The notes under the pieces: generated by a model
What the model saw: only the letters and a program-made list of their open reading frames with translations
The model's database searches: none
What the model was told of the DNA's origin: nothing
Shown: positions 1 to 64,000 of the stretch, in pieces
Numbering within the stretch: the stretch's first letter is position 1
Layout of the letters: every line of letters begins with the position of its first letter
Sequence record: NC_028925.1
Length of the DNA stretch: 64,000 nt
Reading direction: 5' to 3' (one strand)
DNA from: Escherichia phage vB_EcoM_VR25
Position numbers and translations under genes: made by a program

Positions 1-418
1 TGCCGAGTACGACAATCTGTTTGAAACTGGCGTATGACATTCCGATAAGCTGTTCAAATTCTGCTTGGAAGTCTTTACTGCTGGCAGATTCATCAAGACG
101 TTCACCGCCACAAGAGATTTCAAAAACATTGGGTTTTTGCCCACGTTTGATATAGTATTCTTTTCCATCATATTCCATCCACAATTCAACGAGCATATCT
201 TTTTTGTTGCTCGAGTTAATCAACTGCCCTTTCTTAACATCACGAAAAGGCTTACCAAACAATGCAAATGTAACGGCTTCAAGGAAGGTTGATTTACCTG
301 CACCGTTCTTACCGGTCACCAGAGTTTTCTGGACCTTATCGAGTTGAACCGTAATTGCTTGCGCTCCAACTGACATGATATTTTTATAGATAACTTTCTT
401 TAGCTTAAAAGTCTTCAT
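1..418 (-). CDS. 46: Recombination endonuclease subunit gp46 (Rad50/SbcC-like ATPase), N-terminal ~139 codons; gene continues beyond window start
   Basis: Minus-strand ATG at 418 then MKTFKLKKVIYKNIMSVGAQAITVQLDKVQKTLVTGKNGAGKST (Walker A); matches the T4 gp46 N-terminus from memory; start overlaps stop of upstream ORF. Confidence 0.9.
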   Translation of the reverse strand, partial: MKTFKLKKVIYKNIMSVGAQAITVQLDKVQKTLVTGKNGAGKSTFLEAVTFALFGKPFRDVKKGQLINSSNKKDMLVELWMEYDGKEYYIKRGQKPNVFEISCGGERLDESASSKDFQAEFEQLIGMSYASFKQIVVLG

Positions 419-668
419 CGTAATAAGCATCCTTGATGCAAGATTCTGCCATATGAATTAATGTCTCTGGTGTATCATCTTCCATTACATTAAAGCTAAA
501 TTCTACAGCCCAATCAGTGACTACATAGACTTTGATAAGTTGACCGGTTTCCCGGTCAGTAATGGCTTCAAACCAATACTTAATAGTATTCGGTTGGTTA
601 TCATCGTCAACCACATCACATTCGCGGATATGTTCAAGACCCGCTTCATTAAAATCATAAAGTCTCAC
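405..668 (-). CDS. Hypothetical protein, 87 aa (T4 46.1/46.2 position)
   Basis: Track ORF; start overlaps gp47 stop and stop overlaps gp46 start (coupled); no recognisable motif. Confidence 0.55.
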   Translation of the reverse strand: MRLYDFNEAGLEHIRECDVVDDDNQPNTIKYWFEAITDRETGQLIKVYVVTDWAVEFSFNVMEDDTPETLIHMAESCIKDAYYDEDF

Positions 669-1684
669 GGTTGCACCTCAAGGTATAATTTGTTGGCCAA
701 TGCTTTAAGAGCTTTTGATTCTTTTTCATTGGCATCAGGTAATGCATCGATATATTCTGCCATCATATCCGTTAAGCGTTTTATGTCTAGCTCTTCATCT
801 GCATCTGTTGTGTCTACACTATTGTCAACCTTATTGACAATACGCAAGTCATGCACGCGCTTTTCTAATTCAGATTCAAACTTGGTCAGTTCTTTATCGA
901 CTTTTTCTACAATAACACGGACTGATAAGTCTTTGAAGTCGTCGTAGTTAATAGTTTCGTTTGGATAGAAAATCTTCCGATGCCAGGTGGTTTCATTCGG
1001 AATAAATTTCATCTCTTCGGTTTCGGTATTAAATTCCCAGAACCCGCGAGGGTCGTTCTCATCGCCTGCTGTTAATGTCCATGGTGTACCGATGTACTTA
1101 ACGTTTGCAGCTTCTGAAATGGTATGGAAGTGTCCAGACCAAACTTGCTTGTACTTCTTAAGGAAATCAGGCTCAAGCCCGTGTGATTTCAATCCTTTAT
1201 AGAAATAAAACCCGGTTAATTCCCAGTGACCGATGCAATATTCAGCGCCAGAGGTTTTGATGTGGTCATGAATAGCTGTCGCGTTCTCATCACACATCCA
1301 TGGAATCATATCAATCTGACAGCCGTCAAAATCAACAGTTGTTGGCTTATCGTAGATTTTAACATGGTCATACTTATTCAGGAGTTCGGTGATAGCGTTA
1401 GGATGAATCTTATTCTTCAGATTCATGTCATGGTTCCCGATTATCGTGTGCAGAGTAATTCCTGCTTCACGAAGGAGTTCCATAATCTCGCGGCTGAATT
1501 CCATTGTCTTATGCGTTACGGCCTTACGGACATCAAAGATATCACCATATTGAATCCAGACTTTAATTCCATTCGCCTTAGAATATGCAATCGCCTGTAA
1601 AATACCATCGCGTTGAATGTTTTGAGCCCATGGGTCGTCAGCTTTGACACCCAAGTGCCAATCACCTAAATTTAAAATTTTCAT
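665..1684 (-). CDS. 47: Recombination endonuclease subunit gp47 (Mre11/SbcD-like nuclease)
   Basis: 339 aa, ATG start; MKILNLGDWHLGVK...GDIFD...GNHD...GHFH phosphoesterase motifs; same length and very similar sequence to T4 gp47. Confidence 0.95.
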   Translation of the reverse strand: MKILNLGDWHLGVKADDPWAQNIQRDGILQAIAYSKANGIKVWIQYGDIFDVRKAVTHKTMEFSREIMELLREAGITLHTIIGNHDMNLKNKIHPNAITELLNKYDHVKIYDKPTTVDFDGCQIDMIPWMCDENATAIHDHIKTSGAEYCIGHWELTGFYFYKGLKSHGLEPDFLKKYKQVWSGHFHTISEAANVKYIGTPWTLTAGDENDPRGFWEFNTETEEMKFIPNETTWHRKIFYPNETINYDDFKDLSVRVIVEKVDKELTKFESELEKRVHDLRIVNKVDNSVDTTDADEELDIKRLTDMMAEYIDALPDANEKESKALKALANKLYLEVQP

Positions 1685-1728
1685 ATACTCTCCTCAGTTG
1701 GTTCATTTTATCATCCCGATTATAAAGC

Positions 1729-1753
1729 AAAAAAGGAAGCACTAGGCTTCCTT
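1729..1753 (-). terminator. Putative rho-independent terminator upstream of gene 47
   Basis: GGAAGC-ACTAG-GCTTCC hairpin followed by a U6 run on the minus-strand transcript. Confidence 0.5.
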
Positions 1754-1915
1754 TCCAATTAATACACCATACAGAGGTTCATGAGAAGACTTGAACTTGA
1801 TGGTTTTATAGGTAATAGTACCTTCATTTTCTGCTTTAATACGAGCGGCTTCAAATTGAAGCATCATCTCATTTTTGTCAGATTTAATCTTATCAAAATC
1901 CGTCGAACTCGTCAT
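1742..1915 (-). CDS. Hypothetical small protein, 57 aa
   Basis: Minus-strand ATG at 1915 preceded by AAGAGGG; MTSSTDFDKIKSDKNEMMLQFEAARIK...; below the track 60-aa cut-off; stop lies in the terminator stem. Confidence 0.35.
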   Translation of the reverse strand: MTSSTDFDKIKSDKNEMMLQFEAARIKAENEGTITYKTIKFKSSHEPLYGVLIGKEA

Positions 1916-2001
1916 TCATACGCCCTCTTAAACCTTTTCGTATTCGTCGTTCAAGCTATTAAAAATCCGGATGTTCGTCATTCATTAACCTTCTCCAAAT
2001 C

Positions 2002-2205
2002 CTACCAGCGTTTCCACCATTTTTTAAGCTGGTGTGAATCAACCCACACCTTCGCTACTGGCTCAATCTGAAAAATACCGTCAGAATACTGGCCAATCAT
2101 TTTGTATTCGGTTTCGGTCTGCTTAATACAGATATTACCATATGAGCGAAGTCTGAAAGCGGCTCCAACAAGAAGCCGTTTAAAAGGTTTATTTACTAAT
2201 GCCAT
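2002..2205 (-). CDS. Hypothetical protein, 67 aa
   Basis: Track ORF in the 47-55 interval where T4 carries alpha-glucosyltransferase; no motif recognised. Confidence 0.4.
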   Translation of the reverse strand: MALVNKPFKRLLVGAAFRLRSYGNICIKQTETEYKMIGQYSDGIFQIEPVAKVWVDSHQLKKWWKRW

Positions 2206-2500
2206 TTACGATTTCCCAAATTTGCTTGCGAGTAGTTTCCCACATCAACTTAATCAGGTCTTCCGTAACTGGTTGGCGGTAAATTCCACGCAGTTTAACT
2301 AAAGCATATTTGTATGCTTCAAAATTGTTTTCCAGCACTGCCCCTTGAGCATGCTTATTCAGTCGTTCAATTTCACGAGCATTCTTTTTCAGAATCTTCG
2401 TGGCTTGGCTGGTAGCTTCGAGTGCGTTCGCTTCTTCGAGACGTTCCTGTGCTTCTTCAATCTGCTTATCGGTCAGTTGAGAAATATCTGGAGCTTGCAT
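2189..2500 (-). CDS. Hypothetical protein, 103 aa, predicted helical
   Basis: Track ORF; charged, coiled-coil-like composition; overlaps neighbours by a few codons. Confidence 0.45.
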   Translation of the reverse strand: MQAPDISQLTDKQIEEAQERLEEANALEATSQATKILKKNAREIERLNKHAQGAVLENNFEAYKYALVKLRGIYRQPVTEDLIKLMWETTRKQIWEIVNGISK

Positions 2501-2501
2501 A

Positions 2502-2753
2502 TTAATCCTTGGGAGTTAACTCAATTGTAAAATATAGATTAGCATTATCCACATGATAACGGTAATCAACGTTATTATCCGGTGAAGTAAATTCCAGATT
2601 CCGGACGTTTAAAGGGTCGATATCAATTGGAAGACCTTTTATGTCTCGCAGATAAAGTTTAATGAAATATGGGAGCGCTGTAAAGTCTTCCTCGATTTTA
2701 TCTAAAAAATCGGTAATATCAAATTGATGTTCCATATAAAAAATCCAAATCAC
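2502..2753 (-). CDS. Hypothetical protein, 83 aa (start may be an internal Met)
   Basis: Track ORF immediately downstream of gene 55; 5-prime end overlaps the gp55 stop. Confidence 0.4.
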
Positions 2754-3276
2754 CTTCTTTATCTTTGGCGCTCTTATCAGACCCTGGCGCTTTAACTAAG
2801 GAGGATTCGTACTGTGTCATTTTGTCATAGATGTCCTGGATAAATGTTTCGTCAGCCAGAGCCACCATATCGTCGTCACGTGAATCATACACGTTATGGA
2901 CGAAGTAGCTATATTTCTTTGCCATTTCTTTACGTTCTTTTTTGATACGCTGAACGAAAGCATTGAAGCAAGCCATTGTTATGTAAGCATGTGGATTATC
3001 GTATTTTGTTTCGTCGAAGTTATGAAGACCTTTTATTGCGGCCTCAATTCCGTCCGCTATCATTTCCTGCTTCCAAGATTGGGTATATCCTGAAAAGTTG
3101 AAACGTTTAGACAGACCTTCGGCTATAAGCATAATTGCCAGACCAATAACATCGTTCTGGCGAATAATTTTATTTGGGTCGGTGTTCGCATTCAGCTTCT
3201 GTTTCCACTCCGAAATAGCTTTCAGAAGCTCTTTATTATTTACATAGTTATTCTTGGTTAATTTAATTTCGTTCAT
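2719..3276 (-). CDS. 55: Late-transcription sigma factor gp55
   Basis: 185 aa, ATG start; ...[35 protein letters not shown]... nearly identical to T4 gp55 over most of its length. Confidence 0.95.
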
Positions 3277-3324
3277 ATCGCCTCACTTAGTATATGAATA
3301 TTATATCATCCTTGATACAAAGCG

Positions 3325-3591
3325 TTAGCGAAGTAAACAGTAAGCCTGGAAGACCTTCTCCATAATTGCCTTAAATTCGTGGATGTCAATATAAGGGATA
3401 ACCTCAGCATCACTAATGAATTCCATCAGCCGGTCATGCTCGTTGCGGTATTGACCTTCATTCAACATGCTGATATGAGATTCCCAGGAGCCATACCCTT
3501 CTGCGTGTGGGAAGAATGTTATTTTCATGAATTCATCCACCCAAAACGTTCCCAGGTCCTGGACGGATATCATTGTATGATTGATGTGCAT
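3325..3591 (-). CDS. Hypothetical protein, 88 aa
   Basis: Track ORF in a compact minus-strand early operon; no motif recognised. Confidence 0.45.
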   Translation of the reverse strand: MHINHTMISVQDLGTFWVDEFMKITFFPHAEGYGSWESHISMLNEGQYRNEHDRLMEFISDAEVIPYIDIHEFKAIMEKVFQAYCLLR

Positions 3592-3857
3592 CAGTGCACC
3601 AATTGGGCAGCTTCTAAAACATCATCAAGCTTATCAAACTGGTCAACATAATCAATCCCACCAACTTCATCTTTGGCATACAACCAATACTGCTTGAATT
3701 CATATTCAATAATAAAGTGGTCGCCTTCAATCTGGAGGACACCAACATCATTAAATTGAACTGCATAACCCGTAAAGCGGATATCATTCAGGAGTTCTTC
3801 TTTCATAGTAATCATTTCCAGGTTTTTCTCATAATGAGAGAGTTTAATTTTAATCAT
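3591..3857 (-). CDS. Hypothetical protein, 88 aa
   Basis: Track ORF; stop/start abutting its neighbours. Confidence 0.45.
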   Translation of the reverse strand: MIKIKLSHYEKNLEMITMKEELLNDIRFTGYAVQFNDVGVLQIEGDHFIIEYEFKQYWLYAKDEVGGIDYVDQFDKLDDVLEAAQLVH

Positions 3858-4198
3858 TTCGCGCCCTTAACAATTTTCAGGTCAACAAAACCTTTCTTGC
3901 GTTGGGAATTCATGCGCTTGATGGCTTTGTCAGAAACTTCTTTGTTTTCACGTGGGAGCGGCAGACCAAACGCTACTACATCAAATTCATTCAGGATATA
4001 CTGGACAAGGCTTTCACGAATACGTGCTTTACCCATTGTCTGACCTTCTGCAATAATCAGTTTCTGTACATCGCCTTCCCATTGGTCCAGAATCTCAGGA
4101 GTAACGAAACCAGATTTCATCAGAGTGTTGACTTTAGCAAATGCGAAATTAGCGATGGTGTTAGTGATAGATGCAGTCATGATATATTCCTCAGTCAA
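3854..4198 (-). CDS. Hypothetical protein, 114 aa
   Basis: Track ORF; overlapping stop-start with the downstream ORF. Confidence 0.45.
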   Translation of the reverse strand: MTEEYIMTASITNTIANFAFAKVNTLMKSGFVTPEILDQWEGDVQKLIIAEGQTMGKARIRESLVQYILNEFDVVAFGLPLPRENKEVSDKAIKRMNSQRKKGFVDLKIVKGAK

Positions 4199-4247
4199 TT
4201 AAAATTTTATTATCCTTGGGGTCATTATACCATGACCCCGTTGGTTT

Positions 4248-4445
4248 TTATTGCGCTTTAGCCGCTTTCCAGCCTTCATACATCATTGCGGCTGATATTA
4301 ATATTGCTCCTGAGCAACTTGAATACTTGTGATTCCAAAACCATTTTAGAAAAACTTCGTCATCAATACCTTGAGCTATCATATTTTCAAAGAACTGACG
4401 ACGAGATTCGGCAACTCGCTGCGATAATTTAGATTCAGGATTCAT
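4248..4445 (-). CDS. Hypothetical protein, 65 aa
   Basis: Track ORF. Confidence 0.4.
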   Translation of the reverse strand: MNPESKLSQRVAESRRQFFENMIAQGIDDEVFLKWFWNHKYSSCSGAILISAAMMYEGWKAAKAQ

Positions 4446-4577
4446 TTAAATTTTCCAATTGCCATTTTCATCAATGAATTTAATCCAGTCATTTACTGAC
4501 CACTTAGTTGTATCACCTTTTGGAGTAACATTTAAAGTGTATAACCCCTGCTTAAAAAACATTCGTTTGATATTCAT
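4446..4577 (-). CDS. Hypothetical small protein, about 43 aa
   Basis: Internal ATG of the track ORF 4446..4670, preceded by GAGGAAA SD; the upstream ORF stop (TGA) sits inside that SD. Confidence 0.35.
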   Translation of the reverse strand: MNIKRMFFKQGLYTLNVTPKGDTTKWSVNDWIKFIDENGNWKI

Positions 4578-4584
4578 ATTTTCC

Positions 4585-4878
4585 TCAGCTATAACGGTAA
4601 CATTCATTTGATTTACGCTTTGCAACACGATGAGAAGTATTATAATCAAAATCATCCTCAACGTACACATCTTTTTTCAACTGGCGAACTTCTTTACGAA
4701 GTTGGCGGTTCATTTCATTCTTAACTTCAGAATCAACACCACGCATACGCTTCCATTTGTCTGAACGGAAGATATTTTCTTCAACTTGTTCCTGACTTAC
4801 ACCATCAGGTGCCTGACGACGCCCTGAATAACAAAAATCTTTTACAGACAATTCTTTACGACGAATAGTTTTACCCAT
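4585..4878 (-). CDS. Hypothetical basic protein, 97 aa
   Basis: Track ORF; Lys/Arg-rich. Confidence 0.45.
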   Translation of the reverse strand: MGKTIRRKELSVKDFCYSGRRQAPDGVSQEQVEENIFRSDKWKRMRGVDSEVKNEMNRQLRKEVRQLKKDVYVEDDFDYNTSHRVAKRKSNECYRYS

Positions 4879-4880
4879 AG

Positions 4881-5135
4881 TTACCTCAGCAGTTTGTATC
4901 CAATAAGATTTTTGATATACTGAATATCTTTGATACCCAAATCCAACTTAAGGTCTTTCAGACGTTCACTCAGGGTCAAAAAGGTTACGTGCTTCCAATT
5001 CTTCACTGGGCAACAATAAGTCTTAGGACCATTTGCAATTTCAATATTCTTATCAGTGACGGTGAGAAAAATTAAGCGTTCATCATCAAGGTTCAGGGTG
5101 ATGACATTTTTCATTGCGTGCAATTTAAGGCTCAT
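4881..5135 (-). CDS. Hypothetical protein, 84 aa
   Basis: Track ORF. Confidence 0.45.
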   Translation of the reverse strand: MSLKLHAMKNVITLNLDDERLIFLTVTDKNIEIANGPKTYCCPVKNWKHVTFLTLSERLKDLKLDLGIKDIQYIKNLIGYKLLR

Positions 5136-5314
5136 AATTTAGGTCCTTTTGCAACTGTATTGAACAAGCTACGGTCACACACCATCAACGGAGCATCAGG
5201 CCATTTCAAAGGACGATACCATACATCTTGGTCAGTCACTTTGGTTACCTGTACAGGATAGCCATTTACCGAATAATACCGGTCAACTTTAATTTCTTTA
5301 TCTTGAACAACCAT
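5132..5314 (-). CDS. Hypothetical protein, 60 aa
   Basis: Track ORF; ATG at 5314 preceded by GAGGAAAACAAA leader of the conserved early-promoter cassette. Confidence 0.45.
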   Translation of the reverse strand: MVVQDKEIKVDRYYSVNGYPVQVTKVTDQDVWYRPLKWPDAPLMVCDRSLFNTVAKGPKL

Positions 5315-5345
5315 TTTGTTTTCCTCATCAGTAGTTGATGGGATA

Positions 5346-5375
5346 ATGATACATCATTCAAAGGGGCTTGTACAC
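5346..5375 (-). promoter_or_regulatory. Early promoter with stem-loop (PeSL-like cassette)
   Basis: Minus strand: GGGG-TGTACAAG-CCCC hairpin carrying a -35-like GTGTAC, 18-nt spacer, -10 TATCAT, then conserved leader TATCCCATCAACTACTGATGAGG. Confidence 0.5.
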
Positions 5376-5381
5376 CCCTTT

Positions 5382-5699
5382 TTAATCTTCAATTAAGTCC
5401 TGGTCATACCCCAGGGATATCAGTTTTGTTTTAAAGGCAGGAATATTGGTCATTTTTTCATCATTGACAAAAATCACCGGGTAACGAATGTTAAGGGTAG
5501 GATATCCAGCACGCTTAGCCAGAGACACGATTAAAGGCCTGTCATAAGCGATTTCAGAGCCTTGTTTGTTAAGGACTGAATAGAATGTATAAGGAAGGTT
5601 TAAGGAGCCCAGAAGGCTCCTGATGTGCATACAACCAGGGCATCGACCGACTTCTTCGGGGATACCATAGATTTCAATCTTAGTCGAGTTTTGGCCCAC
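5382..5699 (-). CDS. nrdH: NrdH-like glutaredoxin/thioredoxin-fold protein (CxxC)
   Basis: 105 aa; KIEIYGIPEEVGRCPGC... redox CxxC near the N-terminus; sits at the T4 nrdH position upstream of nrdG/nrdD. Confidence 0.55.
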   Translation of the reverse strand: MGQNSTKIEIYGIPEEVGRCPGCMHIRSLLGSLNLPYTFYSVLNKQGSEIAYDRPLIVSLAKRAGYPTLNIRYPVIFVNDEKMTNIPAFKTKLISLGYDQDLIED

Positions 5700-5979
5700 A
5701 GGAAATCACTCCTTGGTAGTTCCAGGTTTTAATAACTTCTTCATCGCTGGCGGTTGCATACGGGACATAAACCTGAATAAGGAAACCTGTGTCATCGAAA
5801 GAGAAATAAACCGTCGGTTTGATTCCATGAATCTCAGATAGAGCATAGATATCTTTAAGGTCTTCTTCTTTATCAGCAAAGAATTTCGGGTCCAAGTCAC
5901 AGTCATGGAAGTACCATTCATCACCGAACTTGTCCCACGCGGTCCAATTAGTAGCTACATATTCTTCAAAACGTTTCAT
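5680..5979 (-). CDS. Hypothetical protein, 99 aa
   Basis: Track ORF; acidic. Confidence 0.45.
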   Translation of the reverse strand: MKRFEEYVATNWTAWDKFGDEWYFHDCDLDPKFFADKEEDLKDIYALSEIHGIKPTVYFSFDDTGFLIQVYVPYATASDEEVIKTWNYQGVISCGPKLD

Positions 5980-6191
5980 TCTTTCACCTTCAGCATTTTT
6001 GCAATGGTATTATGAATAGCCTGGATTCTTTTGTTGAATTCAGAGCTTTCGAGGCCAGGATTAGTGCTTAACCAACCGATGATAACAAACAGCAAACCAA
6101 ACGGGATAGCCAGAATAAGCAGACAAACGATGAACAACACAAGCGTTATGTTTGCCAGAATATCTGCTGTAGCATTACGAAATTTATTCAT
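5976..6191 (-). CDS. Small membrane protein, about 71 aa
   Basis: ATG at 6191 preceded by AAGGG; one strongly hydrophobic helix (LANITLVLFIVCLLILAIPFGLLFVIIGWL). Confidence 0.45.
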   Translation of the reverse strand: MNKFRNATADILANITLVLFIVCLLILAIPFGLLFVIIGWLSTNPGLESSEFNKRIQAIHNTIAKMLKVKE

Positions 6192-6305
6192 ATTTACCCT
6201 TAATTGATTAACCAAGCATTGATAAACACTAAACTATACTGCGAATAAAATTCTGGACCAAAATGAAAAATCATATCATTTATAGTATCCATAATATAAT
6301 TCAAT

Positions 6306-6776
6306 TTAATCATGTTTCCACACCCCATCGGTATTTGACCAAAGTCGCTGATTATCCGACCCTCGCCATAGCTTTTTAGTCGGAAGATTTTTCTCATACT
6401 TCCCATCAATAATAACATCAACATATTTAATCATTTCTAGTTGTTTAATATCTTCAAACTTATATCCTGTCCACAGCCAAATGCTTTTATTGGGATAAAG
6501 ATTTTTAATAGTTTGAACCACAGAGTGAATAACATCTCGGTTATCGGGATAGAGAGGGTCTCCTCCAGTTATAGTTAATCCTTCTATATAATCATTATTC
6601 AAACATTCAATTAATTGTTCTAGTGTTTCACCAGTGAATGGAACGCCATTTCTAGCATTCCATGTTGATTTATTATAACACCCTTCGCATTTATGCAAAC
6701 AACCTGTAACGAAAAGAACGGTCCTGCACCCAGGACCATTAATAAAATCGCAAGGATAAATTCTATCATAATTCAT
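6306..6776 (-). CDS. nrdG: Anaerobic ribonucleotide reductase activating protein NrdG (radical SAM)
   Basis: 156 aa, ATG start; CLHKCEGC cysteine cluster; start overlaps the nrdD stop as in T4. Confidence 0.9.
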   Translation of the reverse strand: MNYDRIYPCDFINGPGCRTVLFVTGCLHKCEGCYNKSTWNARNGVPFTGETLEQLIECLNNDYIEGLTITGGDPLYPDNRDVIHSVVQTIKNLYPNKSIWLWTGYKFEDIKQLEMIKYVDVIIDGKYEKNLPTKKLWRGSDNQRLWSNTDGVWKHD

Positions 6777-8590
6777 TGGTGTTTAACCCTATGCATGATT
6801 TCTTTATTTTTGCCGAGATTAAATCCGCGTTCGTTCGGGTTTCCAAGATAGCCGCATGTTCTTCTTATGGTGTTCATCTTTTTGGGGTCAGTTTCTCCAC
6901 AAATAGAACAAACAAATCCGTTTTCAGTAGGAGTCATTTCATGAGTACTTCCACATGTAAAACATTTATCCACTGGCATATTAACACCAAAATAATCTAA
7001 ATGCTGTGCAGCATAATCCCATACGGTCTCAAGACCTTTTAAATTGTTTTTCATGTCAGGTAATTCAACATAAGAAATGTGACCACCTGTCGCAATGAAA
7101 TGATATGGCGCTTCATGAGAAATCTTTTCAAACGGAGTAATATTTTTTTCTACTGAAACATGGAAACTGTTAGTGTACCATCCTTTATCGGTAACATCTT
7201 TTACACTTCCATATTTTTCTGTATCGAGTTTACAGAATCGATAACACAGGTTTTCAGCAGGAGTGGAGTACAGGCTAAAAGCGAATCCGGTTCTTTCAGT
7301 CCATTGTTTAAGACAAGCATTCATTTTAGTCAAAATTTCTTGTCCAATATCACGACCGACAAGAATATTCAATTCGTGAATACCAATGTATCCTAGGGAC
7401 ACTGAACTTCTACCGTTTTTAAATAACTCAATTATATCATCGTCGGGTTTAAGACGAACCCCGAATGCACCTTCTTGGTAAAGAATAGGGGCAACAGTCG
7501 CTTTAACTCCTTTTAAGGAATTAATTCTACACATCAAAGCTTCAAAACACAAATTCATTCGTTCATTGAATAATTCAACAAATTTCTGTTCATTGAATTG
7601 CGTTCCAATATAAGAATCTAATGCAATACGAGGAAGATTCAGTGTTACAACACCAAGATTATTACGTCCATCAAGAATTTCATTACCAGTCGAATCTTTC
7701 CATACGCTCAAGAAACTACGGCAACCCATTGGAGAAACAGGAACAGATGAGCCGGTGATAGCTTTATTGTTCTTAGCTGAAATAATATCAGGATACATCC
7801 TTTTGCTTGCACACTCTAGAGCAAGCTGCTTGATATCATAGTTCGGGTCGTCTTTATAAAGATTAACACCTTCTTCAACAAACATAACAAGCTTAGGGAA
7901 AATAGGAGTTATTCCATCACGACCAAGACCTTTAATACGATTTTTCAGAATTGCTTTCTGAATCATTCGTTCAGTCCAGTCAGTTCCCGTACCAAATGTA
8001 ATTGTCACAAAAGGGGTCTGTCCGTTTGAACTAAAGAGAGTGTTTACTTCATATTCATAAGCTTGGAATGCATCATATACATCTTTTTCTGTTTTAGATT
8101 GGGCATAATTCAACGCATCAGTGATTTGCCATTTTTCTGCATCCTCAATATGTTTTGCATAGGTGCGTTTAACATAAGGAGAAAATACTTTGTCTACATT
8201 AGCAAAAGTCGTTCCGCCATATTGGTGAGAAGCAACTTGTGCAGTAATTTGTGCCATAATTGCAGTAGCAACACCAATTGATTTAGGAGTTTCAATCTGT
8301 GCATTACCGAGCTTAAATCCGTTTTCAAGCATTCCTTTTAAATCTACTAAACAACAATTAGTAAATGGAAGAGCAGGGGAATAATCAATATCATGGAAAT
8401 GAATAATTCCGCTTTCATGTGCTTTCATAATAAAAGACGCGACCATATTTTTGGCAATGTGTTTAGATACAATACCAGCCATAAGGTCCCGTTGAGTTGG
8501 AAAAACACGAGAATCTTTATTAGCATTCTCGTTTAAAAGGTCTTTATTAGTTTTATGAATCAATCCTTCAATTTCTTTTTCAATTGTCAT
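6773..8590 (-). CDS. nrdD: Anaerobic ribonucleoside-triphosphate reductase NrdD, uninterrupted (no intron)
   Basis: 605 aa continuous ORF, ATG start; C-terminal glycyl-radical motif RRTCGYLG and Cys-rich zinc site; same length as spliced T4 NrdD. Confidence 0.95.
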   Translation of the reverse strand: MTIEKEIEGLIHKTNKDLLNENANKDSRVFPTQRDLMAGIVSKHIAKNMVASFIMKAHESGIIHFHDIDYSPALPFTNCCLVDLKGMLENGFKLGNAQIETPKSIGVATAIMAQITAQVASHQYGGTTFANVDKVFSPYVKRTYAKHIEDAEKWQITDALNYAQSKTEKDVYDAFQAYEYEVNTLFSSNGQTPFVTITFGTGTDWTERMIQKAILKNRIKGLGRDGITPIFPKLVMFVEEGVNLYKDDPNYDIKQLALECASKRMYPDIISAKNNKAITGSSVPVSPMGCRSFLSVWKDSTGNEILDGRNNLGVVTLNLPRIALDSYIGTQFNEQKFVELFNERMNLCFEALMCRINSLKGVKATVAPILYQEGAFGVRLKPDDDIIELFKNGRSSVSLGYIGIHELNILVGRDIGQEILTKMNACLKQWTERTGFAFSLYSTPAENLCYRFCKLDTEKYGSVKDVTDKGWYTNSFHVSVEKNITPFEKISHEAPYHFIATGGHISYVELPDMKNNLKGLETVWDYAAQHLDYFGVNMPVDKCFTCGSTHEMTPTENGFVCSICGETDPKKMNTIRRTCGYLGNPNERGFNLGKNKEIMHRVKHQ

Positions 8591-9060
8591 TTTAAACTCT
8601 TTCTAAGCTGCTTCTTAAATGAAGCCATTAATTGTGTTTTGGTGTCCGATTCATTATAAGTCATACCGTTCAAAAGCATTTCCTGAATCATTTCTTCTTT
8701 CCCCCGGCGACCAAACTCTTTGGCTTTGTCTGTCACAAAATTGGGGTGAATATTGTTTTCGGTATAATCAGATTTCAGATAGACAAGCAAACTCTCTAAC
8801 CATTCCAGGTAGTCAACATCGCGACCTTTCAGACCCGAGCGGCTGAACTTATGCTTCATTTGTCCTTCTGTTCCATTGCACAGATTGCATAGTAACCCAC
8901 GAACCTTACCGGCTTTTGGCCCATTCAATTCGTGGTCATGGTCAAGATGGTTGGCCTGAACATCGGAGTCCAAATCACGGTGGCAAATTGGACACTTACC
9001 ATTTTGTGCATCATAAAGTTTTTGTTTTTCTTCTTTGTATAATTTTCCAGTCAACAACAT
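8587..9060 (-). CDS. 49: Endonuclease VII (Holliday junction resolvase) gp49
   Basis: 157 aa, ATG start; MLLTGKLYKEEKQKLYDAQNGKCPICHRDL...HLDHDHELNGPKAGKVRGLLCNLCN; near-identical to T4 endo VII. Confidence 0.95.
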   Translation of the reverse strand: MLLTGKLYKEEKQKLYDAQNGKCPICHRDLDSDVQANHLDHDHELNGPKAGKVRGLLCNLCNGTEGQMKHKFSRSGLKGRDVDYLEWLESLLVYLKSDYTENNIHPNFVTDKAKEFGRRGKEEMIQEMLLNGMTYNESDTKTQLMASFKKQLRKSLK

Positions 9061-9063
9061 AAT

Positions 9064-9098
9064 ATACCCTTACCTGTGTTAGATAAGGGTATTTATTA
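9064..9098 (-). promoter_or_regulatory. RBS-sequestering hairpin of gene 49 with embedded late-promoter-like TAATAAATA
   Basis: 9-bp stem ATACCCTTA/TAAGGGTAT covers the SD and ends 3 nt before the ATG; TAATAAATA overlaps the 5-prime arm on the minus strand. Confidence 0.6.
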
Positions 9099-9272
9099 AA
9101 TATTATAGAACGAGCGATGTAACCGTTTAAATTGACGAATCATCTTTTTGGTAGGACGAGTATACAATCCCACACAGGTGGCCATAAACCGGTCAGTAGG
9201 ACTTCCTTTGATAAGAAGTTTCCAGACCTTACCACCATTTAACTTTTCGGTATAGACTAATACAGTTTTCAT
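9096..9272 (-). CDS. Hypothetical small protein, 58 aa
   Basis: Minus-strand ATG at 9272 overlapping the upstream stop (TAATG); MKTVLVYTEKLNGGKVWKLLIKG...; below the track cut-off. Confidence 0.35.
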   Translation of the reverse strand: MKTVLVYTEKLNGGKVWKLLIKGSPTDRFMATCVGLYTRPTKKMIRQFKRLHRSFYNI

Positions 9273-9544
9273 TAAACAATCCTAAAACAAGGATAATGAC
9301 ATTCAACGTTACCATTATCAATTATCATATACTCTGTGATACAAGTCCATGACCCTTCAATTTCTATGGTATCAAAAAGGTATTCATCTGTTTCAACAAC
9401 GTCCCAAACATTACATTTAACATCAGGGTCAAAACGTTGTCTTAACGCCTGGATAACATCGCCATTTTTAAATCCTGCGTCTTGAAGCTCTTTCATAAAA
9501 CCTGATTGAGCAGCAGCATGAATATTAACAATTTCTAAAAACAT
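9272..9544 (-). CDS. Hypothetical protein, 90 aa
   Basis: Track ORF; Cys/His-containing acidic protein. Confidence 0.45.
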   Translation of the reverse strand: MFLEIVNIHAAAQSGFMKELQDAGFKNGDVIQALRQRFDPDVKCNVWDVVETDEYLFDTIEIEGSWTCITEYMIIDNGNVECHYPCFRIV

Positions 9545-9717
9545 TAAAAGACCTCATCAGAAAAGCGAAGTTGAGCTTCAAGCCAATGAATATAATCTGC
9601 TGCGGCAAAAATTAAAGCAGATTCTTCATCGGGTAACTTACGAGAATCCGACAATTCGTAAAGTGAATGTTCAATTAAACGACCTTTATGTCGACCTACT
9701 TCAATTTTGGTACTCAT
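9544..9717 (-). CDS. Hypothetical small protein, 57 aa
   Basis: Minus-strand ATG at 9717; MSTKIEVGRHKGRLIEHSLYELSDSRK...; stop overlaps the next start (TAATG); below the track cut-off. Confidence 0.3.
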   Translation of the reverse strand: MSTKIEVGRHKGRLIEHSLYELSDSRKLPDEESALIFAAADYIHWLEAQLRFSDEVF

Positions 9718-9834
9718 ATCCAAACTCCATATCGATTAATTCATTGTTTGAAGGTTCATTATACTCTGTTTCGGAACCATTATAAACAGGTTCCTCTGGC
9801 TCGACAGTTTCCCATCGAGCGGTATACCATGGTT

Positions 9835-10155
9835 TTATAACGTAATCCATTCTCTGATAGTTTGGGTTACGACACGTTCTTGGAGCTCAACCAGTTCAAC
9901 AGTCGGGACCATATGGTCCCAGTCAGTATGATAAGAGCCGGTACGAGTTTCGTTTACAGCCACATGCACATTATGTTTTTTGCTGAAATAAATTGCCTGG
10001 CGATATTGGTATTTGCCATTTTGTGTCCATTCGCCTAATTCAACCGGAACCAAGTAGTCCGAAAATTCAAACTCGTATGATTCGGTAAATGCATCATGGT
10101 CTTCAATGATTTCGCTTAAAACAGCATCAACATCTAATTCATTTTCAATAGTCAT
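9835..10155 (-). CDS. Hypothetical acidic protein, 106 aa
   Basis: Track ORF. Confidence 0.45.
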   Translation of the reverse strand: MTIENELDVDAVLSEIIEDHDAFTESYEFEFSDYLVPVELGEWTQNGKYQYRQAIYFSKKHNVHVAVNETRTGSYHTDWDHMVPTVELVELQERVVTQTIREWITL

Positions 10156-10460
10156 TGGTCACTCCAATAGCTTGATACTTCAAAATCAGGCTCGCCGTCG
10201 TCCCAATACCAAGGACCAACCGGATGCCAATCGCCATGCTTATCTTCTTCGTATTCTTCAGATTCAAGTCCAACGTATTGCCATTGGACTTCATAAGCAG
10301 TGCCACCAATTACGACAGTGTTTTCACCATACGGATTAGCCACAGCAAAGTCAATGCCTTCTTCTTTCGCCAGGGCTACCATGTATTCATAGAGTTTATA
10401 TTCCAGGTCGTCTTCGTTACCATCACCCAGATAAATTGTTTGTCCGCTTAATTCACTCAT
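10152..10460 (-). CDS. Hypothetical highly acidic protein, 102 aa
   Basis: Track ORF; many Asp/Glu/Tyr/Trp residues. Confidence 0.45.
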   Translation of the reverse strand: MSELSGQTIYLGDGNEDDLEYKLYEYMVALAKEEGIDFAVANPYGENTVVIGGTAYEVQWQYVGLESEEYEEDKHGDWHPVGPWYWDDGEPDFEVSSYWSDQ

Positions 10461-10482
10461 AATTCCACCATAAATTCGTCAA

Positions 10483-10650
10483 TCATTTAAAGTTCCAGAA
10501 TGAAGCACCAACCAGAAATAAAGGCCAACAAATCATTGACGTCAGCCACCAACAAAAATCACCTGCGCCGAAATCATCCAATTTAGCTAGGGTCTTAGCA
10601 TACCCAATACCAATGATAATATACAAAACACCCAACATTAATTCAATCAT
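10483..10650 (-). CDS. Small membrane protein, 55 aa
   Basis: ATG at 10650 overlapping the nrdC stop (ATGA); two hydrophobic segments MIELMLGVLYIIIGIGYA...WLTSMICWPLFLVGASFW. Confidence 0.35.
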   Translation of the reverse strand: MIELMLGVLYIIIGIGYAKTLAKLDDFGAGDFCWWLTSMICWPLFLVGASFWNFK

Positions 10651-10910
10651 TTGAAATATTCTCGCAGTTCAGTGAATCCGCCAATATGACTTCCGTCAGG
10701 AGCAAACACTTGTGGCATAGTCAAACCAATTTGAGATTCGCGACCAAGTGCAGCCAGGAGTTGAGCAATCTTCTCATCATCAAACACACCTTTTTCTGGC
10801 ATGACGTTGATGAATTCGTAAGGTTGTTTTTTAACATCCAAAAAACGTTTTGCATTATCGCAGAATACACAGCGATGGATAGATGAATCATAACCATATA
10901 CTTTAAACAT
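10647..10910 (-). CDS. nrdC: Thioredoxin/glutaredoxin NrdC
   Basis: 87 aa, ATG start; MFKVYGYDSSIHRCVFCDNAKR... with CxxC; near-identical to T4 NrdC. Confidence 0.92.
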   Translation of the reverse strand: MFKVYGYDSSIHRCVFCDNAKRFLDVKKQPYEFINVMPEKGVFDDEKIAQLLAALGRESQIGLTMPQVFAPDGSHIGGFTELREYFK

Positions 10911-10911
10911 A

Positions 10912-11169
10912 TTATTCCTTAATTCCTAATACTTGTTTGAAGGTCTCAGTATAATCGGAGTATTGACCGGTTTGTTCTTTATGTTTGTCCATAATATCAT
11001 AAACTTCTGAACGCATATTATTATACGAACGGGTTAAAGCGGATTTCAATACTGAATAACTATCCGGAAATTTACCGTGTTCTTTATAATAGGCCAGAGT
11101 TAATTCACGGACCGCCTTATCAGCAGTCTCAAGATATTCTTTACGCTTTGCCATTTTCTTCTCGCTCAA
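10912..11169 (-). CDS. Hypothetical protein, 85 aa
   Basis: Track ORF (nrdC.x-type region). Confidence 0.45.
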
Positions 11170-11443
11170 ATCGGTGTTTACAATGTCTGCATTTATATTG
11201 AAGCGGAGAGCTACGCCAATAAGTCAATTGGACCTGTTCAGTTCCACATTCAGGGCAGTTCGGAACGTTTTTAGAAGCTTGTTCACGTCGTTCGACAATT
11301 TTAATAATTTGGTTCCAATCAGGAATATCTTGACTATAATCATCACAACCGTGAATCTTACCAATCAATTCGGCTCCTTTAATAAAGTTCAATAAACCTG
11401 TATTAGATGCTGAAGCAATGTCTTCTCTTAAACGTTGTTTCAT
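11141..11443 (-). CDS. Hypothetical zinc-ribbon protein, 100 aa
   Basis: Track ORF; CPECG...CRHCKH four-Cys motif. Confidence 0.45.
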
Positions 11444-12432
11444 TTCAGCAGCTCCAGAGCCTGTTCCAGTTTATCCAGACGATTGGTTGATTCTTCCCAA
11501 AGTCGCTTGGCTTTTGTATAATCTTCAGTTGCCTTTTTATTAACAGCAAGAGCTTCATTATACGCTGTTTCCAGGGCAACAATTTCAGGCGCTTTTTGTT
11601 TCACTGGTTCATTATTCAGATTATCAATCAGGTCTTCAAGGGTAGTAACTTCTTGCGGTGCATTCATAATTTCCTCACTTTTCTTTTTATAGATTTCTGC
11701 ATCAGTTGGTTGCTTTGCGCATTTAACTTCGCGTAATGTCACCACAATTTTCCAACCTTTCCAACCATGAGAACTGGTGATAGGGTCAACTTTAATTTTT
11801 TCAACAGTGTGCATATAATTAAGTGCACACTGCAGCTGATGAGTGAGCGTGCATGCAACATCAAGATACTTTTTGATATTTTCAGGTGTAGCCTCTGGAG
11901 TATAGAACTCATGCTTAACTGTAATAATTACCTGATTTTCACCAGAATCTTTAACCTTTACCATGTTCTCAGCCAGATGGTAGATAGTGCGAAAATCACC
12001 GCCCATCAATTTTGTTGCTGATTTTATGATAGACATTTTGTTATTTCTGAATTCACGCGCCCAACTGTTTGCAAATTCAGAAACAGTATAGCCTTGTTTA
12101 TCAAGATAGTATTTTTCAACATCACCAAACCAATGATACCCAATTGTACCTTTACCACGTCTGGATTCAACACCAAACTTATTAAGAAGGTCTTTATTAA
12201 CCAGGTATGCCAGGACTCGGGAACCTTTAAAAGTTTTCTTGATATCAGCATTACCAGCACGACTCGCAATAGTCGCGATGTCTTTCTTAAAACGACCGGA
12301 TGCAACAATCGATGCGTCAATCTGATTTAACCAGAAATTGATAATCGAAAGGATAGCCGATTCACCTATTAATGGTTTTACTTTTGCATCGATAGTGGTG
12401 TTAAAGGCCTGGATATATTCGTTACGTGTCAT
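11440..12432 (-). CDS. Hypothetical protein, 330 aa, C-terminal coiled coil
   Basis: Track ORF, ATG start preceded by GAGGAG and a canonical early promoter; C-terminus ...[14 protein letters not shown]. Confidence 0.6.
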   Translation of the reverse strand: MTRNEYIQAFNTTIDAKVKPLIGESAILSIINFWLNQIDASIVASGRFKKDIATIASRAGNADIKKTFKGSRVLAYLVNKDLLNKFGVESRRGKGTIGYHWFGDVEKYYLDKQGYTVSEFANSWAREFRNNKMSIIKSATKLMGGDFRTIYHLAENMVKVKDSGENQVIITVKHEFYTPEATPENIKKYLDVACTLTHQLQCALNYMHTVEKIKVDPITSSHGWKGWKIVVTLREVKCAKQPTDAEIYKKKSEEIMNAPQEVTTLEDLIDNLNNEPVKQKAPEIVALETAYNEALAVNKKATEDYTKAKRLWEESTNRLDKLEQALELLK

Positions 12433-12459
12433 AGTGTTCTCCTCATAAAGTAGGAATTC

Positions 12460-12489
12460 ATTATACTCCCTCCATCCTTGGAAGTAAAC
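12460..12489 (-). promoter_or_regulatory. Early promoter (sigma70-type, T4 early consensus)
   Basis: Minus strand GTTTAC-18 nt-TATAAT, then leader and GAGGAG SD 6 nt before the ATG at 12432. Confidence 0.6.
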
Positions 12490-12490
12490 A

Positions 12491-13408
12491 TTATTTTAAT
12501 GCTTTGATTGCAGCTTGCAATTTATTGCGTTGCGTTTCCATGTTCTTGATGCGATTCAGGACATCCTGGATACCCTTCTTCTCATCTTCAATCAGACCAT
12601 TTAAGCGGTTGACTGATTCCTTGATAGCATCCGCATGATAGCTCTCAATAGGCTTCATTGTTGGGTTAAAGATTTCAAGAGAGCTGGATGGCTGGACATT
12701 CCATTTGTACATATTTTTAACGTCCAGTGGTGAAATTTTGGTCTGGTCATAAGATTTAAATTGACCTGCAAATGCTGGGCCATATGCCGCAGTAGGGGTA
12801 CGTTCCATTTCTGGTTCCTTTTTCTCTTGATAAGGGGCATAAGACAAAAGATATTCTTTAGTCAATTTAATATCAATTGCTATAGTTTTAAGGAATTTTT
12901 CCGTTTGGTGGATATAATTTGTATCTTCATCAAACGTGTACGATTCAACAGCATGGCGCATATAAAACAGCGCAATACCCATAACCTCTTTAAAGTTATG
13001 ACAAAGAGCAACATCGCCCTTGGTGGTTGGTTTGAACTTAATCTGTACACCATCATTCTTGATATTGATAATCAAGTTATTGGAGTTAAAATTATAGTTC
13101 TTGATGTTAACCGGAGCTTTGCGAATACGAAATCCGCCGGCCAGAATTTCCTTGATACTCTTACGAACCGTGGCACCAAACAAAAACGCTGGGCGGCGGC
13201 AGTAATCATTCAGAGAGTTAATTCTTACAATACGTTGACCATACCCCTGGGTAGCAGAACCTGATTTGATTTTGCCAAAGTTAACCAAAGAATTCATTGC
13301 GATAAGACGAGTCACACGACCGTCATGTGGTTCATAACTACTAGCATATTCAGCGCGAGTTTTAATTTTCATATCATAGTCCAAATAATTTTTCATAAAA
13401 TTTAGCAA
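12491..13408 (-). CDS. Hypothetical protein, 305 aa, C-terminal coiled coil
   Basis: Track ORF; C-terminus ...NMETQRNKLQAAIKALK. Confidence 0.55.
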   Translation of the reverse strand: MLNFMKNYLDYDMKIKTRAEYASSYEPHDGRVTRLIAMNSLVNFGKIKSGSATQGYGQRIVRINSLNDYCRRPAFLFGATVRKSIKEILAGGFRIRKAPVNIKNYNFNSNNLIINIKNDGVQIKFKPTTKGDVALCHNFKEVMGIALFYMRHAVESYTFDEDTNYIHQTEKFLKTIAIDIKLTKEYLLSYAPYQEKKEPEMERTPTAAYGPAFAGQFKSYDQTKISPLDVKNMYKWNVQPSSSLEIFNPTMKPIESYHADAIKESVNRLNGLIEDEKKGIQDVLNRIKNMETQRNKLQAAIKALK

Positions 13409-13589
13409 TAGGCCAAAACACCATCATAATTGCCCAAACAAACCAAAGCAGAGGCCATACTAGTGTAATGAATACTGCATCATAACTTGACTCAATTTCG
13501 ACTGGATTCCAATCACCAGATTTATGAATGATAATGGTCGTCATGAATCCTAGCATAAAGTAAAGGAGAATAAAACCTACAATTTCCAT
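13374..13589 (-). CDS. Small membrane protein, 71 aa
   Basis: Track ORF; two hydrophobic helices (MEIVGFILLYFMLGFMTTIII...LVWPLLWFVWAIMMVFWPI). Confidence 0.45.
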   Translation of the reverse strand: MEIVGFILLYFMLGFMTTIIIHKSGDWNPVEIESSYDAVFITLVWPLLWFVWAIMMVFWPIAKFYEKLFGL

Positions 13590-13657
13590 ATTAACCTACA
13601 ATATTTGAGAATATCAGCCACAGAATACATAACCAAGAACGGCGAGCCATTCCATAA

Positions 13658-14506
13658 TTAATCCTTAAGCAATTTAATAACGTTCATCAGTTTATGACGT
13701 TCAGCTTTTGCTGCATTGTTCAGTCCTGACAGACGGAAAATTTCATCATCTTGTTGCTGGATGGTGATGTTAAGTTCTTCAATCTGTTTAGTGAAAAGCT
13801 CAATTTGCTCTGAATATTTTTCATTGCTTCGCACTGGAACAGGTTCCATTTTAGGAGCTTGCTCTGAAGGACTCTCAACTACAACTCGGTCTTTAATTTG
13901 ACATAGTTTAATACGCTGGACGCCTCCAGTTTTAACATCATAGAAGGTAAGAACCCCATGATGTTCGAGTTCAGACAAAGCCAAACGGAGATGGAATTTC
14001 CAGTTTTCGTATTGACATCCGCTAAAAGAAGAAATACTGTATTCGCCTTCATTTTGACCTTTAATAACATTAAATAGTTTGTAATCTAAAGAATTATTGG
14101 TTTTAAAGGTCATTTGTTTATCTTGACCGCTTGCTAAACGAGCACCTAATGCCAATAAACGGCGTTGGTTAGTATGAAGGTCTTTGACCACTTCATCAAA
14201 TGTCATGGTGCTAATCGCACGACCATAAAGGTCATAACCTTTATTATAATTTTTAAGTAAAATTTTGGCATTAGCACGAGACAACATACCCGAACGTTGA
14301 AGAGATTTCATGACTCGGTCTTCTAATGTAAGCAAGCCCGTTGTTTTATTAAAGATTTTAGTGAATTCAGCAGAATTAGTACAAACATTGAACTTATTCC
14401 ACATCATATATAAAACATTTAAAACCACATCTTTAGTGCTCGGAATACTGTTAAATTTAACAACTTTTTTAACTTCAGAACGAATTTCATTAATTGCTTG
14501 TGACAT
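13658..14506 (-). CDS. Hypothetical protein, 282 aa, C-terminal coiled coil
   Basis: Track ORF; C-terminus ...AERHKLMNVIKLLKD. Confidence 0.55.
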   Translation of the reverse strand: MSQAINEIRSEVKKVVKFNSIPSTKDVVLNVLYMMWNKFNVCTNSAEFTKIFNKTTGLLTLEDRVMKSLQRSGMLSRANAKILLKNYNKGYDLYGRAISTMTFDEVVKDLHTNQRRLLALGARLASGQDKQMTFKTNNSLDYKLFNVIKGQNEGEYSISSFSGCQYENWKFHLRLALSELEHHGVLTFYDVKTGGVQRIKLCQIKDRVVVESPSEQAPKMEPVPVRSNEKYSEQIELFTKQIEELNITIQQQDDEIFRLSGLNNAAKAERHKLMNVIKLLKD

Positions 14507-14543
14507 ATTATTTTCCTCAATAGATTAATCAAAGGTCAGAACC

Positions 14544-14567
14544 ATTATACCATCCTTGGTATAAAGC
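14544..14567 (-). promoter_or_regulatory. Putative middle promoter (MotA-box-like GCTTTA plus -10 TATAAT)
   Basis: Minus strand AAACGCTTTA-12 nt-TATAAT upstream of the ORF starting at 14506. Confidence 0.4.
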
Positions 14568-14569
14568 GT

Positions 14570-15094
14570 TTATGCGAGAACCGTCTTTAAACGCTTTTCA
14601 AACTTCTGAAGGAGTACCTGGCGCTCTGCTCTTTGTTTGGTATAGGTTTCAATACGCTCTGAAGTGAGATTGTATTGTTCATTAACTGATTCCCGCATGA
14701 ATTCAGGAATCTCTTTACATGCTTTGATTTCATTGAACTTATCAAGCACTGCTTGTTGTTCAGCAATCAGACCATCATAATATTGGATATCTGATTTGAT
14801 GTTCTGTACATCAGATTCAGTAGGCATATTTTTCTTTGCTCTTGCCGCCTGGTACTCAGCATTAGTCTCTCTTGACCAGAACAAAGAGCGGTTTTTGTTA
14901 GTGTTTTTATACACATCAATAATACCAACTGAATCAACATTCACAATCCAGTTCCAGGCGTTTTTATAAGTTTGACCACCTGATACTGTAATCTCACCTG
15001 CACAAGCAACATCATTAAAGAACTTGCTTTGTGCTTCTGATTTAAAATTACCATTATTGTAATTAATCAGATTAAAGATTGATTTGGCTTCCAT
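14570..15094 (-). CDS. Hypothetical protein, 174 aa
   Basis: Track ORF, ATG start. Confidence 0.5.
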   Translation of the reverse strand: MEAKSIFNLINYNNGNFKSEAQSKFFNDVACAGEITVSGGQTYKNAWNWIVNVDSVGIIDVYKNTNKNRSLFWSRETNAEYQAARAKKNMPTESDVQNIKSDIQYYDGLIAEQQAVLDKFNEIKACKEIPEFMRESVNEQYNLTSERIETYTKQRAERQVLLQKFEKRLKTVLA

Positions 15095-15132
15095 TTTATT
15101 CTCCCGTTTGTTTGGTAACTCAGTATGGGAAC

Positions 15133-15162
15133 ATTATACGTCTATCCCATACTGATGTACAC
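15133..15162 (-). promoter_or_regulatory. Early promoter cassette with conserved leader
   Basis: Minus strand GTGTAC-18 nt-TATAAT then leader GTTCCCATACTGAGTTACCAAACAAACGGGAGAATAAA before the ATG at 15094. Confidence 0.5.
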
Positions 15163-15164
15163 AT

Positions 15165-15467
15165 TTAATTAAAAGTTCTTTCAGTATTTTCACCACTGAA
15201 CCAGGCGCTCTTAACGGCTTGTTGCGCGCGATGAATCTGTTCAGCCATATAAACACCAAGGGCCTCTGCTTTTCTTGTCCTGTGGGCTTCTGCGGCGACC
15301 ATTTGCAGCTTATCCATCATGATAAGAGCTTTACATTTCTCCTTCAGAGCATAACGTTTCTTCTCTTCTGGAGTTTTGACCATTCCTCTTAACTTGTGCA
15401 TTTTCAACTTAAAATGGTCAGCAGATTTAAGACATGCATCAATCATGTCAATTTCATACTTTTTCAT
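15165..15467 (-). CDS. Hypothetical protein, 100 aa
   Basis: Track ORF. Confidence 0.45.
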   Translation of the reverse strand: MKKYEIDMIDACLKSADHFKLKMHKLRGMVKTPEEKKRYALKEKCKALIMMDKLQMVAAEAHRTRKAEALGVYMAEQIHRAQQAVKSAWFSGENTERTFN

Positions 15468-15473
15468 AATTCC

Positions 15474-15680
15474 TCACTTGCGACGACGTTTTGGTAATGG
15501 TTTAGGGAAGAACATTGCTTTACCTGCAGGGGTCAAAGTCACACGCAAAGCATTACCAATACCAAGGGATGCTTTAACCAGACCTTTGGCTTTTAACTCG
15601 CCAAATGCTTGACGTTGTTCAGGGTCGCGAGTGTTAACCATCAGACCTTTTTCACCAGCAGCTTTGATTAATTCTAACAT
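15474..15680 (-). CDS. Hypothetical basic protein, 68 aa
   Basis: Track ORF, ATG start; C-terminal KPLPKRRRK tail. Confidence 0.45.
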   Translation of the reverse strand: MLELIKAAGEKGLMVNTRDPEQRQAFGELKAKGLVKASLGIGNALRVTLTPAGKAMFFPKPLPKRRRK

Positions 15681-15720
15681 TTTATTCTCCAGTTTTTATT
15701 TGGTAACTCAGTATGGAATC

Positions 15721-15750
15721 ATTATGTCTCATGACCATCTGGTTGTACAC
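15721..15750 (-). promoter_or_regulatory. Early promoter cassette with conserved leader
   Basis: Minus strand GTGTAC-18 nt-CATAAT then leader GATTCCATACTGAGTTACCAAATAAAAACTGGAGAATAAA. Confidence 0.5.
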
Positions 15751-15769
15751 TACTTTTTAAAATAAAAAA

Positions 15770-15791
15770 GGACCCCGAAGGGTCCTTTGTA
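15770..15791 (-). terminator. Rho-independent terminator
   Basis: GGACCC-TTCG-GGGTCC hairpin followed by U6-rich run on the minus-strand transcript, directly after the stop of ORF 15792..16076. Confidence 0.7.
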
Positions 15792-16076
15792 TTATTTCTT
15801 ACAACCAACATATTTTGGCATATGACAGAAAACAGAATCGGTAACTACTCGACCCTTTGCCCATGCTTCCTGTGCTTTACCGTGAGTAGTATTCACATAG
15901 CTGGATTTAATATTCTCGATACCTTGAGAATGTGATGCGTGTGCAGAACCATTAGAAGGACCTGCTGACTGACTTGAACCTTGACCGCCTGGGCCTGATG
16001 TGCCTTCAGTAGCCAGTACACCAAAAGACATAACAGCGGCCAACAGGCCTATAGCCACTTTTAATTTTAATTTCAT
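15792..16076 (-). CDS. Secreted Gly/Ser-rich protein with signal peptide, 94 aa
   Basis: N-terminal MKLKLKVAIGLLAAVMSFGVLA signal-peptide-like segment; mature part Gly/Ser/His-rich with two C-terminal Cys. Confidence 0.5.
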   Translation of the reverse strand: MKLKLKVAIGLLAAVMSFGVLATEGTSGPGGQGSSQSAGPSNGSAHASHSQGIENIKSSYVNTTHGKAQEAWAKGRVVTDSVFCHMPKYVGCKK

Positions 16077-16139
16077 ATTTTCACCTTTTATTAACTCAAC
16101 ATTGAGTATGTTTACTATACTACAAAATCATTGAAGCAC

Positions 16140-16328
16140 TTAAATTGCACTCCAAAAATTATGGAATCTGATATCATCGATAGCCCAGTTAGCAAACTCG
16201 CGGGTTTGCTTGGGAGTTGGTTTACATATGTACTTATTGTTGATTCGTCTGCCAGTTTCCCGACAGACTGCTTCGAGATACCACCGCCGACCTTTATTGG
16301 GTCTTCCATATGATAAGAAGACCTTCAT
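16140..16328 (-). CDS. Hypothetical small basic protein, about 62 aa
   Basis: Internal ATG of track ORF 16140..16382, 5 nt after the upstream stop; MKVFLSYGRPNKGRRWYLEAVCRETGRR... Confidence 0.35.
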   Translation of the reverse strand: MKVFLSYGRPNKGRRWYLEAVCRETGRRINNKYICKPTPKQTREFANWAIDDIRFHNFWSAI

Positions 16329-16335
16329 TTCTTCA

Positions 16336-17346
16336 TTAACGATAATAGGAATTGTGGTTGTCAAGATATACCTCTTCAACAAACTTGTCCCAGAACTTCA
16401 TGTCTACCTTATCGGGCATACCGTTCTTCGCAGCCCAGACGGCATTGGTTTCGACTTCATCGACGATTGCTTCAAGTTCAGCTTGTACATCTTTAAAAGC
16501 GTGTAGGCCTTGTTTGATTTCAAGGATAAATGGAGCCGTACGTAAAGGATATTGGAGATCGCCTGCTTGATAGATTTCCTTTAACTGGTATCCAGCACGA
16601 TAAGCATGGCTCAGAGCTTTCCAGTCAATACCTTCGTTAGCTTCGGCCTTACGGGCGCGTTCGCCATATTCAGCATCAAGTTTATTCAGAGATTGCTTAA
16701 GCTCGATTAATGACAAAGTAGTTTGGTATTTGCGACCGAGAACAGTATAAAACGTTTGAGGTCCAGTTTTCTCATGGTTATGGAATACCCATTCGCAGAA
16801 TTCGTTCTCTGGGAGACGATGCTTAATATCTTCAACTTTAGTGCGACGTTGTTTAGTCGAACCATCTTCTTGGTAGTCAACCCACTGTTCAGGAATCTGG
16901 TTAACAATTGCCAGTACACCACGTAAAGCCGCCAGTCTAGAACCTTTAACACCATATTTTGAAGCTTGCTTACGGACGTACCCCAAATATGCTTTCATGT
17001 TGGTCGTATAGAACCGTGAACGGTTGTCTTGGATAAATTTCCATACATCTGGTAAATCGGATTTGACTACCAGGTTAGCCGGAGTGTGAATCATGTCCAG
17101 AGCAACAGTTTCGCCTTCAGCCGCCAGTTTAAAGAAATATTTCAGGCTATAAAGCTCGTGGTCAACATCGTCTTTTGTGTTTTTGGTAGCCGTGTTATTC
17201 GTGTTCAAGTTGGTATGGTTCATAGCCGTACCTAACAGAATGTCACGTGGGTGTGGAACAAAGATTTCCTTAAAATCGACATCAGATTCTGGAGTACTTG
17301 TTCCGTAAAGATGGCTACCGAAGTAGCCTTTCATAACTGTTCTCAT
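16336..17346 (-). CDS. Pol-beta-superfamily nucleotidyltransferase-domain protein, 336 aa
   Basis: ATG start; N-terminal FGSHLYGTSTPESDVDF fits the NTase-fold G[GS]-x(9-13)-D-x-[DE] signature; rest unrecognised; start overlaps upstream membrane ORF. Confidence 0.55.
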   Translation of the reverse strand: MRTVMKGYFGSHLYGTSTPESDVDFKEIFVPHPRDILLGTAMNHTNLNTNNTATKNTKDDVDHELYSLKYFFKLAAEGETVALDMIHTPANLVVKSDLPDVWKFIQDNRSRFYTTNMKAYLGYVRKQASKYGVKGSRLAALRGVLAIVNQIPEQWVDYQEDGSTKQRRTKVEDIKHRLPENEFCEWVFHNHEKTGPQTFYTVLGRKYQTTLSLIELKQSLNKLDAEYGERARKAEANEGIDWKALSHAYRAGYQLKEIYQAGDLQYPLRTAPFILEIKQGLHAFKDVQAELEAIVDEVETNAVWAAKNGMPDKVDMKFWDKFVEEVYLDNHNSYYR

Positions 17347-17795
17347 TTCTTCGCCTCAAAATGGATTACTGGACATACCTTAGATTTACGAGCTTTAATG
17401 TATTGGACGACAAGGTTTTCTTTAATTTCCTTTCCTTCGCGTTTGGCTTTAATACGTTCCCATTCTTTTTCTTCTTTACGTAAATCATACCAGGCCCAGA
17501 AACTCATTGTACAATACACAACGCCAATGGCTACCGCCAGAATAAGAGCCAGTGTAGCCAGTCCTAAAATAAACCCTAACCCTAAACCAACAGGAGTACT
17601 TAATACAAAGAACTGTTCCAATACACCAGCCCCTGCAACAGTTAAGGCAAAGATTGTACTGCCTGCAAGCACAGAACAAATAAAGCAGACCCATACAATT
17701 TTCCAGAAGTAAGCACACAAAGAGTGTGGTCGAGAATAATGGCCATAAAAACGGTCGTGTAATTTAGTGTGCCAGGCATTTTCATTAATAATCAT
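17343..17795 (-). CDS. Polytopic membrane protein, 150 aa
   Basis: ATG start; about three hydrophobic helices followed by a basic C-terminal tail. Confidence 0.5.
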   Translation of the reverse strand: MIINENAWHTKLHDRFYGHYSRPHSLCAYFWKIVWVCFICSVLAGSTIFALTVAGAGVLEQFFVLSTPVGLGLGFILGLATLALILAVAIGVVYCTMSFWAWYDLRKEEKEWERIKAKREGKEIKENLVVQYIKARKSKVCPVIHFEAKK

Positions 17796-17804
17796 TGTAA
17801 TTCC

Positions 17805-18359
17805 TTATGCGTTCATAGTTGGGATAACAGTGTTCAGGTATTTTACCAGAACTTTTAATTCGTCTTTAGTGAATACTACTTCAGCTTCACCATCGTGGGT
17901 CTGGATGATAGATAACATATCACGACCTTGATATTGGTAGACACTGAATTCAGTATTATAATCGCCTTCTTCATCACCTTCAAAGGTTTCGCTTGAATGC
18001 ATAATCGCATCACACCCAGGGATTTTCCACTCGAGCTCAGGTACACACTCTTCTTGGAAGAGTTTAAAAATTTTCTCTAAAAATTCTGAACGGTTTTTAA
18101 TGGATAAACAAGCCCATTCAGTTTCCAGATTAAAGCCATTTTCACCTCGATACAACCAAGCCGCAACTTCATCGTTAATTTTAAAGACACGATTATGAGT
18201 TCGAATATACTGCTCTGCATCAATAACAGACAACTTGTACAGGTTCTGAATATCTTGAATGGTTAAAACGACTGTATCATCTTCTTGTTTAAGCACGATT
18301 GCATTATCAATTACATCGGCAGTCAGGTCACCAAACAACCCAGATTTTTCAATAATCAT
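17805..18359 (-). CDS. Hypothetical acidic protein, 184 aa
   Basis: Track ORF, ATG start; first gene of the run ending with the NTase ORF. Confidence 0.5.
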   Translation of the reverse strand: MIIEKSGLFGDLTADVIDNAIVLKQEDDTVVLTIQDIQNLYKLSVIDAEQYIRTHNRVFKINDEVAAWLYRGENGFNLETEWACLSIKNRSEFLEKIFKLFQEECVPELEWKIPGCDAIMHSSETFEGDEEGDYNTEFSVYQYQGRDMLSIIQTHDGEAEVVFTKDELKVLVKYLNTVIPTMNA

Positions 18360-18371
18360 TTTAATTTCCTC

Positions 18372-18587
18372 TTAACGGTTATGTTTTAAAATACTATAAA
18401 GAGCTTCTACTTGGCTTGCATCCAGGTAAATAACATCATCATCTTGCTCAATGGAAATCCCACCGGTATTTCCTTCAACGAAATTACATTCACACACTTC
18501 AACGGTACGGTATACATCACCAGTCGGATGCTCAGGCTCCAGAACAATAATACCATTTTCAGAATTACCACTAGGGTCATATAACAT
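18372..18587 (-). CDS. Hypothetical protein, about 71 aa
   Basis: Track ORF 18372..18662 starts at TTG; in-frame ATG at 18587 has a GAGGAA SD at 6 nt spacing. Confidence 0.4.
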   Translation of the reverse strand: MLYDPSGNSENGIIVLEPEHPTGDVYRTVEVCECNFVEGNTGGISIEQDDDVIYLDASQVEALYSILKHNR

Positions 18588-18678
18588 TACAGTTTCCTCG
18601 CTAACCATGAAAAGAATAAACCAATTAAAACAGGCCCTACAGCCATTATTAACCAAGCCCAAGGTTCAAGATAGTAAA

Positions 18679-18936
18679 TCATCTCATGCTCCTATGCCAA
18701 CAGTTGCGTGGCTCACGTTTAAAAACTTTATCATGCATTGATTGACAACCAACACAATATATCACACCTTTAATCGCTTGTCTCCGCGCTTCAGGAATTT
18801 TTTCATCGCAGTCAAAACAGAATTCAGCAGACTCCCTTTCAACTGCAACCTGTGCTCTCGCATGGGTGATAGCGGCTTGTACAACCGCTTCCATCTCTAA
18901 CTGTTCAGCACCATCTTTTGCAAATCCAACAGCCAT
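18679..18936 (-). CDS. DksA/TraR-like C4 zinc-finger protein, 85 aa
   Basis: CFDCDEKIPEARRQAIKGVIYCVGCQ (CxxC-x17-CxxC) typical of the TraR/DksA family. Confidence 0.5.
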   Translation of the reverse strand: MAVGFAKDGAEQLEMEAVVQAAITHARAQVAVERESAEFCFDCDEKIPEARRQAIKGVIYCVGCQSMHDKVFKREPRNCWHRSMR

Positions 18937-19118
18937 TATGCTTTCAACCCATTCAGATATTCAACCAAATTAGCTTTAGAGCTATTCAAATCACGTTTGC
19001 ACTGCTCTATCCCAGAATATGAATATCCTTCGCAATGTTCAACAGCTAGTTCATATGAGTCAATTTCAATATCGCGAGCGAGTTTAATAATTTTTTCAAT
19101 TTGTTCTAAAGTAATCAT
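18936..19118 (-). CDS. Hypothetical protein, 60 aa
   Basis: Track ORF. Confidence 0.4.
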   Translation of the reverse strand: MITLEQIEKIIKLARDIEIDSYELAVEHCEGYSYSGIEQCKRDLNSSKANLVEYLNGLKA

Positions 19119-19121
19119 ATG

Positions 19122-19358
19122 TCACCAGTATTTGTTAATGGTAGAAATTAATTCTTGGACTTGAGTATTTTTCAGTTTACACCCGCAACTTTTTAATGTT
19201 TCTTTAAAAAGCTCAACCTCTTTAAGCTGTTCCTTTTCCAGGCGGATTCTGTACCCCCTGTAATCAGCAAATATACTTCTGTCATCAAATATCTTAATTT
19301 CAAGAATATGATTATTGGTTTCATATTCCAATGAAACCATTGTATTTGTAAGTTTCAT
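19122..19358 (-). CDS. Hypothetical protein, 78 aa
   Basis: Track ORF. Confidence 0.4.
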   Translation of the reverse strand: MKLTNTMVSLEYETNNHILEIKIFDDRSIFADYRGYRIRLEKEQLKEVELFKETLKSCGCKLKNTQVQELISTINKYW

Positions 19359-19561
19359 TATTCCACCACATATGATAATGAGAAAATTGCTGATGAAAGA
19401 TGAGTAGCATCTTCTTCACACAGTTCAAATGGAGCTTTCTGCAAGAGCTCAACCACTTCTTCATCAGTGGCACGGTCCATAAAGATTGCATAATCGTTAA
19501 GATAGATAACAACCTCATCACCAGTATTAACTGCATCAATCTTGATGTTCTTAATTCTCAT
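19358..19561 (-). CDS. Hypothetical protein, about 67 aa
   Basis: In-frame ATG at 19561 preceded by GAGGAG and the conserved promoter/leader cassette. Confidence 0.4.
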   Translation of the reverse strand: MRIKNIKIDAVNTGDEVVIYLNDYAIFMDRATDEEVVELLQKAPFELCEEDATHLSSAIFSLSYVVE

Positions 19562-19589
19562 TGTATTCTCCTCAGTAGTTGATGGGATA

Positions 19590-19619
19590 ATAGTACACCC
19601 TTTTGATGAGGATGTAAAC
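19590..19619 (-). promoter_or_regulatory. Early promoter cassette
   Basis: Minus strand GTTTAC-18 nt-TACTAT followed by leader TATCCCATCAACTACTGAGGAG. Confidence 0.5.
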
Positions 19620-19629
19620 CCCCTAAATG

Positions 19630-19656
19630 AAAAAAGGTCCACCCGAAGGCAGACCT
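19630..19656 (-). terminator. Putative rho-independent terminator
   Basis: Imperfect GC-rich hairpin AGGTCTGCC-TTCG-GGTGGACCT followed by U5 on the minus-strand transcript, right after the stop at 19663. Confidence 0.5.
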
Positions 19657-19662
19657 TTTGAA

Positions 19663-20046
19663 TTACTCTAATGTTAACAGGTACTTGGTTTGAAAGAAAA
19701 CGCCAACGATATCGTCCAGAGTCGATTGAATAGCCTTTGGTACAACTTTATAGACTCTTTCAGAGCTTTTAATCATTTCATCTAAAAACAAAATTGTATC
19801 TTTCGGCAAGTCCGAGGCGGACGGTAATGCAGCTTTGTATTGTTTCCCACTGTAACCTAACCATTGTTCACTGAACTGGTCGAGTGGACCTTGGATTTCT
19901 GTGAAGTAGAAATCATAAGCTTTATGGCGGGCATAACTTTTGGTTTCAAGATGGGCAGATTTAAAATAAGCCAAAGAGACTAATAGCCACCCAATGTATG
20001 AATCCACCTCAGACCCACGACCTGTTACGAAATCATCGAATTTCAT
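19663..20046 (-). CDS. Hypothetical protein, 127 aa
   Basis: Track ORF. Confidence 0.45.
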   Translation of the reverse strand: MKFDDFVTGRGSEVDSYIGWLLVSLAYFKSAHLETKSYARHKAYDFYFTEIQGPLDQFSEQWLGYSGKQYKAALPSASDLPKDTILFLDEMIKSSERVYKVVPKAIQSTLDDIVGVFFQTKYLLTLE

Positions 20047-20377
20047 CTTCCAATTTTACCTTCATTAATTTAGCGTATTCGACTGCAGCAGCCCGGCCAT
20101 CAATTTGACATGTGATTTCATTTACACATTGACTCTTATTGTTCCATTCAGTTTTAATAAAAGCCCAAAATTGTTCGGACTGCTCGACGCTGGGTTCTTT
20201 GAATTGCGAATAGATTTGCATCGCACTATCTGCGTACTGGGTAAATTTACCATCTGTAGCAGAGGACATATTTGGGCCTAAACAGCCCATTAGTAATAGA
20301 CTTAGAGAAAGTCCTCGAATAAGGTCCATAAAGGACTCCTTATTGTTGGTCATGATTACGCTTTGCAGCCTTAACAT
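20033..20377 (-). CDS. Putative lipoprotein/secreted protein, about 100-114 aa
   Basis: Hydrophobic N-terminal segment LSLSLLLMGC with lipobox-like LMGC; lies near tk where T4 carries the rI genes. Confidence 0.4.
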   Translation of the reverse strand: MLRLQSVIMTNNKESFMDLIRGLSLSLLLMGCLGPNMSSATDGKFTQYADSAMQIYSQFKEPSVEQSEQFWAFIKTEWNNKSQCVNEITCQIDGRAAAVEYAKLMKVKLEDEIR

Positions 20378-20403
20378 AGCGGAATACTAGTTAGTAACTG
20401 TAT

Positions 20404-20679
20404 TTATAATCTTTTAAACTTGAAACAATATATTGCAAATAAATCAGAAAAATGTCTATCAACCCATATTCTTTGCACTGGGCTAGTAACAGTCAGCATA
20501 TAATGTGCTTTTTGTAAATTTATTCCATTTTTATTCGGGCATTCTTTATTAACAGAATGGTACGTGCTTGCTACTATTTCAATTTCCCTTTCATATCTCT
20601 CGCTATCTGTTTGTGTGGGGATAAATGCAATTCCAGCAATAACAAAAATAGAGATATACGTCCAAATCTTATATATCAT
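20404..20679 (-). CDS. Membrane-anchored protein, 91 aa
   Basis: N-terminal hydrophobic helix WTYISIFVIAGIAFIP then a soluble Cys-containing domain. Confidence 0.45.
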   Translation of the reverse strand: MIYKIWTYISIFVIAGIAFIPTQTDSERYEREIEIVASTYHSVNKECPNKNGINLQKAHYMLTVTSPVQRIWVDRHFSDLFAIYCFKFKRL

Positions 20680-20686
20680 AAGGACC

Positions 20687-21259
20687 TCAGCTTGTCAATT
20701 CGAGCCAATGTTTCCTGCATAAAGATACGTACGATTCATTCCCACCGACTAACACTTGCTCGCCGTCCTTTACAGCAGCACCGTCGATTACTCGAGCGGT
20801 CATGGTTGCTTTCCGGCCGCAATGGCAGACGCCCTTTAATTCAACCAGTTTATCCGAAATAGCCAGAAGTCTGGCTGAACCGGGAAATAACTGACCCCGA
20901 AAATCTGTTCTTAGCCCGTAACACATAACGGGGATATTGTAATTATCAACCACTCGTGCTAACTGGTCAATTTGCTCTGGTAACAAAAATTGAGCTTCAT
21001 CAACCAGGACACAATGGATATCCTTTTGAGACTCGGCCCATTTATAGAATTCAAACAGGTTCATGTCGGCCGTTACCAGGTTTGCTTCCTGGCTAATACC
21101 AATACGTGATTTAATTTCAGATTCCGAGTCCCGATTATCAATAACAGGTTTTAGCAAAAGCACACTCATTCCACGCTCTTTATAGGAATAAGCTGCAGTC
21201 AGCAATGAAGCTGTTTTGCCTGCATTCATTGCTGCGTAATGATAAATTAAACTCGCCAT
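20687..21259 (-). CDS. tk: Thymidine kinase
   Basis: 190 aa, ATG start; MASLIYHYAAMNAGKTASLL (P-loop) and CHCGRKA zinc motif; very similar to T4 Tk. Confidence 0.95.
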   Translation of the reverse strand: MASLIYHYAAMNAGKTASLLTAAYSYKERGMSVLLLKPVIDNRDSESEIKSRIGISQEANLVTADMNLFEFYKWAESQKDIHCVLVDEAQFLLPEQIDQLARVVDNYNIPVMCYGLRTDFRGQLFPGSARLLAISDKLVELKGVCHCGRKATMTARVIDGAAVKDGEQVLVGGNESYVSLCRKHWLELTS

Positions 21260-21268
21260 ATCACCTTC

Positions 21269-21454
21269 TTATTCTGTAATACTTTCCAGATAATTTTCTA
21301 AATCGTCTGAAGCCTTATTAAGGGCTTCTAGCGCTTTATAATAGTCTTCACGGGAGTAATATTCTGTATGAAGTTCTTCGTCGTATTCGCTTTTAGCATC
21401 AACAACAGTTTCAATCATATCCAGAATTTTATTTTTCTGTTCTTTAGTAATCAT
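21269..21454 (-). CDS. Hypothetical acidic protein, 61 aa
   Basis: Track ORF (tk.x-type). Confidence 0.4.
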   Translation of the reverse strand: MITKEQKNKILDMIETVVDAKSEYDEELHTEYYSREDYYKALEALNKASDDLENYLESITE

Positions 21455-21462
21455 AATATACC

Positions 21463-21666
21463 TTAAAGAGTATTCACATAAGCAATAAGCTCGTTTTCTT
21501 TCTTATCAAACTGTTCGGCGATTTTTTCGTAATCTTCAGCGCTCACAGGACCCCATTCATCGTATGATTGCATTCCAGAATTCTCTTCTAGAAGCTCATG
21601 GATAAGCTCAAACAATCTACTTTTCTGACTAATACTTAAACTCATAACCATTGCACCTTTAAACAA
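21463..21666 (-). CDS. Hypothetical protein, 67 aa
   Basis: Track ORF. Confidence 0.4.
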   Translation of the reverse strand: MFKGAMVMSLSISQKSRLFELIHELLEENSGMQSYDEWGPVSAEDYEKIAEQFDKKENELIAYVNTL

Positions 21667-21860
21667 TATTCATCTACGTGTTGGACACGTTTGTTTTTGT
21701 CAATAAAAGTATATTCAACATACTCGCCGATATACCACTTATCTACGTTGTGAGGACTTTTTATAGGACACTTGGTTATCCGTGTTTCGGACCAGTGTCG
21801 AATAATTGTAGCTTTGTTTTTAGGGTCAAATGGGTGTGGATAATGTGCTTTCATAATCAA
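21642..21860 (-). CDS. Hypothetical protein, 72 aa
   Basis: Track ORF. Confidence 0.4.
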   Translation of the reverse strand: MIMKAHYPHPFDPKNKATIIRHWSETRITKCPIKSPHNVDKWYIGEYVEYTFIDKNKRVQHVDEYCLKVQWL

Positions 21861-22305
21861 CTACCACCAAATCAATATCAGGAGTAAACATATCAATTAA
21901 CCGGGAAACCTTATCCCAATCACCACCTGCAATACCACAGCCAATCCTGGGAATATAAATCACAGGCTTGAACAAAAGGGATTCTGCTTGTCGATTTAAT
22001 TCTATCATGCAATTTACTAAAGCGCCATAATCCAGATTTGGACCCGGTTCATACTGGGTATAAAGGTTATAGCACATACCAAATCCAGTTGGCTTATGTT
22101 TAAAAACGATAGACATATCACCGAGTTTTTCTCGGGAACCGTATTCAGTTGATGTTTTATCCATTTCTAAAATTTTTGGGTAAGCCTTTGCCAGTTGGCC
22201 AGCAACGCCTGACCCCATTGTATGGAAACAATTACAGCCATGAGCTATGATGTTTCCTTCAAGAAAGAGGGCGACAATATCGCCCTTAATATAGTTAACA
22301 ATCAT
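21826..22305 (-). CDS. Macro-domain (ADP-ribose-binding/processing) protein, 159 aa
   Basis: ATG start; KGDIVAL...IIAHGCNCFHTMGSGVAGQLAKAYP and IPRIGCGIAGGDW resemble macro-domain diphosphate-binding loops. Confidence 0.55.
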   Translation of the reverse strand: MIVNYIKGDIVALFLEGNIIAHGCNCFHTMGSGVAGQLAKAYPKILEMDKTSTEYGSREKLGDMSIVFKHKPTGFGMCYNLYTQYEPGPNLDYGALVNCMIELNRQAESLLFKPVIYIPRIGCGIAGGDWDKVSRLIDMFTPDIDLVVVDYESTLSTPI

Positions 22306-22661
22306 TTAGAGTTCAATCCTCTGTTATAGGAATCGACTAACCTGTCAACCATACTGGTGCAGGCCGCTTTATATTTGGCACTCGACAGAATACAATCCAT
22401 TTCAAATAGTTTCTTTTCATATTTGTTGGATAAAATACTCTTTTTCATAAGAGTGTGTTCAACATCATTTTGACCGTCTTTATATGCAGCAGTGAGTTTG
22501 GCACTGAACTGGATTACACAATCCACATTGCTTGATGCGCAATAATCTTTGGCCGTCCTCGTTGCATATTCTATGATGCTATTATTATCATCGCTCTGTA
22601 CTGAAGCTATTCCTCCCGTGCTGAATACTAACCCTATGGCTAAAGTTATGACTCTTACCAT
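22302..22661 (-). CDS. Secreted/periplasmic Cys-containing protein, 119 aa
   Basis: ATG start; N-terminal MVRVITLAIGLVFSTGGIASV signal-peptide-like segment; four Cys in the mature part. Confidence 0.5.
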   Translation of the reverse strand: MVRVITLAIGLVFSTGGIASVQSDDNNSIIEYATRTAKDYCASSNVDCVIQFSAKLTAAYKDGQNDVEHTLMKKSILSNKYEKKLFEMDCILSSAKYKAACTSMVDRLVDSYNRGLNSK

Positions 22662-23204
22662 TTAATCCACCGTTTTTAATAGGCCTCGTGATTTTAAGTA
22701 GTTAGCTTTTTCTAGGACTTGCGAAGCATACGTGTTTCCAGCTTTCACATTCCACCCTGCGTTATATGATGATAGTGTTTTTCTTATGTCCCCCTTGTGA
22801 ATGTTTAACCAGTATGAAAACTCAATATAAGCCCAGCGTGCACTGTTCTCTCTCTTGCTTATCATCTTGATTATTTCTTTATCTGTCATTGTCCACCCAA
22901 CCTGTTTTACGCGCTCGCGCACGGTTGGAAGATAATTTTGGAATATACCATATGCATGATGCTTATCTTTATTTAATCCTGTATTAACACCAGCAGATGA
23001 TTCCTGCCAGGTTAAACCAGCCATGATATATCCCAAACCATTATGTTGGTGCGGATTTTCTTTGTACTTACCATTTTTCTGGAACTGTTCTCCAAACGCA
23101 TAAGCATATTGGAGGTTCTCCATTTGTTCATTACTGAAAGTAGGCTCTACGCTATGGGCAGACATACTAACTGTCAATAGTAAAGTGGCTATTACTTTTT
23201 TCAT
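22662..23204 (-). CDS. Secreted lytic transglycosylase-like (SLT domain) protein, 180 aa
   Basis: ATG start; signal peptide MKKVIATLLLTVSMSAHS; SLT motifs TWQESS (catalytic E-S), HAYGIFQ, SSYNAGWN. Confidence 0.55.
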   Translation of the reverse strand: MKKVIATLLLTVSMSAHSVEPTFSNEQMENLQYAYAFGEQFQKNGKYKENPHQHNGLGYIMAGLTWQESSAGVNTGLNKDKHHAYGIFQNYLPTVRERVKQVGWTMTDKEIIKMISKRENSARWAYIEFSYWLNIHKGDIRKTLSSYNAGWNVKAGNTYASQVLEKANYLKSRGLLKTVD

Positions 23205-23214
23205 GAATTCCCCA

Positions 23215-23673
23215 TTAGATATAAATCACTTTTGTGCTAATTTTTCCTTCCAGACGATTAGAGTTAACAAACGCCATACGACAACACATGGTTGGAGACT
23301 TCCCAGGAAGAGCTGGGTTAACTGTCATTCCTAACCATAAGTTCTTGTCTGTGATTTCCAGACGAAGTGGACGGTAGTTCACATTCGGGTCAATTTGTGC
23401 TTCAACTTCCGGGAGTGGTTTCATCTCCAGGAATTCAACAATTTCTTTTACATGTGGTGTGATTTTTCCAAACAAGTCAAAAACATATTGTTCGTCAATT
23501 TCACGTTGGATTGCACGGTCCAACAGGTGTGGACTGTACTTAATGAAGAATGCTTCAAGGCCTGCTTCTTTACAAGCCTTGTTGATAGCATTATTAATTT
23601 TGAGGAACTCCGTTTCAAAAATACGACGAAGTTTATTGCGGCGAATGTAAACACTTGAATCGATAGTAGTCAT
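23215..23673 (-). CDS. regB: RegB site-specific endoribonuclease
   Basis: ATG at 23673 preceded by AAGGAG; MTTIDSSVYIRRNKLRRIFETEF...SPHLLDRAIQREIDEQYVF... closely matches T4 RegB; track ORF starts further up at GTG. Confidence 0.85.
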   Translation of the reverse strand: MTTIDSSVYIRRNKLRRIFETEFLKINNAINKACKEAGLEAFFIKYSPHLLDRAIQREIDEQYVFDLFGKITPHVKEIVEFLEMKPLPEVEAQIDPNVNYRPLRLEITDKNLWLGMTVNPALPGKSPTMCCRMAFVNSNRLEGKISTKVIYI

Positions 23674-23700
23674 GATTATCTCCTTTTGTTTGATGGGATA

Positions 23701-23730
23701 ATCATAACTCATTTCAACCTGCTTGTACAC
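23701..23730 (-). promoter_or_regulatory. Early promoter cassette upstream of regB
   Basis: Minus strand GTGTAC-18 nt-TATGAT then leader TATCCCATCAAACAAAAGGAG. Confidence 0.5.
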
Positions 23731-24035
23731 TATTCTTTAAAACGAATTAGCTTATTTAATGACTGTGAGACTTCAGCACGAACAGCGTGTAAATTCTTAA
23801 GCTGTTCAAGGCGTTGCTCGTAGTAAGCAATTTCATCTTCTTCAAGACAGTCGTTTGAATCTTCTTTAAGATAGTTCCCGTAGTCCTGAAAGGCCTTACG
23901 AATAACTTCCTGGAAATCATCTAGACTTTGAATTTTTGGCTGTTTCGATGTGAATCCAAACGGATTGGAATCATTTATGCGGCGTTGAGAAGCGGTTGAT
24001 AACTCATAACCAAAACCAGAATTAATCTGCGCCAT
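23730..24035 (-). CDS. Hypothetical protein, about 101 aa
   Basis: Track ORF 23730..24077 starts at GTG; first ATG at 24035 ([16 protein letters not shown]...). Confidence 0.45.
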
Positions 24036-24298
24036 TAGTATTTTTCCTCGGGTCGAAATACTGCACGACATGCCCACATGCTGGCTTCTTTTAGATGTTG
24101 CTTAGCATACTTAAGAGCCTGCACTGCATCCATATCTTCTTTGGTTTGTTGCTCTGTTTCATTTTCTTTCAAGATATATGCTTCTTCAATCAGAGCATCA
24201 AACATCAATCCAAGACGAACTTCTGCATCTTTAATAGCGTTCACTTTACCGATTTTATCGTCGGTATGTGGCTTGTAACCTTTGATATCTTCAATCAT
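24035..24298 (-). CDS. Hypothetical protein, 87 aa (vs.4-position ORF)
   Basis: Track ORF, ATG start; second ORF downstream of regB. Confidence 0.45.
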
Positions 24299-24528
24299 TT
24301 CACTTCCTCGCCAGTTGCGATATCATATTCCACCAAACGAAGGCCGTCGGTCCAACCCTGAACGGAGATATAGGTAGTTGGGTAAACCAGTTCTTTACCG
24401 TTCCATTGACCGCCGTCCCAGACTTCCAGAAAGTCTTGTTCACCTGGACCATTAAACCATTCAACGAATCTTTTCAAGGCTGCATCAGAGCCTTCAATCG
24501 TCAGTTTAGACATATTTTTTCCAGTCAC
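24295..24528 (-). CDS. Hypothetical protein, 72-77 aa
   Basis: Track ORF starts at GTG 24528; alternative ATG at 24513. Confidence 0.4.
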   Translation of the reverse strand: MTGKNMSKLTIEGSDAALKRFVEWFNGPGEQDFLEVWDGGQWNGKELVYPTTYISVQGWTDGLRLVEYDIATGEEVK

Positions 24529-24802
24529 TAATTAATCGCACATCCTGGTCATACGTCAGGAGGCTACGAGTTATAATACCCTTACATGGTCCAGAAATAA
24601 ATTCCAGAGTAAAGTAAGGAACCAACTTCATCAAGCGAATACTCGGAGCAGTGCAACGAAATCTGGACCCAATAAAAGGTCCAGACAAAAACACATACTC
24701 AAAGAAATTTGCTTTATTAAAGATTTCAAAATTCTTTACGAAATCTTCAGACCTAACCTTTGGAATAAAATAGATTTGGTCAAAAAGCTCTTCATGAGTC
24801 AT
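24506..24802 (-). CDS. Hypothetical protein, 98 aa
   Basis: Track ORF, ATG start; every codon checked against the sequence. Confidence 0.5.
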   Translation of the reverse strand: MTHEELFDQIYFIPKVRSEDFVKNFEIFNKANFFEYVFLSGPFIGSRFRCTAPSIRLMKLVPYFTLEFISGPCKGIITRSLLTYDQDVRLISDWKKYV

Positions 24803-25329
24803 TATTGCATTCCTATCACAAAGAATAACGGCAAAGGCTTATCACCTTGACACATAAATTTATTCATCATTACCTGATAAGCTTCATAGAACTTATCCAT
24901 TGCAGGGAGGCGAATAGGTTCTTCAATAATGATTAAAAGACGCGTAAAACGCAATCCACGGTACTTATGGAAATTATCTTCATCAAGGAAACTGCGTACA
25001 GTATCATAGACAACGAATCCAGGTCGTTCAACTTGAAGATGTGGTTGTGCCTTAGAAACCCGCTTTATTATATCACAGATTTCTCGGGAGCGATGTGAAG
25101 AACTCGACATAACAATCACATCATTACCCTTGGAAACCCAATCCGCAGCGAACTGTGCAAGGGCACTTGTTTTACCTGTTTGACGACCACCATCAAGTCG
25201 AAGAGTACCAAACTCTTGCATTCTTGAAGCAGGTTCATACCAGGTGTATTGGTCTGAATCTAAGCGTTCAATGGCGCGTTCAGCGAAGGCGTGCATTAAG
25301 GTTAGATAAATTGGAGTTAAAAATTTCAT
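24802..25329 (-). CDS. P-loop NTPase-like protein, 175 aa
   Basis: Walker A-like GGRQTGKTS and Walker B-like hydrophobic strand LLIIIEEP. Confidence 0.45.
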   Translation of the reverse strand: MKFLTPIYLTLMHAFAERAIERLDSDQYTWYEPASRMQEFGTLRLDGGRQTGKTSALAQFAADWVSKGNDVIVMSSSSHRSREICDIIKRVSKAQPHLQVERPGFVVYDTVRSFLDEDNFHKYRGLRFTRLLIIIEEPIRLPAMDKFYEAYQVMMNKFMCQGDKPLPLFFVIGMQ

Positions 25330-25490
25330 AGTTGTCTCTTAGTTGTAGGGCCATTCCTTGGCACATTAATTCGTCCATGTATCCGAATGTAAACCCCTTA
25401 CCGCACTCGGGCTCGACCTTATTACAGGTAGGGAAGGGTCCATCACTCAGAGGACACGACGTTCATGAGGAGAGGGTCGGTTTGCCTTTA

Positions 25491-25790
25491 TTAAAAAGAA
25501 CCAGAGCCTTTAATTGTGTTCTGGCGACCTTTATTTTCGAATTCAGAATGGTCGATTTCGTATGCTTGTGCTACGCCAAAGGCCTTTTTAACTTTAGATA
25601 AAGAACCTTTAGATGTAACAATATTAAAAGTATTGCCTTTGGTAAAATCAACCAAATCCACTTGCACACCCTGTTTACCGAGGCTTGCTACAATAGCATC
25701 AACATATTGTTGGTCTAAATTGCCTTGAACCCCAATTTGAAATGCTTTAGGAACTTTGGCTTCTGTGATAAATTCTTGATAAGTTAACAT
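25491..25790 (-). CDS. Internal-protein-like protein with N-terminal capsid targeting sequence (CTS), 99 aa
   Basis: Starts MLTYQEFITE, matching the T4 IP capsid targeting sequence MKTYQEFIAE; ATG start. Confidence 0.6.
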   Translation of the reverse strand: MLTYQEFITEAKVPKAFQIGVQGNLDQQYVDAIVASLGKQGVQVDLVDFTKGNTFNIVTSKGSLSKVKKAFGVAQAYEIDHSEFENKGRQNTIKGSGSF

Positions 25791-25819
25791 TATACACTAT
25801 CCCATCATAAAGTAAACAG

Positions 25820-26083
25820 TTACGCTTTACCGCCAGAAACAATACCAAAGGTCTCAAAGTCCCATTCAATATCGTCAACATCAACTTTCTTACCAGCAAC
25901 CACAAATGCGATTTCGCGACGTTTTGCATAGGTAACAATTTCTTTGCCATCGCCGCCAAAGAAAGAATAACCATTGCGCTTCATGGTGCCAAAGTCTTCA
26001 GCATCACCAGCGAAGGCACGGACTTTAAAAGCACCAGTAGGAGCTTTAGCAGATTCAGTAATAAATTCTTGATAAGTTTTCAT
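25820..26083 (-). CDS. Internal-protein-like protein with CTS, 87 aa
   Basis: Starts MKTYQEFITE; ATG start. Confidence 0.65.
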   Translation of the reverse strand: MKTYQEFITESAKAPTGAFKVRAFAGDAEDFGTMKRNGYSFFGGDGKEIVTYAKRREIAFVVAGKKVDVDDIEWDFETFGIVSGGKA

Positions 26084-26096
26084 AATGTCTCTTTAG

Positions 26097-26411
26097 TTAA
26101 GCTTTAGGGAAATCGCGCAAAAACGCATCATAAAGTTTATTACCAATGCGACGGAATGCTTTTGCAGCATGAACGTTATCTGGGTTTGCAATTTTAATCT
26201 GCATTACATGACTACCAGCCCATGATTTAGCTTCGTCATAATAACCTTTAATTTCTTTAATAGTCTTGCGTTTTCCACCAGGACCATCAACAGTAATTTT
26301 CCACGAACCAGTGCTTGTTTCACTTGGTGGGGTTAACTGTTCAATCCAGACATAACCACCTTCAACACGTTGTTGAGTAGATTCAGTAATAAATTCTTGA
26401 TAAGTTTTCAT
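26097..26411 (-). CDS. Internal-protein-like protein with CTS, about 104 aa
   Basis: In-frame MKTYQEFITE at 26411 (track ORF starts 4 codons earlier); preceded by TATAAT and leader. Confidence 0.6.
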   Translation of the reverse strand: MKTYQEFITESTQQRVEGGYVWIEQLTPPSETSTGSWKITVDGPGGKRKTIKEIKGYYDEAKSWAGSHVMQIKIANPDNVHAAKAFRRIGNKLYDAFLRDFPKA

Positions 26412-26458
26412 TTTATATTCCATGTTTGGTTGATAAAATCATTATACAACCTTTTTAG

Positions 26459-26875
26459 TTAAGCGTACACAGCTTTCCCATAGTATTTGTACCAGGTAGG
26501 CTTTTGAGAAATTTTCTCATTCAGTCTGGATTGACTGATTTCAATTGACCAGATTGATGGTTGATAATCATTCTTCCATTCATCAGGAATATCATTTAAA
26601 TCTTGGGTAGAAATATCTTTTATATTAAACCCTCGCTTTAAACATTCAGCAATAAGTTCTTGATGGCGGTTTTTAAGGAACAAAAGCTTATCATAAAAGA
26701 AGGTGACATGACCAGTTCCTAAAAGAAAAGATGATGGGATTTTAAAGTCAGACACCTTTTTACCATTTTGTACATGCTTACGAACAGCCCCAAACACGCG
26801 AGGAAGCTCACGGTATTCAGCCATAAGGTGTTGGTCAGCAAGTTCAGATACCAGGGTTAAATTAATGCGAGTCAT
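26459..26875 (-). CDS. denV: Endonuclease V (pyrimidine-dimer DNA glycosylase) DenV
   Basis: 138 aa, ATG start; [35 protein letters not shown]... near-identical to T4 DenV. Confidence 0.95.
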
Positions 26876-26904
26876 GTTTGTTCCTCCAAGTAGTTGATGG
26901 GATA

Positions 26905-26934
26905 ATAATACATCAATACGAGGAGGTTGTAAAC
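26905..26934 (-). promoter_or_regulatory. Early promoter upstream of denV
   Basis: Minus strand GTTTAC-18 nt-TATTAT then leader TCCCATCAACTACTTGGAGG; -35 overlaps the upstream stop. Confidence 0.55.
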
Positions 26935-27216
26935 TTATTTTGTGGAAGCAGCCGAGATATATTTTTCAAGACGCTGTTTCATCAGCGAGCCGTTCTTAGC
27001 GATTTCTTCCGGTTTATCGCACATACGCAATAGAGCTTCAAGCTTAGTGATATCAGATGTCCGCTCAAATTTGCGAGTATCTACCTTACTAGCAAGTTCG
27101 GAAATACGCGCTAACAGACTTTCGGCTTCTACCAAAGCTGTGCCCAGCTTAGTTGCAAATGCGTCAGTAGCTTCATTAAGAGTGGTCACGGTCAAAAATT
27201 CATTATAGGTTTTCAT
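26935..27216 (-). CDS. Internal-protein-like protein with divergent CTS, 93 aa
   Basis: Starts [10 protein letters not shown]...; ATG start; 3-prime to gene e as ipIII is in T4. Confidence 0.55.
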
Positions 27217-27697
27217 ATACTTTCCAAGTTCCTGTTTTAAATGTTGAGATTACACGTTTCGCTCGATTAGGTGTTTGTTTGTACCATTTGGATTGAGCCA
27301 GGTTAACAGCAGCTTCGTCCCAACGTTTCTGTTGAAGCAACCGAAGGGAGTTAGTAAACCCAGCAACGCCGGCTTCACCCATTTGGAAGACCATATTAAT
27401 CAGGGCACAGCGACGAACTTCGTCAAGACTATCATACACTGGTTTTAATTTAGCATTACGCATAACACTCGCACGTGCTTTTTCCACTGAACGGTTAAAC
27501 AAGGTTTCAGCTTCAACCTGGGTAATCCTACCGTTGCAGACGCGACCCATGAGCTTGTCGAGCTCGGCACGAGCAACATCTTTCGATGGGTTCTTAGTTA
27601 TCAGTTGCCCGATACCGATGGTCCAATATCCTTCGGTATCTTTATACAAATCCAACTTACAACCTTCATCTATGCGTAACATTTCGAATATATTCAT
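27203..27697 (-). CDS. e: Lysozyme (endolysin) gp e
   Basis: 164 aa, ATG start; [12 protein letters not shown]...[13 protein letters not shown]... very similar to T4 lysozyme. Confidence 0.95.
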
Positions 27698-27698
27698 A

Positions 27699-27726
27699 AT
27701 ACCCCCTTATATAGGGGTATTTATTA
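27699..27726 (-). promoter_or_regulatory. RBS-sequestering hairpin of gene e with embedded late-promoter-like TAATAAATA
   Basis: Stem ATACCCC/GGGGTAT encloses the G-rich SD just before the ATG at 27697; TAATAAATA overlaps the 5-prime arm. Confidence 0.6.
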
Positions 27727-28185
27727 TCCGAAAATTTGAGTCAAAACCTTGTACATCGATTTACCCATTACGTATTGCCATTGACTCGGTTTAATCAGAG
27801 CGAAAGCATCAAACTCTGGGACCGAACTACCATCCGGGAAGGTATGATATGCGGAGCATTTACTATGTCTGAATTGCTCATGCTCGACCGGGACCGTGTA
27901 CAAAAACAGGTGAAGGTTTTTGTTATCTGAATAACGGAACTCGCCTAGGTCTTTTAAGAATGCCGGGTCATACCGGGTAAAGCCTGTTTCTTCTTCACAT
28001 TCACGCATAGCTGCTTCAATCGGGGATTCACCGGCTTCAACATGACCCTTAGGGATATCCCATTTATGCGCAGGCATACCCGGTTTGCGAGAACCAGTCA
28101 CACGACCCATGAATAACTCTTTATCTTCAGTCATGAAAATAATGCCAGCAGATAATTCTTTCACCACGTTTTTCTTACTCATCAT
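27724..28185 (-). CDS. nudE: Nudix hydrolase NudE
   Basis: Nudix box GHVEAGESPIEAAMRECEEETGF; first ATG at 28185 gives about 153 aa (T4 NudE about 151 aa); track ORF extends upstream. Confidence 0.85.
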   Translation of the reverse strand: MMSKKNVVKELSAGIIFMTEDKELFMGRVTGSRKPGMPAHKWDIPKGHVEAGESPIEAAMRECEEETGFTRYDPAFLKDLGEFRYSDNKNLHLFLYTVPVEHEQFRHSKCSAYHTFPDGSSVPEFDAFALIKPSQWQYVMGKSMYKVLTQIFG

Positions 28186-28411
28186 CACGTTCCCAAGATT
28201 TTTTAAAGATTTCAGCCATAATAATTTCAATACGTGTTTCTGTTGATGGTGATTCACTATCAGAAGTTTGAACTCTGTAATCGGAAATTGGTCGGAACAT
28301 ATCCAAGTCACTTTCCAAATCTTCTTTTATTTTCTCTTCTGATGTTCCAGTATCATAGGAATACAGATAAGAATCACATGACTCAGATTTAATATAAATT
28401 GCAATACTCAT
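28175..28411 (-). CDS. Hypothetical acidic protein, 78 aa
   Basis: Track ORF; Ser/Asp/Glu-rich. Confidence 0.45.
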   Translation of the reverse strand: MSIAIYIKSESCDSYLYSYDTGTSEEKIKEDLESDLDMFRPISDYRVQTSDSESPSTETRIEIIMAEIFKKSWERDDE

Positions 28412-28995
28412 TTACGGCATTCCTCAATAAAAGAATTTAATGTATTTTTCTTAGCGATATCGTCGTATACCTTTTTAACTTTAGAAATACGAAAAGGTAC
28501 TTCAATAGTCATAGTCCATAAAAATGATGCAATAAGTCCAACAGCAGCAGAAGAAATGCACGCGCCCATTACAGCCACGGGGGCTTCATTTTTACCTGTC
28601 AAGAAAAACAACAGGATTGGTAAAAATAAGATTCCAGACCACGCATAAAACCTGGAACAAATTAACTTATCAAATTCATCTTTCCAGGTACGAAATCCAT
28701 ATTTCTTGCTATAAGAAATTAATGGGTCGGGTGTCTGTTCTTTGAGTGGTTCTGGTTGCCAGCCATTTACGATATAGCCCATTCTGAACTCCTTAATTAA
28801 AAGCTCTTTCATATTATAGTTGCAACCGGACCAATCTACCGTACTAGCTGCAATTCCTTCATCACCATCATCAAGATTCCGCCAGGACTTTTTAATAATC
28901 ATATTCTCACCACTTGGGATAATAATTCCAGCATTTTCTGACCTACGGATGAAGTTTGCATCAATGCCCATACACCCGGGTTCATAAAGGGCCAT
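28408..28995 (-). CDS. Membrane protein, 195 aa, C-terminal FIEECRK motif
   Basis: ATG start; two hydrophobic helices near residues 110-165; C-terminal ...NSFIEECRK resembles the FIKEC family at 32.8-34.1 kb. Confidence 0.5.
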   Translation of the reverse strand: MALYEPGCMGIDANFIRRSENAGIIIPSGENMIIKKSWRNLDDGDEGIAASTVDWSGCNYNMKELLIKEFRMGYIVNGWQPEPLKEQTPDPLISYSKKYGFRTWKDEFDKLICSRFYAWSGILFLPILLFFLTGKNEAPVAVMGACISSAAVGLIASFLWTMTIEVPFRISKVKKVYDDIAKKNTLNSFIEECRK

Positions 28996-29684
28996 TACCA
29001 GCCCTCCATAGGGAATTCCAGATATACTTGAGCGTTAACGCGGATTTCATTTGTAATCTTTTTAACACGGTCGGTATTACGAGACACACGACCAAACCAG
29101 CGCCAACCGTTACCAACTGTTTTCGTTCCAGTGTGCCAGGTCTGCCAGTTGAATTCACACAACGTGCGGTCAGGAGCTTCTTGAACTAAAAGTTCACCTG
29201 CCTTGATTTTTTCCAGAACTTCCTGGTGCCACCGGCGATAGATAAGTTCGCCATCAGGAATCTGACTGAATTCTGAAGTTCCCAGAGCAAAATTAGTAGG
29301 GCAAACAGAAGCGTTAACCAGACCCAGGATGTGTTCAGAATGGTAACGAGGGTTATCATAATCAGGTTGTCCTGCTGTAATAAAATGTTGTCCTGCTGGA
29401 ATATCTGGACGTGGTACATCATCATGGTGGAACCCTGGAATAGCAGGATACCAGCCAGGCATTAACATGTGGACACGGGAATCAAATACAATATCAGGGC
29501 CACATTGCCAATCTTCAGGCAGGTTTTCAATAAAGCTACGAGTAATAGGACCACCGTGTTTATGAGCAAAATAAGCATCGCAATTAAAGAACATAGGCTC
29601 ATTTTTGATTTGGTCATTACTGATATCTTGAGCAAATTGGCCAACTTCACGCATTTTACTATTAAAAGTTTTTGAGCTATTCAT
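28995..29684 (-). CDS. Possible Fe(II)/2-oxoglutarate-dependent oxygenase, 229 aa
   Basis: ATG start; candidate facial triad HHD (in PGFHHDDVP) and a distal His in WHTG about 100 residues later, followed by RVS (possible RxS); motif reading only. Confidence 0.35.
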   Translation of the reverse strand: MNSSKTFNSKMREVGQFAQDISNDQIKNEPMFFNCDAYFAHKHGGPITRSFIENLPEDWQCGPDIVFDSRVHMLMPGWYPAIPGFHHDDVPRPDIPAGQHFITAGQPDYDNPRYHSEHILGLVNASVCPTNFALGTSEFSQIPDGELIYRRWHQEVLEKIKAGELLVQEAPDRTLCEFNWQTWHTGTKTVGNGWRWFGRVSRNTDRVKKITNEIRVNAQVYLEFPMEGW

Positions 29685-29743
29685 AATATTTTCCTCATTG
29701 ATTGTGGGACCATTGTGTCATAGTCCCACTTGGATGTACACAC

Positions 29744-30703
29744 TTATTTTGAAAAAGGTTTAATCAAATGTTGGTTAGCCTTGAAACGTTTAACATAGTC
29801 TTCGCGACCCAGGGTGTTGTACATATTAACCACTTCCTGGTAATGTTCCCAGGCATACTCACGGAACCATCCAGAAGTAATGGAGGTACAGACTTTTTCT
29901 AGTGCAATATGGAAGCTCACGGATGGAGATATATTGAACTCATTAGGAACCTGCGAACGCTCCAGAGCAAGTACACATGCTTCTTCATAAACCCCTGCCA
30001 GTTTAATAACATCAGGAAGTGCTTCAAATTTTTCACGTGAGGTCATGACTTCTGAATCATCCTTCATATAGAACTTATATGCAGGCTTATCAGCAAGCGC
30101 CACGGCCTCGTGGATGGAGTCATGGTCAAGGGTATAGATTGTATCATTAAAGAAAGTTTTCTTGCCCACGTCTAGTTTAGGGTGACTATATGACAGTGTT
30201 TCTGTCTGACGTTGTAACATAATTTTCTGCAGTTCATCATTAAGAACAACACCCTTATTACGAAGGTAATTAATATGGCTCATGGTCTTCAGGAAGAATG
30301 GATTGTTCTTCAGGTAACGATGAGACAATTTAATTGCCAGACAAATATCAGGGGTCGCCCAATAAAAACCAGATAGACGGTCTTTCTGAATATTTGCCTT
30401 CGCATATTTGAGCAGACGATAACTGGAGGTAAAATCTTCCTCTTGTAGCTCATCAGTCAACTCACGAACACTTGTCAGGGCGCGGACGATATATGCTTCA
30501 AAATAGGTTTCTTTACCGTTGTGCATACACTTAAAAGCTTGCACATCTGGGTTATCCACATGAACATGCTGCCCCATCATCTGGGTTTTAAAGCTGTTCC
30601 AGGAACCCTGGTCAGCGATAAAATCCCAATCAGAGTTTTCAATTTTCTTACTTTCAATCAGACCGGCGTTATGTAACGCGCGAGAACCAATAACTAACAT
30701 CAT
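29744..30703 (-). CDS. Hypothetical protein, 319 aa, weak NTase-like N-terminal motif
   Basis: ATG start; N-terminal VIGSRALHNAGLIESKKIENSDWDF (GS ... DxD with a longer-than-usual spacer); family not recognised. Confidence 0.5.
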   Translation of the reverse strand: MMLVIGSRALHNAGLIESKKIENSDWDFIADQGSWNSFKTQMMGQHVHVDNPDVQAFKCMHNGKETYFEAYIVRALTSVRELTDELQEEDFTSSYRLLKYAKANIQKDRLSGFYWATPDICLAIKLSHRYLKNNPFFLKTMSHINYLRNKGVVLNDELQKIMLQRQTETLSYSHPKLDVGKKTFFNDTIYTLDHDSIHEAVALADKPAYKFYMKDDSEVMTSREKFEALPDVIKLAGVYEEACVLALERSQVPNEFNISPSVSFHIALEKVCTSITSGWFREYAWEHYQEVVNMYNTLGREDYVKRFKANQHLIKPFSK

Positions 30704-30724
30704 AATATTTTCCTCAGAATTAAA

Positions 30725-30961
30725 TTAAATGTCCCAGCGGGCGCTATCATATTCATCCCATAGAGCTTCATGGGAGTTACAAACGATAGGAGCAATGACT
30801 CCGTTAATATCTTCGTTGTAAGGGCAGATAGTACAAAATGCATCTTCGAAACGAACATTGTAATCAGACTTCTTATACGCGATGTCAAAAATCTTTTTAA
30901 ACTTTTCACGAGTAATGGTTTTAGCAACCACTTCAGTACCAATACTTTCGTAATAAATCAT
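30725..30961 (-). CDS. Hypothetical Cys-containing protein, 78 aa
   Basis: Track ORF; preferred over the overlapping low-complexity alternative frame 30700..30942. Confidence 0.4.
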   Translation of the reverse strand: MIYYESIGTEVVAKTITREKFKKIFDIAYKKSDYNVRFEDAFCTICPYNEDINGVIAPIVCNSHEALWDEYDSARWDI

Positions 30962-30971
30962 GGTTATCTCC

Positions 30972-31172
30972 TCAGATAGGACCGTAAAGGTATGTCCAAC
31001 GTTTAACGAAAGAAACTACTTCTTCCAAGGTATCGCAAACCTCTGTAGTGCCCGGAACGCCATCGCCACTGATGGTTACTTTAATGCCATCTGAAACTTC
31101 CTGGAGATTAACCTCCAGTTGGTTGGCTTTGGCTTCGTTCAGAACTTTGATTAATTCGTTTGCGATAGACAT
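30972..31172 (-). CDS. Hypothetical acidic protein, 66 aa
   Basis: Track ORF. Confidence 0.4.
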   Translation of the reverse strand: MSIANELIKVLNEAKANQLEVNLQEVSDGIKVTISGDGVPGTTEVCDTLEEVVSFVKRWTYLYGPI

Positions 31173-31236
31173 TTTTATTCTCCTGTTCTGATAACGTGAT
31201 TGTCATCAGTTGATAAGAGAATAGTAACATGGTTTT

Positions 31237-31581
31237 CTAGAGTTGTATACCACTTCTGCAATATTCTAAAAATAATTTATTGTTGTCTACTGTATCCCAC
31301 CGGCGCCAAGATGAATTCCAGACCAAAGCATTATCACCACAATCGTTAAGCTTGAAATGGTCGTAATACATAGCTATACGCTTGGTCTCGTCAGCGGAGA
31401 ATCCTAATATAGACTCGCCATGAGTATGGTACATATGGTGATGCATGGAGAGGTCGCATTTATAAAACGTTTCACGCTTACCGCGGACGAACAAGAATGC
31501 TTGTCCATCCATATAAAATTCTTTATCTGTTTTTAAAAGATATTTGAATACTGAATCTCTGTGCATAGGTCCTCCTATCAC
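31237..31581 (-). CDS. Hypothetical His-rich protein, about 109-114 aa
   Basis: Track ORF; contains HHHMYHTHGE. Confidence 0.4.
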   Translation of the reverse strand: MIGGPMHRDSVFKYLLKTDKEFYMDGQAFLFVRGKRETFYKCDLSMHHHMYHTHGESILGFSADETKRIAMYYDHFKLNDCGDNALVWNSSWRRWDTVDNNKLFLEYCRSGIQL

Positions 31582-31596
31582 ATCCTTGTGATAATT

Positions 31597-31821
31597 TTAG
31601 CAGCTGCTCGGGTACCAGATTTTACCATCCGGGTGAGCAACAAAGGTGCGTCCAGCTTCTTCGCCATAACAAGAGCTATTCAACCAGTCTTCAAGACGAA
31701 CTTCACCATCATAATCGTCGAGCTCAATACCGAAATCTTGAGCAGAAGCCATATCTTTAACTTTCTTATACAACGCAGCCAGTTCAAGAGCTGCTTTTTC
31801 TAATTCATTAATATCAGACAT
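31597..31821 (-). CDS. Small acidic protein, 74 aa, C-terminal ...WYPSSC (family member 1)
   Basis: ATG start; ends in Cys; shares C-terminal W-x-x-SS-Cys pattern with the four ORFs upstream. Confidence 0.5.
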   Translation of the reverse strand: MSDINELEKAALELAALYKKVKDMASAQDFGIELDDYDGEVRLEDWLNSSCYGEEAGRTFVAHPDGKIWYPSSC

Positions 31822-31830
31822 TTTTATTCC

Positions 31831-32058
31831 TTAGCAAGACATAGAGGAGTTAAACCAGAAACCTTTACCTTCTGGGATACCATAATCACCGTGAATCCAG
31901 TCATATTTTTTATATTCTGGGCTGCCCGCAGGAATATATCGCTGAAGACTGTCAGCATATACATGAAAGTATTCACCAGTTTTATCGGCCAGCTGTTCAC
32001 CTTCACAGATTAGTGCACGGATTTGGTCTTCAATTTCTTTAACAGTTTTAGTAGTCAT
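31831..32058 (-). CDS. Small acidic protein, 75 aa, C-terminal ...GFWFNSSMSC (family member 2)
   Basis: ATG start; stop TAA then GGAATAAAA and the next ATG. Confidence 0.5.
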   Translation of the reverse strand: MTTKTVKEIEDQIRALICEGEQLADKTGEYFHVYADSLQRYIPAGSPEYKKYDWIHGDYGIPEGKGFWFNSSMSC

Positions 32059-32066
32059 TTATTTCC

Positions 32067-32264
32067 TTAGCATTCGTAAGAGGAGGACACCCAAGAGGTA
32101 CCGCTAATAGTAATGCATCCATTATAAAGCGTGATATGCCTGTCTAAGTCACGAACACCGCTAATATAGATATCAGCTTCTTCACGTTCTTCTTTACAAA
32201 TCTGGATAACATTTTCAATAGCCGCTTTAGCGGTACGGATTGCACAATCTAATTCACGAGACAT
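32067..32264 (-). CDS. Small acidic protein, 65 aa, C-terminal ...SWVSSSYEC (family member 3)
   Basis: ATG start; stop TAA then GGAAATAA and the next ATG. Confidence 0.5.
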   Translation of the reverse strand: MSRELDCAIRTAKAAIENVIQICKEEREEADIYISGVRDLDRHITLYNGCITISGTSWVSSSYEC

Positions 32265-32273
32265 AATATTTCC

Positions 32274-32555
32274 TTAACATTCAGCAGAAGAGGACACCCA
32301 ACCACCTTCTGCAAGGTCTGTGGTGTAGTCATGTTGGTTAACAATAGCATATTGGGCTTCACCGTAGTTTTCCCAATGTTCAAGGTCAGCTTTCAGGGCG
32401 CCAGGAGAATAATAGTCACCGCCCATACCGCGAGCAGGGTATATATTAAAATGAGTCTCATATTTGTCTGCAATTTCCTCAGCGCGACGAATAGCTTCAT
32501 GGATTTCTTTTACTGCGGCCAGAAGCTCTGGTTGGTTATGGTTATCATTCATCAT
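32274..32555 (-). CDS. Small acidic protein, about 93 aa, C-terminal ...GGWVSSSAEC (family member 4)
   Basis: ATG at 32555 (MMNDNHNQ...) just after the upstream stop; track ORF extends further at an alternative start. Confidence 0.5.
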   Translation of the reverse strand: MMNDNHNQPELLAAVKEIHEAIRRAEEIADKYETHFNIYPARGMGGDYYSPGALKADLEHWENYGEAQYAIVNQHDYTTDLAEGGWVSSSAEC

Positions 32556-32556
32556 A

Positions 32557-32847
32557 TTAACACATCTCAGAAGAGGAGACCCAAGCACCAACGGTAACAA
32601 CCCCATTTTCAACTTTTCCACCGTTGGCTTCAATATGATGGGTAAACCATTCAGAGCATTCATAACCGACTGGGTGGTATGTACGACCTGTGCCGTAATC
32701 GCCGGTGCTGAATTCAATGCCATATTCATCAGCGATTTCTTCACAATGTGTTTCAATTTCAGAGGTCTTATTTAGAAGAGAATAGATAGCTTTTTCTGCA
32801 GATTTCTCATCATAATACTTAGGGATAGCGATTTCAATTTTATTCAT
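32557..32847 (-). CDS. Small acidic protein, 96 aa, C-terminal ...GAWVSSSEMC (family member 5)
   Basis: ATG start; same C-terminal motif. Confidence 0.5.
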   Translation of the reverse strand: MNKIEIAIPKYYDEKSAEKAIYSLLNKTSEIETHCEEIADEYGIEFSTGDYGTGRTYHPVGYECSEWFTHHIEANGGKVENGVVTVGAWVSSSEMC

Positions 32848-33290
32848 GATTTACATTCCTTAATAAAGGTTTCAAGGTCATTACGTTTTGTTTTGTTCAG
32901 GAACTTATTATACTCAGCCATTGCCAAAGCGTATCTCTTACGGATGGGAGCATTCAAGGCGTTTGTGTAACAGATATCATACACAACCGGGATAAAATAG
33001 GCCACAACAGCCGGAGCAATTATCATAAAGAAGCCCATCTCAATAGGCATGACTCCCTCGATTGCAGCCATAACCGTTGTCATTACCAGGCCAACCAGGC
33101 CACCGAGCATAGCGGTGGCAATCCCTAATAATAAATTGGCACCAATATCATATTCAGCCAATTGATAAACATGTGATGCAAGACTAGGCCGTTCCATTAC
33201 GAACCTCCTTGATAAATTCTTCTGCACATTTAATTTTGTGCTCTTTTTGTAGGGAAACGCATTTTTGTTCCCACTCTTTAACTCGACCAC
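32844..33290 (-). CDS. Membrane protein, up to 148 aa, C-terminal ...ETFIKECKS
   Basis: Two hydrophobic helices; real start probably the internal Met near 33197 (MERPSLASH...). Confidence 0.45.
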   Translation of the reverse strand: MVELKSGNKNAFPYKKSTKLNVQKNLSRRFVMERPSLASHVYQLAEYDIGANLLLGIATAMLGGLVGLVMTTVMAAIEGVMPIEMGFFMIIAPAVVAYFIPVVYDICYTNALNAPIRKRYALAMAEYNKFLNKTKRNDLETFIKECKS

Positions 33291-33567
33291 GATATCCTTT
33301 ATTCATATGATTTTGATGCCACACATTTATCAATATCATACTCAGGACTGTAATAAAAGGAGCTGCAATTATTAGTGCCCAGGCGACTCCAACACTAATG
33401 ATATTCATATCCCCACAAAGCACCATCATTATAACCCCAACGATGCACATGGACAGAGCTCCAAATGGAGGCATAAGGTCTTTATCAATCTTGTCTGCGT
33501 ACACAAATTTTTCTGGTTTACCTGGCAGATATAACGTTCGCATTTTGAACCCCTTTAGCGTATTCAC
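33184..33567 (-). CDS. Membrane protein, up to 127 aa, C-terminal ...EEFIKEVRNGTA
   Basis: Two hydrophobic helices; start may be the internal Met MRTLYLPGKPEK. Confidence 0.45.
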   Translation of the reverse strand: MNTLKGFKMRTLYLPGKPEKFVYADKIDKDLMPPFGALSMCIVGVIMMVLCGDMNIISVGVAWALIIAAPFITVLSMILINVWHQNHMNKGYRGRVKEWEQKCVSLQKEHKIKCAEEFIKEVRNGTA

Positions 33568-34072
33568 GGCATTCTTTAATAAAACGATTAAGCTTACGCT
33601 GCTGTTTACGACTTTCTAATGTATATTCGTCGGCCAAAATAGTAAGCTCATCTTTATCGTAATTTTTAATATCAGAGTAAGATGGTCTACGGTCAACCAT
33701 TCCAAATACATCGCCATTTTCTAGCGCTACATAACATACTAAATGGTAATCATCATCTGCTATATTAAGAAGCACACAATCATCGCTCTCGTTTAACGCA
33801 TACACAGAATAGCGTAATCCAGCGAATTCCACTCGTTGAATACCCAGATTTACATCAATAATTTCCAAGGCATCTGCGAAAGAAAGGTCTTCAGCTAAAG
33901 CAAAAATAAAAGGCAATTTTGTAGTATCGCCACGGCTAGTTGTTCTTCTTAAGAAATCATTGGAATAACCCAAGTCACCGCGGATTCTGTAAAGAACTGT
34001 ATTAGTTTCAGTAGCAAGGCCACTACCGCCAAACCAGTCTACATTTGATATAAGGTCAGTATATAAGCTCAT
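33518..34072 (-). CDS. Hypothetical protein, about 184 aa, C-terminal ...NRFIKECREYAKG...
   Basis: ATG at 34072 (MSLYTDLISN...) preceded by GGGAGAGGAG SD just after a hairpin; acidic, no hydrophobic helix. Confidence 0.45.
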   Translation of the reverse strand: MSLYTDLISNVDWFGGSGLATETNTVLYRIRGDLGYSNDFLRRTTSRGDTTKLPFIFALAEDLSFADALEIIDVNLGIQRVEFAGLRYSVYALNESDDCVLLNIADDDYHLVCYVALENGDVFGMVDRRPSYSDIKNYDKDELTILADEYTLESRKQQRKLNRFIKECREYAKGVQNANVISAR

Positions 34073-34092
34073 AATTTTCTCCTCTCCCAATT

Positions 34093-34109
34093 AGGGGGCA
34101 AAGCCCCCT
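34093..34109 (-). promoter_or_regulatory. Intercistronic GC hairpin between the PspA-like gene and the next ORF
   Basis: AGGGGGC-AAA-GCCCCCT between the stop at 34115 and the SD of the ORF starting at 34072; U-run is on the plus-strand side. Confidence 0.4.
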
Positions 34110-34114
34110 TTATC

Positions 34115-34708
34115 TTACTTAAGTGAATTGATGTATTCTTCAATGTCAGCGGATGTGGTATCCACACCAACCTGTGGACCTTTGAAGGTTTCAACACGCA
34201 TCAGAGTGTCTTCAATATCAATCTTAGTCAATGCAGCGATTTCAACAACATCATCTGCGGTTGCAATACCTAGGGCAGACACCTTACGGGTTTCGCGGAT
34301 GTATTCCAGTTTAACAGCTAGTTCCTGACGAGAGTCATCCAGCTCTTTAACTTTCAATTTAATTTCATTACGCATTTCAACATAATCATCTGCCTTCTTA
34401 CGAAGTTGTTTAGCAGTGCGACGATACAGGAGACCCAGTTTAGCATGGACCTGGACATCAGCACCATCAGCAATCAGTTTACGAATTTCACGCTCTTTTG
34501 AAGCGGCGAGCTGGTCTTTTTCATTCGCTAACTCGCGGATGCGTTTTTCTTCATTAACAGACTTAACGTGGGCAGTCTGGAGCTCAGTAATCTTGTCAAT
34601 CAGGGTAGAAGCCGCTTTAGTATATTGGTCTTCAATAGACAGGTTTTGTGCCATTGCAGTACCCAGTTTGGAGCGGATGAATTCAACAAGTTTCTTTAAA
34701 GTATTCAT
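34115..34708 (-). CDS. PspA/IM30-like coiled-coil protein, 197 aa (tentative)
   Basis: ATG start; long heptad-like helical sequence of PspA-like length; assignment from composition, not a verified match. Confidence 0.35.
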
Positions 34709-34784
34709 GGTATTTCCTTCAGTTGGTTAATGTTTTATTATCCAGGGAACATACTATCATGTTCCCGTTAAAGCGTACACTGAT

Positions 34785-35090
34785 TTAGATTTTATTTTCC
34801 TGCACACCATAGTAAAGTTCATCAGACACGATATTCAGGATGCGGCGAACATATTCATCATGGTAACGACATTCAAAATCAAATTCAACTGTAGTTTCTG
34901 CTTCACGAGTAAACTTAACAACCACATTCAGGTGGTTAACAACTTTAGTAAAGCTGTCAGTAAAGAATTCTTTTGCTACTGCTTGTTGTACTTGTACTTT
35001 GAACTTAGTGTTGCGAATCATGTTTTCAGCTGATGCGAAATTACCAGTTTTATCAAAGTCAACAAGCGCCAGGTTGATGATGAATTTCAT
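34785..35090 (-). CDS. Hypothetical protein, 101 aa
   Basis: Track ORF, ATG start preceded by the conserved leader. Confidence 0.45.
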   Translation of the reverse strand: MKFIINLALVDFDKTGNFASAENMIRNTKFKVQVQQAVAKEFFTDSFTKVVNHLNVVVKFTREAETTVEFDFECRYHDEYVRRILNIVSDELYYGVQENKI

Positions 35091-35129
35091 TTTATTCTCC
35101 AGTTTTATTTGGTAACTCAGTATGGAATC

Positions 35130-35159
35130 ATTATGCCTTAAAGCAGGGGGCTTGTATAC
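35130..35159 (-). promoter_or_regulatory. Early promoter with stem-loop (PeSL-like cassette)
   Basis: Minus strand GGGGG-TATACAAG-CCCCC hairpin carrying GTATAC, 18-nt spacer, CATAAT, then leader GATTCCATACTGAGTTACCAAATAAAACTGGAGAATAAA. Confidence 0.5.
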
Positions 35160-35171
35160 CCCCTTTTTGAA

Positions 35172-35615
35172 TTAAATTTCAAATTCTTTGCGGAAGTTGG
35201 AAGCATAAGATTGAACAGATGCTTTGTTGAATCCAAACTCACGCACAATCATATCAATAACAGCTCTGCGAGCAGCACCATTAGACATATTAACAGTTTT
35301 GAACATATCATAGCATAAATCTTTGTTGCTCATACCGGAGCGTTTAGGTGCCTTACGCTCAGCTTTTGGTTCAGCTTTAGGAGTAGGTTTAACTTCTGGT
35401 TTAACCTGCCCATCATTCAGACCTTTAAAAATTTTACCTGCCAGAGTTGCCAGTTTAGCAGCTTCACCACGAGTGATACCAAATACTGCCGGGTTAAATG
35501 AAATACCTTCAGCTGTCAGACGTTTGAAGAACATACGCGCTGCGGATTGCGCTTCAGCTTCAGAAGAGTTGTTTAATGCCAGTTTAACGTACTTAACCAG
35601 TTTTGAAGTTTTCAT
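35172..35615 (-). CDS. Hypothetical protein, 147 aa, C-terminal ...VQSYASNFRKEFEI
   Basis: Track ORF; C-terminal 35 residues paralogous to ORF 36068..36493. Confidence 0.5.
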   Translation of the reverse strand: MKTSKLVKYVKLALNNSSEAEAQSAARMFFKRLTAEGISFNPAVFGITRGEAAKLATLAGKIFKGLNDGQVKPEVKPTPKAEPKAERKAPKRSGMSNKDLCYDMFKTVNMSNGAARRAVIDMIVREFGFNKASVQSYASNFRKEFEI

Positions 35616-35656
35616 TTTATTATCCCGTTTGTTTATTTGGTAACTCAGTATGGAAT

Positions 35657-35686
35657 CATTATGCCTTAGTTAAATTCCAAAGTACA
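35657..35686 (-). promoter_or_regulatory. Early promoter cassette
   Basis: Minus strand GTGTAC-18 nt-CATAAT then the same conserved leader. Confidence 0.5.
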
Positions 35687-35688
35687 CA

Positions 35689-35985
35689 TTAATTTTCAGA
35701 AGTTGGGAAATAAACTTCAAAGTCATACATGTTTACTACTGCAGATGCAATTGCTTGATACTGCATACCCAAGAAAGTTTTCTTGTTCTTGCGCCATAAG
35801 TTAACCATTTCTGTTTTGATGCATGCCAGAGAATAGTTGGATGCAGGATACTGTTTGATGATTGCAACAACTTCTTCAGAAGCAGTTTCGCACAATTCAT
35901 TCAGTTGAGCTTCAATTTTAGCAGAAATGATTGCTTTGTTTTCTTCTTGAGCTTGTGTAGCGTGCCATGCAGGTGCGTTAAACAT
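35689..35985 (-). CDS. Hypothetical protein, 98 aa
   Basis: Track ORF. Confidence 0.45.
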   Translation of the reverse strand: MFNAPAWHATQAQEENKAIISAKIEAQLNELCETASEEVVAIIKQYPASNYSLACIKTEMVNLWRKNKKTFLGMQYQAIASAVVNMYDFEVYFPTSEN

Positions 35986-36026
35986 TTTATTCTCCAGTGT
36001 TTTATTTGGTAACTCAGTATGGGATA

Positions 36027-36055
36027 ATTATACACTATCCCACCTGGAAGTAAAA
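36027..36055 (-). promoter_or_regulatory. Early promoter cassette
   Basis: Minus strand TTTTAC-17 nt-TATAAT then conserved leader. Confidence 0.5.
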
Positions 36056-36067
36056 CACTTTTCTCAA

Positions 36068-36493
36068 TTATTTTTGAGCTTTGCGGAAGTTGGAAGCATA
36101 AGACTGAACAACAGTCTTTTTGATATCATGGGTGGTAACCAGAACATCAATCAGAGCGCGGCGTGCTGCATTATCATTCATATCAATTTCTGCAAATGCC
36201 TGGAAGCAAATGTCACGGGCGTTACCAGATTTGGACTGGATTTTTTCTTCTTTAACTTCTTCAATTGGGAATTCAATCATTTCAGCTTGGATTAATTCAA
36301 TGATGGATTCTTTTGACTGTTTGGTGTTTACCTTCAGTTCAGAATTAAGGGACTTAGCGATGGCAACAATCTGGGTTGAAGTCAGATGGATAAGTGCATC
36401 TTCACGAATACAGATTTCACATACTTCGTCGGCAACCATTTTGTTAGTGATGCGGGTAACAGAGAATGCAGAGGTCAGGGTCAGAAAGTTCAT
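36068..36493 (-). CDS. Hypothetical protein, about 141 aa, C-terminal ...VQSYASNFRKAQK
   Basis: Internal Met (MNFLTLTSAF...) consistent with the promoter cassette at 36544-36574; paralogous C-terminus to 35172..35615. Confidence 0.45.
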   Translation of the reverse strand: MNFLTLTSAFSVTRITNKMVADEVCEICIREDALIHLTSTQIVAIAKSLNSELKVNTKQSKESIIELIQAEMIEFPIEEVKEEKIQSKSGNARDICFQAFAEIDMNDNAARRALIDVLVTTHDIKKTVVQSYASNFRKAQK

Positions 36494-36543
36494 TTTATTT
36501 CTCCAAAGTTTTGTTTGATTCAGTGTGTAACTCAGTATGGAAT

Positions 36544-36574
36544 CATTATGCACCCGGTCAATTCGGATGTACAC
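36544..36574 (-). promoter_or_regulatory. Early promoter cassette
   Basis: Minus strand GTGTAC-18 nt-CATAAT then leader GATTCCATACTGAGTTACACACTGAATC. Confidence 0.5.
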
Positions 36575-36610
36575 TACTTTTTGAAGAAAATTTCAAATTT
36601 ATTCGGGGTA

Positions 36611-36640
36611 TAAAAAAGCCCCAACCTTTCGGAAGGGGCT
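36611..36640 (-). terminator. Rho-independent terminator downstream of the tRNA/small-RNA region
   Basis: AGCCCC...GGGGCT stem (6 GC-rich bp, 12-nt loop) followed by U6 on the minus-strand transcript. Confidence 0.55.
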
Positions 36641-36689
36641 AAGCCTTGCGGCAACCTTGTCGGGGTTCCACCTGCTAGGCAAGTGTTTG

Positions 36690-36770
36690 TACGAAACGCC
36701 GGGATTTGAACCCGGTTATCAAGTAGTTGACGCTACTCAATATTTTTAAAAGGCCATATCTCGACCATAT
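36690..36770 (-). ncRNA. tRNA-like structured RNA candidate (non-canonical)
   Basis: Perfect T-arm-like CCGGG-TTCAAAT-CCCGG and a second 6-bp hairpin, but no acceptor stem or 7-nt anticodon loop could be folded; in an ORF-free 300-nt stretch. Confidence 0.25.
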
Positions 36771-36957
36771 CCGAACGTTCCGTCAAAAACGCCACTCGGC
36801 TTACGGCAAAGATATTTCCTCGAATCGTTAATTAGGTGCGCCGTTTCAGCTGTGAAATAAGGGACTTTAAGAGGTCAACTCATGTACGCCTTAAAATCGG
36901 GTCTTATTCAGGGAACTTCAGTCCGACGACTTACCGGTAGCGACCCGGCTTCTTGTT

Positions 36958-37033
36958 TGGTCGAGACAGTAGGGATCGAACCTACGACCTAGGACTTAGA
37001 AGGTCCTTGCTCTTCCTTCTGAGCTATGCCTCG
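36958..37033 (-). tRNA. tRNA-Arg (anticodon UCU), CCA encoded
   Basis: Hand-folded cloverleaf: acceptor CGAGGCA/TGTCTCG, D-stem GCTC/GAGC, anticodon stem AGGAC/GTCCT with loop CTTCTAA, T-arm GTAGG-TTCGATC-CCTAC, discriminator A. Confidence 0.85.
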
Positions 37034-37167
37034 TGTTTGTTCATAGCGGGGTGGACTCGAACCACCAATATTAAGTCACTCATGCTCCAAGCATGCTAGG
37101 GCACTTACCCCGGACGGAATCGAACCGCATCTACAATACCTATCGCCATGATAATTTAAAATAAGTT
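37034..37167 (-). ncRNA. tRNA-like structured RNA region between the two tRNAs (non-canonical)
   Basis: Two T-arm-like motifs (GCGG-TTCGATT-CCGT and GGTGG-TTCGAGT-CCACC) and an anticodon-like hairpin CATG-CTTGGAG-CATG, but no consistent 7-bp acceptor stem. Confidence 0.25.
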
Positions 37168-37241
37168 TGGTGGCCCTGGGTGGAATCGAACCACCATCCA
37201 GCGATTATGAGTCGCTCGCTTGACCGTCCAGCTACAGGGCC
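37168..37241 (-). tRNA. tRNA with CAU anticodon (Met, or Ile if C34 is modified), CCA encoded
   Basis: Hand-folded cloverleaf: acceptor GGCCCTG/CAGGGCC, anticodon stem AGCGA/TCGCT with loop CTCATAA, T-arm GGTGG-TTCGATT-CCACC, discriminator A. Confidence 0.8.
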
Positions 37242-37319
37242 TTAATTCTATTATGAAAGGCTCTTTGAGGGAAGAACCTTTGGTAATAGAGGGTACTTAT
37301 TAATAATAACGCGTTTTTA

Positions 37320-37805
37320 TTAAAGCATATCAAGTGCTTTAACGTTCGGAATTTGGATTTCTTCTTCGATGATGTATAATTTTACCCACGAAACTACGCG
37401 CATAAAATCGCTATCATATTCCACTGGCTCGCCCAGTAATTCCTGGAGAGAATATAATAATTCAAATTCCTGGTCATTGTCACCTTCAACCAGGTTTTCC
37501 AGATTTTCAATACAAAGTGTTTTGTTAATGAATTCAGAAGTTAATTGACCAGATTTTACACCAGATTCAATGTGTGCGATAACCAAGTCTTTAACTACGT
37601 CCCATTCCGAATTGCCACATTTATCTGGATAGTTACAATGAGAACCTTGAAAAAGTTCCAGGATATATTTGTACTGCTGGATTTCTTGTTCTTCTACACC
37701 AAATATTGTCTGGGTTTTATAGTTGTCACCATCATTTTCCCAGGTTTCAATTTCAATCACATAACCTTTAGGGATGGTCTGACCAAATTTAATATTCATA
37801 ATCAA
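37320..37805 (-). CDS. Hypothetical acidic protein, 161 aa
   Basis: Track ORF. Confidence 0.5.
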   Translation of the reverse strand: MIMNIKFGQTIPKGYVIEIETWENDGDNYKTQTIFGVEEQEIQQYKYILELFQGSHCNYPDKCGNSEWDVVKDLVIAHIESGVKSGQLTSEFINKTLCIENLENLVEGDNDQEFELLYSLQELLGEPVEYDSDFMRVVSWVKLYIIEEEIQIPNVKALDML

Positions 37806-38185
37806 CCTTCATCAACAATAGTATGGGTATTGGCATTAACAATCTGCCACCAGTCAAAACGGTTAGAACCATAACATGGTTTATTCTCGTTTTCTTTAAT
37901 GATATCACGCAGTTCATCTTCAGTCGCAGCTTTTGCGATTAGGTCTGCATAACCGCCACGGGGATAATAGCTATCGCCAGCAAACAGTAAAAAGTTTGTT
38001 TTGATATTCTTGAATTCTTCAAGAGTAATAACCGTTCCAGATGGTTGTTGAACAATATCTACGTAACTATACCCCAATTGCTGGGCTTTATCTACCGCTT
38101 CAAGCAGGGTGTCATGTGCCCACCCAATTTGACATTCTGGTTTGTCAGATGGGTTTGCCTGATAATCCGCATACACTTTATACAT
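37802..38185 (-). CDS. Hypothetical protein, about 127 aa
   Basis: Track ORF 37802..38233 starts at TTG; first ATG at 38185 (MYKVYADYQ...) abuts the upstream stop. Confidence 0.45.
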   Translation of the reverse strand: MYKVYADYQANPSDKPECQIGWAHDTLLEAVDKAQQLGYSYVDIVQQPSGTVITLEEFKNIKTNFLLFAGDSYYPRGGYADLIAKAATEDELRDIIKENENKPCYGSNRFDWWQIVNANTHTIVDEG

Positions 38186-38186
38186 T

Positions 38187-38372
38187 TTACTCACCTTTAG
38201 ACATTTTATCCATAACGAAAGAGATTGAACCAATTAAGAATGCAACTACTAAAGAGATTATATTCTCAGAAGTTGAAAGCATATTCAACATAAAGCCAGC
38301 AAACATGCTAAAACCAAAAGCGGTAACAGCAACAAGGGCAGTAACATTTCTAATTAATTCACAACGTTTCAT
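38187..38372 (-). CDS. Small membrane protein, 61 aa
   Basis: ATG preceded by GAGGAG and promoter cassette; two hydrophobic segments. Confidence 0.45.
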   Translation of the reverse strand: MKRCELIRNVTALVAVTAFGFSMFAGFMLNMLSTSENIISLVVAFLIGSISFVMDKMSKGE

Positions 38373-38400
38373 TTTATTCTCCTCATTAGTTGATGGGATA

Positions 38401-38431
38401 ATTATACACTATCCCATATCTAAAAGTACAC
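38401..38431 (-). promoter_or_regulatory. Early promoter cassette
   Basis: Minus strand GTGTAC-19 nt-TATAAT then leader TATCCCATCAACTAATGAGGAG. Confidence 0.5.
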
Positions 38432-38665
38432 TTATTTTTTACGGAAAATTGATTTATACTTGTTAGCCCATTTCTCGATAACTTCTGCCGGACCCTGGAT
38501 AACAAAATAGTCCCCAAACTCTTCACCGCCGAGCTGACCGTAATTATCTAAGGCGTCGCGGAGAGTTCCATAAGGCATTTCGCCCATTTTATCTTTCTTG
38601 CCGGTGTAAATGAATTGCACTTTAACATCAGCAGTTTCATTAATAAATTCTTGATAAGTTTTCAT
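38432..38665 (-). CDS. Internal-protein-like protein with CTS, 77 aa
   Basis: Starts MKTYQEFINE; ATG start. Confidence 0.65.
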   Translation of the reverse strand: MKTYQEFINETADVKVQFIYTGKKDKMGEMPYGTLRDALDNYGQLGGEEFGDYFVIQGPAEVIEKWANKYKSIFRKK

Positions 38666-38690
38666 GTTGTCTCCAGTAGTTGATGGGATA

Positions 38691-38722
38691 ATTATACTGC
38701 ATTTATCCCATCGTGTACATTA
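38691..38722 (-). promoter_or_regulatory. Early promoter cassette
   Basis: Minus strand -10 TATAAT with weaker -35 (ATGTAC), then leader TATCCCATCAACTACTGGAGAC. Confidence 0.4.
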
Positions 38723-39019
38723 CATTTTTGAACCGCGAATTACACCATAAGCGGCGAAGTCGTCAGTGATATTTTTAGGGGTGTTCTTACCAGTTTCAAT
38801 ATATGCAATGCTGGATTTCTGACTAAATGAGGTAATTTTATTATAGTTAGAGTCAAGGAAGGTATAACCATTTTTACGCAGCTGGTCAAAGTCTTCAGCG
38901 TCGCCTTTACCTTTGAAGTCAACCCATTTGTATGTGTTTTTCTTCTGAAGGCCCAGAGGCCAAGTTTTTGCTTCTGCCAGGTAATTATTTTCTACCAAAA
39001 ATTCGTGGAACGTTTGCAT
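38720..39019 (-). CDS. Internal-protein-like protein with CTS, 99 aa
   Basis: Starts MQTFHEFLVE; ATG start. Confidence 0.6.
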   Translation of the reverse strand: MQTFHEFLVENNYLAEAKTWPLGLQKKNTYKWVDFKGKGDAEDFDQLRKNGYTFLDSNYNKITSFSQKSSIAYIETGKNTPKNITDDFAAYGVIRGSKM

Positions 39020-39027
39020 TTGAAATC

Positions 39028-39300
39028 CTATTTTAGATAAATTGCGTATTTTTTATAACCAGCTGTCTCATGGCGGAGACCCTTGTCATTGGCAAAACGC
39101 TCAATGTTGTTGATTTGGTTCTGGTCAAGTTCAGAGATGTCAAACGCGAAAAAGTTGCGTTTGTTACCAATTGTTATATGGTCAGTCAAGTCAATGCTGT
39201 ACAGGTGATTGATATTGTCAATCATAGCTTTGACTGCTTTACTAATTTTTACTTCTTCATTCAGTTGGGACTCGTTGAAAAGTTCATTAAAAGTTTTCAT
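39028..39300 (-). CDS. Internal-protein-like protein with CTS, 90 aa
   Basis: Starts MKTFNELFNE; ATG start. Confidence 0.6.
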   Translation of the reverse strand: MKTFNELFNESQLNEEVKISKAVKAMIDNINHLYSIDLTDHITIGNKRNFFAFDISELDQNQINNIERFANDKGLRHETAGYKKYAIYLK

Positions 39301-39308
39301 AAGAAACC

Positions 39309-39641
39309 TTATTTATACAGTTTAGCTAGTTCTTTACGTCCGCGAGCAGACATAATGAATTGTTCATCACCAATTTTGAAATAAGCCATACCGCCGTCAA
39401 CAGCGATGCCAATTTCTTTAGTACCTTCTTTGCCTTTCCACTTGCCACCAGATTTCAGGACAGCTTCAACTGCAGCTTTGGAATATTTGGACGTTTGAAA
39501 ACGTTCATTACCAATCTGAAAGAAAACACCATCTGCATTTTTGGATAAACCAAATTTCAGAGAGCCTTCACTATCATCAATTGATTTGGTTTCATTGATG
39601 GCGGATTCGGCTAAAAACTCGTTATAAGTCTTGATGTTCAT
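39309..39641 (-). CDS. Internal-protein-like protein with CTS, about 110 aa
   Basis: In-frame MNIKTYNEFLAE at 39641 preceded by GGAG; track ORF begins 11 codons upstream. Confidence 0.6.
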   Translation of the reverse strand: MNIKTYNEFLAESAINETKSIDDSEGSLKFGLSKNADGVFFQIGNERFQTSKYSKAAVEAVLKSGGKWKGKEGTKEIGIAVDGGMAYFKIGDEQFIMSARGRKELAKLYK

Positions 39642-39701
39642 TTTAACTCCGTTTGTTCGTGGGTGTAGGAACATAATACTGTGCCTACACTCATTTGTAC
39701 A

Positions 39702-40386
<685 letters not shown>

Positions 40387-40387
<1 letters not shown>

Positions 40388-41064
40388 TATATTACCTTAT
40401 TAATTTTATCAAAAAGTTCTTCGAGTGTGCCATCGTTTTTAATAACAATGTCACTAGCTAGTGGTGGAAGTCCAGCTTCCGTAATGTGTGTATCAGTAGA
40501 ATGATTTGCTTCATCGCGTTCTACAAAGATTATTGTAGCACCCATCGCCCGAAGCGAATCAAGTTCGTTCTTTTGGCGAACATCTGGGACAACGTAATAT
40601 TTATATCCAGAATAGAGGTTGTCAAGATAATCGCATGCAAAAGTTTTAATCCAAAACATGCTGTCGAACTCTGTACAAACGATGTCAGTTCCAAGGGTCT
40701 GCATGAAACGTCTAACTGTCCAGGGCTCAACATTATTTAGTGTGTGAAATTCAATGATTTTACGAACCATATCTGGATTCGGAAGGTCAAGATTATATTG
40801 CTGTTTCAACCATTCAAGAGCGTCAACCAGAAGAATATGAGCTTCAGTGTTGTTCATTATCAAGGTTTTTTCACGGTCATAACCTTGTCCATCAAAATTT
40901 TCCAGGGTCAAATTGTGTGGCAGGTCTTGACGAACCCACGCTTTATAAAGCGCTTCTTTAATTGGACCAGCAAGTTGCCACTTTGTTCCGTTTTGACTAA
41001 TAACATAATCAGCAGTCGTATCTTTACCACTGCGTTTTTTACCCACAATCGCAATTAATTTCAT
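40387..41064 (-). CDS. 1: Deoxynucleoside monophosphate kinase gp1
   Basis: 225 aa, ATG start; MKLIAIVGKKRSGKDTTADY P-loop; very similar to T4 gp1. Confidence 0.9.
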
Positions 41065-41660
41065 ACGTTTCTCATAGATGGATGCATTGACTTAGACCTG
41101 ATTTCCTGTTGCATTGCTGCATTACTATCAATCTGTGGTCTACCTTCTATTATTATACCATCAATTTCTACAGCAAAAGACTTAAAGTTAAAAGTTGCTG
41201 TTGCATTGATAGCAGGGTCAGAATCTTCTTTATATGAATACTGAATCTCTGACAGGTCGGACGGCCATGCTCCATAGTAATGGATTGACATGACAATTTT
41301 GTCCTTGTTATTATCTAAGATATGAAGCGTGACCGCTTCGGGACGACCCTTTGGATGCCATGCTTTTGATTCGTGTGTGATGTAATTGTTAAGCGAGAGC
41401 ATCCATTTATAGATATCAAGCCATGCCCTTAGGTCTTTGTCACACAGAAAGTTAACAATCAGCGGGTCGAATTCTATTGTACTACCAGGAAGACTGGAGC
41501 GATTTATACCTTGCGTTCCGCCGGGGACATCTGTAACAGGGATGTGAACCCCTGGGAGGGTAACGTCTTGAACGTTGAGTTTAAAAGTCTGTGTGAGGTT
41601 TGAATCGCTTACCTCTAATATAAAGTTAGTCGTGTTAGTTTGATTATATAAACCTGACAT
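41061..41660 (-). CDS. 3: Tail completion/sheath stabiliser protein gp3
   Basis: 199 aa, ATG start; ...DSNLTQTFKLNVQDVTLPG...IHYYGAWPS... matches T4 gp3. Confidence 0.85.
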   Translation of the reverse strand: MSGLYNQTNTTNFILEVSDSNLTQTFKLNVQDVTLPGVHIPVTDVPGGTQGINRSSLPGSTIEFDPLIVNFLCDKDLRAWLDIYKWMLSLNNYITHESKAWHPKGRPEAVTLHILDNNKDKIVMSIHYYGAWPSDLSEIQYSYKEDSDPAINATATFNFKSFAVEIDGIIIEGRPQIDSNAAMQQEIRSKSMHPSMRNV

Positions 41661-41745
41661 AGTGCACCTTGTTTGCTTTAAACCAATCAGTGTTATAATG
41701 GTTCTAGACCTTTTGTCCTTACCAATAACACTGACCGATAATAGA

Positions 41746-42420
41746 TTATTTTATTAATGTGTTAAGTCTTAGCTTAGTCATAAACGGATAACGTTCCAAC
41801 ATTGGCTTTACCCAGTATCGAGGATGCAATTCCTTTTTATATGCTAGGACCAACTCTCGAGCTTGCTCGACGGTATCAACTCCGAAGTTTTTACACATTT
41901 CTTGCCTATCTTTTTCCCACCGGCGCTTTCTCAATTCATCCTGAATCTCTTTATTTTTAAAATGTCCATTATTGCGAGAATGTTTTGTGCCCTTGGTTGG
42001 ACTGTAATGTCTTCCTTTGACAAACCCATCCGGAACATCTTCCCATGGAAATAGTTTTATCGATTTGACACCATTAGTAAAGTAAACTTTACCGGTTTGA
42101 CTTTTAGAAATATTGTCAGCGTGTCTACGTCTTAACCAGCCAAATAATTTATTATTACGTTTCAAATACTTGCTTGACTGACTCATAGATGTGGCGGCAA
42201 AACTTAAACCTGGATTTGTAGGATATATTTTAACCAATAGTTGATGGGCTACATAATGTTCCTCGGGAGTCAAATCGACTAGGTTATCAGGAGCATTTGA
42301 ACCACCCATACATTTCGGAATGATGTGATGAGATTCTTTATATGAAATCAGGACCCTGTTACGGGCCCTTTCAATTAACGATGAATATATAAACTGATAA
42401 TTCAAAGTGAATTTCTCCAT
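41746..42420 (-). CDS. Free-standing HNH homing endonuclease, 224 aa
   Basis: ATG start; HNH motif [30 protein letters not shown]; inserted between genes 2 and 3; start overlaps the last 19 nt of gene 2. Confidence 0.8.
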
Positions 42421-43238
42421 ACTTTCTGTGAAGAAAATCTTTTGCCTTTTGAAAAAAACTGCTGAAGGGGAAGTAATACCACATTTGCCCAGTCGCTGGG
42501 CTTGATTTCAGTGATAGTACCTTTTATATTACCAGGTATATATGCTTTAATCATCTGGTCAGCCCCTTTAAATCCCTTCACCTTTGACCAATCAATCTTC
42601 AGATGAGTCTTGTTCGTAATCGTAGGAGTATTAGCATATTGCTTAAGAAGTTCCTCAAGGAACTCTTGACGCGCCTTCGGTGGAATATAGTGCAAGTTCA
42701 AACCATACATCAAATTGTGTTTGCCTAACCCAAGATAAATGATTAACGGATATTTGTCCCAGTATGGAAGAGTATCCTTATGCTTTGCATCATAGATATA
42801 AGCATAAATCTTACCTGGTTGAGGTTTAGCCGTTACGTGTCCTCTGACAGCTTTCTTAATTGTCTCTGCGAACCATCTGGCAGATTTGGTGTTGCTTGCA
42901 GCGCCTTCGTTAGCAATCTTATCTCTTATACTCTTTCTAAAGCTATTCACCATTATCAGTTGGCGTTCAGTCTTCGTAAGTTTACCAGCAGGTTTCTTTT
43001 TGAGTTTGGATACTTTATAAGCAGTCTGAATTCTCGAATGATATCTTGACATGCTTTTGGTAAAGGTTGAATAGTTGATTCCTTTCTCTTCAGCAAACTT
43101 TTTCGAGGTCATTCCCTTTTCTTTTGCTGTATAAAATTCAACCCCTATCTCAACCCATTGTTGTTCGGATTTACTGGGTTTTGGACCTGGTTTATCTGCA
43201 GATTCATTGATAAATGTAAAAATACTCATCCTTTCCAT
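42402..43238 (-). CDS. 2: DNA end protector protein gp2
   Basis: 278 aa, ATG start; order and length match T4 gp2 (274 aa). Confidence 0.8.
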
Positions 43239-43675
43239 CCTAATTTTTTCAGTGAGTTTTCAGTGATTATCCTGAACGTTATACCCATTTTATCTGCCGT
43301 AGATTGTGCAGCTTTCCATTTGTCCGAGTTAACAGCCCAGGTATACATCTCGTTAATAAATCTCTTTTTGCTCGCAGCGGTATTATTAACAGGTTTGGTT
43401 GGTGGTCTTGTTTCTTTTAATGGCTTAACTTCGAAAAAGAACTGTTGTCCTGTATCAAACTTAACCCAGAAATCCATATAATACCTGCGCTTTTTACCAT
43501 CGGCATTGCTAAAGTAAGGGATGATAACAGTCTCAGAACCCCATTGAACAACGTTCGGATGGTTGTCGAGCCATCTCATAAGCCATGCCTCCCAGCTTGA
43601 CCTGTATTGTATTTTCTTCCAGTCGCCCTTATATTTTTCTATATTAGTGGGCTTAAATTTCCCGGAGTATGCCAT
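43226..43675 (-). CDS. 4: Head completion protein gp4
   Basis: 149 aa, ATG start; length and composition match T4 gp4 (150 aa). Confidence 0.85.
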
Positions 43676-43685
43676 ATAGCCTCCT

Positions 43686-43693
43686 AATAAATA
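43686..43693 (+). promoter_or_regulatory. Putative late promoter variant (AATAAATA) for gene 53
   Basis: AATAAATA on the plus strand about 30 nt upstream of the gene 53 ATG; a closer TATAAATG would start transcription downstream of the SD. Confidence 0.3.
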
Positions 43694-43703
43694 TTGATAT
43701 ACT

Positions 43704-43711
43704 TATTTATA
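43704..43711 (-). promoter_or_regulatory. Late promoter (TATAAATA) for gene 4 and downstream late genes
   Basis: Exact TATAAATA on the minus strand about 28 nt upstream of the gene 4 ATG, followed by TAGGAGG SD. Confidence 0.6.
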
Positions 43712-43723
43712 AATGGAGGCTTT

Positions 43724-44326
43724 ATGCTTTTTTCATTTTTTAACCCAATTGATTATGATGCTAAAACAATCAGAAAAAACCCTGCATCATTGACGAAAGA
43801 AGATGTCTTAAGCATTCCAATGACAGACATCTTCAGAAATTATCGTGCTTACTTTGATAAGGTCGCGGTCAATTATACACCAAAAACCTATTACATCGCC
43901 GGAGCTCCGAGACCTGAAGAATTATCATATCAGCTTTACGGTAACACGCAGCTATATTGGGTTCTCCTTATGCTCAATGATATCTATGACCCTTATTATG
44001 GTTGGCTTTGTACCCAAGAAGCATCGTATCAAGCATCAATTCAGAAATATTCGAATGTCGGGGGTAATCAGGTCCTTTATCATGTGAATGAAGATGGTGA
44101 AAAGTTCTGGAACCTTGTTTCTTATCCTGATAATCCATACACATGGTACGATAAAGGTGACAAGAACAAATTATATCCACAATACGAAGGTCCATTAGCT
44201 GCAGTGGATATCTATGAAGATGCTATCCGTAAAAATGAATACAAACGCGAAATAAAAATAATCGACCCGGAAGATATTGAGTCATTTATTTCCGCACTTA
44301 TCCGTGAAATGGAGAAGGCGCTATGA
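43724..44326 (+). CDS. 53: Baseplate wedge protein gp53
   Basis: ATG at 43724 after GGAGG (track ORF starts at an upstream TTG); MLFSFFNPIDYDAKT...MTDIFRNY... matches T4 gp53. Confidence 0.9.
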   Translation: MLFSFFNPIDYDAKTIRKNPASLTKEDVLSIPMTDIFRNYRAYFDKVAVNYTPKTYYIAGAPRPEELSYQLYGNTQLYWVLLMLNDIYDPYYGWLCTQEASYQASIQKYSNVGGNQVLYHVNEDGEKFWNLVSYPDNPYTWYDKGDKNKLYPQYEGPLAAVDIYEDAIRKNEYKREIKIIDPEDIESFISALIREMEKAL

Positions 44327-46053
44327 TTAATATGTCAGATAGTGTAAGTTGGTTCGTCGGTGTAGTTGAAGACCGAATGGACCCGCTTCAGCAAGGCCGT
44401 GTGCGCGTTCGCGTGTGGGGTATGCATCCATATGAGAAAGCACAAGGTCCTGTGAAAGGTATCAGAACCGAAGACCTCCCTTGGATGTCTGTATTGATGC
44501 CAACATCATCTGCGTCGGTTTCTGGAATTCAAACCGCAATGACTGGTATGGTACCAGGGACTCAGGTATATGGTCACTTTTTGGACAAGTGGAAGCTCAA
44601 CGGTCTTGTCATTGGTACATATGGTTCAGCCTCAAGACAAAAAGCAAATCCTAACGAAGGCTTCTCTGACCCCACGGGACAATATCCACTTTATGTCGGT
44701 AATGATGCTGCAGCGCTTAACCGTGGGGGTGAAGTTGGTTATGATGCTACTTCGAACGTAATCCAGGATGCAAACCTTGACCTTGGTATTAACCCTGATG
44801 GCCTTGATTTAAGCCAGGTTAAGCCAGATGATAATCCCAATTTCACAATTGAAAATATGCTTCACCGCGATGAAGGTCTTCGTTTGAAAGTATATTGGGA
44901 CTCCGAAGGATATCCGACTGTCGGGATTGGTCACCTTATTACCCCGCAAAAAATTCGTAATATGGAACAAATCAACTTGATATTATCAAAGCAAGTTGAC
45001 CGTGAAGTTAAAGGAAACCCAGGCACAATATCCATGGATGAAGCTTCGAAGTTATTCCAGGAAGACCTTAAGAAAGTACAAAAAGATATTGGCAGTACAA
45101 ATGCGCTTTTATCCCAGGTTTATAACCAAGAAAACAGGTCAAGACAAATGGCCCTGGAAAACATGGCATTCCAAATGGGTGTAGGTGGACTGGCTAAGTT
45201 TCGTAGCATGCTAGGCAATATGCTTGTTAAAGATTATAAAGCCGCTTTCGATAACGCAAGGGATTCGGTTTGGTTCCAACAGACAAAAGGCCGGGCATCA
45301 AGGGTATCGATGATTATCTTGACTGGCAACATGGAGTCATATGGCATCATGGCTCCAAAAGAAGGTGGACGTGCTCGCATGACTACTTTTGCCGAACCAA
45401 GAGAAGCCGACCCGGCTGACCCGTGGACTCCAGAAGATACAAGGATTCTGTTTAAAGAACCAGAATCAAGTTACAAAGGCGAATATCCTTACATACAGAC
45501 AATGCAAACCGAAGGCGGTCACATTCAGGAATTCGATAACACTCCTGGACAAGAACGTTATCGACTGATTCACCCGACTGGCTCCTATGAGGAAGTTGCT
45601 CCGGATGGTCGTAAGACTTCAAAGACAGTAGCCGATGGTTATTATATGACCCAGGGCGATTCGAGCACTTATGTTGGCGGTAATAATAAAGTCAACGTCG
45701 GCGGCGATGAAACCTATTACAATATGGCTAACGTTCGCAGACAAACCGATGGAAACGAAAGCATTCATATCAGAGGGAATGAAACCAAAACTATCGAAGG
45801 TGACGGTACAATTATTGTCAAAGGTAATGTAAGTATTCTGGTCGAAGGTAATGCTGAAATAACTGTTAAAGGTGATGCAAAAACTCTTGTCGAAGGTAAC
45901 CATGATTATACAGTAAATGGTAATGTCAAATGGTCCGTTAATGGAAACGTTGATATGACTGTAGCTGGCAACTGGTCCGAGACTATGGCTTCAATGAGTT
46001 CTATTGCATCCGGACAATATACTATTGATGGTTCGAGGATTGACATTGGCTAA
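44323..46053 (+). CDS. 5: Baseplate hub and tail lysozyme gp5
   Basis: 576 aa, ATG start; central T4-lysozyme-like domain and C-terminal repetitive VxGxxxxxV beta-helix; matches T4 gp5. Confidence 0.95.
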   Translation: MINMSDSVSWFVGVVEDRMDPLQQGRVRVRVWGMHPYEKAQGPVKGIRTEDLPWMSVLMPTSSASVSGIQTAMTGMVPGTQVYGHFLDKWKLNGLVIGTYGSASRQKANPNEGFSDPTGQYPLYVGNDAAALNRGGEVGYDATSNVIQDANLDLGINPDGLDLSQVKPDDNPNFTIENMLHRDEGLRLKVYWDSEGYPTVGIGHLITPQKIRNMEQINLILSKQVDREVKGNPGTISMDEASKLFQEDLKKVQKDIGSTNALLSQVYNQENRSRQMALENMAFQMGVGGLAKFRSMLGNMLVKDYKAAFDNARDSVWFQQTKGRASRVSMIILTGNMESYGIMAPKEGGRARMTTFAEPREADPADPWTPEDTRILFKEPESSYKGEYPYIQTMQTEGGHIQEFDNTPGQERYRLIHPTGSYEEVAPDGRKTSKTVADGYYMTQGDSSTYVGGNNKVNVGGDETYYNMANVRRQTDGNESIHIRGNETKTIEGDGTIIVKGNVSILVEGNAEITVKGDAKTLVEGNHDYTVNGNVKWSVNGNVDMTVAGNWSETMASMSSIASGQYTIDGSRIDIG

Positions 46054-46063
46054 TATCCTACCA

Positions 46064-46585
46064 ATGAGCGCTGATTTAGGAGACTCCATGGAAGGAGCCT
46101 CAATCGATGTTACGTTTACAGCTCAATTAGAAACAAACGAAACATTAGTCGAAATAAATATAACTGAATATGAGGCCACCCCTGGCGTTAATGTTGAGGG
46201 CAATCATCTTTATGGTGTTTATGAATCCGTGTTCGGATTTGCAGATGATGCGCTTAAATATCGGCTTAACGATGAATTTAAAACTGCTGGTTCATGGGAA
46301 GACCTTCCTGCGGATAAGAGTACTCAATTGTATCTCTGGAGGGCCCCAGCGAGCCTCCAGAAGGTCTTTTCATACACAGTAACCCTAACCTATGACTTTC
46401 AAGAAGAGAGCTCTGGTGGAGACACAGGGAACTCTGGTGGCAGTAATAGTCGTGCAGGTAATGAGACTAACCCACCGCCAGCTCCAGTAAGGAAGACAAT
46501 GACAAAAGTTTACACAAAAACTATCGTCGGTAACTGGAGCCGGTGGGCAGATAAATTGCGTTCATACGTATACGCGAGGGATTAA
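46064..46585 (+). CDS. Hypothetical protein between genes 5 and 5.4 (gp5.1-like), about 173 aa
   Basis: Track ORF starts at TTG inside gene 5; first ATG after the gene 5 stop is 46064 (no SD seen; start uncertain). Confidence 0.45.
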
Positions 46586-46878
46586 TGGCTGGATTAAGTT
46601 TTAATCAATGTGTTACAGCAGGTCACGAAGCATGGCCGCCGACTGTAATCAATGCAACTCAAGGTAAAGTATTCACCGGGGGAATTCCTGTGTTAGTTGC
46701 CGGGGACCCTATTACCGAGCATACCGAAATTAAAAAACCATATGAAACCCACGGTGGAGTAACACAACCAAGAACTCCGAAGGTATTTGTTACCGGTAAG
46801 AAAGCTGTTCAAATGGCGGACCCGATTTCATGTGGTGATACTGTGGCTCAAGCCTCATCAAAAGTCTTTATAAAATAG
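46585..46878 (+). CDS. 5.4: Baseplate spike tip PAAR-repeat protein gp5.4
   Basis: 97 aa as T4 gp5.4; ATGGCTGG start overlapping the upstream stop; position between genes 5 and 6. Confidence 0.8.
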
Positions 46879-46886
46879 GAAATAAA

Positions 46887-48845
46887 ATGGCTACTCCTAC
46901 GAATTACCAATTAACAAGAACCGTTAACGCTATCCCAAAAGTATTTGTGGGAGCTACGTTTGAAGAAATTAAAAAGAACATCATCGACTGGTTATCAAGC
47001 CAGGATGAATTTAAGGATTATGATTTCGTAGGTTCGCGAATGAACATCCTGATTGATATGCTTGCATATAATACATTGTATATGCAGCAGTTTGCTAATA
47101 CAGCGGTTTATGAAACATTCATCGGAACTGCAAACTTAAGGTCTTCGGTTGTTCAGGCTGCACAGGATAATGGTTATCTACCATCTTCACGTTCGGCTGC
47201 AAAGACTTCGGTTATGTTGACATGTTCTCACGCTCTGCAACCATCGAATATTGAAATTCCGCGCGGGACTAAGTTCCTGGCTTATGCTCGTGATACATCA
47301 GCTGACCCTTATATGTTTGTCACAACGGATAATGTAATCGCGGTAAAAGACATTAACAACCAATATCTGCCGATTGTATCCCTTGCACAAGGTCGTATTA
47401 TTCGTACTGAACTTTTGTATGACCCGAAACAACCTATTCTTATTCGTGACCCGGATATTGACCGAAAAGAAGTTAAGCTTTTCGTGAACGGTATCGAGTG
47501 GACAGACTGGACAAACAAATCAATGGTTCATGCTGGCTCAACGTCCACTATTTTCTATATGCGCGAAACTGTTGATGGTAATACCGAATTCTTCTTTGGT
47601 GAAGGTGAAGCATCGAAATCTGTTGCCGGGGGTGTCATGGAAGCCAACTATATTGGTGGTCTGAAACCTGTACAAGACTCGACCATTGTTATCGAATATC
47701 TTCGCACTTCAGGAGCCGATGCAAACGGCGCAGTTGATTTCAGCTATGCAGACTCCTTGACTTATATCACAGTTGACAAGATTACAGAAAACTACAATAA
47801 TGACCCAGATTATGTTGGTGCTGATGGTGGCGGTGACCCGGAAGATATTGAACGAATTCGTGAACTGGCTGTAGTTAAACGTGAAGCGCAAATGCGTGCA
47901 GTCACCGGGACCGATTATGATACCTTCGTATCAGAAAGATTCGGCTCAATCGTGCAAGCCGTACAGACGTTTACGGACGCGAATAAGCCTGGGTATGCGT
48001 TTATATCAGTTAAACCTAAATCGGGCTTGTATCTCACCGCAGTGCAGCGTGAGGACATCAAAAACTACCTTAGTGAGTTCAACGTATCGACAATTACACC
48101 ATCGGTAATTTCTCCCGATTATTTGTTCCTTAAACACAATATCAAAGTGTCTTATGCGCTGAATAAATTACAGGAATCTGAACAGTGGTTACAAGCACAA
48201 ATCATTAACCAGATTGACCGTTATTATATTGATGAAGTTGAATTGTTTAACCACAGCTTTGCCAAATCGAAAATGCTCACTTATGTGGATAATACTGACC
48301 ATAGTATTTTGGGTTCGTCTGCAACAGTGACAATGGTTCGTGAAGTCTTGAACTTCTTTAAGACTCCGGAATCCGGCATTAAATATTATAATCAATATAC
48401 TAATAGGTCTGTGGAATCAAGCGAATTCGAATTTGTTCCAACTAACCAAAGTGATACCGTTACCTCCTATAATGTTCGTATTGTAGCGACTGACCGTAAC
48501 TCATCTGGTGATGGTAAAATGGTCATTGGCCCATTCCGTGTGGGTGATGTGCAGCTTAATGCGAATATTCAACCTTATACAGGTACTGACTTTAATAAGA
48601 TGGCTGCTCCGGCTGACCAGACTCAATACTTTGTAATCGGCGAAATCGATTATTGGTCTGATTATATTTTCTGGGACATTGCTGCAATTGGTTTATCTTC
48701 TGAACGTTTTGAAGTGCAATCAATCGAATTGTATGCAGGCCCCGACCAGGACAACATCTATACAAAAGACGGTTCGCTTATCGTATTCGAAAATGACCTT
48801 CGTCCACAGTATACGACTATTAATTTAGAACCAATTACATTATAA
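46887..48845 (+). CDS. 6: Baseplate wedge protein gp6
   Basis: 652 aa, ATG start; MATPTNYQLTRTVNAIP... matches T4 gp6. Confidence 0.95.
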   Translation: MATPTNYQLTRTVNAIPKVFVGATFEEIKKNIIDWLSSQDEFKDYDFVGSRMNILIDMLAYNTLYMQQFANTAVYETFIGTANLRSSVVQAAQDNGYLPSSRSAAKTSVMLTCSHALQPSNIEIPRGTKFLAYARDTSADPYMFVTTDNVIAVKDINNQYLPIVSLAQGRIIRTELLYDPKQPILIRDPDIDRKEVKLFVNGIEWTDWTNKSMVHAGSTSTIFYMRETVDGNTEFFFGEGEASKSVAGGVMEANYIGGLKPVQDSTIVIEYLRTSGADANGAVDFSYADSLTYITVDKITENYNNDPDYVGADGGGDPEDIERIRELAVVKREAQMRAVTGTDYDTFVSERFGSIVQAVQTFTDANKPGYAFISVKPKSGLYLTAVQREDIKNYLSEFNVSTITPSVISPDYLFLKHNIKVSYALNKLQESEQWLQAQIINQIDRYYIDEVELFNHSFAKSKMLTYVDNTDHSILGSSATVTMVREVLNFFKTPESGIKYYNQYTNRSVESSEFEFVPTNQSDTVTSYNVRIVATDRNSSGDGKMVIGPFRVGDVQLNANIQPYTGTDFNKMAAPADQTQYFVIGEIDYWSDYIFWDIAAIGLSSERFEVQSIELYAGPDQDNIYTKDGSLIVFENDLRPQYTTINLEPITL

Positions 48846-48873
48846 GCCTCTCCGGAGGCTTTAAGGAATCTTA

Positions 48874-51800
48874 ATGACCGTTAAAGCCCCTTCTGTTACT
48901 AGCTTGCGGATTGATAAACTATCTGCCAACCAGGTTAGTATTAAATGGGATGATGTAGGCTCCAACTTTTACTATTTTGTGGAGATTGCGCAAATCACAG
49001 AAAATGGAGTACACATCCCAACTAGAGATTTAATTTGGCGTGACCTTGGTTATACCGCAGACAATGAATGGTTCGAGCAGGAATATATTCGTCCGTTAAC
49101 AAGTTATCAGATGCGTGTGTCTGTTGCGGCAATGGGCTTCGAACAGTCTGATTGGGAATACACCGAAGAATTTGAAACCTTTGCAACAAACGCATATACT
49201 TTTGAACATATGCGCGAATTTAGTTTGGCCAATAAATTCATTGAAGAAAAATTCACCAATAACAATCAGAGATATATCAACTTTAACAATGATGCTATTA
49301 TGGCCTCATTGATGTCCGAAGACTTTACATGGACCTCTGCATATTCTCATTTGTCTTCAATCTCGAACTATGTTTTACAAGAAGACCAATATCACGAAAT
49401 CCAGGGACCGATTCAAGCAGTTTGTGTTGACCAAAACCGCACGATGCTTGCTGAACTCGGTGGAGTTCTTTATTTGTTCGAACGCTTCCAGCCGATGGTT
49501 AAAGTCTCCAATGACAAAGGTCAGAACTGGTATTACATAAGACTCTTTAACGAGCGTATCGGTAACCCTGTATCAAGAACTGTGTATTACCAGACTGATA
49601 CCACAACTTACGTTTTGGGGTATGACCGTATATTCTATGGTCGCCAATCAAGTGACATAAGATGGTCTGCAGATGATGTTCGATTCAGTTCTGAAGATAT
49701 TACATTTGCTAAAGTCGGTTCGGATATTAACCTTGGATTTGATATTGAAATCTTCGGTAACTATGCAAGACTTCCGGCCTATATTTCGCAAATAGCAGAA
49801 GCTATTACGGTTTCGGATGAGTTCATTTATGTCGCGGCTCGTGGTCGTGTATATAAAGCAAAAACCTCTGATGCGCCGATTGATACAACCCCAGGGTCTC
49901 CGACCTTTGGTGAAAAACTATTTGAAACTGGTTACAGTACAATTACGGCGAACCCTAAAGCAGTTTGCTATAAAATGGATTCGGTTCAAGGTCATACGTT
50001 TGCATTAATTACGGGCGAAGTTAAAGAAGAAAGACAAGACCCAACTAAACCTGAAAACGTTGTTGACTCTCTGGATAAAGGTGTTTATAAATTAGACCCT
50101 GTTACTGATACATGGACGAGAGTTTTTGGTAATACAGAAGAAGAACGTCGTCGAATCGAACATGGTTATGCGAGCATGTCAACTGATGGCATCGAAGTGT
50201 TCTTTAGCTCCAGCAACTTCAAATATTCGGTTGAGCCTGATACTGAACTCCCTCTTAAATATCCTGATGAAGTTAACGAAGCAGTCAAATACGTTTACGA
50301 TGAACAATGGATACATGATAAGCATTACCTGATGATGAGCTTCAGAGCTGGTGAAGATTCTGGCTTCGAAGAGTTCAAACCTGGGCGTATGACTTACTAT
50401 GCAGAGCCGTTCTTTAACTGGTCAAGACGTGACGATACTCGTTGTTGGATTACAACTTCTGACCGAGCAATGGTCGTATATAACGATGTCCTTTATCAGT
50501 ACATCATCGATACATTTGGTGGAACTTCCCCAGAACGTATTGTACATGAATACTGGAACAAAGGTCAAGTAACGATTACTGCACCTAACATCGAATTCAA
50601 TAGCTTTAAAAAATATGCCTCCGGGATTATGCTTCATAAAAATACCGGGGAATTAATTGGCTATTTTGAGTTTGACTATCGCGTGCGTGATGAAGTGCGT
50701 ATCATCTGGAAGCCAAAAGAAATTATGCTTATGGCTGAACTGCAAAACCAGGAACACGATATTCCATGGACTCCGGAAAATGAGAACAAGGAAAAAGACC
50801 CTGACTTACAGCCACTGTTAACGAAGATGGTCCCGGATAGTTATCTTTTACAGGATAGCAAATTTGAAAAATTCTGTGAATACTATTTGCAGTTCATCAG
50901 TGATGGCTCCGGTACATACTATAACAACCTGTTGAATCTTATTCGCAACCAATATCCGCGAGAGGAAGATGCATGGGAATATCTCTGGAGCGAAATGTAC
51001 AAACGCAACATTTATCTCTCCAAGGAAAAACGTGACGAAGCTGTTCGATTCTTCCAAGCCAGACAATCTGATTTTTGGGCAACAAAAGGCACAGAAGCGT
51101 CTTATAAGTTCCTGTTCAAATTGTTATATAATGAAGATGTTGAAATTGACATCGAATCCAAGAACGGAACCGAGTATGATATCGTAGTTGAATCTGATAA
51201 TATCAGTGAAGACATTGTAGGCCAAACCATTTATACCGCTACCGGGCGCAGTAATGTGACTTATATGGAGCGCGATTATAAAGATGGTAAATTAAGATGG
51301 CGCATCACGATTCATAACCTCCTGGGCCGTTTTATTGCTGGACAAGAAATTAAATCAGAAAGAACCTCATTCGAGGGGATGATTGTACAAGGTGTTCGTG
51401 GTAAAGAGTTGTTGAGTAACAACATCGATTATATTAACCGTAATCGCTCTTATTACGTAATGACAATTAAGTCAAACCTTCCGACCTCCCGTTATCGTAA
51501 TGACGTTTTAAGATTCGTTCACCCGGTTGGATTTGGATTCATCGGTATTACGTTGCTGACAATGTTTGTTAACGTTGGTTTGACTCTTAAACACACCGAG
51601 ACAATCATTAATAAATTAAGTAACTATAGATGGTCTTCTGGTATTCCGTCCGAATGGAATGACCGAGTTGCGGTGATTGGTGTTGATGGTACTATTGAGA
51701 AAAACCCTACCACAGGCGAAGCAATATATAACATCGCTCCTAATGCTGGTCAACCTTTCCCGTTACCTGCGGATTATGATGCTGAGAATGATTTCTCCAT

Positions 51801-51969
51801 GTTCTATGGGTTGTTACCGTCACAACGTCGTGGAAAATATAGTCCACTGTTTGACCAGTCTGCTGTTACATTCTCGAATTGGAGAGCATTAGTTGACCAA
51901 CGTCTTAAAGATGATATTGGTAATCCAAGAGACCCGGTTAATCCTACACAGGTAAATGTAAATGAATAA
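48874..51969 (+). CDS. 7: Baseplate wedge initiator gp7
   Basis: 1031 aa (T4 gp7 1032 aa), ATG start; conserved order. Confidence 0.95.
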   Translation: MTVKAPSVTSLRIDKLSANQVSIKWDDVGSNFYYFVEIAQITENGVHIPTRDLIWRDLGYTADNEWFEQEYIRPLTSYQMRVSVAAMGFEQSDWEYTEEFETFATNAYTFEHMREFSLANKFIEEKFTNNNQRYINFNNDAIMASLMSEDFTWTSAYSHLSSISNYVLQEDQYHEIQGPIQAVCVDQNRTMLAELGGVLYLFERFQPMVKVSNDKGQNWYYIRLFNERIGNPVSRTVYYQTDTTTYVLGYDRIFYGRQSSDIRWSADDVRFSSEDITFAKVGSDINLGFDIEIFGNYARLPAYISQIAEAITVSDEFIYVAARGRVYKAKTSDAPIDTTPGSPTFGEKLFETGYSTITANPKAVCYKMDSVQGHTFALITGEVKEERQDPTKPENVVDSLDKGVYKLDPVTDTWTRVFGNTEEERRRIEHGYASMSTDGIEVFFSSSNFKYSVEPDTELPLKYPDEVNEAVKYVYDEQWIHDKHYLMMSFRAGEDSGFEEFKPGRMTYYAEPFFNWSRRDDTRCWITTSDRAMVVYNDVLYQYIIDTFGGTSPERIVHEYWNKGQVTITAPNIEFNSFKKYASGIMLHKNTGELIGYFEFDYRVRDEVRIIWKPKEIMLMAELQNQEHDIPWTPENENKEKDPDLQPLLTKMVPDSYLLQDSKFEKFCEYYLQFISDGSGTYYNNLLNLIRNQYPREEDAWEYLWSEMYKRNIYLSKEKRDEAVRFFQARQSDFWATKGTEASYKFLFKLLYNEDVEIDIESKNGTEYDIVVESDNISEDIVGQTIYTATGRSNVTYMERDYKDGKLRWRITIHNLLGRFIAGQEIKSERTSFEGMIVQGVRGKELLSNNIDYINRNRSYYVMTIKSNLPTSRYRNDVLRFVHPVGFGFIGITLLTMFVNVGLTLKHTETIINKLSNYRWSSGIPSEWNDRVAVIGVDGTIEKNPTTGEAIYNIAPNAGQPFPLPADYDAENDFSMFYGLLPSQRRGKYSPLFDQSAVTFSNWRALVDQRLKDDIGNPRDPVNPTQVNVNE

Positions 51970-52966
51970 CTCTACCATAGTTTACCGTTCGATTGTTACA
52001 TCAAAATTCAGAACGGAAAAAATGTATAACTTTTACGGCGCTATCGGGGATAGCGCCACTGAAAATACAATGTATGTCACGTTCGGTCGTGCAGAACCAT
52101 GGGCTGCAAACGAGAACGACCCAGGGTTTGCTCCACCTTATCCGGTTGATGATGCTCAAGGCGTTGAAGATGTTTGGACTAATATGATGGGGGCAGTCAA
52201 GGTGTATAAATCTATGCTTGACTGTGTAGTTCCTCGTAAAGATTGGGGTGATGTTCGTTATCCTAACCCGTTGAACTTCCAGATTGGTGAAATTGTTGTA
52301 AGTAATACCGCGCCATATAACCGAACTGATGTTGGTAAAGGTTGGATGGTTTATCGTTGTGTGGATGTTCCTGAATCTGGTACATGTTCGATTTATTCCA
52401 TCACCAATAAGCAAGAATGTCTTAAGCTTGGTGGCAAATGGACATCAGACTATGCTTCCAGCCGTGCTCCATCTGGGACCGGTGACACCGAAGGTCGTGT
52501 TGATATGGGTGATGGCTATCTCTGGGAATATCTCTATGAGATTCCGCCTGACGTATCCATTAACCGCTGTACAAACGAATATATCGTTGTTCCATGGCCA
52601 GAAGAAATTGCAGAAGACCCAGAACGTTGGGGGTACAAAGATAACCTGACATGGCAGCAAGATGATTATGGTTTAATCTATCGTATCAAGGGTAATACAA
52701 TTCGATTCAAGGCTTTCATGGATTCGATTTATTTCCCCCAGTTCAGTCTTCCAGGTAACAAAGGATTTAGACAGATTTCAATTGTCGCCAACCCTCTGGA
52801 AATTAAAGCTGCACCTAATGACCCGAACATCAAAGCAACAAAAGAATATTACGATGCTATTGATTTGAGTCGACATTCTGGTGAAATGATTTACATGGAA
52901 AACAGACCACCTGTTTATCGTGCAATGGACCAAACCGAAGAAGTAAATATTATTTTTGAATTCTAA
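51962..52966 (+). CDS. 8: Baseplate wedge protein gp8
   Basis: 334 aa as T4 gp8; start overlaps the gp7 stop. Confidence 0.95.
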   Translation: MNNSTIVYRSIVTSKFRTEKMYNFYGAIGDSATENTMYVTFGRAEPWAANENDPGFAPPYPVDDAQGVEDVWTNMMGAVKVYKSMLDCVVPRKDWGDVRYPNPLNFQIGEIVVSNTAPYNRTDVGKGWMVYRCVDVPESGTCSIYSITNKQECLKLGGKWTSDYASSRAPSGTGDTEGRVDMGDGYLWEYLYEIPPDVSINRCTNEYIVVPWPEEIAEDPERWGYKDNLTWQQDDYGLIYRIKGNTIRFKAFMDSIYFPQFSLPGNKGFRQISIVANPLEIKAAPNDPNIKATKEYYDAIDLSRHSGEMIYMENRPPVYRAMDQTEEVNIIFEF

Positions 52967-52969
52967 CTA

Positions 52970-52991
52970 GGGACCTTCGGGTCCCTTTTTT
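52970..52991 (+). terminator. Rho-independent terminator after gene 8
   Basis: GGGACC-TTCG-GGTCCC hairpin followed by T6. Confidence 0.8.
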
Positions 52992-52995
52992 ATTT

Positions 52996-53003
52996 TATAA
53001 ATA
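52996..53003 (+). promoter_or_regulatory. Late promoter (TATAAATA) for gene 9
   Basis: Exact TATAAATA about 28 nt upstream of the gene 9 ATG at 53031. Confidence 0.75.
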
Positions 53004-53030
53004 TAGCTATATCAATAATGAGGCTTACCT

Positions 53031-53900
53031 ATGATTAATCAAACCCCAAAACTTTTAATAGATGTCGGCGAAATTGGTAACGCCAGCACCGGCGATATCT
53101 TATATGATGGTGGTCGTAAAATTAACGAAGATTTTGATAACGTCTACAATACCTTCGGTGACCAACGTCTTTATTCAATCGATAACGGTCAGAACTCCCA
53201 AGTCTTGCATGCTACTGGTTATTATCAAAAAGCAACAAACATAATCGAATGGAACACTCCTGTTGCACTCGGTTCTCTCCGTGACGTTGATACCTCCAAG
53301 GGTGTTGTTACTGCCAGGATTGCCCGCGGTAAAATGGGTGAAGGTATTATCTTCATTAACTCTAACGGGACTTTATCACCGACTCAATCTCTGGAAATCG
53401 AACTACAAGGCACAGATACTTTCGTTTCGGCTCCGACCAACAAAATTCGCTTCACCAGCCCTTACACAAAGATTACTCTTTGGTGTATCGATGATGCAAA
53501 CGGCGTCGGTACCTGGGATTATTCAATCGAAAATATGTTTGGTGTAAAACACATTCCTTTGGACCGAACTTATAATATTGGCCTGAACGCAAGAGATATT
53601 CCGATTGCATTGCGCGGTGATTTCAAAACAATGAAACTTTTGTTAACCGCTATATCTACTGATGAAACTAAATACAAAGCATCAGAGGTCATGCTCTTTG
53701 TAGACACTCAAGCTAACCAAGTGTATAGCACAGAATACGGTGTATTGCGTCGTGGTCACGTGAATGACGATGATGAGTTATATACCATTAACTTTAAAAT
53801 AGGCGCTGACAACTTCGTTACGGCGACCGTAAGCGCACCAGTCTCCATGAAGCTCGCCTTTAAGGTAGCCGAGACACAAACCATTGGGGTAGCAATCTAA
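53031..53900 (+). CDS. 9: Baseplate wedge tail-fibre connector gp9
   Basis: 289 aa (T4 gp9 288 aa), ATG start. Confidence 0.95.
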   Translation: MINQTPKLLIDVGEIGNASTGDILYDGGRKINEDFDNVYNTFGDQRLYSIDNGQNSQVLHATGYYQKATNIIEWNTPVALGSLRDVDTSKGVVTARIARGKMGEGIIFINSNGTLSPTQSLEIELQGTDTFVSAPTNKIRFTSPYTKITLWCIDDANGVGTWDYSIENMFGVKHIPLDRTYNIGLNARDIPIALRGDFKTMKLLLTAISTDETKYKASEVMLFVDTQANQVYSTEYGVLRRGHVNDDDELYTINFKIGADNFVTATVSAPVSMKLAFKVAETQTIGVAI

Positions 53901-55711
53901 TGAAACAAAATTTAAAAATAGGCGTGATGGTCGATGATGGCACCGGCGATTATCTTCGTCTCGGCGGCCAAAAAATTAATAATAACTTTGATGACCTTTA
54001 CTACCAGCTCGGTGATGGGGAAAATCCTCATGCTGCTGGCGCATGGAAAACATGGTCAGTAGCTGATGGTACAACCCTGGAAGCTGTTATGGGTCGTAGC
54101 TATGCAGTGAATACCTCAAATGGTATGATTACTGTTAAACTCCCTAAAGGAACTCCAGCCGAATATAATTACGTTATTCGTTTGCGTGATGTATTTGCAA
54201 CATGGCAAGTCTCCCCGGTGACGATTGTTCCGGCTGTCGGTGACACAATGAAAGGTTCTCCTGACCCTGTTATTATCCGTCGCAACCTGGCAGATATCGA
54301 ACTGGTTTATTGCTCTCCGGGTCGTTGGGAATATATTGACAACAAACAAATTGACAAGATTTCGAATAACGATGTAGCAACCGTTGAGACCCAGCAATTC
54401 ATTGCAACAGAAGGCCAAACGGACTTCCTGGATGTGTTTAATGGTCGTCCTTATAACATTGCTAGCCTCGAAGTTAAACATCGTGGTAACGACCTGTTTT
54501 ATGGTAAAGATGATATTTTCGACCCGGTTAATGCTGAATTCGGTTCCCCTGGGGCATCACCTGGTGAAATTGTAACCCTTGATGGTCGCAATATTCGTTT
54601 ACGTATGCCTTGTGCTGCCGGTGATACAGTCATTGTTAGAACATTCAACGATGGTATTGCCCAGTATCGTAGTTCTTATAACCGCCGTGATGTTCAAATT
54701 CGTGATTCGAAATTTACCCTTGAAACCCCGGTTGAAGGTTCTTTGGTTGTAGCTGATTTATCTACTAAACATCTTTTTATGGTTACTGAACTGGCGGTAT
54801 CTCCAAGCAGTCCGATTAACCCGAATGCATGCGAAGTTTATATCAACAGCATATTGCAGCACGAAGCCGGGACTGCAAACTATCCAGCTTATACATGCGA
54901 AGGTGCTGATGGTGAAACTGCAGAAGAGTGTACAGATAATGGTGGTCAATGGTCTAAATCAAAAGAAGACTATATAACAGCCTTTGATGAAGACAACCGT
55001 ATTGAATCTTTTGAGTTTGCTCGCACATTTGAAGATGGTGATATTCTGTCTATCGTTTGGTATAATAACGATATCGGCACCACAATGACTCTTGACGAAA
55101 TTACAGATGAAACAAATAACATCTATGTTTCCCAGGGTCCAGAAGTTTCAATCACCGGCGATATAAGAATTACGGATTACGATAATCCATTTGCTCCTAA
55201 CCTGGAACCGGTTGACCCGAGCGAAATTAAACCATCTGCTGTTTCGATTCTCTTTAATATGTTCCACCCAATTGGCACAATTTATGAGAATACGACTAAC
55301 CCAAATAACCCTGCAACATATATGGGTATGGGAACATGGAAGCGCCTTGAAGAGCGTGTTTTGATTGGTTGGTCTGCTGACCCTGCCTCGAACTTCCATA
55401 CGAACAATAACGACCTAGATTCTTCTGGTGTTCCACAGGCAACTGCAGGCGGAACTGGTGGTGATGTGCAGATTCATATTAAACCGGCCAATATTCCTAA
55501 AATTCAGACCGATGAAAAAGTATTGGTAGCTGATGCAACTGGCCCAATTATTGTTGGTGGTTGTCAGATTGACCCGGATGCGCAAGGTCCTGCTTATACA
55601 AACTATCGTGAAGACAAAGCAACCATTAACGAAGCTCTTGACCCACTGGCCCAGCCAATAGCTACGCTTCCTCCATATTTGATTGTTTACCGTTGGGTAA
55701 GGATTGCATAA
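53900..55711 (+). CDS. 10: Baseplate wedge subunit and tail pin gp10
   Basis: 603 aa (T4 gp10 602 aa); start overlaps the gp9 stop (TAATG). Confidence 0.95.
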   Translation: MKQNLKIGVMVDDGTGDYLRLGGQKINNNFDDLYYQLGDGENPHAAGAWKTWSVADGTTLEAVMGRSYAVNTSNGMITVKLPKGTPAEYNYVIRLRDVFATWQVSPVTIVPAVGDTMKGSPDPVIIRRNLADIELVYCSPGRWEYIDNKQIDKISNNDVATVETQQFIATEGQTDFLDVFNGRPYNIASLEVKHRGNDLFYGKDDIFDPVNAEFGSPGASPGEIVTLDGRNIRLRMPCAAGDTVIVRTFNDGIAQYRSSYNRRDVQIRDSKFTLETPVEGSLVVADLSTKHLFMVTELAVSPSSPINPNACEVYINSILQHEAGTANYPAYTCEGADGETAEECTDNGGQWSKSKEDYITAFDEDNRIESFEFARTFEDGDILSIVWYNNDIGTTMTLDEITDETNNIYVSQGPEVSITGDIRITDYDNPFAPNLEPVDPSEIKPSAVSILFNMFHPIGTIYENTTNPNNPATYMGMGTWKRLEERVLIGWSADPASNFHTNNNDLDSSGVPQATAGGTGGDVQIHIKPANIPKIQTDEKVLVADATGPIIVGGCQIDPDAQGPAYTNYREDKATINEALDPLAQPIATLPPYLIVYRWVRIA

Positions 55712-56376
55712 TGACTACGTTGACAAATAAAAAGGCGAGTGTAATATCTCGCCAGGCTGGTTACCTCCAGTTTGATTATACAACTACTGATTCCACTGCT
55801 GTAGCGGGTAACCGCTATATCGGTGGCCCGTCTGCTAACCAGACAAATGATGGTGTGTTCTATCCAACAGTCCAAAGTGCAATTGATGATATTGCATTTC
55901 GTGCAGAACTCCCTGTTGGTTCGATAATTACTCGTCATGAGAATACCGCCCCTGGATTTATTAGTCAGTCTGATAAAATTAAGTTCACTGGGTCTATTTC
56001 CGGTGAAACTCTTGGCGCAACCGTGCTTATTAAAGTATTCGGTTTCCCGGTAGAAGTTATTGTTGGTGACTCAAGCGTGCTGGTTGCATCGAAGGTCAAT
56101 GATGTTCTTTTGACTGCAATTTCACAAGGTCTTATTCTTGCGGAAACAGCAATTGATGCACTGGACCAGTCTATATTAAATATTACATATAACGACTATC
56201 AGAATCATATCTTTGAATCCAAATCCCAATATGGTTGCGTTATGGAACAAACTATTGTTCAACAACCACGTGCTGGGTATGGACAATGGGAATATCTTGG
56301 TGCACAAGATGTAACCTTGCAAGGTGGTTCGGTTAATGGTCCAACATCTCTTTACTACTATAAGCGAGTCTACTAA
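55711..56376 (+). CDS. 11: Baseplate wedge/short-tail-fibre attachment protein gp11
   Basis: ATG at 55711 overlapping the gp10 stop (TAATG); about 221 aa; track ORF starts at an upstream TTG. Confidence 0.9.
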   Translation: MTTLTNKKASVISRQAGYLQFDYTTTDSTAVAGNRYIGGPSANQTNDGVFYPTVQSAIDDIAFRAELPVGSIITRHENTAPGFISQSDKIKFTGSISGETLGATVLIKVFGFPVEVIVGDSSVLVASKVNDVLLTAISQGLILAETAIDALDQSILNITYNDYQNHIFESKSQYGCVMEQTIVQQPRAGYGQWEYLGAQDVTLQGGSVNGPTSLYYYKRVY

Positions 56377-57911
56377 TGACAACGACTAACACGCTAAAAC
56401 ATATTAGCGATAAATCCGAATATAAAACATTTGACCCGACGGGAACTTCATTTCCTCCGTCAGTAACAAATGTTCAGGAAGCATTGGGGGCTTTGGCTCC
56501 TATTGCTATTGATGGATTTATCCCAGAATCTACGGTTGCGGTACCAGGTATTATTCGCCTGGCGACTGAACAAGAAGTTATTGATGGCATAGGCAATAAC
56601 ACAGCAGTAACCCCCGAAACTCTTAAAGCTCGTTTGAATATTCCAACCCAGGCCACAGAGACTGTTGTCGGAATTACCCGTTACGCAACCAATGCAGAAG
56701 CTATTGATGGCACAGTAACCGATGCAGCTATTGTCCCATCAAGCCTTAAAGCTTCTATTGATAATACATTTAATACCCGCACTTCTACAGAAGACCGTAA
56801 TGGTGTAATTAAGATTTCGACCCAAGCCGCTGCTCTGGCAGGAACGGATGATACAACGGCCATGACTCCTTTGAAGGTTTCATTGGCCATCGGTGCAGCA
56901 ACTGCAGCTCTTCCAACTTATAGCACAGCAACAACCACTATACAAGGGATTGTTAAAATTGCAACCCCAGCCGAGGTTCAAGCTGGTGCAATGAATAACG
57001 GTGTGGCAGTTTCTCCACTTGGGCTTATTTCATTGACTGCAAATGCCTCCCGCAGAGGGTTGGTCCAATTGGCTTCCAGTGCTGAAGCAATTACAGGTAC
57101 GGATGCAACAAAAGCAATTACTCCACAAGCTCTTCAGGCAAAAACTGGTAATACCGGGCGACTTGGCATTGTCAAACTGACAACTACCGTTGGTTCAGGG
57201 GATGGTAACACTGCTCTTGCATATAATGCAAACGTAATTTCAACCACTGGCGGTACAATTAATGGAACTCTTAACGTTAATGGAACTTTACGCAGAAATG
57301 GTCAGGATGTTGTAACCCGTAACGAACTAAAAGATAGTGTGCCAATCGGAACTATTATTATGTGGGGCGGTCAAACTGGTAATATTCCTTCTGGTTGGGA
57401 AATTTGTGACGGCGGTAATGTCGGTGATGCTGGTTTCCGAAATGTCGTTGGTAGTAAATGGGGCGCAACTGGTAATAAGCCAGATTTTCGTGGATTGTTT
57501 CCCCGTGGTTCCAACAGCTCTAACGATGGTGCTATGAAGGAATGGGAAACAAACATTAATATAAGAAACGCCAAGGGAAATGATTCCAAACAAAAACCTA
57601 AATTGGGCCAAGGTGTTGGTTCATATGGTCACGGTACAGTACAGGCACAACAACTCCGTTTCCACAAGCACGCCGGTGGTTTTGGTGAACATGATAATTC
57701 GGGTGCATTTGGTAACACAGTTCGTTCAAACTATGCAGGCACCCGTAAAGGTTTGGACTGGGATAACCGTTCTTATTTTACGAACGAAGGTTATGAAATC
57801 GATGGCGCTGGTAGCCGTGATTCTCGAACTACATTAAACAGCGAAGGTCTGATAGGTAATGAAAGCCGCCCATGGTCCATGTCCATTCTTTTTATTATTA
57901 AGGTCAGATAA
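56376..57911 (+). CDS. 12: Short tail fibre protein gp12
   Basis: 511 aa, ATG start; C-terminal ...FHKHAGGFGEHDNSGAFGNT...RSYFTNEGYEID... matches the T4 gp12 receptor-binding region. Confidence 0.95.
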   Translation: MTTTNTLKHISDKSEYKTFDPTGTSFPPSVTNVQEALGALAPIAIDGFIPESTVAVPGIIRLATEQEVIDGIGNNTAVTPETLKARLNIPTQATETVVGITRYATNAEAIDGTVTDAAIVPSSLKASIDNTFNTRTSTEDRNGVIKISTQAAALAGTDDTTAMTPLKVSLAIGAATAALPTYSTATTTIQGIVKIATPAEVQAGAMNNGVAVSPLGLISLTANASRRGLVQLASSAEAITGTDATKAITPQALQAKTGNTGRLGIVKLTTTVGSGDGNTALAYNANVISTTGGTINGTLNVNGTLRRNGQDVVTRNELKDSVPIGTIIMWGGQTGNIPSGWEICDGGNVGDAGFRNVVGSKWGATGNKPDFRGLFPRGSNSSNDGAMKEWETNINIRNAKGNDSKQKPKLGQGVGSYGHGTVQAQQLRFHKHAGGFGEHDNSGAFGNTVRSNYAGTRKGLDWDNRSYFTNEGYEIDGAGSRDSRTTLNSEGLIGNESRPWSMSILFIIKVR

Positions 57912-57920
57912 GGAATAAAA

Positions 57921-59507
57921 ATGATTAACAAATTAGAATTAGCGAATCTTCCGTTTGTCGATGGTGTACCAGAAGCTGACCAGAAACGAATTGAATGGAT
58001 TCGCAACGGTGATTGCTTAACTGCAGCCACTACCAAATACGGGCACGATGGTGCCCTTAATGCTGCAGCTTTGGGTGTGCAGACCAACGTTGAAACTCTG
58101 GAAAAGAATGACACGACCACTAAAGACAAAGTAAACGAAATTGTCGATAGCGTTAACCAGATTAAAGAAGCTCTGGATATTTCTACAGATGCAAGCGTTA
58201 TTCAACAGATTGAAACCAACCGTATTAATATTGTAAGCCTCCAGACAGGATTAGCTGAAACTGATATTGCTTTACTTGATACCAGTACAAATCTCGGTGA
58301 ATTACAGGAAGATGTTGGTTATTATAACCCACTGGAAGATGGACCATATTTGACCGTGCGCGCCAATATTAATCGTATTAAGCGCGAAATGGGCCATTAT
58401 GCGAACCAAGATATCAACGGTGACCCATTGCCTGAAGGTGAAACCAATGATGCCACCGGGATGAAACGTATTATCATCGATAACAGTACGGCAATTGCAA
58501 CCACGCAACGTCGTCTTACTATTCTCGAAGATAATTATAATGATTCGGATGTTGGTGGCCTCACGATTAAATTAAATGAGATGCGCGAAGAACTTGGTCC
58601 TCGCACTGAAGGTATTGGTAAATCTCCTGTTTATACTCGTTTGACTGCAGTCGAAGCTAAAGCGGAAACTAATGAAACTGATGTAAGCAATATCAAAGCC
58701 GCAATTGGTTTTGACCAAGGACAAAGTATTGCAAACCGTGTTGGGACTCTGGAAACCAAGGCAACAAATTTAGAAAATACCACATCTGGTATGAATACAA
58801 GATTGTCAACGGTTGAAACTGATATTGGCACTGATGCCGAACCTACTTCAATTAATGGTCGTCTAAAAACGTTGCGTGACGATATGACAGGTGTTCGTGT
58901 TGTTATCGGGGAAAATACAAGCAGTGGTTTGCAAGGACAAGTTGTTGCCCTTAACGTTGCAGTAGGTATTAGCGATAGCCCGGCGCCAACTTCCTTGATT
59001 CCGCGTATGCGTGAAGTCGAAACTTCTAGTCGCGCAAATACCGCGGCTATTCAGGATATTCAGGCTGAAATTGGTAACAATCAGTCAGGCATCAAAGGTT
59101 CTATCCTGACGATTAAATCACAAATCGACGGGACTAACCCAAACGGTTCTACGGTTGCTGAAAAAGGTATTCTTCCGACTGTTGAAACTCTTAACAACGA
59201 AATGCCTACCAAAATTAGTGATGCTCCATCTGATACGAAGATATATGGTCGCCGTGATGCAGCATGGGTAGAAATCGCTACAGGCGGTGATGTATCTGCT
59301 CTGACATTGCGTGTGGATGGTATCGAAACGCGCACCGGTGAAGCCGAGACGAAGATAACTGAACTAGAAGGTAAAGTATCAGCCCTAGAAACAGAGCTCT
59401 CCAAAAGGCCTCCTGTCGCCCCTGCGGCTGATGGTCTTCCTTATGTACTTGTTGATAATGCATGGGTTCTTTTGTCTACATTCGTGACATTAAATCCAGC
59501 GCCATAA
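57921..59507 (+). CDS. wac: Fibritin (whisker antigen control) Wac
   Basis: 528 aa coiled-coil protein, ATG start; C-terminal foldon-like ...GLPYVLVDNAWVLLSTFV. Confidence 0.92.
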   Translation: MINKLELANLPFVDGVPEADQKRIEWIRNGDCLTAATTKYGHDGALNAAALGVQTNVETLEKNDTTTKDKVNEIVDSVNQIKEALDISTDASVIQQIETNRINIVSLQTGLAETDIALLDTSTNLGELQEDVGYYNPLEDGPYLTVRANINRIKREMGHYANQDINGDPLPEGETNDATGMKRIIIDNSTAIATTQRRLTILEDNYNDSDVGGLTIKLNEMREELGPRTEGIGKSPVYTRLTAVEAKAETNETDVSNIKAAIGFDQGQSIANRVGTLETKATNLENTTSGMNTRLSTVETDIGTDAEPTSINGRLKTLRDDMTGVRVVIGENTSSGLQGQVVALNVAVGISDSPAPTSLIPRMREVETSSRANTAAIQDIQAEIGNNQSGIKGSILTIKSQIDGTNPNGSTVAEKGILPTVETLNNEMPTKISDAPSDTKIYGRRDAAWVEIATGGDVSALTLRVDGIETRTGEAETKITELEGKVSALETELSKRPPVAPAADGLPYVLVDNAWVLLSTFVTLNPAP

Positions 59508-59513
59508 CAAAAA

Positions 59514-59531
59514 GGGCTTCGGCCCTTTTTT
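59514..59531 (+). terminator. Rho-independent terminator after wac
   Basis: GGGC-TTCG-GCCC hairpin followed by T6. Confidence 0.75.
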
Positions 59532-59533
59532 CG

Positions 59534-59541
59534 TATAAATA
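59534..59541 (+). promoter_or_regulatory. Late promoter (TATAAATA) for gene 13
   Basis: Exact TATAAATA about 19 nt upstream of the gene 13 ATG, followed by AAGAGGAAAA SD. Confidence 0.75.
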
Positions 59542-59559
59542 CAGTAAAGAGGAAAACAT

Positions 59560-60498
59560 ATGGCAACTGAATCATACAACCCGAAACAATTAAAAGATGC
59601 AATCCTTCGTCGTCTTGGTGCACCAATCACGAATATCGAAGTTACGACCGAACAGGTTTATGATTGTATCCAGCGTGCATTAGAATTATATGGCGAATAT
59701 CATTATAATGGTTACAACAAAGGCTATCAGGCTTTTTATATTGGTCATGATGAAGTTTCACAACAGAAATTCCGTGATGGTGTTTTCGATTTAAAAGGTC
59801 GTAATATTTTTGCAGTAACACAAATTATTCGTACTAACGTCGGTTCATTAACTTCAATGGATGGCCAGGCAACATATCCATGGTTTACAGATTTCGTTCT
59901 GGGACTTGCCGGGATTAACGGTGGGATGGGTAGCTCGTGTAATAGCTTTGGGCCAAATGCCTTTGGTGCAGACCTTGGTTATTTTACACAGCTTATGCAA
60001 TATCGTTCGATGATGCAAGACCTGATGGTTCCACTGCCAGATTACTGGTATAATGACGATACTGAACAACTTAAAATTATGGGCAACTTCCGCCAGGGAG
60101 ATGTGATTGTAATTGAAGTTTACACCAAATCCTTTAATGGCGTTGATGCAATGGCCAGCAATACGGCAGGTTATGGTTATGCTTCTGGTGATTGTTCAAA
60201 TCCATGGAACACTGGTGCGCAGTGGGATAACCCTGCACGCAGAATAAGCGGCATGAGAGCTGGTGAGGACCTTGGACTTCAAGATGGCGCATACAACAAC
60301 CGTTGGGTGAAAGACTATGCCACGGCGCTTGTTAAGGAAGTTAACGGCAACGTATTGGCAAAGCACCAGGGAATGATGATGCCAGGTGGAGTTACGGTTG
60401 ATGGTGTTCGTTTAATTGAAGAAGCTCGTATGGAAAAAGAACGTCTCCGCGAAGAACTTGACCTGCTGGATGCACCGACTCCTATATTGGTGGGCTAA
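59560..60498 (+). CDS. 13: Neck protein gp13
   Basis: 312 aa (T4 gp13 309 aa), ATG start. Confidence 0.95.
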
Positions 60499-61283
60499 TG
60501 ACTACATACGACGCAAGATTATTCGCCCGGCTCGAAGACGGGACCGGGTATGACAATACCAATGCTACAGAGATATTGAACCCTTATGTAAACTTTATGC
60601 ATCATGAAAATACCCAGACTTTAGCCGATGCTATTGTTGCTGAAAGTATTCAGATGCGCGGGATGTCTCTCTATTACATCCCAAGACAATTCGTTAAACC
60701 AGATTTGTTATTCGGTGAAGACCTCCAGAGTAAATTTGATAAAGCATGGAAATTTGCTGGTTATCTGGATACGTTCGATGCTTATCAGGGTGATGGTTCC
60801 ATCTTCAGTAAATTTGGTATGACTGTGAATGATGAAATCACAGTGTCGATTAACCCTAATCTGTTTAAACATCAATGCAACGGCACCGAACCTATTGCAG
60901 GGGATTTGATTTATTTCCCTCTTGATAACAGTCTGTTCGAAATAACCTGGGTGCAACCTTATGACCCGTTCTATCAGGTAGGTCAAAACGCCATCCGTAA
61001 AATCACCGCGAGCAAATACATTTACTCCGGAGAAGAGCTTAAACCTGAATTGCAACGAAATGAAGGTATTAATATTCCAGAATTCAGTGAGCTCGATTTG
61101 CAACCAATCCACAATATCGATGGCCTTACAGATATCAGTGATATCCCTTATGCTGAATCCGATGAGATTAACGCAGAAGCAGCTGAATATGTTAAACCAT
61201 ATTTTGTGCAGAATGGCCGTGGACTTGAGTCACCGCCTAAGGCAAAACAGGATAGCTTTGACGATAGTTTCTTTGATGAATAA
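60498..61283 (+). CDS. 14: Neck protein gp14
   Basis: 261 aa (T4 gp14 256 aa); start overlaps the gp13 stop. Confidence 0.95.
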
Positions 61284-61297
61284 ATACATTTATTAAT

Positions 61298-61314
61298 GCG
61301 CCCGAACTGGGCGC
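61298..61314 (+). promoter_or_regulatory. GC hairpin immediately upstream of the gene 15 SD
   Basis: GCGCCC-GAACT-GGGCGC hairpin followed by CTGGAGG SD and a TTG start; no U-run, so not a typical terminator. Confidence 0.4.
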
Positions 61315-61326
61315 CTGGAGGTTACT

Positions 61327-62198
61327 TTGTTTGGGCATTTTTATAATTCGTCTCTGCGTCGCTATATCGTTTTAATGGGCGATTTATTTTCCCATGTACA
61401 AGTGGCCAGAACCAGAGAAGACACTGGACTTAAATATATTAAGGTCCCTATTTCCTATGCATCAAAAGAAAAATTCATGATGCAGCTTGGAAAATGGACC
61501 GCAATTCAGAATACACCGACTCCTGACATGTCACCACAAGAACGTGCTGCTCAGAAGGCTAAAATCGAGACCGTACTGCCCCGTATGAACTTACATCTTG
61601 TTGACTTGATGTATAACGGGCAATATAAAACGGCTCTCCAGAATCACACACAGGCGCGATTTGCTAATAACGACCCTCGCAAGCAGATATCTCAATATTC
61701 TCCGGTGCCGGTCAAAATGATTTTTGAGCTTGGAATATATACAAGGCATCAAGATGATATGTTCCAGATTATCGAACAAATCATGCCTTACTTCCAGCCA
61801 CATTTTAATACAACTATCACCGAACTTTACACGAATGAAATTACATTCGAACGTGATATACGAATCGTGCTTCAGTCCATTGCTATGGATGAGCAAATTG
61901 AAGGTGATGCAATGACTCGTCGTAGACTCGAATGGTCCATTATGTTCGAAGTCAACGGTTGGTTATATCCACCGGTTAAAGAAGTGGCCGGAGAAATCCG
62001 TACTATCTATCTTGACTTCTTTGCAAATTCCAGAGAGCTTGCGCCGGAAGGTAATTTCGAATCTGTTGACTCGGAAGCCGTTCCGCGAGATGTCGACCAA
62101 GAAGACTGGCAAGGTGAATCCGTTCAAACATACTCGCAGGATATTCCTGTACCGGTTGACCCAGCGCCTCCAGCACCAAGAAAAAATAGGGTACCATT

Positions 62199-62202
<4 letters not shown>
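61327..62202 (+). CDS. 15: Tail sheath stabiliser/tail terminator gp15
   Basis: 291 aa; N-terminus [13 protein letters not shown] matches T4 gp15 MFGYFYNSS; start codon appears to be TTG, 7 nt after GGAGG. Confidence 0.9.

Positions 62203-64000
<1,798 letters not shown>

What the first reader, a model, noticed from the sequence alone, without database searches (positions are those of the whole stretch)
34115..34708. PspA/IM30-like coiled-coil protein encoded upstream of membrane-protein genes
A 197-aa, largely helical, charged protein of PspA-like length is followed on the same strand by two 2-TM FIKEC proteins and an FIKEC-tail soluble protein. A phage membrane-stress protein beside small membrane proteins could control envelope integrity, lysis timing or resistance to membrane-targeting abortive-infection effectors. 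The PspA assignment is from composition only.
Basis: inference. Interest (0 to 1): 0.45.

Follow-up and report, generated by a model that had tools for sequence, protein, structure and literature searches.

The report
T4 e.6: phage-encoded PspA-like protein
This gene is the ortholog of phage T4 gene e.6, and profile comparisons show it is a very divergent relative of the bacterial membrane-stress protein PspA/Vipp1, a link noted once in a 2021 genome announcement but never tested, so T4-like phages appear to carry their own membrane-protecting protein whose role in infection is unknown.

Summary
The ORF is real: window 34115-34708, minus strand, 197 aa, with no transmembrane (TM) segment. It lies in a Dhakavirus (T4-like) genome and is the ortholog of T4 e.6 (74.6% identical, phrog_1203, "unknown function").

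The PspA guess holds.
- The single sequence hits nothing in Pfam or PDB.
- A 53-member family profile puts Vipp1/PspA at the top of the PDB, collinear from residue 1 (E 8e-5). Vipp1 scores 27.9 bits against at most 12 for 3000 shuffles.
- hhalign gives 90.6% probability; reversed or shuffled templates give at most 4.6%.
- Two distant family members pass Pfam's own PspA_IM30 threshold.
- AlphaFold predicts an N-terminal helix plus a long hairpin, and Foldseek's top eight hits are Vipp1.
- A 2021 announcement (PMC7862958) reported HHpred 99.9% to PspA for a 64%-identical ortholog.

The C-terminal third is shorter and only partly alignable. No PspB, PspC or PspF homologue is adjacent.

e.6 is followed by a conserved GC hairpin, then by e.5, whose F-[IV]-x-x-C-R tail recurs in small 2-TM proteins. 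The e.5 link is near-universal; the 2-TM link is frequent but not obligatory.

In T4 the protein is made, and knockdown causes no defect in laboratory growth. Function is inferred: inner-membrane and proton-motive-force (PMF) maintenance. Verdict: a divergent member of a known family, moderately interesting.

The parts
34115..34708 (-). CDS of the T4 e.6 ortholog (197 aa), a divergent PspA/IM30-like protein
   Evidence: ORF list. It is 74.6% identical to T4 e.6 and matches phrog_1203 at E 4e-84. The homology to PspA/Vipp1 rests.
34643..34702 (-). Codons 3-22: predicted N-terminal amphipathic, basic helix, the counterpart of PspA/Vipp1 helix alpha0 (membrane-binding helix)
   Evidence: AF2 predicts helix 3-22, at low pLDDT of about 50. 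HMM and hhalign align it residue for residue with Vipp1/PspA residues 1-22. The hydrophobic moment is 0.36, against 0.42 for PspA alpha0.
34274..34636 (-). Codons 25-145: long helical hairpin (helices 25-80 and 86-145), the counterpart of PspA alpha1 and alpha2/3
   Evidence: AF2 pLDDT is 87-98 across most of it and about 79 at its C-terminal end. Foldseek superposes it on Vipp1 6zvs_A at rmsd 3.1 A over 122 columns, TM-score (target) 0.69. It aligns collinearly with Vipp1.
34118..34273 (-). Codons 146-197: short, family-specific C-terminal region with three short predicted helices. Partly alignable to the start of PspA alpha4; otherwise not matched
   Evidence: AF2 predicts helices 151-160, 166-173 and 186-196, with pLDDT 50-65 through 151-180 and 79-91 for 181-197. 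hhalign extends to residue 176, pairing [11 protein letters not shown] with PspA LDEAMARFESF. The Pfam model matches family members only up to HMM position about 143-151 of 220.
34715..34719 (-). Shine-Dalgarno AAGGA, 7 nt upstream of the e.6 ATG
   Evidence: Read from the sequence. T4 has the same AAGGAAATAC context.
34093..34109 (-). GC-rich stem-loop (GGGGGC-UUU-GCCCCC, about -13.8 kcal/mol) 6 nt after the e.6 stop, between e.6 and e.5. Read as a transcript-end or mRNA-stabilising hairpin
   Evidence: A hairpin of -13 to -21 kcal/mol sits in the same place in 45 of 46 related loci, with different stem sequences. The 46th, L046, has a cut-off match and is not informative. The T4-type equivalent is listed as a terminator in PMC5931544.
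33518..34072 (-). e.5-like soluble protein (184 aa) with tail motif RFIKECR, the near-constant downstream neighbour of e.6
   Evidence: phrog_8788 at E 1e-114. No TM segment. The next ORF after e.6 carries [FYW][IVL]xxC[RK] in 40 of 45 loci. F164 and C168 are invariant in 16 diverse homologues. No Pfam or PDB match.
33184..33543 (-). e.4-like small membrane protein (119 aa, 2 TM) with tail EFIKEVR
   Evidence: phrog_2604 at E 7e-45. Hydropathy analysis.
32844..33197 (-). e.3-like small membrane protein (117 aa, 2 TM) with tail TFIKECKS
   Evidence: phrog_2330 at E 7e-45. Hydropathy analysis.

Best explanation
The gene encodes the Dhakavirus ortholog of T4 e.6. This is a phage-specific, very divergent member of the PspA/IM30/Vipp1 family, the bacterial branch of the ESCRT-III superfamily.

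Shown here:
- homology over residues 1 to about 176;
- a predicted N-terminal basic amphipathic helix followed by a long helical hairpin;
- conservation across T4-like phages of enterobacteria and Aeromonas;
- a conserved hairpin directly after the gene;
- a near-constant downstream partner gene, e.5.

Taken from the literature: in T4 the mRNA is early and the protein accumulates in the middle period. Knockdown has no effect on laboratory growth.

Inferred mechanism. Like PspA and Vipp1, e.6 binds the cytoplasmic face of the host inner membrane through its N-terminal helix. It assembles into oligomers or carpets that seal or stabilise stressed membrane and so preserve the proton-motive force that phage production needs. 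A plausible rationale is that T4-type phages shut off host transcription, so the host cannot induce its own psp operon and the phage supplies the effector itself. The stress could come from DNA injection and superinfection, from leaky holin during lysis inhibition, or from membrane-depolarising host defence effectors.

More speculative:
- e.5 and the small 2-TM proteins e.4/e.3 share an F-[IV]-x-x-C-[RK] C-terminal tail. They may be its partners or membrane anchors, analogous in function but not homologous to PspB/PspC or LiaI.
- The hairpin after e.6 may keep e.6 expression higher than that of the downstream genes.
For: Identity:
- Dhakavirus context and T4 e.6 orthology.

Homology to PspA/Vipp1:
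- HMM of 53 family members against PDB: 8 of the top 9 hits are Vipp1/PspA, best E 8.2e-5, query 1-146 aligned to target 1-147.
- Vipp1 scores 27.9 bits, against a mean of -3 and a maximum of 12 for 3000 residue-, heptad- or block-shuffled copies, and -2.5 when reversed.
- hhalign against a PspA/Vipp1 alignment gives probability 90.6%, E 1.3e-6 over 169 columns. The reversed template gives 3.6% and 30 block shuffles at most 4.6%.
- P0073 (39.0 bits) and P0067 (35.1 bits) exceed Pfam's PF04012 gathering score of 33.9.
- Both are full-length phrog_1203 members, at E 3.5e-65 and 1e-52.
- P0073 aligns directly with the window protein at E 2e-12 and sits on a T4-like contig.
- Published HHpred gives 99.9% to PspA 4WHE_A for Metamorpho gp163 (PMC7862958), which is 64% identical to the window protein.

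Structure:
- AF2 model with mean pLDDT 80.7; most of the hairpin is above 90.
- The Foldseek top 8 are all Vipp1.

Expression and dispensability:
- PMC9697503 supplement and PMC11879866 supplement.

Synteny and hairpin:
-.

Canonical PspA is essentially absent from phage records: 2 metagenomic contigs only.
Against: - The window protein alone gives no PspA hit in Pfam, NCBIfam or PDB. The 26 closer relatives give only 9.6 bits to Vipp1. The signal therefore depends on distant family members.
- The C-terminal quarter is shorter than in PspA and only partly alignable. The helices that mediate ESCRT-III-type polymerisation (alpha4/alpha5) are not demonstrated.
- The N-terminal helix is modelled with low confidence, pLDDT about 50.
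- No PspB, PspC, PspF or LiaI homologue is adjacent.
- Knockdown of e.6, e.5, e.4 or e.3 in T4 gave no fitness defect, so any role is conditional.
- Membrane binding, oligomerisation and PMF protection are all inferred, not shown.
Confidence: 0.6

Rival explanations
1. e.6 is a PspA mimic that acts on the host Psp system rather than on the membrane. It would bind PspF, PspB/PspC or host PspA, for example by co-polymerising as a dominant negative, to silence or redirect the host response.
For: Homology covers helix alpha1, the region with which E. coli PspA contacts PspF (established knowledge of the Psp system, not tested here), and it covers the hairpin. The divergent, shortened C-terminus could fit a non-polymerising decoy.
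Against: Identity to E. coli PspA is only about 11%, and the family profile scores cyanobacterial Vipp1 higher than the host's own PspA: 27.9 against 11.0 bits. This argues against a tuned mimic of the host protein. T4-type phages shut off host transcription early (established knowledge), so controlling PspF-dependent transcription would bring little. The family occurs in phages of Aeromonas, Serratia, Providencia and others, whose Psp systems differ.
Confidence: 0.12
2. e.6 is a membrane-remodelling or scaffolding protein used for a phage-specific step rather than for generic stress protection. Candidate steps are control of holin triggering and lysis inhibition, sealing of the injection site or superinfection exclusion, and organising the membrane-associated assembly site. 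It would act together with e.5 and the tail-motif membrane proteins.
For: e.6 lies in the e (lysozyme) region, next to several small membrane proteins. Linkage to e.5 is strict. ESCRT-III-family proteins remodel membranes (established knowledge). The protein accumulates in the middle period.
Against: There is no phenotype on knockdown. The 2-TM neighbours are missing from 13 of 45 loci. e.5 has no recognisable domain. Nothing links e.6 to t, rI, rIII, imm or sp.
Confidence: 0.2
3. e.6 is an unrelated coiled-coil protein. The resemblance to PspA would then be convergent, reflecting helical composition and heptad periodicity. The database label 'host specificity protein' might point to another role.
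Against: Shuffles that keep composition, heptad register or 7-residue blocks never approach the real score. The alignment is collinear from Met1 with essentially one indel. Vipp1/PspA outrank the many other coiled-coil chains in the PDB search. Two family members pass Pfam's curated threshold. An independent HHpred run gave 99.9%. No evidence was found for the 'host specificity' label.
Confidence: 0.04

Closest known systems
PspA / IM30 / Vipp1 / LiaH family (Pfam PF04012; bacterial ESCRT-III superfamily)
   Same: Profile-level homology over about 170 residues starting at Met1. An N-terminal amphipathic helix is followed by a hairpin of two helices of about 55-60 residues. Size is similar (197 against about 220 aa). 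The protein is soluble with no TM segment and is encoded next to small membrane proteins.
   Different: It is encoded by a lytic phage under phage early/middle expression. Identity to E. coli PspA is about 11%. The protein itself falls below Pfam detection. The C-terminal part is shorter and family-specific, so alpha4 is truncated and alpha5 uncertain. There are no PspF/PspB/PspC or LiaI/LiaF partners. Instead there is e.5 plus the tail-motif membrane proteins.
T4 gene e.6 (phrog_1203) and Klebsiella phage Metamorpho gp163
   Same: Direct orthologs: 74.6% and 64% identity over the full length, the same position between the tRNA/e.7-e.8 region and e.5, and the same trailing hairpin. The PspA link was reported for gp163 by HHpred (PMC7862958).
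   Different: None of substance. The upstream genes differ between Dhakavirus and T4. Database records still say 'hypothetical protein' or 'host specificity protein'.
Eukaryotic/archaeal ESCRT-III (Snf7/CHMP, CdvB)
   Different: No sequence-level match to Snf7 models among those reported. No Vps4-type ATPase partner was recognised among the neighbouring genes examined. The resemblance is much weaker than to Vipp1/PspA.
LiaH-LiaI and PspA-PspB/PspC effector-anchor pairs
   Same: A PspA-type soluble protein is encoded with small membrane proteins that could recruit it. This is an analogy, based on established knowledge of these systems. P0073 gives a weak collinear match to the LiaH model, E 0.005.
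   Different: e.4 and e.3 have no detectable similarity to LiaI, PspB or PspC. They are missing from 13 of 45 loci. The constant neighbour is a soluble protein, e.5, of unknown fold.

Membership tests
PspA/IM30 (PF04012) | Significant match of the protein itself to the curated family model | tested here: not met
   The window protein has no PF04012 hit at E<=1. None of the 26 closer relatives shows one among the 25 families listed. There is no NCBIfam hit.
PspA/IM30 (PF04012) | Family-level (profile or transitive) homology to PspA/Vipp1 | tested here: met
   The A2 HMM ranks Vipp1/PspA first in the PDB, at E 8.2e-5. Shuffle controls give 27.9 bits against a maximum of 12. hhalign gives 90.6%, against at most 4.6% for controls. 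P0073 and P0067 pass the gathering score and are phrog_1203 members. Window protein against P0073 gives E 2e-12. Published HHpred gives 99.9%.
PspA/IM30 (PF04012) | N-terminal amphipathic helix alpha0 (membrane binding) | tested here: inconclusive
   A helix is predicted at 3-22 and aligns with Vipp1/PspA 1-22. The hydrophobic moment is 0.36, against 0.42 for PspA, with net positive charge. However, pLDDT is about 50 and membrane binding is untested.
PspA/IM30 (PF04012) | Long alpha1-alpha2/3 helical hairpin | tested here: met
   AF2 predicts helices 25-80 and 86-145, with pLDDT 87-98 over most of the hairpin. Foldseek superposes them on 6zvs_A at rmsd 2.8-3.1 A over 122 columns.
PspA/IM30 (PF04012) | C-terminal helices alpha4/alpha5 used for polymer contacts | tested here: inconclusive
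   hhalign reaches only the start of alpha4, at residue 176. Pfam matches end at HMM position 143-151 of 220. AF2 shows three short helices, of which 151-160 and 166-173 lie in a low-confidence stretch.
PspA/IM30 (PF04012) | Assembly into rings, rods or carpets on membranes, and protection of PMF | not testable with these tools
   This needs purified protein, electron microscopy, liposome assays and membrane-potential assays.
Psp/Lia operon context | Adjacent PspF/PspB/PspC or LiaI/LiaF-type partners | tested here: not met
   The neighbours have no such Pfam or NCBIfam hits. They belong to phage-only PHROGs of unknown function.
ESCRT-III proper (Snf7, PF03357) | Match to Snf7 models and a Vps4-type ATPase partner | tested here: not met
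BAR domain | Sequence or specific structural match to BAR/F-BAR/I-BAR | tested here: not met

The most novel reading that the evidence does not exclude
e.6, e.5 and the small membrane proteins e.2/e.3/e.4 form a phage-specific, Psp-like membrane-maintenance module. The invariant C-terminal F-[IV]-x-x-C-[RK] tail would be a shared docking peptide that recruits the e.6 polymer to the inner membrane. This would let T4-like phages hold the proton-motive force against holin leak or membrane-depolarising host defence systems after host gene expression has been shut off. It would be the first functional ESCRT-III-superfamily system of a bacteriophage.
Probability: 0.15. Interest if true: 0.75.

Novelty: new member of a known kind. 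Interest (0 to 1): 0.5.

Why it matters
T4 is the best-studied virulent phage, yet about half of its genes have no known function. e.6 is conserved in more than a thousand sequenced T4-like phages and is still annotated as hypothetical.

Recognising it as a PspA/Vipp1 relative gives a concrete, testable idea. These phages may bring their own inner-membrane repair or stabilising protein because they silence the host's stress response. That touches lysis timing, lysis inhibition, superinfection, and resistance to abortive-infection systems that kill by depolarising the membrane.

It would also extend the ESCRT-III superfamily to bacteriophages. It offers a small, divergent, naturally C-terminally shortened variant for structural comparison.

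The value is limited by three things:
- the homology has already been noted in print;
- knockdown shows no phenotype in the laboratory;
- the function remains an inference.

Tried and rejected
- Single-sequence searches of the window protein against Pfam, NCBIfam and PDB gave only weak coiled-coil noise.
- The profile of 26 close relatives (A1) did not reach PspA in the PDB or among the top-listed Pfam families. It found only e.6-type proteins among 1.84 billion representatives: 46 clusters, no canonical PspA.
- hhalign of the family against a single PspA sequence aligned only the first 46 residues, at probability 27%. It needed a template alignment.
- The PspA homologue search returned only relatives at least 86% identical, so the template profile is shallow.
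- The afdb50 fold library was unavailable.
- The search for related loci with the 53-sequence alignment failed because no stretch was conserved enough. A1 was used instead.
- Full-text searches on 'e.6' mostly returned noise. 'PspA' + 'ESCRT-III' + 'phage-encoded' and 'PspA' + 'T4-like' found nothing.
- A profile of 16 e.5 homologues found nothing in the PDB or Pfam.
- I considered that the FIKEC tail might be only a by-product of an embedded ribosome-binding site. In e.4 and e.3 the K-E codons (AAGGAG, AAGGAA) are indeed the Shine-Dalgarno sequence of the next, overlapping gene. In e.5 the motif lies about 30 nt upstream of the next start. The invariant F and C, and the Providencia-phage versions (YIRHCRGE and others), are not explained by this. 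It was rejected as the sole explanation.
- The label 'host specificity protein' used by some records has no support that I could find.

Full report
**What is there**

The window belongs to a T4-like phage of the genus Dhakavirus. A 2.9-kb stretch around the finding is 93-95% identical to Escherichia phages vB_EcoM_VR20, VR26, JS10-type phages and Shigella phage SP18.

It is 197 aa with an ATG start preceded by AAGGA, and it ends in TAA. It has 35 basic and 35 acidic residues and no hydrophobic segment. It is 100% identical to a VR20 protein and 74.6% identical to T4 e.6. tblastn finds relatives in 1109 phage records, from phages of Escherichia, Klebsiella, Shigella, Aeromonas, Enterobacter, Yersinia, Citrobacter, Salmonella, Serratia and others. 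It matches phrog_1203, "unknown function", at E 4e-84.

Three genes follow on the same strand:
- an e.5-like soluble protein, 33518-34072, with tail RFIKECREY...;
- an e.4-like 2-TM protein, 33184-33543, with tail EFIKEVRNGTA;
- an e.3-like 2-TM protein, 32844-33197, with tail TFIKECKS.

**Is it PspA-like?**

Simple searches say nothing. The protein alone has no significant Pfam, NCBIfam or PDB match. A profile of 26 relatives at 47-84% identity (alignment A1) does not help either.

A search of 1.84 billion representative proteins with that profile found only 46 clusters, nearly all about 200 aa (a few are fragments). So the family is narrow. That search did supply members at only 18-30% identity. 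Adding them gave a 53-sequence alignment (A2), and this changed the picture.

- **PDB ranking.** Against all PDB sequences, the A2 profile places Vipp1/PspA chains in 8 of the first 9 positions. Examples are 8qfv at E 8.2e-5, 9eom at 2.1e-4, 7o3w at 4.5e-4 and 6zvr at 3.1e-3. The alignment runs from residue 1 to about 146 of both proteins with essentially one small indel.
- **Shuffle controls.** Long helical proteins attract false matches, so I scored Synechocystis Vipp1 residues 1-152 against 3000 decoys. These kept composition, heptad register or 7-residue blocks. The real sequence scores 27.9 bits. The decoys average -3 with a maximum of 12, and the reversed sequence scores -2.5.
- **hhalign.** A2 against a PspA/Vipp1 alignment gives probability 90.6% and E 1.3e-6 over 169 columns, e.6 1-176 against PspA 1-172. 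The reversed template gives 3.6%, and 30 block-shuffled templates give at most 4.6%.
- **Pfam threshold.** Scanned singly, five of the 53 family members hit Pfam PspA_IM30. P0073 (39.0 bits, E 8.9e-10) and P0067 (35.1 bits) exceed the curated gathering score of 33.9. These are not stray bacterial PspA proteins. Both match phrog_1203 end to end, at E 3.5e-65 and 1e-52. P0073 aligns directly with the window protein, including the family-specific C-terminus, at E 2e-12. It also sits on a T4-like contig beside UvsX and a gp41-type helicase.

**Structure**

AlphaFold2 with A2 gives mean pLDDT 80.7. The predicted helices are 3-22 (low confidence), 25-80 and 86-145 (a hairpin, pLDDT 87-98 over most of it), then short helices at 151-160, 166-173 and 186-196.

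With either model, the first eight Foldseek hits in the PDB are all Vipp1, at E 1e-3 to 2e-2. PspA and archaeal CdvB2 rank lower. The hairpin superposes on Vipp1 6zvs_A at about 3 A over 122 columns.

**Prior art**

A full-text search for 'PspA' together with 'e.6' found one paper, the 2021 genome announcement of Klebsiella phage Metamorpho (PMC7862958). It states that gp163 is a T4 e.6 homologue and that HHpred aligns it with E. coli PspA (4WHE_A) at 99.9%. gp163 is 64% identical to the window protein over all 197 residues.

The GenBank record nevertheless calls gp163 "hypothetical protein". PHROGs and the 2025 CRISPRi-ART T4 tables list e.6 as unknown. Some records and UniRef call it "host specificity protein", for which I found no basis.

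Canonical PspA is almost absent from phage records. tblastn with E. coli PspA finds two metagenomic contigs only.

The homology is thus independently confirmed and not new. It has not been propagated into annotation, and it has not been studied.

**How it differs from PspA**

- Identity to E. coli PspA is about 11%. The profile scores cyanobacterial Vipp1 higher than the host's PspA. This is an old, divergent lineage, not a recent capture from the host.
- The last 50 residues are shorter than in PspA. hhalign reaches only the start of helix alpha4, pairing [11 protein letters not shown] with LDEAMARFESF.
- The terminal helix has the pattern D-[IV]-x-x-Y-[IL]-x-S-L-K, with Y192 nearly invariant. 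It may correspond to alpha5, but that is my reading and not a test.
- No PspB, PspC, PspF or LiaI relatives are nearby.

**Context**

I examined 45 related loci from several genera; many are closely related, so they are not independent.
- The ORF immediately after e.6 carries [FYW][IVL]xxC[RK] near its C-terminus in 40 loci.
- One of the next six ORFs does so in 42.
- A TM protein with that tail is present in 24 loci by the strict pattern and in 32 by a relaxed one.
- No such TM protein is present in 13 loci, including close Dhakavirus relatives and the Aeromonas phages.

In 16 very divergent e.5 homologues (12-21% identity to the window protein), the only invariant positions besides Met1 are N94, F164 and C168, and R169 is nearly invariant. 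The tail is therefore the most constrained part of e.5. e.5 has no Pfam or PDB relative.

T4 itself has the tails KFVKECREY (e.5), KFVKESRCK (e.4) and EFVIDCRKI (e.3). A Providencia phage whose e.6 is 32% identical has YIRHCRGE, YIKQCRGE, FVDKCRGKK and FVDECRRRL.

Directly after the e.6 stop codon, 45 of 46 loci have a stable GC-rich stem-loop of -13 to -21 kcal/mol, often with a UUCG loop. The 46th, L046, has a cut-off match and is not informative. The stems differ in sequence between genera, so the structure rather than the sequence is kept (window 34093-34109). One paper lists the T4-type equivalent as a terminator.

**Expression and requirement (literature)**

In T4, e.6 mRNA is classed as early and the protein as middle. 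It is therefore made and detected by mass spectrometry (PMC9697503 supplement).

dCas13d knockdown of e.6, e.5, e.4 or e.3 gave no fitness defect under standard conditions (PMC11879866 supplement).

**Most likely mechanism**

Shown:
- homology to PspA/Vipp1;
- the predicted alpha0-plus-hairpin architecture;
- conservation across T4-like phages;
- expression in T4;
- linkage to e.5.

Inferred:
- e.6 binds the inner membrane through its basic amphipathic N-terminal helix.
- It oligomerises there and stabilises damaged membrane, preserving proton-motive force.

The phage may need its own copy because it shuts off host transcription, so the psp regulon cannot be induced. That rationale rests on established knowledge of T4, and the link to e.6 is mine. 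The lack of a laboratory phenotype fits a conditional role, for example under superinfection, during lysis inhibition, or on hosts with membrane-depolarising defences.

More speculative is that e.5 and the tail-motif membrane proteins are partners or anchors, and that the hairpin keeps e.6 more abundant than the downstream genes.

Rivals are a decoy acting on the host Psp proteins, a phage-specific remodelling role, and chance coiled-coil resemblance. The controls largely exclude the last.

**Verdict**

The protein is a divergent, phage-borne member of a known family. The homology has been noted once in print, and the function is open. I score interest as moderate.

Noticed in passing
window 31597-32847, minus strand: There are five consecutive small soluble ORFs of about 65-96 aa. 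The second is listed as a 160-aa TTG ORF, but its relatives are about 93 aa. All end in W-x-(x)-S-S-x(0-2)-C at the very C-terminus: WVSSSEMC, WVSSSAEC, WVSSSYEC, WFNSSMSC and WYPSSC. They match phrog_899 and phrog_4882, both of unknown function. The same tail family follows the e.5-e.3 genes in 27 of 45 related loci.
   Followed up: partly
An e.2-like 2-TM protein (195 aa; phrog_2203/phrog_35263) ends in SFIEECRK. A 109-aa protein (phrog_9796) carries LFLEYCRS. Of 231 ATG-started ORFs of at least 50 aa in the window, five carry the tail within their last 28 residues. Four of these lie in this region; the fifth, at 20687-21259, is probably chance.
   Followed up: partly
window 33205-33210 and 32856-32861, minus strand: In e.4 and e.3 the Lys-Glu codons of the FIKE motif read AAGGAG and AAGGAA. 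They sit 7-8 nt before the ATG of the next, overlapping gene. They therefore double as its Shine-Dalgarno sequence, a sign of translational coupling. This does not hold for e.5.
   Followed up: yes
window 34093-34109, and L001-L048 just after the e.6 stop: A stem-loop is kept in structure but not in sequence after e.6 in 45 of 46 loci. Stability is -13 to -21 kcal/mol, many loops are UUCG, and most lack a U-tract.
   Followed up: yes
window 35172-35615 (-) and 36068-36493 (-): Two upstream genes (147 aa, phrog_18416; 141 aa, phrog_9997) are paralogues. They share a C-terminal domain of about 60 residues (...ARRA-ID--V------K--VQSYASNFRK...). They replace T4 e.7/e.8 at this position.
   Followed up: no
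window 36958-37033 (-) and 37168-37241 (-): ARAGORN finds only two tRNA genes, Arg(TCT) and Met(CAT). The related phage JS10 is annotated with three (Met, Asn, Arg) and T4 with eight in the equivalent region.
   Followed up: no
L001 (T4) 5947-6255 and the ORF after it; L018-L020: The T4 record's e.2 (102 aa) is followed by a separate 63-aa ORF ending in NFITECRKLK. Other T-even genomes have one 162-aa 2-TM protein with that tail. e.2 therefore looks split or mis-annotated in this T4 record.
   Followed up: no
Database names of e.6 orthologues: Several GenBank records and UniRef clusters name this protein 'host specificity protein'. One record labels the neighbouring genes sulfurtransferase, head outer capsid protein, VirB3 and so on. 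None of these labels is supported by any search made here, and they look like annotation artefacts.
   Followed up: partly
window 34789-34816 (-) and about 34742-34765 (-): There are promoter-like sequences upstream of e.6. One is a sigma-70-type match, TTTACT-16-TAAAAT (9 of 12). The other is a possible T4 middle-promoter arrangement, GCTTTA-12 nt-TAGTAT. T4 has GTTTAC-18-TATTAT at the equivalent place. These are consensus matches only. The sigma-70 scan found 15 sites in the region against 15.4 expected by chance.
   Followed up: no

Follow-up and report, generated by a model that had tools for sequence, protein, structure and literature searches.

What is the compact element in front of the 101-aa ORF whose ATG lies at 35090 on the minus strand, and what do its many look-alikes mean for the expression and exchange of early genes? 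The element occupies 35088..35173 of the window, by which we mean the whole 64,000-nucleotide stretch analysed here. It begins at the stop codon of the upstream ORF followed by an A-run, continues with a -35 box (GTATAC, 35159-35154), an 18-nt spacer and a -10 box (CATAAT, 35135-35130), and ends in a leader (35129-35091) that reads GATTCCATACTGAGTTACCAAATAAAACTGGAGAATAAA and closes with GGAGAATAAAATG. The -35 box sits in the loop of a hairpin at 35145-35164 (GGGGG-TATACAA-GCCCCC). All parts of the promoter, hairpin and leader cassette that the original prediction had placed at 35091-35171 could be located. We consider it highly probable that this cassette and its copies are immediate-early expression units of a VR7-like T4-type phage and belong to the PeSL class.

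Census and layout of the cassettes

The Gaprivervirus coliphages VR7, VR20 and the TH series match the window at 90-97% identity in a mosaic pattern, with no single record spanning all of it. As judged from these matches, the window stems from a T4-type phage that is VR7-like (Gaprivervirus) and mosaic. When mapped onto the VR7 annotation, it shows a minus-strand early block of the usual T4 type, consisting in order of 46, 47, 55, nrdH, 49, nrdC, mobD, rI, tk, vs, regB, ip genes, denV, e, nudE, e.x, tRNAs, further ip genes, 57B, 57A, 1, 3, 2 and 4. The baseplate genes follow on the plus strand from 43.7 kb on. Every cassette lies within the early minus-strand block (gp47 to gp57B), and the baseplate module has none. 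The cassettes mostly precede small ORFs without a Pfam match (a Pfam search of cassette-led ORFs returned 0 matches), and the ORFs led by the type-1 cassettes described below are likewise without a Pfam match and belong to PHROGs of unknown function. Two tRNAs are the sole matches of an Rfam scan of the whole window at the gathering score, and the cassettes matched no covariance model of a structured RNA family. A literature search found no paper on the early promoters of VR7.

About 21 cassettes are distributed over the minus strand from 4.2 to 39.7 kb, compared with none on the plus strand. A position weight matrix (PWM) built from the core promoter only (upstream tract, -35 and -10, with the leader left out) identified 18 minus-strand and 0 plus-strand sites at a cut-off of at least 14 bits; three extra cassettes (31250, 34780 and ~4240) were spotted by eye. 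A generic scan for sigma70 promoters and terminators was uninformative, with 55 promoter-like sites against 52.7 expected. The cassettes follow one order, comprising an A-rich tract, a -35 GTKTAC, a spacer of 17-19 nt, a -10 box, a stem-loop, a short leader, a Shine-Dalgarno sequence (SD) and an ATG. Written as hexamers, the promoter is GTKTAC, N18 (the same as TKTACA, N17) and a TATAAT-like box, and in most copies A-runs such as ttcAAAAAgta stand directly 5' of the -35. Just downstream of the promoter sites lie SD and ATG, which close leaders of 17-51 nt, the truncated 25817 copy being the exception. At least twelve minus-strand sites had been expected to share this module, and all twelve named beforehand are among the 21 or so. 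Counting from GTGTAC, 15 of 17 sites have the 18-nt spacer claimed for them and two do not.

The cassettes carry recurring leaders, two types of which the original prediction had described correctly. The type-1 core CCATACTGAGTTAC occurs in six exact copies, all on the minus strand (0.3 expected by chance), at all six places named, 15.1, 15.7, 35.1, 35.6, 36.0 and 36.5 kb. The type-2 leader is present at 5.3, 19.6, 38.4 and 38.7 kb with at most three mismatches (0 expected), and looser copies are found at 23.7 and 26.9 kb, in repeat families. All features described below are on the minus strand.

Three further type-1 cassettes lie close to the 35.1-kb copy. The 35687 copy (35613..35701) precedes a 147-aa ORF (35172-35615) and has a TGGAAT/ATTCCA stem around its -10; its SD is a GGAU variant of the RegB site, and a homology breakpoint of four relatives, at 35662, coincides with its -10. 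The 36056 copy (35983..36070), in front of a 98-aa ORF (35689-35985), has a TGGGATA/TATCCCA stem around the -10. The 36574 copy (36491..36588) precedes a 141-aa ORF (36068-36493) and holds its stem-loop within the spacer (CATCCG...CGGGTG), with a compensatory G-C to A-T change in one ortholog. About 40 nt upstream of it lies an intrinsic-terminator-like hairpin (36611..36640) composed of AGCCCC...GGGGCT and a T-run. The two remaining copies are found near 15 kb. The first, at 15092..15176, precedes an nrdC.8-like 174-aa ORF and features a perfect 11-bp stem, TCAGTATGGGA/TCCCATACTGA, around the -10. The second, the 15750 copy at 15678..15764, precedes a 68-aa ORF (15474-15680); eight relatives break at 15750, which is the -35, and at 15787-15794. 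Directly upstream of it, at 15764..15785, is a terminator-like hairpin with a C(UUCG)G tetraloop, GGACCCttcgGGGTCC, followed by T6.

Type-2 cassettes are more scattered. The 5375 copy (5312..5389) precedes a 60-aa, 55.6-like ORF; its -10 is enclosed by the stem TGATG/CATCA, and its -35 forms part of the loop of a hairpin (GGGG...CCCC). The 19619 copy (19559..19633), in front of a 67-aa ORF (19358-19561), has a stem-loop in the spacer and an SD, GGAGAATACAA, that agrees with the RegB consensus at 10 of 11 positions; upstream of it stands a terminator-like hairpin with a UUCG tetraloop and a T-run (19630..19655). At 23671..23744 a type-2-like cassette precedes regB and has its positional ortholog in the T4 regB promoter, which has been described experimentally as a "typical early promoter". 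The cassette at 26873..26948 precedes denV; it has a TTGATG/CATCAA stem around the -10 and a CCTCC in the spacer that pairs with the SD GGAGG. The copy at 38370..38445 precedes a tRNA.4-like 61-aa ORF, is orthologous to the T4 site 73572, and combines a ATGGGATA/TATCCCAT stem around the -10 with an exact RegB consensus. Its neighbour at 38663..38734 precedes an internal-protein gene (38432-38665), has a 9-bp stem around the -10, and occurs with four different promoter or upstream variants among relatives.

The remaining members are more diverse. An internal-protein-type gene (MKTYQEF...) is preceded by a cassette at 26421..26484 with a GGTTG/CAACC stem. The truncated 25817 copy (25788..25831), whose -10 TATAAT runs straight into internal-protein coding sequence and which is without the 3' hairpin arm, is a recombination scar. 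A cassette with its own leader (39639..39716) precedes a 110-aa ORF (MNIKTYNEF..., true ATG 39641) and has a GTGTAGG/CCTACAC stem around the -10. The cassette at 29682..29755, in front of a 229-aa ORF (28995-29684), has a GTGGGAC/GTCCCAC stem around the -10 (z = -6.0), and VR7 carries a 651-nt insertion at its upstream edge. The 12489 copy (12430..12503), with a stem-loop in the spacer, precedes an nrdC.4-like 330-aa ORF. A weaker cassette of 10.9 PWM bits (31170..31264, the 31250 site), in front of a 66-aa ORF, has a type-2-like leader and an SD with the exact RegB consensus. A third leader type is common to 34706..34794 and 4178..4260. The former precedes a 197-aa ORF and has its -35 GTGTAC at 34780 and its -10 TAGTAT inside GGGAAC/GTTCCC; the latter is an extended -10 site (TGgTATAAT) inside GGGGTCA/TGACCCC, with no clear -35. 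A 24-bit promoter-like site at 4575..4682, within the coding sequence of ORF 4585-4878 and upstream of a 43-aa ORF, shares its leader with no other copy; of all members it is the least certain.

Stem-loops around the -10 box

The dominant structure of the cassettes is an inverted repeat around the -10, the arms of which vary in sequence from copy to copy. At least seven different arm sequences are in use, including GATGGGATA/TATCCCATC besides those given above for individual sites. Perfect stems of at least 6 bp enclose the -10 at 8 of 17 sites (0.9 expected) and stems of at least 7 bp at 6 of 17 (0.2 expected), and the observed mean stem length was reached by 0 of 2000 shuffles or random genomic samples. 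When the segment from -35 to +22 was folded, z averaged -2.8 and fell below -1.5 at 17 of 25 sites. Stems of at least 6 bp are likewise seen at 6 of 11 early promoters of the T4 segment (0.66 expected), all of them predicted sites as the T4 record has no promoter features, with ipII (14 bp) and ipI (10 bp) as examples. A non-redundant set for the genus has them at 10 of 24 sites (1.2 expected). About 4 of the 21 cassettes have no convincing stem.

The -35 had been described as often lying in the loop of a GC hairpin. This arrangement is limited to three sites, 35159, 5375 and, weakly, 19619, and it is the -10 that the dominant stem-loop brackets. Spacer hairpins occur at 36574, 12489 and 19619, and classical terminator-like hairpins stand directly upstream of 15750, 19619 and 36574, two of them with UUCG tetraloops. 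Among orthologs, substitutions per site amount to 0.065 in stems and 0.098 in unpaired positions, with a few compensatory changes, many transitions that preserve G-U pairs and many broken pairs; as support for stem conservation this tally is weak, and it is confounded by an indel at one locus. At denV, both hairpin arms swap together.

According to Arbiol et al. (2010, PMC2839356), the most frequent places of a PeSL stem-loop are the interval between the boxes and an overlap with the -10; the stem around the -10 therefore corresponds to the published architecture. The proposed likeness to PeSL elements was borne out in the sequence, as AT tract, promoter, stem-loop, and SD with start codon are all present. 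The same order of AT-rich tract, sigma70-type early promoter, stem-loop, SD and start codon is found in the PeSLs of RB49 and phi1 (PMC2839356), which are likewise concentrated in accessory early regions, in front of ORFs whose function is unknown. The window cassettes differ from these in having a T4-type GTKTAC instead of TTGACA as -35 and stems of mostly mixed sequence instead of polyG/polyC. The consensus of a -35 TTTACW, N17 and a -10 TAYWAT is the one known from T4 early promoters (PMC2988021) and from the PeSLs described by Comeau et al. (2014, PMC4122927) for T4/PST and KVP40/nt-1, and stems of the AG(n)A...TC(n)T type, for example GGGATA...TATCCC, are another common trait. T4 itself shares the stems that enclose the -10, and its regB, denV, ipI-III and trna.4 promoters are positional orthologs of window cassettes with the same architecture.

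On this basis, we postulate the following course of events. Host sigma70 RNA polymerase would read the A-rich, UP-like tract, the -35 GTKTAC(A), and a TGn/-10 element across a spacer of 17-18 nt, in keeping with the UP/-35/TGn/-10 type of T4 early promoters (Hinton 2010, PMC2988021). Transcription would start about 7 nt past the -10, as suggested by the consensus and by orthology to mapped T4 promoters. Only in RNA that reads through from promoters further upstream would the stem-loop be able to fold, and it therefore most likely attenuates, terminates or caps such transcripts at the border of the next unit. One stem-loop of phi1 has been shown to act as a terminator (Arbiol 2010, PMC2839356). 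In the window, a U-tract is missing from most hairpins that enclose the -10, which sets these apart from canonical intrinsic terminators. The transcript of the cassette itself would carry an unstructured, A-rich leader with the 3' end GGAG(A/U)AUAAAAUG, which is a strong SD and matches the RegB/S1 consensus. That the promoters are active, that the hairpin acts on read-through RNA and that RegB cuts the leaders we infer from the features described here.

A general gating of translation by the hairpin was also considered and is rejected. The accessibility of the ribosome-binding site (RBS) is 0.64 in promoter-initiated and 0.51 in read-through RNA, and shuffled upstream sequence gives an equal drop (0.53, p=0.54). 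Just two genes look gated, regB with values of 0.27 and 0.21 in the two phages and, by eye, denV. For regB, an occluded RBS is predicted in read-through RNA. The SD of denV pairs with the 5' part of the spacer, as CCTCC/GGAGG here, CTCC/GGAG in relatives and CTCCTGTAG/CTACAGGAG in T4. An upstream arm that pairs with the SD, as seen at denV and regB with covariation between this phage, its relatives and T4, is reminiscent of the RBS-sequestering hairpins of T4. In those of e, soc, 49 and I-TevI (PMC3014915), the promoter also lies inside the hairpin and only read-through RNA folds. The internal promoter is late in these T4 genes, whereas it is early here, and most cassette RBSs in the window are not occluded.

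The shared leader and its RegB-type end

Similarity between copies starts sharply at the -10 and ends at the ATG. Identity among paralogs is at chance level in the spacer (0.36) and rises to 0.87 over the -10 and the first 24 leader bases. Among orthologs, identity is 0.97 in the leader, 0.83 in the spacer and 0.80 in upstream DNA, so the leader is under stronger constraint than the promoter's own spacer. Paralogs are no more alike within a genome than between genomes (0.87 vs 0.88), and there is therefore no sign of concerted evolution or ongoing homogenisation of the leader copies.

The last 11-13 nt of the leader, GGAGAATAAAAUG (GGAGAATAAAA), correspond to the consensus of strong intergenic RegB/S1 sites, GG*AGRAYARAA (Durand et al. 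2006; Uzan and Miller 2010, PMC3014915). The exact consensus occurs seven times, against 0.33 expected. At least 10 of its 11 positions are matched in 8 of 21 cassette-led genes and in 0 of the 86 others of the region (p=6e-7), while a GGAG SD is found in 12 of 21 and 13 of 86, respectively. As in T4 (PMC3014915), the sites lie within the SD of early genes and regB is present (23215..23673, PF10715, E=3.8e-72), itself with a GGAG SD; the difference is that just those 8 of 21 cassettes match this closely. The GGAG SDs of the cassette leaders are predicted RegB cut sites on the strength of this sequence match, and the phage RegB would therefore probably inactivate these mRNAs minutes into infection. 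The cassettes would then be units that fire immediately and are subsequently destroyed.

The RegB consensus accounts for the last 11-13 nt alone and does not extend to the strongly conserved first ~24 nt. No structure is predicted for the leaders. The type-1 leader is found in 7-13 copies per genome in every Gaprivervirus record and in five copies in Morganella phage MP1, which belongs to a different genus; most other genera have 0-2 copies. It is absent from the T4 segment examined and is multicopy only in Gaprivervirus and MP1. In MP1, the type-1 leaders sit at promoters that the MP1 paper lists as MEME predictions only, and one copy forms the 3' arm of a 12-bp hairpin. The start of the type-2 leader, ATCAACTAC, is common to T4.

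Gene turnover at cassettes among relatives

The window was compared with nine relatives, giving ten genomes in all. TH40, TH15, TH41 and TH55 carry a chimeric cassette whose promoter half is that of the 36056 copy and whose distal leader is that of the 35687 copy; the crossover falls inside CCATACTGAGTTACCAAATAAA. Exactly these four phages lack the 98-aa ORF 35689-35985, a clean 369-bp unit between 22-nt direct repeats. This constitutes an example of cassette-to-cassette recombination resolved to the base pair. Promoter halves are swapped in seven gene families, including denV and internal-protein genes. The promoter half of denV is found in this phage alone; all nine relatives diverge from 26901, right after the -10, which is where homology with them resumes. 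Internal-protein genes are lost between repeats of leader and targeting sequence, with overlaps of 25-33 nt. Because 22-45 nt of -10 and leader are nearly identical between copies, homologous recombination would occasionally cross from one cassette to another. Such a crossover would delete, insert or re-promote small ORFs, as the comparison with relatives suggests.

The overall statistics set bounds on this process. Of 100 breakpoint clusters, 10 lie inside cassettes, which cover 3.4% of the sequence (p=0.002), and the ORFs with cassettes on both sides vary among relatives in 5 of 5 cases (p=0.005). Variable genes make up 15 of 32 cassette-adjacent genes and 23 of 75 others (p=0.08). At the level of junctions there is no excess of breakpoints, with 8 of 17 cassette junctions against 41 of 90 other gene boundaries (p=0.56). 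The leader type of each gene family is constant in 9-10 genomes, and the pairing of cassette and gene is mostly stable. We therefore regard the cassettes as occasional recombination joints that may add, remove or re-promote small ORFs, and not as the main driver of plasticity. The modular gene shuffling put forward in the original prediction is upheld in part, by the indel of the 98-aa ORF, the promoter-half swaps and the variable flanked ORFs, but not by any junction-level enrichment. The repeats occur in all relatives and the flanked ORFs turn over among them, so the refuting outcome named in advance, repeats confined to one genome with no such turnover, was not observed.

The same comparisons bear on how the repeats arose. 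Remnants of tandem gene duplication, in which upstream regions were copied along and the cassettes have no modular identity, would fit the C-terminal domain shared by ORFs 35172-35615 and 36068-36493 (phrog_17275/9997/18416 cross-hits) and the MKTYQEF targeting sequence that internal-protein genes share together with the leader. We nevertheless hold this origin to be very unlikely, as the six type-1-led proteins represent six different PHROGs, the similarity is bounded by -10 and ATG with the spacer at chance level, and the same leader precedes other genes in another genus. Dedicated mobile elements, with excision and reinsertion of mini-circles, possibly through a stem-loop recombinase, as the main engine of turnover, are quite unlikely in our view. 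The 369-bp unit between direct repeats is the expected product of excision between tandem cassettes, the hairpin loop or the -10 is the site of several breakpoints (25785-9, 26901, 35662), all doubly flanked ORFs are variable, and mini-circles have been shown in phi1/RB49 (PMC2839356). Set against this are the small share of breakpoint clusters in cassettes and their lack of enrichment at junctions, the leader type fixed per gene family across the ten genomes, and the lack of homogenisation within genomes. Furthermore, no recombinase is implicated, and less than 50 bp of homology suffices for homologous recombination of the T4 type (PMC2839356). Pure convergence, with each promoter and RBS optimised independently and without common descent or exchange, is already disfavoured and appears extremely improbable: strong functional selection does act on the -35, -10, UP tract and SD of T4 early promoters, but identical runs of 22-45 nt exceed any known motif, the chimeric cassette has its crossover inside the shared leader, and leader families are specific to lineages, as the type-1 copy numbers illustrate.

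A different question is whether the conserved leader is a cis-regulatory RNA or a DNA operator for a specific phage factor, defining regulons, and not a generic strong 5' UTR. The high identity of the first 24 nt past the -10 (97% in orthologs and 87% in paralogs, against 80-83% in neighbouring DNA) and the retention of the core CATACTGAGTTAMC in Morganella phage MP1 point in this direction, and the literature offers no mechanism for the shut-off of T4 early promoters. However, the leaders have no Rfam match and no predicted structure, no candidate binding protein was identified, and the initial transcribed sequence might influence promoter escape or bind S1, either of which could account for the conservation equally well; we regard this reading as unlikely. 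More specifically, the sharply bounded segment from -10 to ~+20, which is CATACTGAGTTAMC in type 1 (Gaprivervirus and the Morganella phage) and ATCAACTAC in type 2 (also T4), might be the recognition element, as DNA operator or RNA site, through which a phage factor switches off or times subsets of early promoters, a proposal that we rate as rather improbable. If it were true, the hairpin peculiar to each copy would set this same border in the read-through transcript, and the segment would bear on the unexplained shut-off of T4 early transcription. In either case, the first ~24 transcribed nucleotides stand out as a directly testable feature.

The preferred reading of the cassettes as PeSL-class expression units places them in a kind that is already known. 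What is added is the description for VR7-like coliphages, the leader families, the link to RegB and the statistics, so that the PeSL concept is extended to these phages with shuffle statistics for the stem-loops, whose arms covary from copy to copy. The concept is at the same time tempered, since most gene turnover in Gaprivervirus takes place at ordinary gene boundaries. Cases of deletion or insertion between tandem copies, such as that of the 98-aa ORF, are shared with the RB49/phi1 PeSLs. The window cassettes differ from these in that -10 and leader, not the stem-loop, are the most conserved and most often recombining part, and in that breakpoints are not enriched over other gene boundaries.

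The internal-protein genes form two arrays in the window, at 25.5-26.5 kb and 38.4-39.7 kb, with gene loss and gain between repeats. Their repeats of promoter, leader and MKTYQEF-coding sequence resemble the homology blocks of T-even IP genes (Repoila et al. 1994), as far as these are relayed in PMC2839356. Compared with the blocks as summarised there, most window cassettes lie outside IP loci and share no coding part.

Pairing within promoter and leader elements

The Shine-Dalgarno (SD) sequence of denV pairs with the 5' portion of the promoter spacer (window 26905-26934). This spacer/SD pairing covaries, consisting of CCTCC/GGAGG in the window phage and of CTCC/GGAG in the nine relatives compared; the corresponding pair in T4, near position 65413 of its record, is CTCCTGTAG/CTACAGGAG. 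For regB, too, the prediction for both the window phage and T4 is that the ribosome-binding site is blocked in read-through RNA, which originates from promoters upstream of the cassette. A type-1-like cassette is found in Morganella phage MP1, which belongs to another genus, at positions 365-445 of its record. Here, a 12-bp perfect hairpin (GGTAACTCAGTA/TACTGAGTTACC) comprises the conserved leader core as its 3' arm and a 5' arm that overlaps the -10 element.

Variation among leaders

Two far-apart window sites, 4180-4239 and 34708-34780, have in common a third leader type, GGATAATAAAAyATT..TAA...ACTGArGGAAATA..ATG. At each site, the preceding -10 element lies inside its own hairpin, formed by GGGGTCA/TGACCCC at 4180-4239 and by GGGAAC/GTTCCC at 34708-34780. 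Among the nine relatives, the A-rich part of the type-1 leader differs in length by whole CAAA(C/T) units in the 68-aa and 174-aa gene families, as exemplified by phage TH55 (caaataaacaaacgaacaaacggag). The unit-wise variation suggests replication slippage.

Internal-protein genes and their starts

A truncated cassette is located at window 25788-25831, where the -10 TATAAT is joined directly to an internal-protein coding sequence, such that the ATG and the -10 overlap. It is without the 3' hairpin arm, and the encoded N-terminus reads MLTYQEF in place of MKTYQEF. This arrangement looks like a recombination scar, and expression of its gene would be possible from read-through RNA alone. For a further internal-protein-like ORF (window 39641-39674), the mechanical call placed the start at ATG 39674, overlapping the -10. 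The true start is ATG 39641, which is preceded by the SD GGAG and yields a 110-aa internal-protein-like product (MNIKTYNEF...).

Gene content relative to related phages

A block with 605-aa and 156-aa ORFs (window 6192-8586), named anaerobic ribonucleotide reductase in the match annotations of relatives, is replaced by 121-133 nt in phages VR7 and TH44; in TH15, the replacement is larger and includes this block. A 219-aa ORF located between genes 3 and 2 (window 41750-42407) is cleanly missing at its junction in six relatives, and its VR7 counterpart is annotated as a MobB-like mobile endonuclease. The ORF has the appearance of a typical homing-endonuclease insertion. On the plus strand, a 24-nt unit occurs as three copies in tandem (window 45794-45889), within the stretch aligning with VR7 gp5.

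Follow-up and report, generated by a model that had tools for sequence, protein, structure and literature searches.

A covarying tRNA-like RNA with two T-arms in the tRNA and stable-RNA cluster of Escherichia phage vB_EcoM_VR25

The window analysed here, a 64-kb stretch (64,000 nucleotides) of Escherichia phage vB_EcoM_VR25 (NC_028925.1), contains exactly two tRNA genes according to ARAGORN, both on the minus strand. In Rfam searches tRNA-Arg(UCU) and the CAU tRNA scored 66 and 62.6 bits respectively; nothing else in the 64-kb window reached a gathering score, and a permissive Rfam search of 36400-37400 added chance-level matches only. A first-pass annotation, made from the sequence alone, had listed the same two canonical tRNAs, each with an encoded CCA. 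Both statements stand: ARAGORN and Rfam agree on the two genes and reveal no overlooked canonical tRNA in the tRNA-like segments around them, and the CCA is seen in the sequence of both. The features of the region are collected in Table 1.

Table 1. Features of the stable-RNA region in the VR25 window, listed 5′ to 3′ on the minus strand
Feature	Position	Strand	Basis
CAU tRNA, encoded CCA, predicted tRNA-Ile2-like	37168..37241	-	ARAGORN, Rfam
AT-rich 17-nt spacer, CAU tRNA to twin-T-arm RNA	37151..37167	-	sequence, alignment
Twin-T-arm tRNA-like RNA, 110 nt including discriminator-like A at 37041	37041..37150	-	
P1, acceptor-like stem, 7 bp	37144-37150 with 37042-37048	-	
Conserved GG after P1 5′ strand	37139-37140	-	
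T-arm 1 (H1), GCGG UUCGAUU CCGU	37114-37128	-	
Capped hairpin H2	37098-37111	-	
D-like hairpin H3, loop UUGGA	37081-37095	-	
Invariant GACUUA	37072-37077	-	
T-arm 2, GGUGG UUCGAGU CCACC	37050-37066	-	
Bulged C between T-arm 2 and P1 3′ strand	37049	-	
tRNA-Arg(UCU), encoded CCA	36958..37033	-	ARAGORN, Rfam 66 bits
rnaD (species 2 RNA), orthologue of T4 rnaD, 122 nt	36835..36956	-	RB55 alignment
rnaC (species 1 RNA), orthologue of T4 rnaC, 139 nt	36690..36828	-	RB55 alignment
3′ trailer, then intrinsic terminator	36612..36689	-	sequence, homologous annotations

The closest relatives of the region are Dhakavirus-type T4-like phages, TH22 and TH15 (~95%) and also VR5, whose annotation has a matching layout between the e.6-side genes and trna.2-4. 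An intrinsic terminator, composed of a hairpin (36618-36639) and a U-run (36612-36617), is annotated at the homologous site in PhAPEC2, vB_EcoM_112 and Kha5h, and probably closes the tRNA/stable-RNA transcription unit. A simple terminator scan overlooked it because of a 2x2 internal mismatch in the hairpin. Most likely the region is transcribed from the minus strand as one unit that carries stable RNAs of a Dhakavirus-type T4-like phage, in the order tRNA-Ile2(CAU), twin-T-arm RNA, tRNA-Arg(UCU), RNA D, RNA C and terminator.

On the transcribed strand no ORF of at least 30 aa lies wholly inside 36575-37231, and the opposite strand carries only mechanical ORFs of 30-75 aa. This agrees with the first-pass annotation, which saw no ORFs between the tRNAs or in the ~300 nt downstream. 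A 33-aa TTG ORF (37232-37333, transcribed strand) overlaps the first bases at the 5′ side of the CAU tRNA gene. GGTTCRANTCC, the T-loop motif, is present in four copies in the 64 kb, where chance would give 0.12. All four copies fall within 36702-37192, one in rnaC, two in the spacer between the tRNAs and one in the CAU tRNA, in agreement with the T-arm-like hairpins that had been noticed in the extra segments.

The CAU tRNA, first described as Met or, if modified, Ile, was compared with E. coli tRNA genes. Among complete E. coli genomes, the full-length match that ranks first is a CAT-anticodon gene called tRNA-Ile by PGAP, with 55 of 77 columns identical in a gapped alignment and 80.5% identity by blastn. 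The acceptor stems of the two are almost identical, and AGCGAGCGACTCATAATCGC, which covers the anticodon loop and the stem minus its last base, is the same in both. The homologue in KLB31 is annotated as tRNA-Ile2. The match in acceptor stem and anticodon arm thus favours the Ile option, and on this resemblance the CAU tRNA appears to be of the tRNA-Ile2 type, which depends on lysidine to read AUA, and not Met. The T4-type CAU tRNA gene ends without CCA.

Downstream of tRNA-Arg, the rnaD orthologue has 68% identity to the annotated rnaD of the T4-type phage RB55, with its 5′ third and 3′ end kept and its middle diverged, and the rnaC orthologue matches its annotated RB55 equivalent at 96% identity. 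Their order is also that of RB55, after tRNA-Arg(UCU) and before the same cluster terminator. RB55 carries eight tRNAs followed by rnaD and rnaC, and has segB between the CAU tRNA and tRNA-Arg. Identity, order and terminator together indicate that 36690-36956 holds orthologues of RNA D and RNA C, the stable RNAs of T4, and thus their counterparts. The 5′ part of the rnaC orthologue is moreover a near match to the RNAC Northern-probe sequence printed in PMC9697503. The suspicion that the extra segments are stable-RNA counterparts therefore holds for the downstream ~300 nt and fails for the 134-nt spacer between the tRNAs, a slot that in T4 holds only segB.

The ~300-nt stretch 3′ of tRNA-Arg folds better than its shuffles (z = -3.7). 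Within rnaC a closing stem is accompanied by one long hairpin, another of 8 bp whose loop has 6 nt and, at 36699-36715, a hairpin that resembles a T-arm. Blastn with this stretch matched 802 phage records, all T4-like among the matches listed; rnaC, rnaD and the terminator are annotated over the matching stretch in RB55, ATK47 and Kha5h. Some pipelines call ‘hypothetical protein’ genes over this stable-RNA stretch. T4 stable RNAs C and D accumulate in T4-infected cells, as seen by Northern blot and RNA-seq (PMC9697503), and a convergent SNP in rnaD arose on a semi-permissive host in one evolution study (PMC12685909); their function is still called unknown (PMC3014915, PMC9697503). The two tRNAs and the RNA C/RNA D part are thus ordinary, already known biology.

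The spacer between the two tRNAs, in contrast to its T4 slot, encodes a 110-nt RNA with a defined architecture. In 20 distinct sequences the fold runs, 5′ to 3′, through P1, the GG linker, T-arm 1, H2, a 2-nt linker and H3, and then through the GACUUA linker, T-arm 2, one bulged C and the P1 3′ strand. In the alignment of these 20 sequences H3 is a 5-bp hairpin with the family loop UUGGW, and T-arm 2 has the family sequence GGUGG UUCGAKU CCAYC; the H2 tetraloop is GNRA in G7C-type copies. The claim that the extra segments lack valid acceptor stems is therefore overturned, the spacer RNA being closed by the covarying 7-bp P1 and rnaC by a stem of its own. The companion claim, absence of valid anticodon loops, is borne out: no anticodon-type hairpin (5-bp stem, 7-nt loop) is found among the covarying hairpins, and ARAGORN makes no call on the element.

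Covariation was measured in two ways. In a MAFFT alignment of the 20 sequences, 96.9% of the pair cells were standard, compared with 38-59% when partners were slid; seven pairs had changed on both sides and the covariation score was 0.287, against at most 0.083 in slid controls. RNAalifold, given no structure, recovered P1, T-arm 1 (H1), H3 and T-arm 2. Among five T4-like sequences nearly every substitution falls in stems with pairing kept, the linkers being unchanged; P1, for example, reads CAUGGCG/CGCUAUG, CACGGCG/CGCUGUG or UACAGCG/CGCUGUA. Fitting to the covariance model, as done for the broad alignments A4 and A7, favours the model's own structure; with this bias, the 32-sequence model-fitted alignment had 95.0% of cells paired (41-56% slid), two-sided changes in 25 of the 31 pairs and a covariation score of 0.624 (at most 0.157 slid). 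In the same alignment P1 covaries at every position, without conserved sequence.

Single-sequence folding of the spacer in the window was no stabler than that of shuffles (z = -0.8 to -1.0). Such thermodynamics is uninformative here, so the case for the twin-T-arm fold rests on covariation. Without helix P2, the covariation-supported fold of the window sequence lies within 2 kcal/mol of the minimum free energy. P2 itself (GGUA/UAUU), which is 84% paired and costs 4 kcal/mol in the window sequence, is retained as tentative. By eye in A7, an alternative linker pairing, AAGU/ACUU, suits some lineages and not the window copy.

We conclude that 37041-37150 belongs to a separately conserved, covarying structured RNA family. 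In the fold of this family the open P1 stem stacks on a canonical T-arm, the two making up a tRNA ‘top half’. The inner module, with its T-arm, tetraloop-capped stem, 2-nt linker and D-like GG hairpin, has the connectivity of a circularly permuted tRNA.

The distribution of this RNA was examined by blastn with 37030-37170, which returned three phage groups: Dhakavirus, Kanagawavirus with Karamvirus, and Gamaleyavirus. Identity is 100% in Dhakavirus VR5, TH15 and TH22 and 98.6% in TH40, and 95-98% in Kanagawavirus PEi20, PEi26 and KLB31 and in Karamvirus CkP1. Members of an unrelated family, 28 records of N4-like Gamaleyavirus (including G7C, EC1-UPM, pSb-1 and St11Ph5), match at 76-81%, as do nine metagenome contigs. 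The adjacent CAU tRNAs differ widely among the T4-like genera whose twin-T-arm RNA is 95-100% identical. Recent lateral transfer, not constraint, could account in part for how alike the copies in T4-like genera are.

Divergent members were found with IMG/VR patterns for two closely spaced T-loops followed by an R1/R2 filter; these patterns required both T-loop motifs and TAAG, which by itself guarantees part of the conservation seen at those letters. The window copy (37040-37150) scores 108.8 bits with covariance model R1 (E 6e-27). R1/R2 scores of the other loci are 74.6 bits for L120/L219, 73.7 for L171/L257, 70.9 for L269, 64.4 for L265, 64.3 for L192/L254/L261, 64.1 for L266, 60.7 for L268, 56.7 for L259, 56.6 for L267 and 48.9 for L308, which comes from a Roseburia MAG. 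These divergent lineages (about 10, from uncultivated phages) have the same architecture with a different sequence in every stem, and most keep the bulged C; across the family the RNA measures 105-117 nt. L284 and L255, the two weakest rows in the 32-sequence alignment, overlap ARAGORN tRNAs and are not counted as members. Among the matches listed, the double-T-loop scans as a whole gave a heterogeneous mix of tandem tRNAs and odd tRNA-like loci, most of them non-members.

The genomic setting is often a tRNA cluster. The element starts 2-17 nt 3′ of a tRNA in the window and in KLB31, PEi20, L008, L265 and L269, and in such clusters the upstream tRNA is often tRNA-Arg(UCU) or tRNA(CAU). In Kanagawavirus it starts 2 nt after the CCA of tRNA-Ile2, compared with the 17-nt spacer in the window. 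The G7C copy lies in a 1.2-kb non-coding stretch, on the strand that carries the genes upstream, and is followed by an annotated terminator; the L120 copy stands alone between two ORFs, with no tRNA at the locus.

No annotation of the element was present in the GenBank records inspected or listed. Rfam 15, searched by gathering score and by E-value with the window, the element, the G7C copy and four related loci, gave tRNAs or chance matches only. The 110-nt RNA is thus without an Rfam 15 family and unannotated in the inspected GenBank records, a statement for which the csRNA catalogue (10,006 candidates, PMC10690425) lay outside the comparison. In 5,426 complete E. coli genomes no copy was found, and a specific-pattern scan of bacterial genomes gave zero matches; an origin of the element in the E. 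coli host is not supported. Blastn with L120 and L192 matched no cultured phage, and with L171 only a 26-nt T-arm match in cluster-L mycobacteriophages was obtained. At the LeBron locus R1 had no match with E up to 1, and no Rfam family reached its gathering score.

Taken as a whole, it is rather probable that the twin-T-arm RNA is excised from a tRNA precursor and serves as a tRNA mimic that does not decode. The element would be co-transcribed with the neighbouring tRNAs, and RNase P would free its 5′ end, at C37150, from the polycistronic precursor. An acceptor/T-arm minihelix is a sufficient RNase P substrate, which makes cleavage at this position probable. The 3′ end would then be trimmed, with CCA possibly added, and the T-loops would be modified as in tRNA. 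The GG after P1 could dock on the outer T-loop and, together with the GG in the H3 loop, give two tRNA-like elbows. Carrying no anticodon, the element would act by shape: it may persist, binding or titrating some factor by which the tRNA acceptor or elbow is recognised. Candidates are a host tRNA-directed enzyme, a toxin, a defence protein or a Y RNA-like RNA-processing factor, and we have much less confidence in any particular partner than in the general scheme.

Other explanations of the spacer have to be weighed against this mimic. The suggestion of decayed tRNA genes in the first-pass annotation would make it a dead remnant of one or two tRNA genes, such as a fused dimer minus its anticodon arms, with no function of its own and retained merely through its place within a transcribed cluster. 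Both T-arms are indeed just like those of a tRNA, and ‘UAGC...GG’ looks like a D-arm; what lies between the CAU and Arg tRNAs varies, with segB in RB55 and tRNA-Asn in SP18/JS98-type phages; and in some members ARAGORN places an odd tRNA over a portion of the sequence, for example Leu(aag) in L171. A pseudogene, however, would not hold its pairing through 25/31 compensatory changes in about a dozen lineages, nor stay 95-100% identical across genera while the neighbouring true tRNAs diverged. Its occurrence in unrelated phage families, N4-like phages included, and as a solitary element between protein genes (L120) also speaks against decay, and we judge a remnant unlikely. That the element is instead a decoding or charged tRNA of odd shape (intron-containing, permuted or tmRNA-like) missed by the tools would fit the 7-bp acceptor stem, the T-arm and the discriminator-like A, the more so as several T4 tRNAs also have no encoded CCA. 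Against it, the loops measure 4, 5 and 7 nt and those of 7 nt are T-loops, none of anticodon type. ARAGORN finds neither tRNA nor tmRNA, and the Rfam tRNA model gives no match to the window copy at E up to 10 and 17.4 bits on the G7C copy, for a threshold of 29. Moreover, since P1 covaries throughout, there is no conserved G3:U70 or fixed acceptor identity pair. An overlooked tRNA of this kind is improbable in the extreme.

Conservation could also act on the DNA, the site being a homing-endonuclease target, an insertion site or a recombination hotspot. It is true that segB occupies the slot in RB55, that in CkP1 an endonuclease gene is the immediate upstream neighbour of the element, that there is an HNH gene close to the G7C region, and that nearly identical copies in different genera point to lateral transfer. 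Selection on a DNA site gives no reason to expect compensatory changes that are strand-specific, with G-U pairs among them, across six helices, and spread by endonucleases is compatible with a functional RNA cargo and so does not replace the RNA explanation; we consider this account very improbable. Membership in the YrlA family, as a phage Y RNA tethering Ro60 (Rsr) to an exoribonuclease, draws on the inner module being in YrlA order and on phage YrlA-like RNAs having been reported (PMC4201824). Yet YrlA has no second T-arm, the closing stem of the element covaries freely without a conserved Ro-binding sequence, and the YrlA model (RF02553) fails to match the element at E values as high as 10, also when only 121-131 nt are searched. 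The sole weak YrlA match in the region (14.5 bits for a threshold of 69) covers T-arm 2 and the start of tRNA-Arg, and we take it to be the known tandem-tRNA artefact. A role as Ro60 tether appears quite improbable.

The finding has a wider bearing. Phage tRNA clusters are usually read as codon supply or anti-defence, and what tRNA finders reject in them is left blank; one such blank is a conserved covarying RNA common to T4-like, N4-like and many uncultivated phages. With its tRNA top half built around a permuted tRNA module, the element provides a link to bacterial Y RNAs and gives the unexplained RNA C and RNA D of T4 a broader setting. It is small and deletable, which makes it a candidate for phage tRNA mimicry without decoding, and the covariance model could be used to annotate it in phage genomes. 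A bolder proposal, which we hold to be doubtful, is that the twin-T-arm RNA would be the first known representative of a widespread undescribed class of phage ncRNA, a ~110-nt molecule with two elbows and an open acceptor end and with no anticodon. Phages would employ it either as a decoy that sequesters a host factor responsive to tRNA shape, such as a tRNA-directed defence toxin or a processing or modification enzyme, or as a Ro-independent scaffold resembling a Y RNA. If that were true, T4 RNA C and RNA D may have an analogous function, giving a handle on a role that has been unknown for 50 years.

Comparison with known RNAs places the element beside several tRNA-related molecules. With canonical phage tRNAs it shares gene clusters, T-arm sequence, the 7-bp acceptor stem and the 2-17-nt spacing to a tRNA. 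A tRNA-type 7-bp acceptor stem and T-arm (G53 / UUCRANY / C61 loop) are both present, with the C bulge between them, and T-arm 1 is a second copy of the tRNA-type T-arm. Unlike those tRNAs, the element thus has two T-arms and no anticodon arm, and it is rejected by tRNA finders. The tRNA-like domain of tmRNA likewise has an acceptor stem on a T-arm, a D-arm cut to a short GG strand and a replaced anticodon arm; the element differs in having no tag reading frame, pseudoknots or G3:U70 and in its length, 110 nt versus about 360. The Rfam tmRNA model matched only bare T-loops, at 5-9 bits. T4 RNA C and RNA D have in common with the 110-nt RNA their tRNA-cluster setting and non-coding nature, and RNA C, similarly, has a closing stem adjoining a T-arm-like hairpin. 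The 110-nt RNA has two canonical T-arms whereas rnaC has one, T4 has no 110-nt RNA, and R1 matches neither rnaC nor rnaD in the window.

The YrlA RNAs offer a further parallel. Their tRNA-like domain runs T stem-loop, acceptor-like stem-loop, D stem-loop (PMC4201824), and the same order is present inside the closing helix of the element as H1, H2 and H3, with linkers of 1-2 nt and 2 nt, as in tRNA. Shared features are the permuted tRNA-like module, the GG D-arm, a closing helix of distant strands and the absence of an anticodon loop. Phage examples of YrlA-like RNAs have been described, and in M. smegmatis RNase P cleaves YrlA, which also acquires CCA (PMC4201824). The element, in contrast, adds to this module an outer acceptor stem and the second T-arm; it has no Ro-binding helix, and it lies in tRNA clusters, whereas YrlA sits next to rsr. 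It is thus not a member of the YrlA family but resembles the YrlA module in its architecture.

The twin-T-arm RNA, the 110-nt tRNA-like element between the CAU tRNA and tRNA-Arg(UCU) of the window, is not bound to such surroundings. In a 33.6-kb uncultivated phage contig carrying a divergent member (L120), it takes up the short interval that separates two ORFs. The 14.5 kb of this contig that were examined contained no tRNA, and the element is therefore independent of a tRNA cluster. In the Gamaleyaviruses (N4-like phages), it makes up only part of the non-coding DNA, roughly 1.2 kb long, that separates gp47.2 from a terminator, and the remainder of this region gave no Rfam match. In the PhAPEC5 and Moonfish loci, ARAGORN called an odd tRNA-Ile(aat) of 79 nt some 200 nt downstream of the twin-T-arm RNA, and its counterpart in PhAPEC7 is annotated ‘tRNA-Xle’.

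Coordinates of the features in the window and in the comparison loci
Feature	Locus	Position
tRNA-Arg(UCU)	window	36958-37033
rnaD	window	36835-36956
T4-type tRNA-Arg	L001	2843-2917
Non-coding region, gp47.2 to terminator	L003 (phage G7C)	1937-3126
tRNA-Ile(aat) region	L140	23-101
tRNA-Ile(aat) region	L137	17-95
‘Hypothetical protein’ CDS SP18gp150 over rnaC/rnaD stretch	L004	1884-2123
tRNA 3′ remnant and endonuclease gene	L007 (Citrobacter phage CkP1)	2603-3275
Twin-T-arm RNA	L120	8170-8300
Twin-T-arm family match	L308 (Roseburia MAG)	5200-5310
gp53 and adjoining gap	L250 (Mycobacterium phage LeBron)	933-2710
Double T-loop	L198	4643-4720
Double T-loop	L178	4681-4782

The family-tuned pattern also matched 97 bacterial genome or MAG contigs (L276-L355 among these), many of them from Saccharibacteria/Patescibacteria and Clostridia; these matches may be prophages, contamination or cellular genes. 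The Roseburia MAG copy scored 48.9 bits with R2, a covariance model of the family. In mycobacteriophage LeBron, gp53 (472 aa, annotated ‘RNA-binding protein’) is followed by an unannotated gap of 360 nt, in which a stretch of 26 nt is identical to sequence from the T-arm and acceptor end of the divergent family member L171. This gap matched neither Rfam in a gathering-score scan (YrlA included) nor the family model R1, and could be a different Y-RNA-like locus. Two canonical T-loops 44-58 nt apart, too close for tandem tRNAs, were moreover present in more than 100 viral contigs of IMG/VR (L151-L248); among the matches listed, ARAGORN called no tRNA in most. These loci are heterogeneous: in L198, for example, a 15-bp closing stem encloses two repeated half-units. 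The diversity of phage tRNA-like RNAs appears to far exceed current annotation.

Alignment of the window tRNA-Arg(UCU) with its T4-type counterpart gave only 53% identity, with the anticodon loop and T-arm alone in common, but the 5′ end of rnaD directly downstream was near-identical in both. This comparison of sequences suggests that the tRNA-Arg gene was exchanged while the adjoining genes were retained. Overall, rnaD is 68% identical to that of T4, with a diverged middle, against 96% for rnaC, in agreement with the reported variability of rnaD, in which a convergent SNP arose as phages adapted to a semi-permissive host (PMC12685909). ‘Hypothetical protein’ CDSs are drawn over the rnaC/rnaD stretch in many GenBank records of T4-like phages matched by blastn; these are probably gene-caller artefacts on non-coding RNA genes.

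In Citrobacter phage CkP1, the twin-T-arm RNA is directly preceded by a tRNA 3′ remnant (…GGGGCCACCA), itself preceded by a gene for a 211-aa endonuclease (phrog_15137, E 7e-40). This tRNA looks to have been truncated by insertion of a homing endonuclease. The CkP1 gene is analogous to segB of T4, the homing-endonuclease gene that occupies the same slot.

Follow-up and report, generated by a model that had tools for sequence, protein, structure and literature searches.

In phage T4, the interval between 57B and trna.4 is occupied by ipI alone. Why does the phage analysed here carry four genes in this place, all of them with much the same start, and what might their products do? The window, by which we mean the whole 64-kb stretch of DNA that was analysed, was placed in Gaprivervirus by megablast; over the internal protein (IP) locus the identity is 97.7% with vB_EcoM_VR20 and 98.3% with VR7. 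We propose that the four genes are very probably T4-type IP cassettes at a hyperplastic ipI locus of a Gaprivervirus. A feature of this kind is already known, as three of the four genes are labelled ip6, ip9 and 'internal head protein' in near-identical genomes. Due to these names in VR7 and VR20 and to the published work on IP loci, on the capsid targeting sequence (CTS) and on Ip1-3, the interpretation is textbook and not new. The analysis adds the purifying selection on three of the genes, a missing fifth cassette with its 95-nt repeat, the non-acidic nature of the predicted proteins, the family of the gene that we call D, and the CTS-less Ip9 bodies.

The ipI locus, its genes and their tags

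The four ORFs (A to D, together array 2) adjoin one another on the minus strand between 57B/Acb1 and trna.4, that is, at the ipI position of T4. Gene D (39309-39641, 110 aa) starts with MNIKTYNEFLAE, followed by SAINE and T; gene C, which is Ip9 (39028-39300, 90 aa), starts with MKTFNELFNE (MKTFNELFNESQLNE, then EV); gene B (38720-39019, 99 aa) starts with MQTFHEFLVE, followed by NNYLAE and A; and gene A, which is Ip6 (38432-38665, 77 aa), starts with MKTYQEFINE, followed by TADV. The preliminary description had given exactly these limits and starts, had placed the ORFs beside a 57B/Acb1-like gene and had noted that T4 has a single ipI here, all of which we confirm. The conserved left border, 57B (39702-40157, minus strand), matches Pfam family PF23474 with an E-value of 1.2e-59 and encodes the anti-CBASS phosphodiesterase Acb1. 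The conserved right border is trna.4 (38187-38372, minus strand), a gene of 61 aa assigned to phrog_1692. In gene orientation, array 2 has 57B and then 57A, gene 1 and gene 3 on its 5' side, and trna.4 and then trna.3 on its 3' side. Two tRNA genes lie at 36958-37241, and a search for Rfam families in 36000-40500 returned tRNA and no others. The genes of the protease gp21 and of the scaffold are situated outside the window; in VR20, gp20, gp67, gp68, gp21, gp22 and gp23 are found about 30 kb downstream. Each of the four ATG codons is preceded, at 6-7 nt, by a Shine-Dalgarno-like sequence, and D, C and B, with just 8 nt between neighbours, appear to form one unit. For D, the longer start annotated in VR7 (121 aa) was rejected, since its ATG lies inside a -10 box and lacks a Shine-Dalgarno sequence, while the 110-aa start has GGAG.

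Three of the genes fall into PHROG families of the category "head and packaging". Gene A belongs to phrog_8111 ('internal virion protein', E 2e-51) and is 97% identical to ip6 of VR7, the name that its orthologue bears in the VR7 and VR20 records ("similar to T6 Ip6"). Gene B is the equivalent of VR7_gp154, with the RefSeq label 'internal head protein', and was assigned to phrog_2667 (E 2e-21). Gene C (phrog_7673, E 3e-56) is 100% identical to ip9 of VR7 and VR20, annotated there as "similar to RB32 Ip9", and in a protein database search was 78% identical to Ip9 of RB15 (UniProt Q38376). Gene D is the equivalent of VR7_gp156, a hypothetical protein, in phrog_3966, whose function category is unknown. 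Neither Pfam nor NCBIfam yielded a meaningful family for A, B, C or D, and PDB sequence searches with single sequences and profiles gave no match for the array-2 proteins.

The CTS of T4 internal proteins is reportedly the subject of work by Mullaney and Black. We scored CTS-type starts with the pattern M(x0-2)[KQ]T[YF]xE[FL][ILF]xE, which all four genes of array 2 match; their tags resemble the T4-type reference MKTYQEFIAE. The window has 517 frames of 60 aa or more that begin with ATG; eight of them carry such a start, against 0.0003 expected, and no match to the pattern was found in 100 shuffles. All eight are confined to the two classical IP loci, four per array, in agreement with the earlier count of eight candidate injected proteins in two arrays. 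The second locus, array 1 (25491-27216, minus strand), surrounds denV and adjoins the lysozyme gene e, and its CTS genes, likewise on the minus strand, are found at 25491-25790, 25820-26083, 26097-26411 and 26935-27216. T3 and E6 are common to all eight tags, which further have Y or F at position 4, F or L at position 7, I, L or F at position 8 and, in seven cases, E at position 10. The tag of D has two extra residues and begins M-N-I-K-T-Y, not M-K-T-Y.

Cleavage was predicted with the rule [L/I]-x-E for the gp21 prohead protease, which yields the known 76-residue IPI* of T4. The first predicted cut lies directly behind the tag in A (INE at residue 10), B (LVE at 10) and D (LAE at 12). In C the sequence behind the tag, FNE at 10, is atypical, with F at P3 and not L or I, and the predicted cut is at residue 15 (LNE). 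Further sites are present at residue 16 of B (LAE) and residue 17 of D (INE). The predicted mature proteins have 67 (A), 83 (B), 75 (C) and 93 (D) residues with pI values of 7.8, 9.5, 8.3 and 9.5, respectively. Their net charge ranges from +0.4 to +4.8, with B and D at about +4.5, and none is acidic.

By extension from the T4 work, the following course of events is plausible. The N-terminal CTS, M-K-T-Y/F-x-E-F/L-hydrophobic-x-E, would direct each precursor into the scaffolding core of the prohead, where gp21 would cut off the tag after [L/I]-x-E; for B, C and D a second site of this type is available at a distance of 5-6 residues. The products, about 67, 83, 75 and 93 residues long, would then remain with the packed DNA and be co-injected with it, so that they could act before any phage gene is expressed. 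The array shares with T4 IPI-III and Ip4-Ip12 of T-even phages the CTS, the [LI]xE sites, a length of 67-110 aa, neutral to basic predicted mature forms, the 57B-trna.4 locus, non-conserved bodies and cassette turnover, and A and C are Ip6 and Ip9 both by name and by sequence; the difference from T4 lies in the number of genes at the ipI locus, four instead of one, and in the longer tag of D. Literature searches, one of which returned many unrelated papers on 'IP6', gave no report of virion proteomics or injection for the four proteins.

Cassette elements and gene turnover

Arbiol et al. 2010 (PMC2839356) put the number of known IP variants at more than 30. According to the account of Repoila et al. 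1994 contained in that paper, PeSL-like elements, which consist of T4 early promoters and AT-rich stem-loops, are found at two highly variable IP loci. We identified three such promoter/stem-loop elements in array 2, all on the minus strand. In the element 5' of D (39642-39701), TGTACA-N17-TATTAT has its -10 box inside a hairpin (-14.3 kcal/mol, z -2.2), and the Shine-Dalgarno sequence GGAG comes after it. The element 5' of A (38666-38719) has the promoter TGTACA-N17-TATAAT and a 10-bp stem, GATGGGATAA/TTATCCCATC, around the -10 box (z -3.1), and a third early-type promoter with its hairpin over the -10 box (z -2.6) lies 5' of trna.4 (38373-38431). The promoters are close to the T4/PST-type promoter TTTACW-N17-TAYWAT (Comeau et al. 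2014, PMC4122927), and the stems are AT-rich, in contrast to the G-run/C-run stems of RB49 PeSL elements. The elements 5' of A and 5' of trna.4 form a direct repeat that flanks gene A, with 87% identity over 31 nt at a distance of 290 nt. As in the PeSL cassettes described in PMC2839356 and PMC4122927, an early promoter with a hairpin over its -10 box and flanking variable ORFs is combined with the presence or absence of whole cassettes.

Such a polymorphism between repeats is seen in the closest relatives. Between gp154 and ip6, VR7 and VR20 have one more CTS gene, the fifth, which is absent from the window: gp153 (92 aa, MKTYQEFINE). The gp153 cassette is bounded by a 95-nt duplication that comprises promoter, hairpin, Shine-Dalgarno sequence and CTS codons; in the window, the corresponding 95-nt segment, formed by the element 5' of A and the CTS codons of A, is present as a single copy. 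This duplication is a signature of homologous recombination between repeats. It differs from known PeSL elements in that the recombining repeat takes in the Shine-Dalgarno sequence and CTS codons as well and measures 95 nt.

Six Gaprivervirus genomes contain six different sets of cassettes, VR7 and VR20 sharing one. Read from the 57B side to the trna.4 side, the order is D - Ip9 - B - Ip6 in the window, D - Ip9 - gp154 - gp153 - Ip6 in VR7 and VR20, D - Ip9 - Ip5 - Ip6 in VR26, D - Ip9 - Ip5 - 94-aa gene - 73-aa gene in RZ, D - Ip9 - gp154 - Ip5 - 84-aa gene in EAWsc9, and D - Ip9 - gp154 (no CDS annotation) - gp153 in SP18. Thus, D and Ip9 are constant and the part proximal to trna.4 is variable. 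Ip5, which takes the place of B in VR26, is 51% identical to the array-1 ORF at 26935-27216. Gene B in turn has a paralogue in array 1, the ORF at 25820-26083 (34% identity, E 6e-12 in BLASTP). From these two relationships it follows that the two IP loci share cassette families. We suppose that homologous recombination between the early-promoter/stem-loop elements and CTS codons that bound the cassettes could add, remove and swap them, within and between both loci, and the repeats illustrate how T4-like phages may reshuffle their cargo.

The sole exact match to the late promoter, TATAAATA, lies at 39310-39317, and its frequency in the window is not above chance. It was rejected as a late promoter of Ip9, as it overlaps the stop codon of D and would leave a leader of a few nt. 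Since this only match is at chance level, late expression of the array-2 genes is an assumption.

Bodies of the proteins and their possible roles

The preliminary description had called the bodies unrelated. This is correct for the four proteins of array 2, which are mutually unrelated in BLASTP; a match between A and D with an E-value of 0.024 in a 16-sequence database was dismissed as chance. The statement does not extend to array 1, where B has the paralogue described above. Common PHROG assignments, phrog_3966 for D and the array-1 ORF starting at 26097 and phrog_2667 for three ORFs, were rejected as evidence of homology: the bodies do not align, which indicates that the PHROGs lump different proteins together.

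Internal proteins are regarded as highly diverse defence proteins that have the CTS alone in common (Rao and Black 2010, PMC3012670), and for the injected Ip1, Ip2 and Ip3, Silas et al. 2025 (PMC12373910) showed inhibition of GmrSD Type IV restriction enzymes, a distinct one by each protein. The suggestion that the arrays represent diversified cargo against host defences is therefore supported as a published view; the CTS, the protease sites, the locus and the variability agree with T4-type IPs. By analogy with T4 Ip1, Ip2 and Ip3, we speculate that each mature protein counteracts a single specific defence protein of the host, probably a nuclease directed against modified DNA. A screen of ip4-10 against 15 GmrSD groups in the same study yielded no reproducible inhibition, so that GmrSD as target of A-D is an analogy only. 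None of the four bodies resembles IPI, IPII or IPIII in BLASTP or in PDB sequence and profile searches, and the models made for two of them, C and D, do not have the fold of IPI*; a sequence or fold relationship to the GmrSD inhibitors IPI*, Ip2 and Ip3 was thus not found. DNA mimics such as Ocr and ArdA have a strongly acidic surface. Due to their neutral to basic character, the predicted mature proteins A-D give no support to the DNA-mimic idea that had been suggested.

The model of C is an alpha/beta sandwich predicted with confidence (pLDDT 89.5), for which no specific structural match was found. Its body has relatives outside the T4-like phages. Siphoviruses, both Kagunavirus-like ones and Seuratvirus, have homologues of 72-74 aa with 44-54% identity across the entire body; they lack both CTS and linker and start within three residues of the predicted N-terminus of mature Ip9. 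In the alignment, T4-like Ip9 equals the siphoviral protein plus CTS and linker. On the Kagunavirus-like contigs the homologue heads an operon of small genes that is divergent from the replication genes, and it is preceded by a gap of about 480 nt. A further match to phrog_7673 (E 2e-8) was found in Kuttervirus, where residues 678-737 form the C-terminal domain of a 755-aa protein of phrog_3867.

Gene D belongs to a family that we found in 54 phage records. It is named 'hypothetical protein' in almost all of the 40 listed; one record says "profilin". The family spans Gaprivervirus, Kanagawavirus, Moonvirus, Gelderlandvirus and Winklervirus as well as phages of several other hosts. All homologues examined, from four other genera, begin MKTY.EF..E and map to the IP loci, those of PEi20 and CHI14 to ipI and those of Merlin and STP4-a to the e-denV region. 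When 1.8 billion representatives were searched exhaustively with a profile, CTS-bearing phage proteins of about 100 aa were the only relatives of D to emerge; P0059 and P0062, which are repetitive proteins, were rejected as false positives of the profile search.

The body of D is an internal duplication. Its AlphaFold model, of moderate confidence (pLDDT 75, 11 sequences), has the (beta4-alpha)x2 topology of the Whirly and PUR proteins, and in Foldseek MRP1/2 and PURA rank top with weak E-values of 7e-3 and 2e-2, respectively. A resemblance to sliding clamps with TM scores of 0.22-0.27 was disregarded. We therefore describe the body of D as a predicted miniature Whirly/PUR-like domain. With 93 residues it is far smaller than the Whirly and PUR proteins, among them MRP1/MRP2 (2gia), Pur-alpha (3k44), PBF-2 p24 (1l3a) and StWhy2 (3n1h), and the predicted likeness has no counterpart at the sequence level: none of 11 members of the D family matched the Pfam families PUR, Whirly or their relatives, even at E-values up to 10.

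These properties raise the question whether some of the proteins, D especially, are not defence inhibitors at all and instead nucleic-acid-binding components of the head that are loaded by the CTS. They could balance charge, help to order the packaged DNA, or coat or shield the DNA as it enters the cell. The basic character of predicted mature B and D and the two best Foldseek matches of D point in this direction, as does the finding that lysines of T4 IPs contact DNA phosphates (PMC3012670). However, T4 Ip2 and Ip3 are equally basic and yet are specific GmrSD inhibitors, and SsgA and OspE have the same fold as the D model and bind no nucleic acid. The model itself is of moderate confidence only, its structural matches are weak and a sequence match to the PUR or Whirly families is lacking. 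The fast turnover of the cassettes is also more readily explained by an arms race than by a structural role. We consider this explanation unlikely and retain the reading of the four genes as IP cassettes with defence-related cargo.

As a tentative extension, clearly less likely than not, we suggest jointly that D has a body of the Whirly/PUR type and that Ip9 is a portable domain. If this is true, T4-like phages made pre-loaded cargo out of a generic accessory module simply through the addition of a CTS and a cleavable linker, and D, once injected, would bind nucleic acid and would not be an inhibitor that binds a nuclease. That D represents a widespread IP family mostly labelled 'hypothetical', and that Ip9 is a portable domain, may be new details. 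Internal proteins are among the few counter-defence factors of phages that are delivered ahead of gene expression, and targets are known only for T4 Ip1-3. Target screens would have well-defined candidates in Ip6, Ip9 and the gp154-type protein and, most of all, in the unannotated D family. Ip9 with its CTS and the CTS-less siphoviral homologue form a natural pair that could show what is gained from pre-loading into the capsid.

Conservation of the tag and of the coding sequences

The common N-terminus could in principle be a by-product of cassette homology at the DNA level, the proteins being early and cytoplasmic and never packaged. Indeed, the CTS codons of A and of two array-1 genes are almost identical and are included in the 95-nt repeat, strong early-type promoters precede D and A, and the siphoviral homologues of the Ip9 body work without a CTS from the first position of an operon. 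In B, C and D, however, the CTS residues are kept and the codons differ, from which we conclude that selection on the CTS acts at the peptide level. Distant homologues of D retain the CTS motif at 51-63% identity of the body, and the predicted protease sites follow directly on the tag or shortly behind it. In T4, the CTS was experimentally sufficient for loading foreign proteins into heads (PMC3012670). A purely DNA-level origin of the common start is thus highly improbable, and we keep to the CTS as a probable targeting signal.

Selection on the whole genes was estimated from comparison of B, C and D with their orthologues in other Gaprivervirus genomes, from which they differ by 9-17 synonymous and 0-3 non-synonymous substitutions; A was left out, as it shows too few differences from its closest relatives. 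The resulting dN/dS values of 0.01-0.06 (C 0.01-0.04, B 0.04-0.05) are in the same range as that of Acb1 and indicate strong purifying selection, so B, C and D are not pseudogenes. The preliminary description had named as an alternative that the ORFs are decaying fragments of one ancestral IP gene, for which their shortness, the lack of Pfam families and the common start might speak, but this is refuted for B, C and D by their dN/dS and is practically without any probability overall, since the four bodies are unrelated and hence not fragments of one gene, full-length homologues exist in 54 to 229 phage records, and compact folds are predicted, with confidence for C and moderate confidence for D. 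For gene A, the full-length homologues number 229 records, with 65-100% identity.

Repeat elements and gene starts in array 1

Upstream of denV, in the second internal-protein (IP) locus of this genome (array 1), a PeSL-like element, i.e. an early promoter with a stem-loop (GTTTACA...TATTAT), lies on the minus strand at 26876-26934. Its TATCCCATCAACTA is identical to that of the elements in array 2, the group of four genes with a capsid targeting sequence (CTS) at the ipI locus, and thus one repeat family marks both IP loci. The hairpin of the denV element was the strongest among the elements folded (z -3.8).

A PeSL-like -10 box (GTTTAC...ATGGGATAGTGTATAATG) was also read in the sequence at the start of an array-1 CTS gene on the minus strand (ORF 25491-25790, start region 25762-25800, protein start MLTYQEFITE); this sequence also occurs upstream of trna.4. 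Because the ATG of this ORF is contained in the -10 box, the promoter abuts the start codon, without a leader or Shine-Dalgarno sequence. The tag carries L in place of K2, and the start of the gene looks like a recombination junction within a cassette boundary.

Late-promoter match near Ip9

An exact match to the T4 late-promoter consensus, TATAAATA, is located on the minus strand at 39310-39317, where it overlaps the stop codon of the array-2 gene D; the start of Ip9, gene C of the array, follows 9 nt further on. The match cannot be called a promoter, since six exact matches were observed in the window against 5.5 expected.

Array-2 homologues in other phages

In the relative EAWsc9, the orthologue of D is labelled "profilin" and that of the array-2 gene B "homing endonuclease". 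Both labels look like annotation errors because both genes are of the IP type and bear the CTS. The B orthologue of Shigella phage SP18 (887-1141 of the sequence compared) has no entry other than a misc_feature with the label "similar to hypothetical protein", which suggests a disrupted copy and hence cassette decay in one lineage.

A homologue of Ip9 with about 72-74% identity and a full T4-type CTS (MKTFNEFISE) was found in Escherichia phage Av-05 (1462-1725 of the sequence compared). The Av-05 record is classified in the Vequintavirinae, not among the T4-like phages. The gene could have been acquired recently by horizontal transfer, or the assembly could be chimeric.

HNH-like ORF near gene 3

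Between gene 3 and ORF 42402-43238, which by synteny with VR7 and VR20 is probably gene 2, lies a minus-strand ORF of 224 aa with an HNH-like motif (41746-42420). No such endonuclease is annotated at the equivalent position in VR20; VR7 carries there a "putative mobile endonuclease (MobB-like)". The ORF is probably a homing endonuclease insertion.
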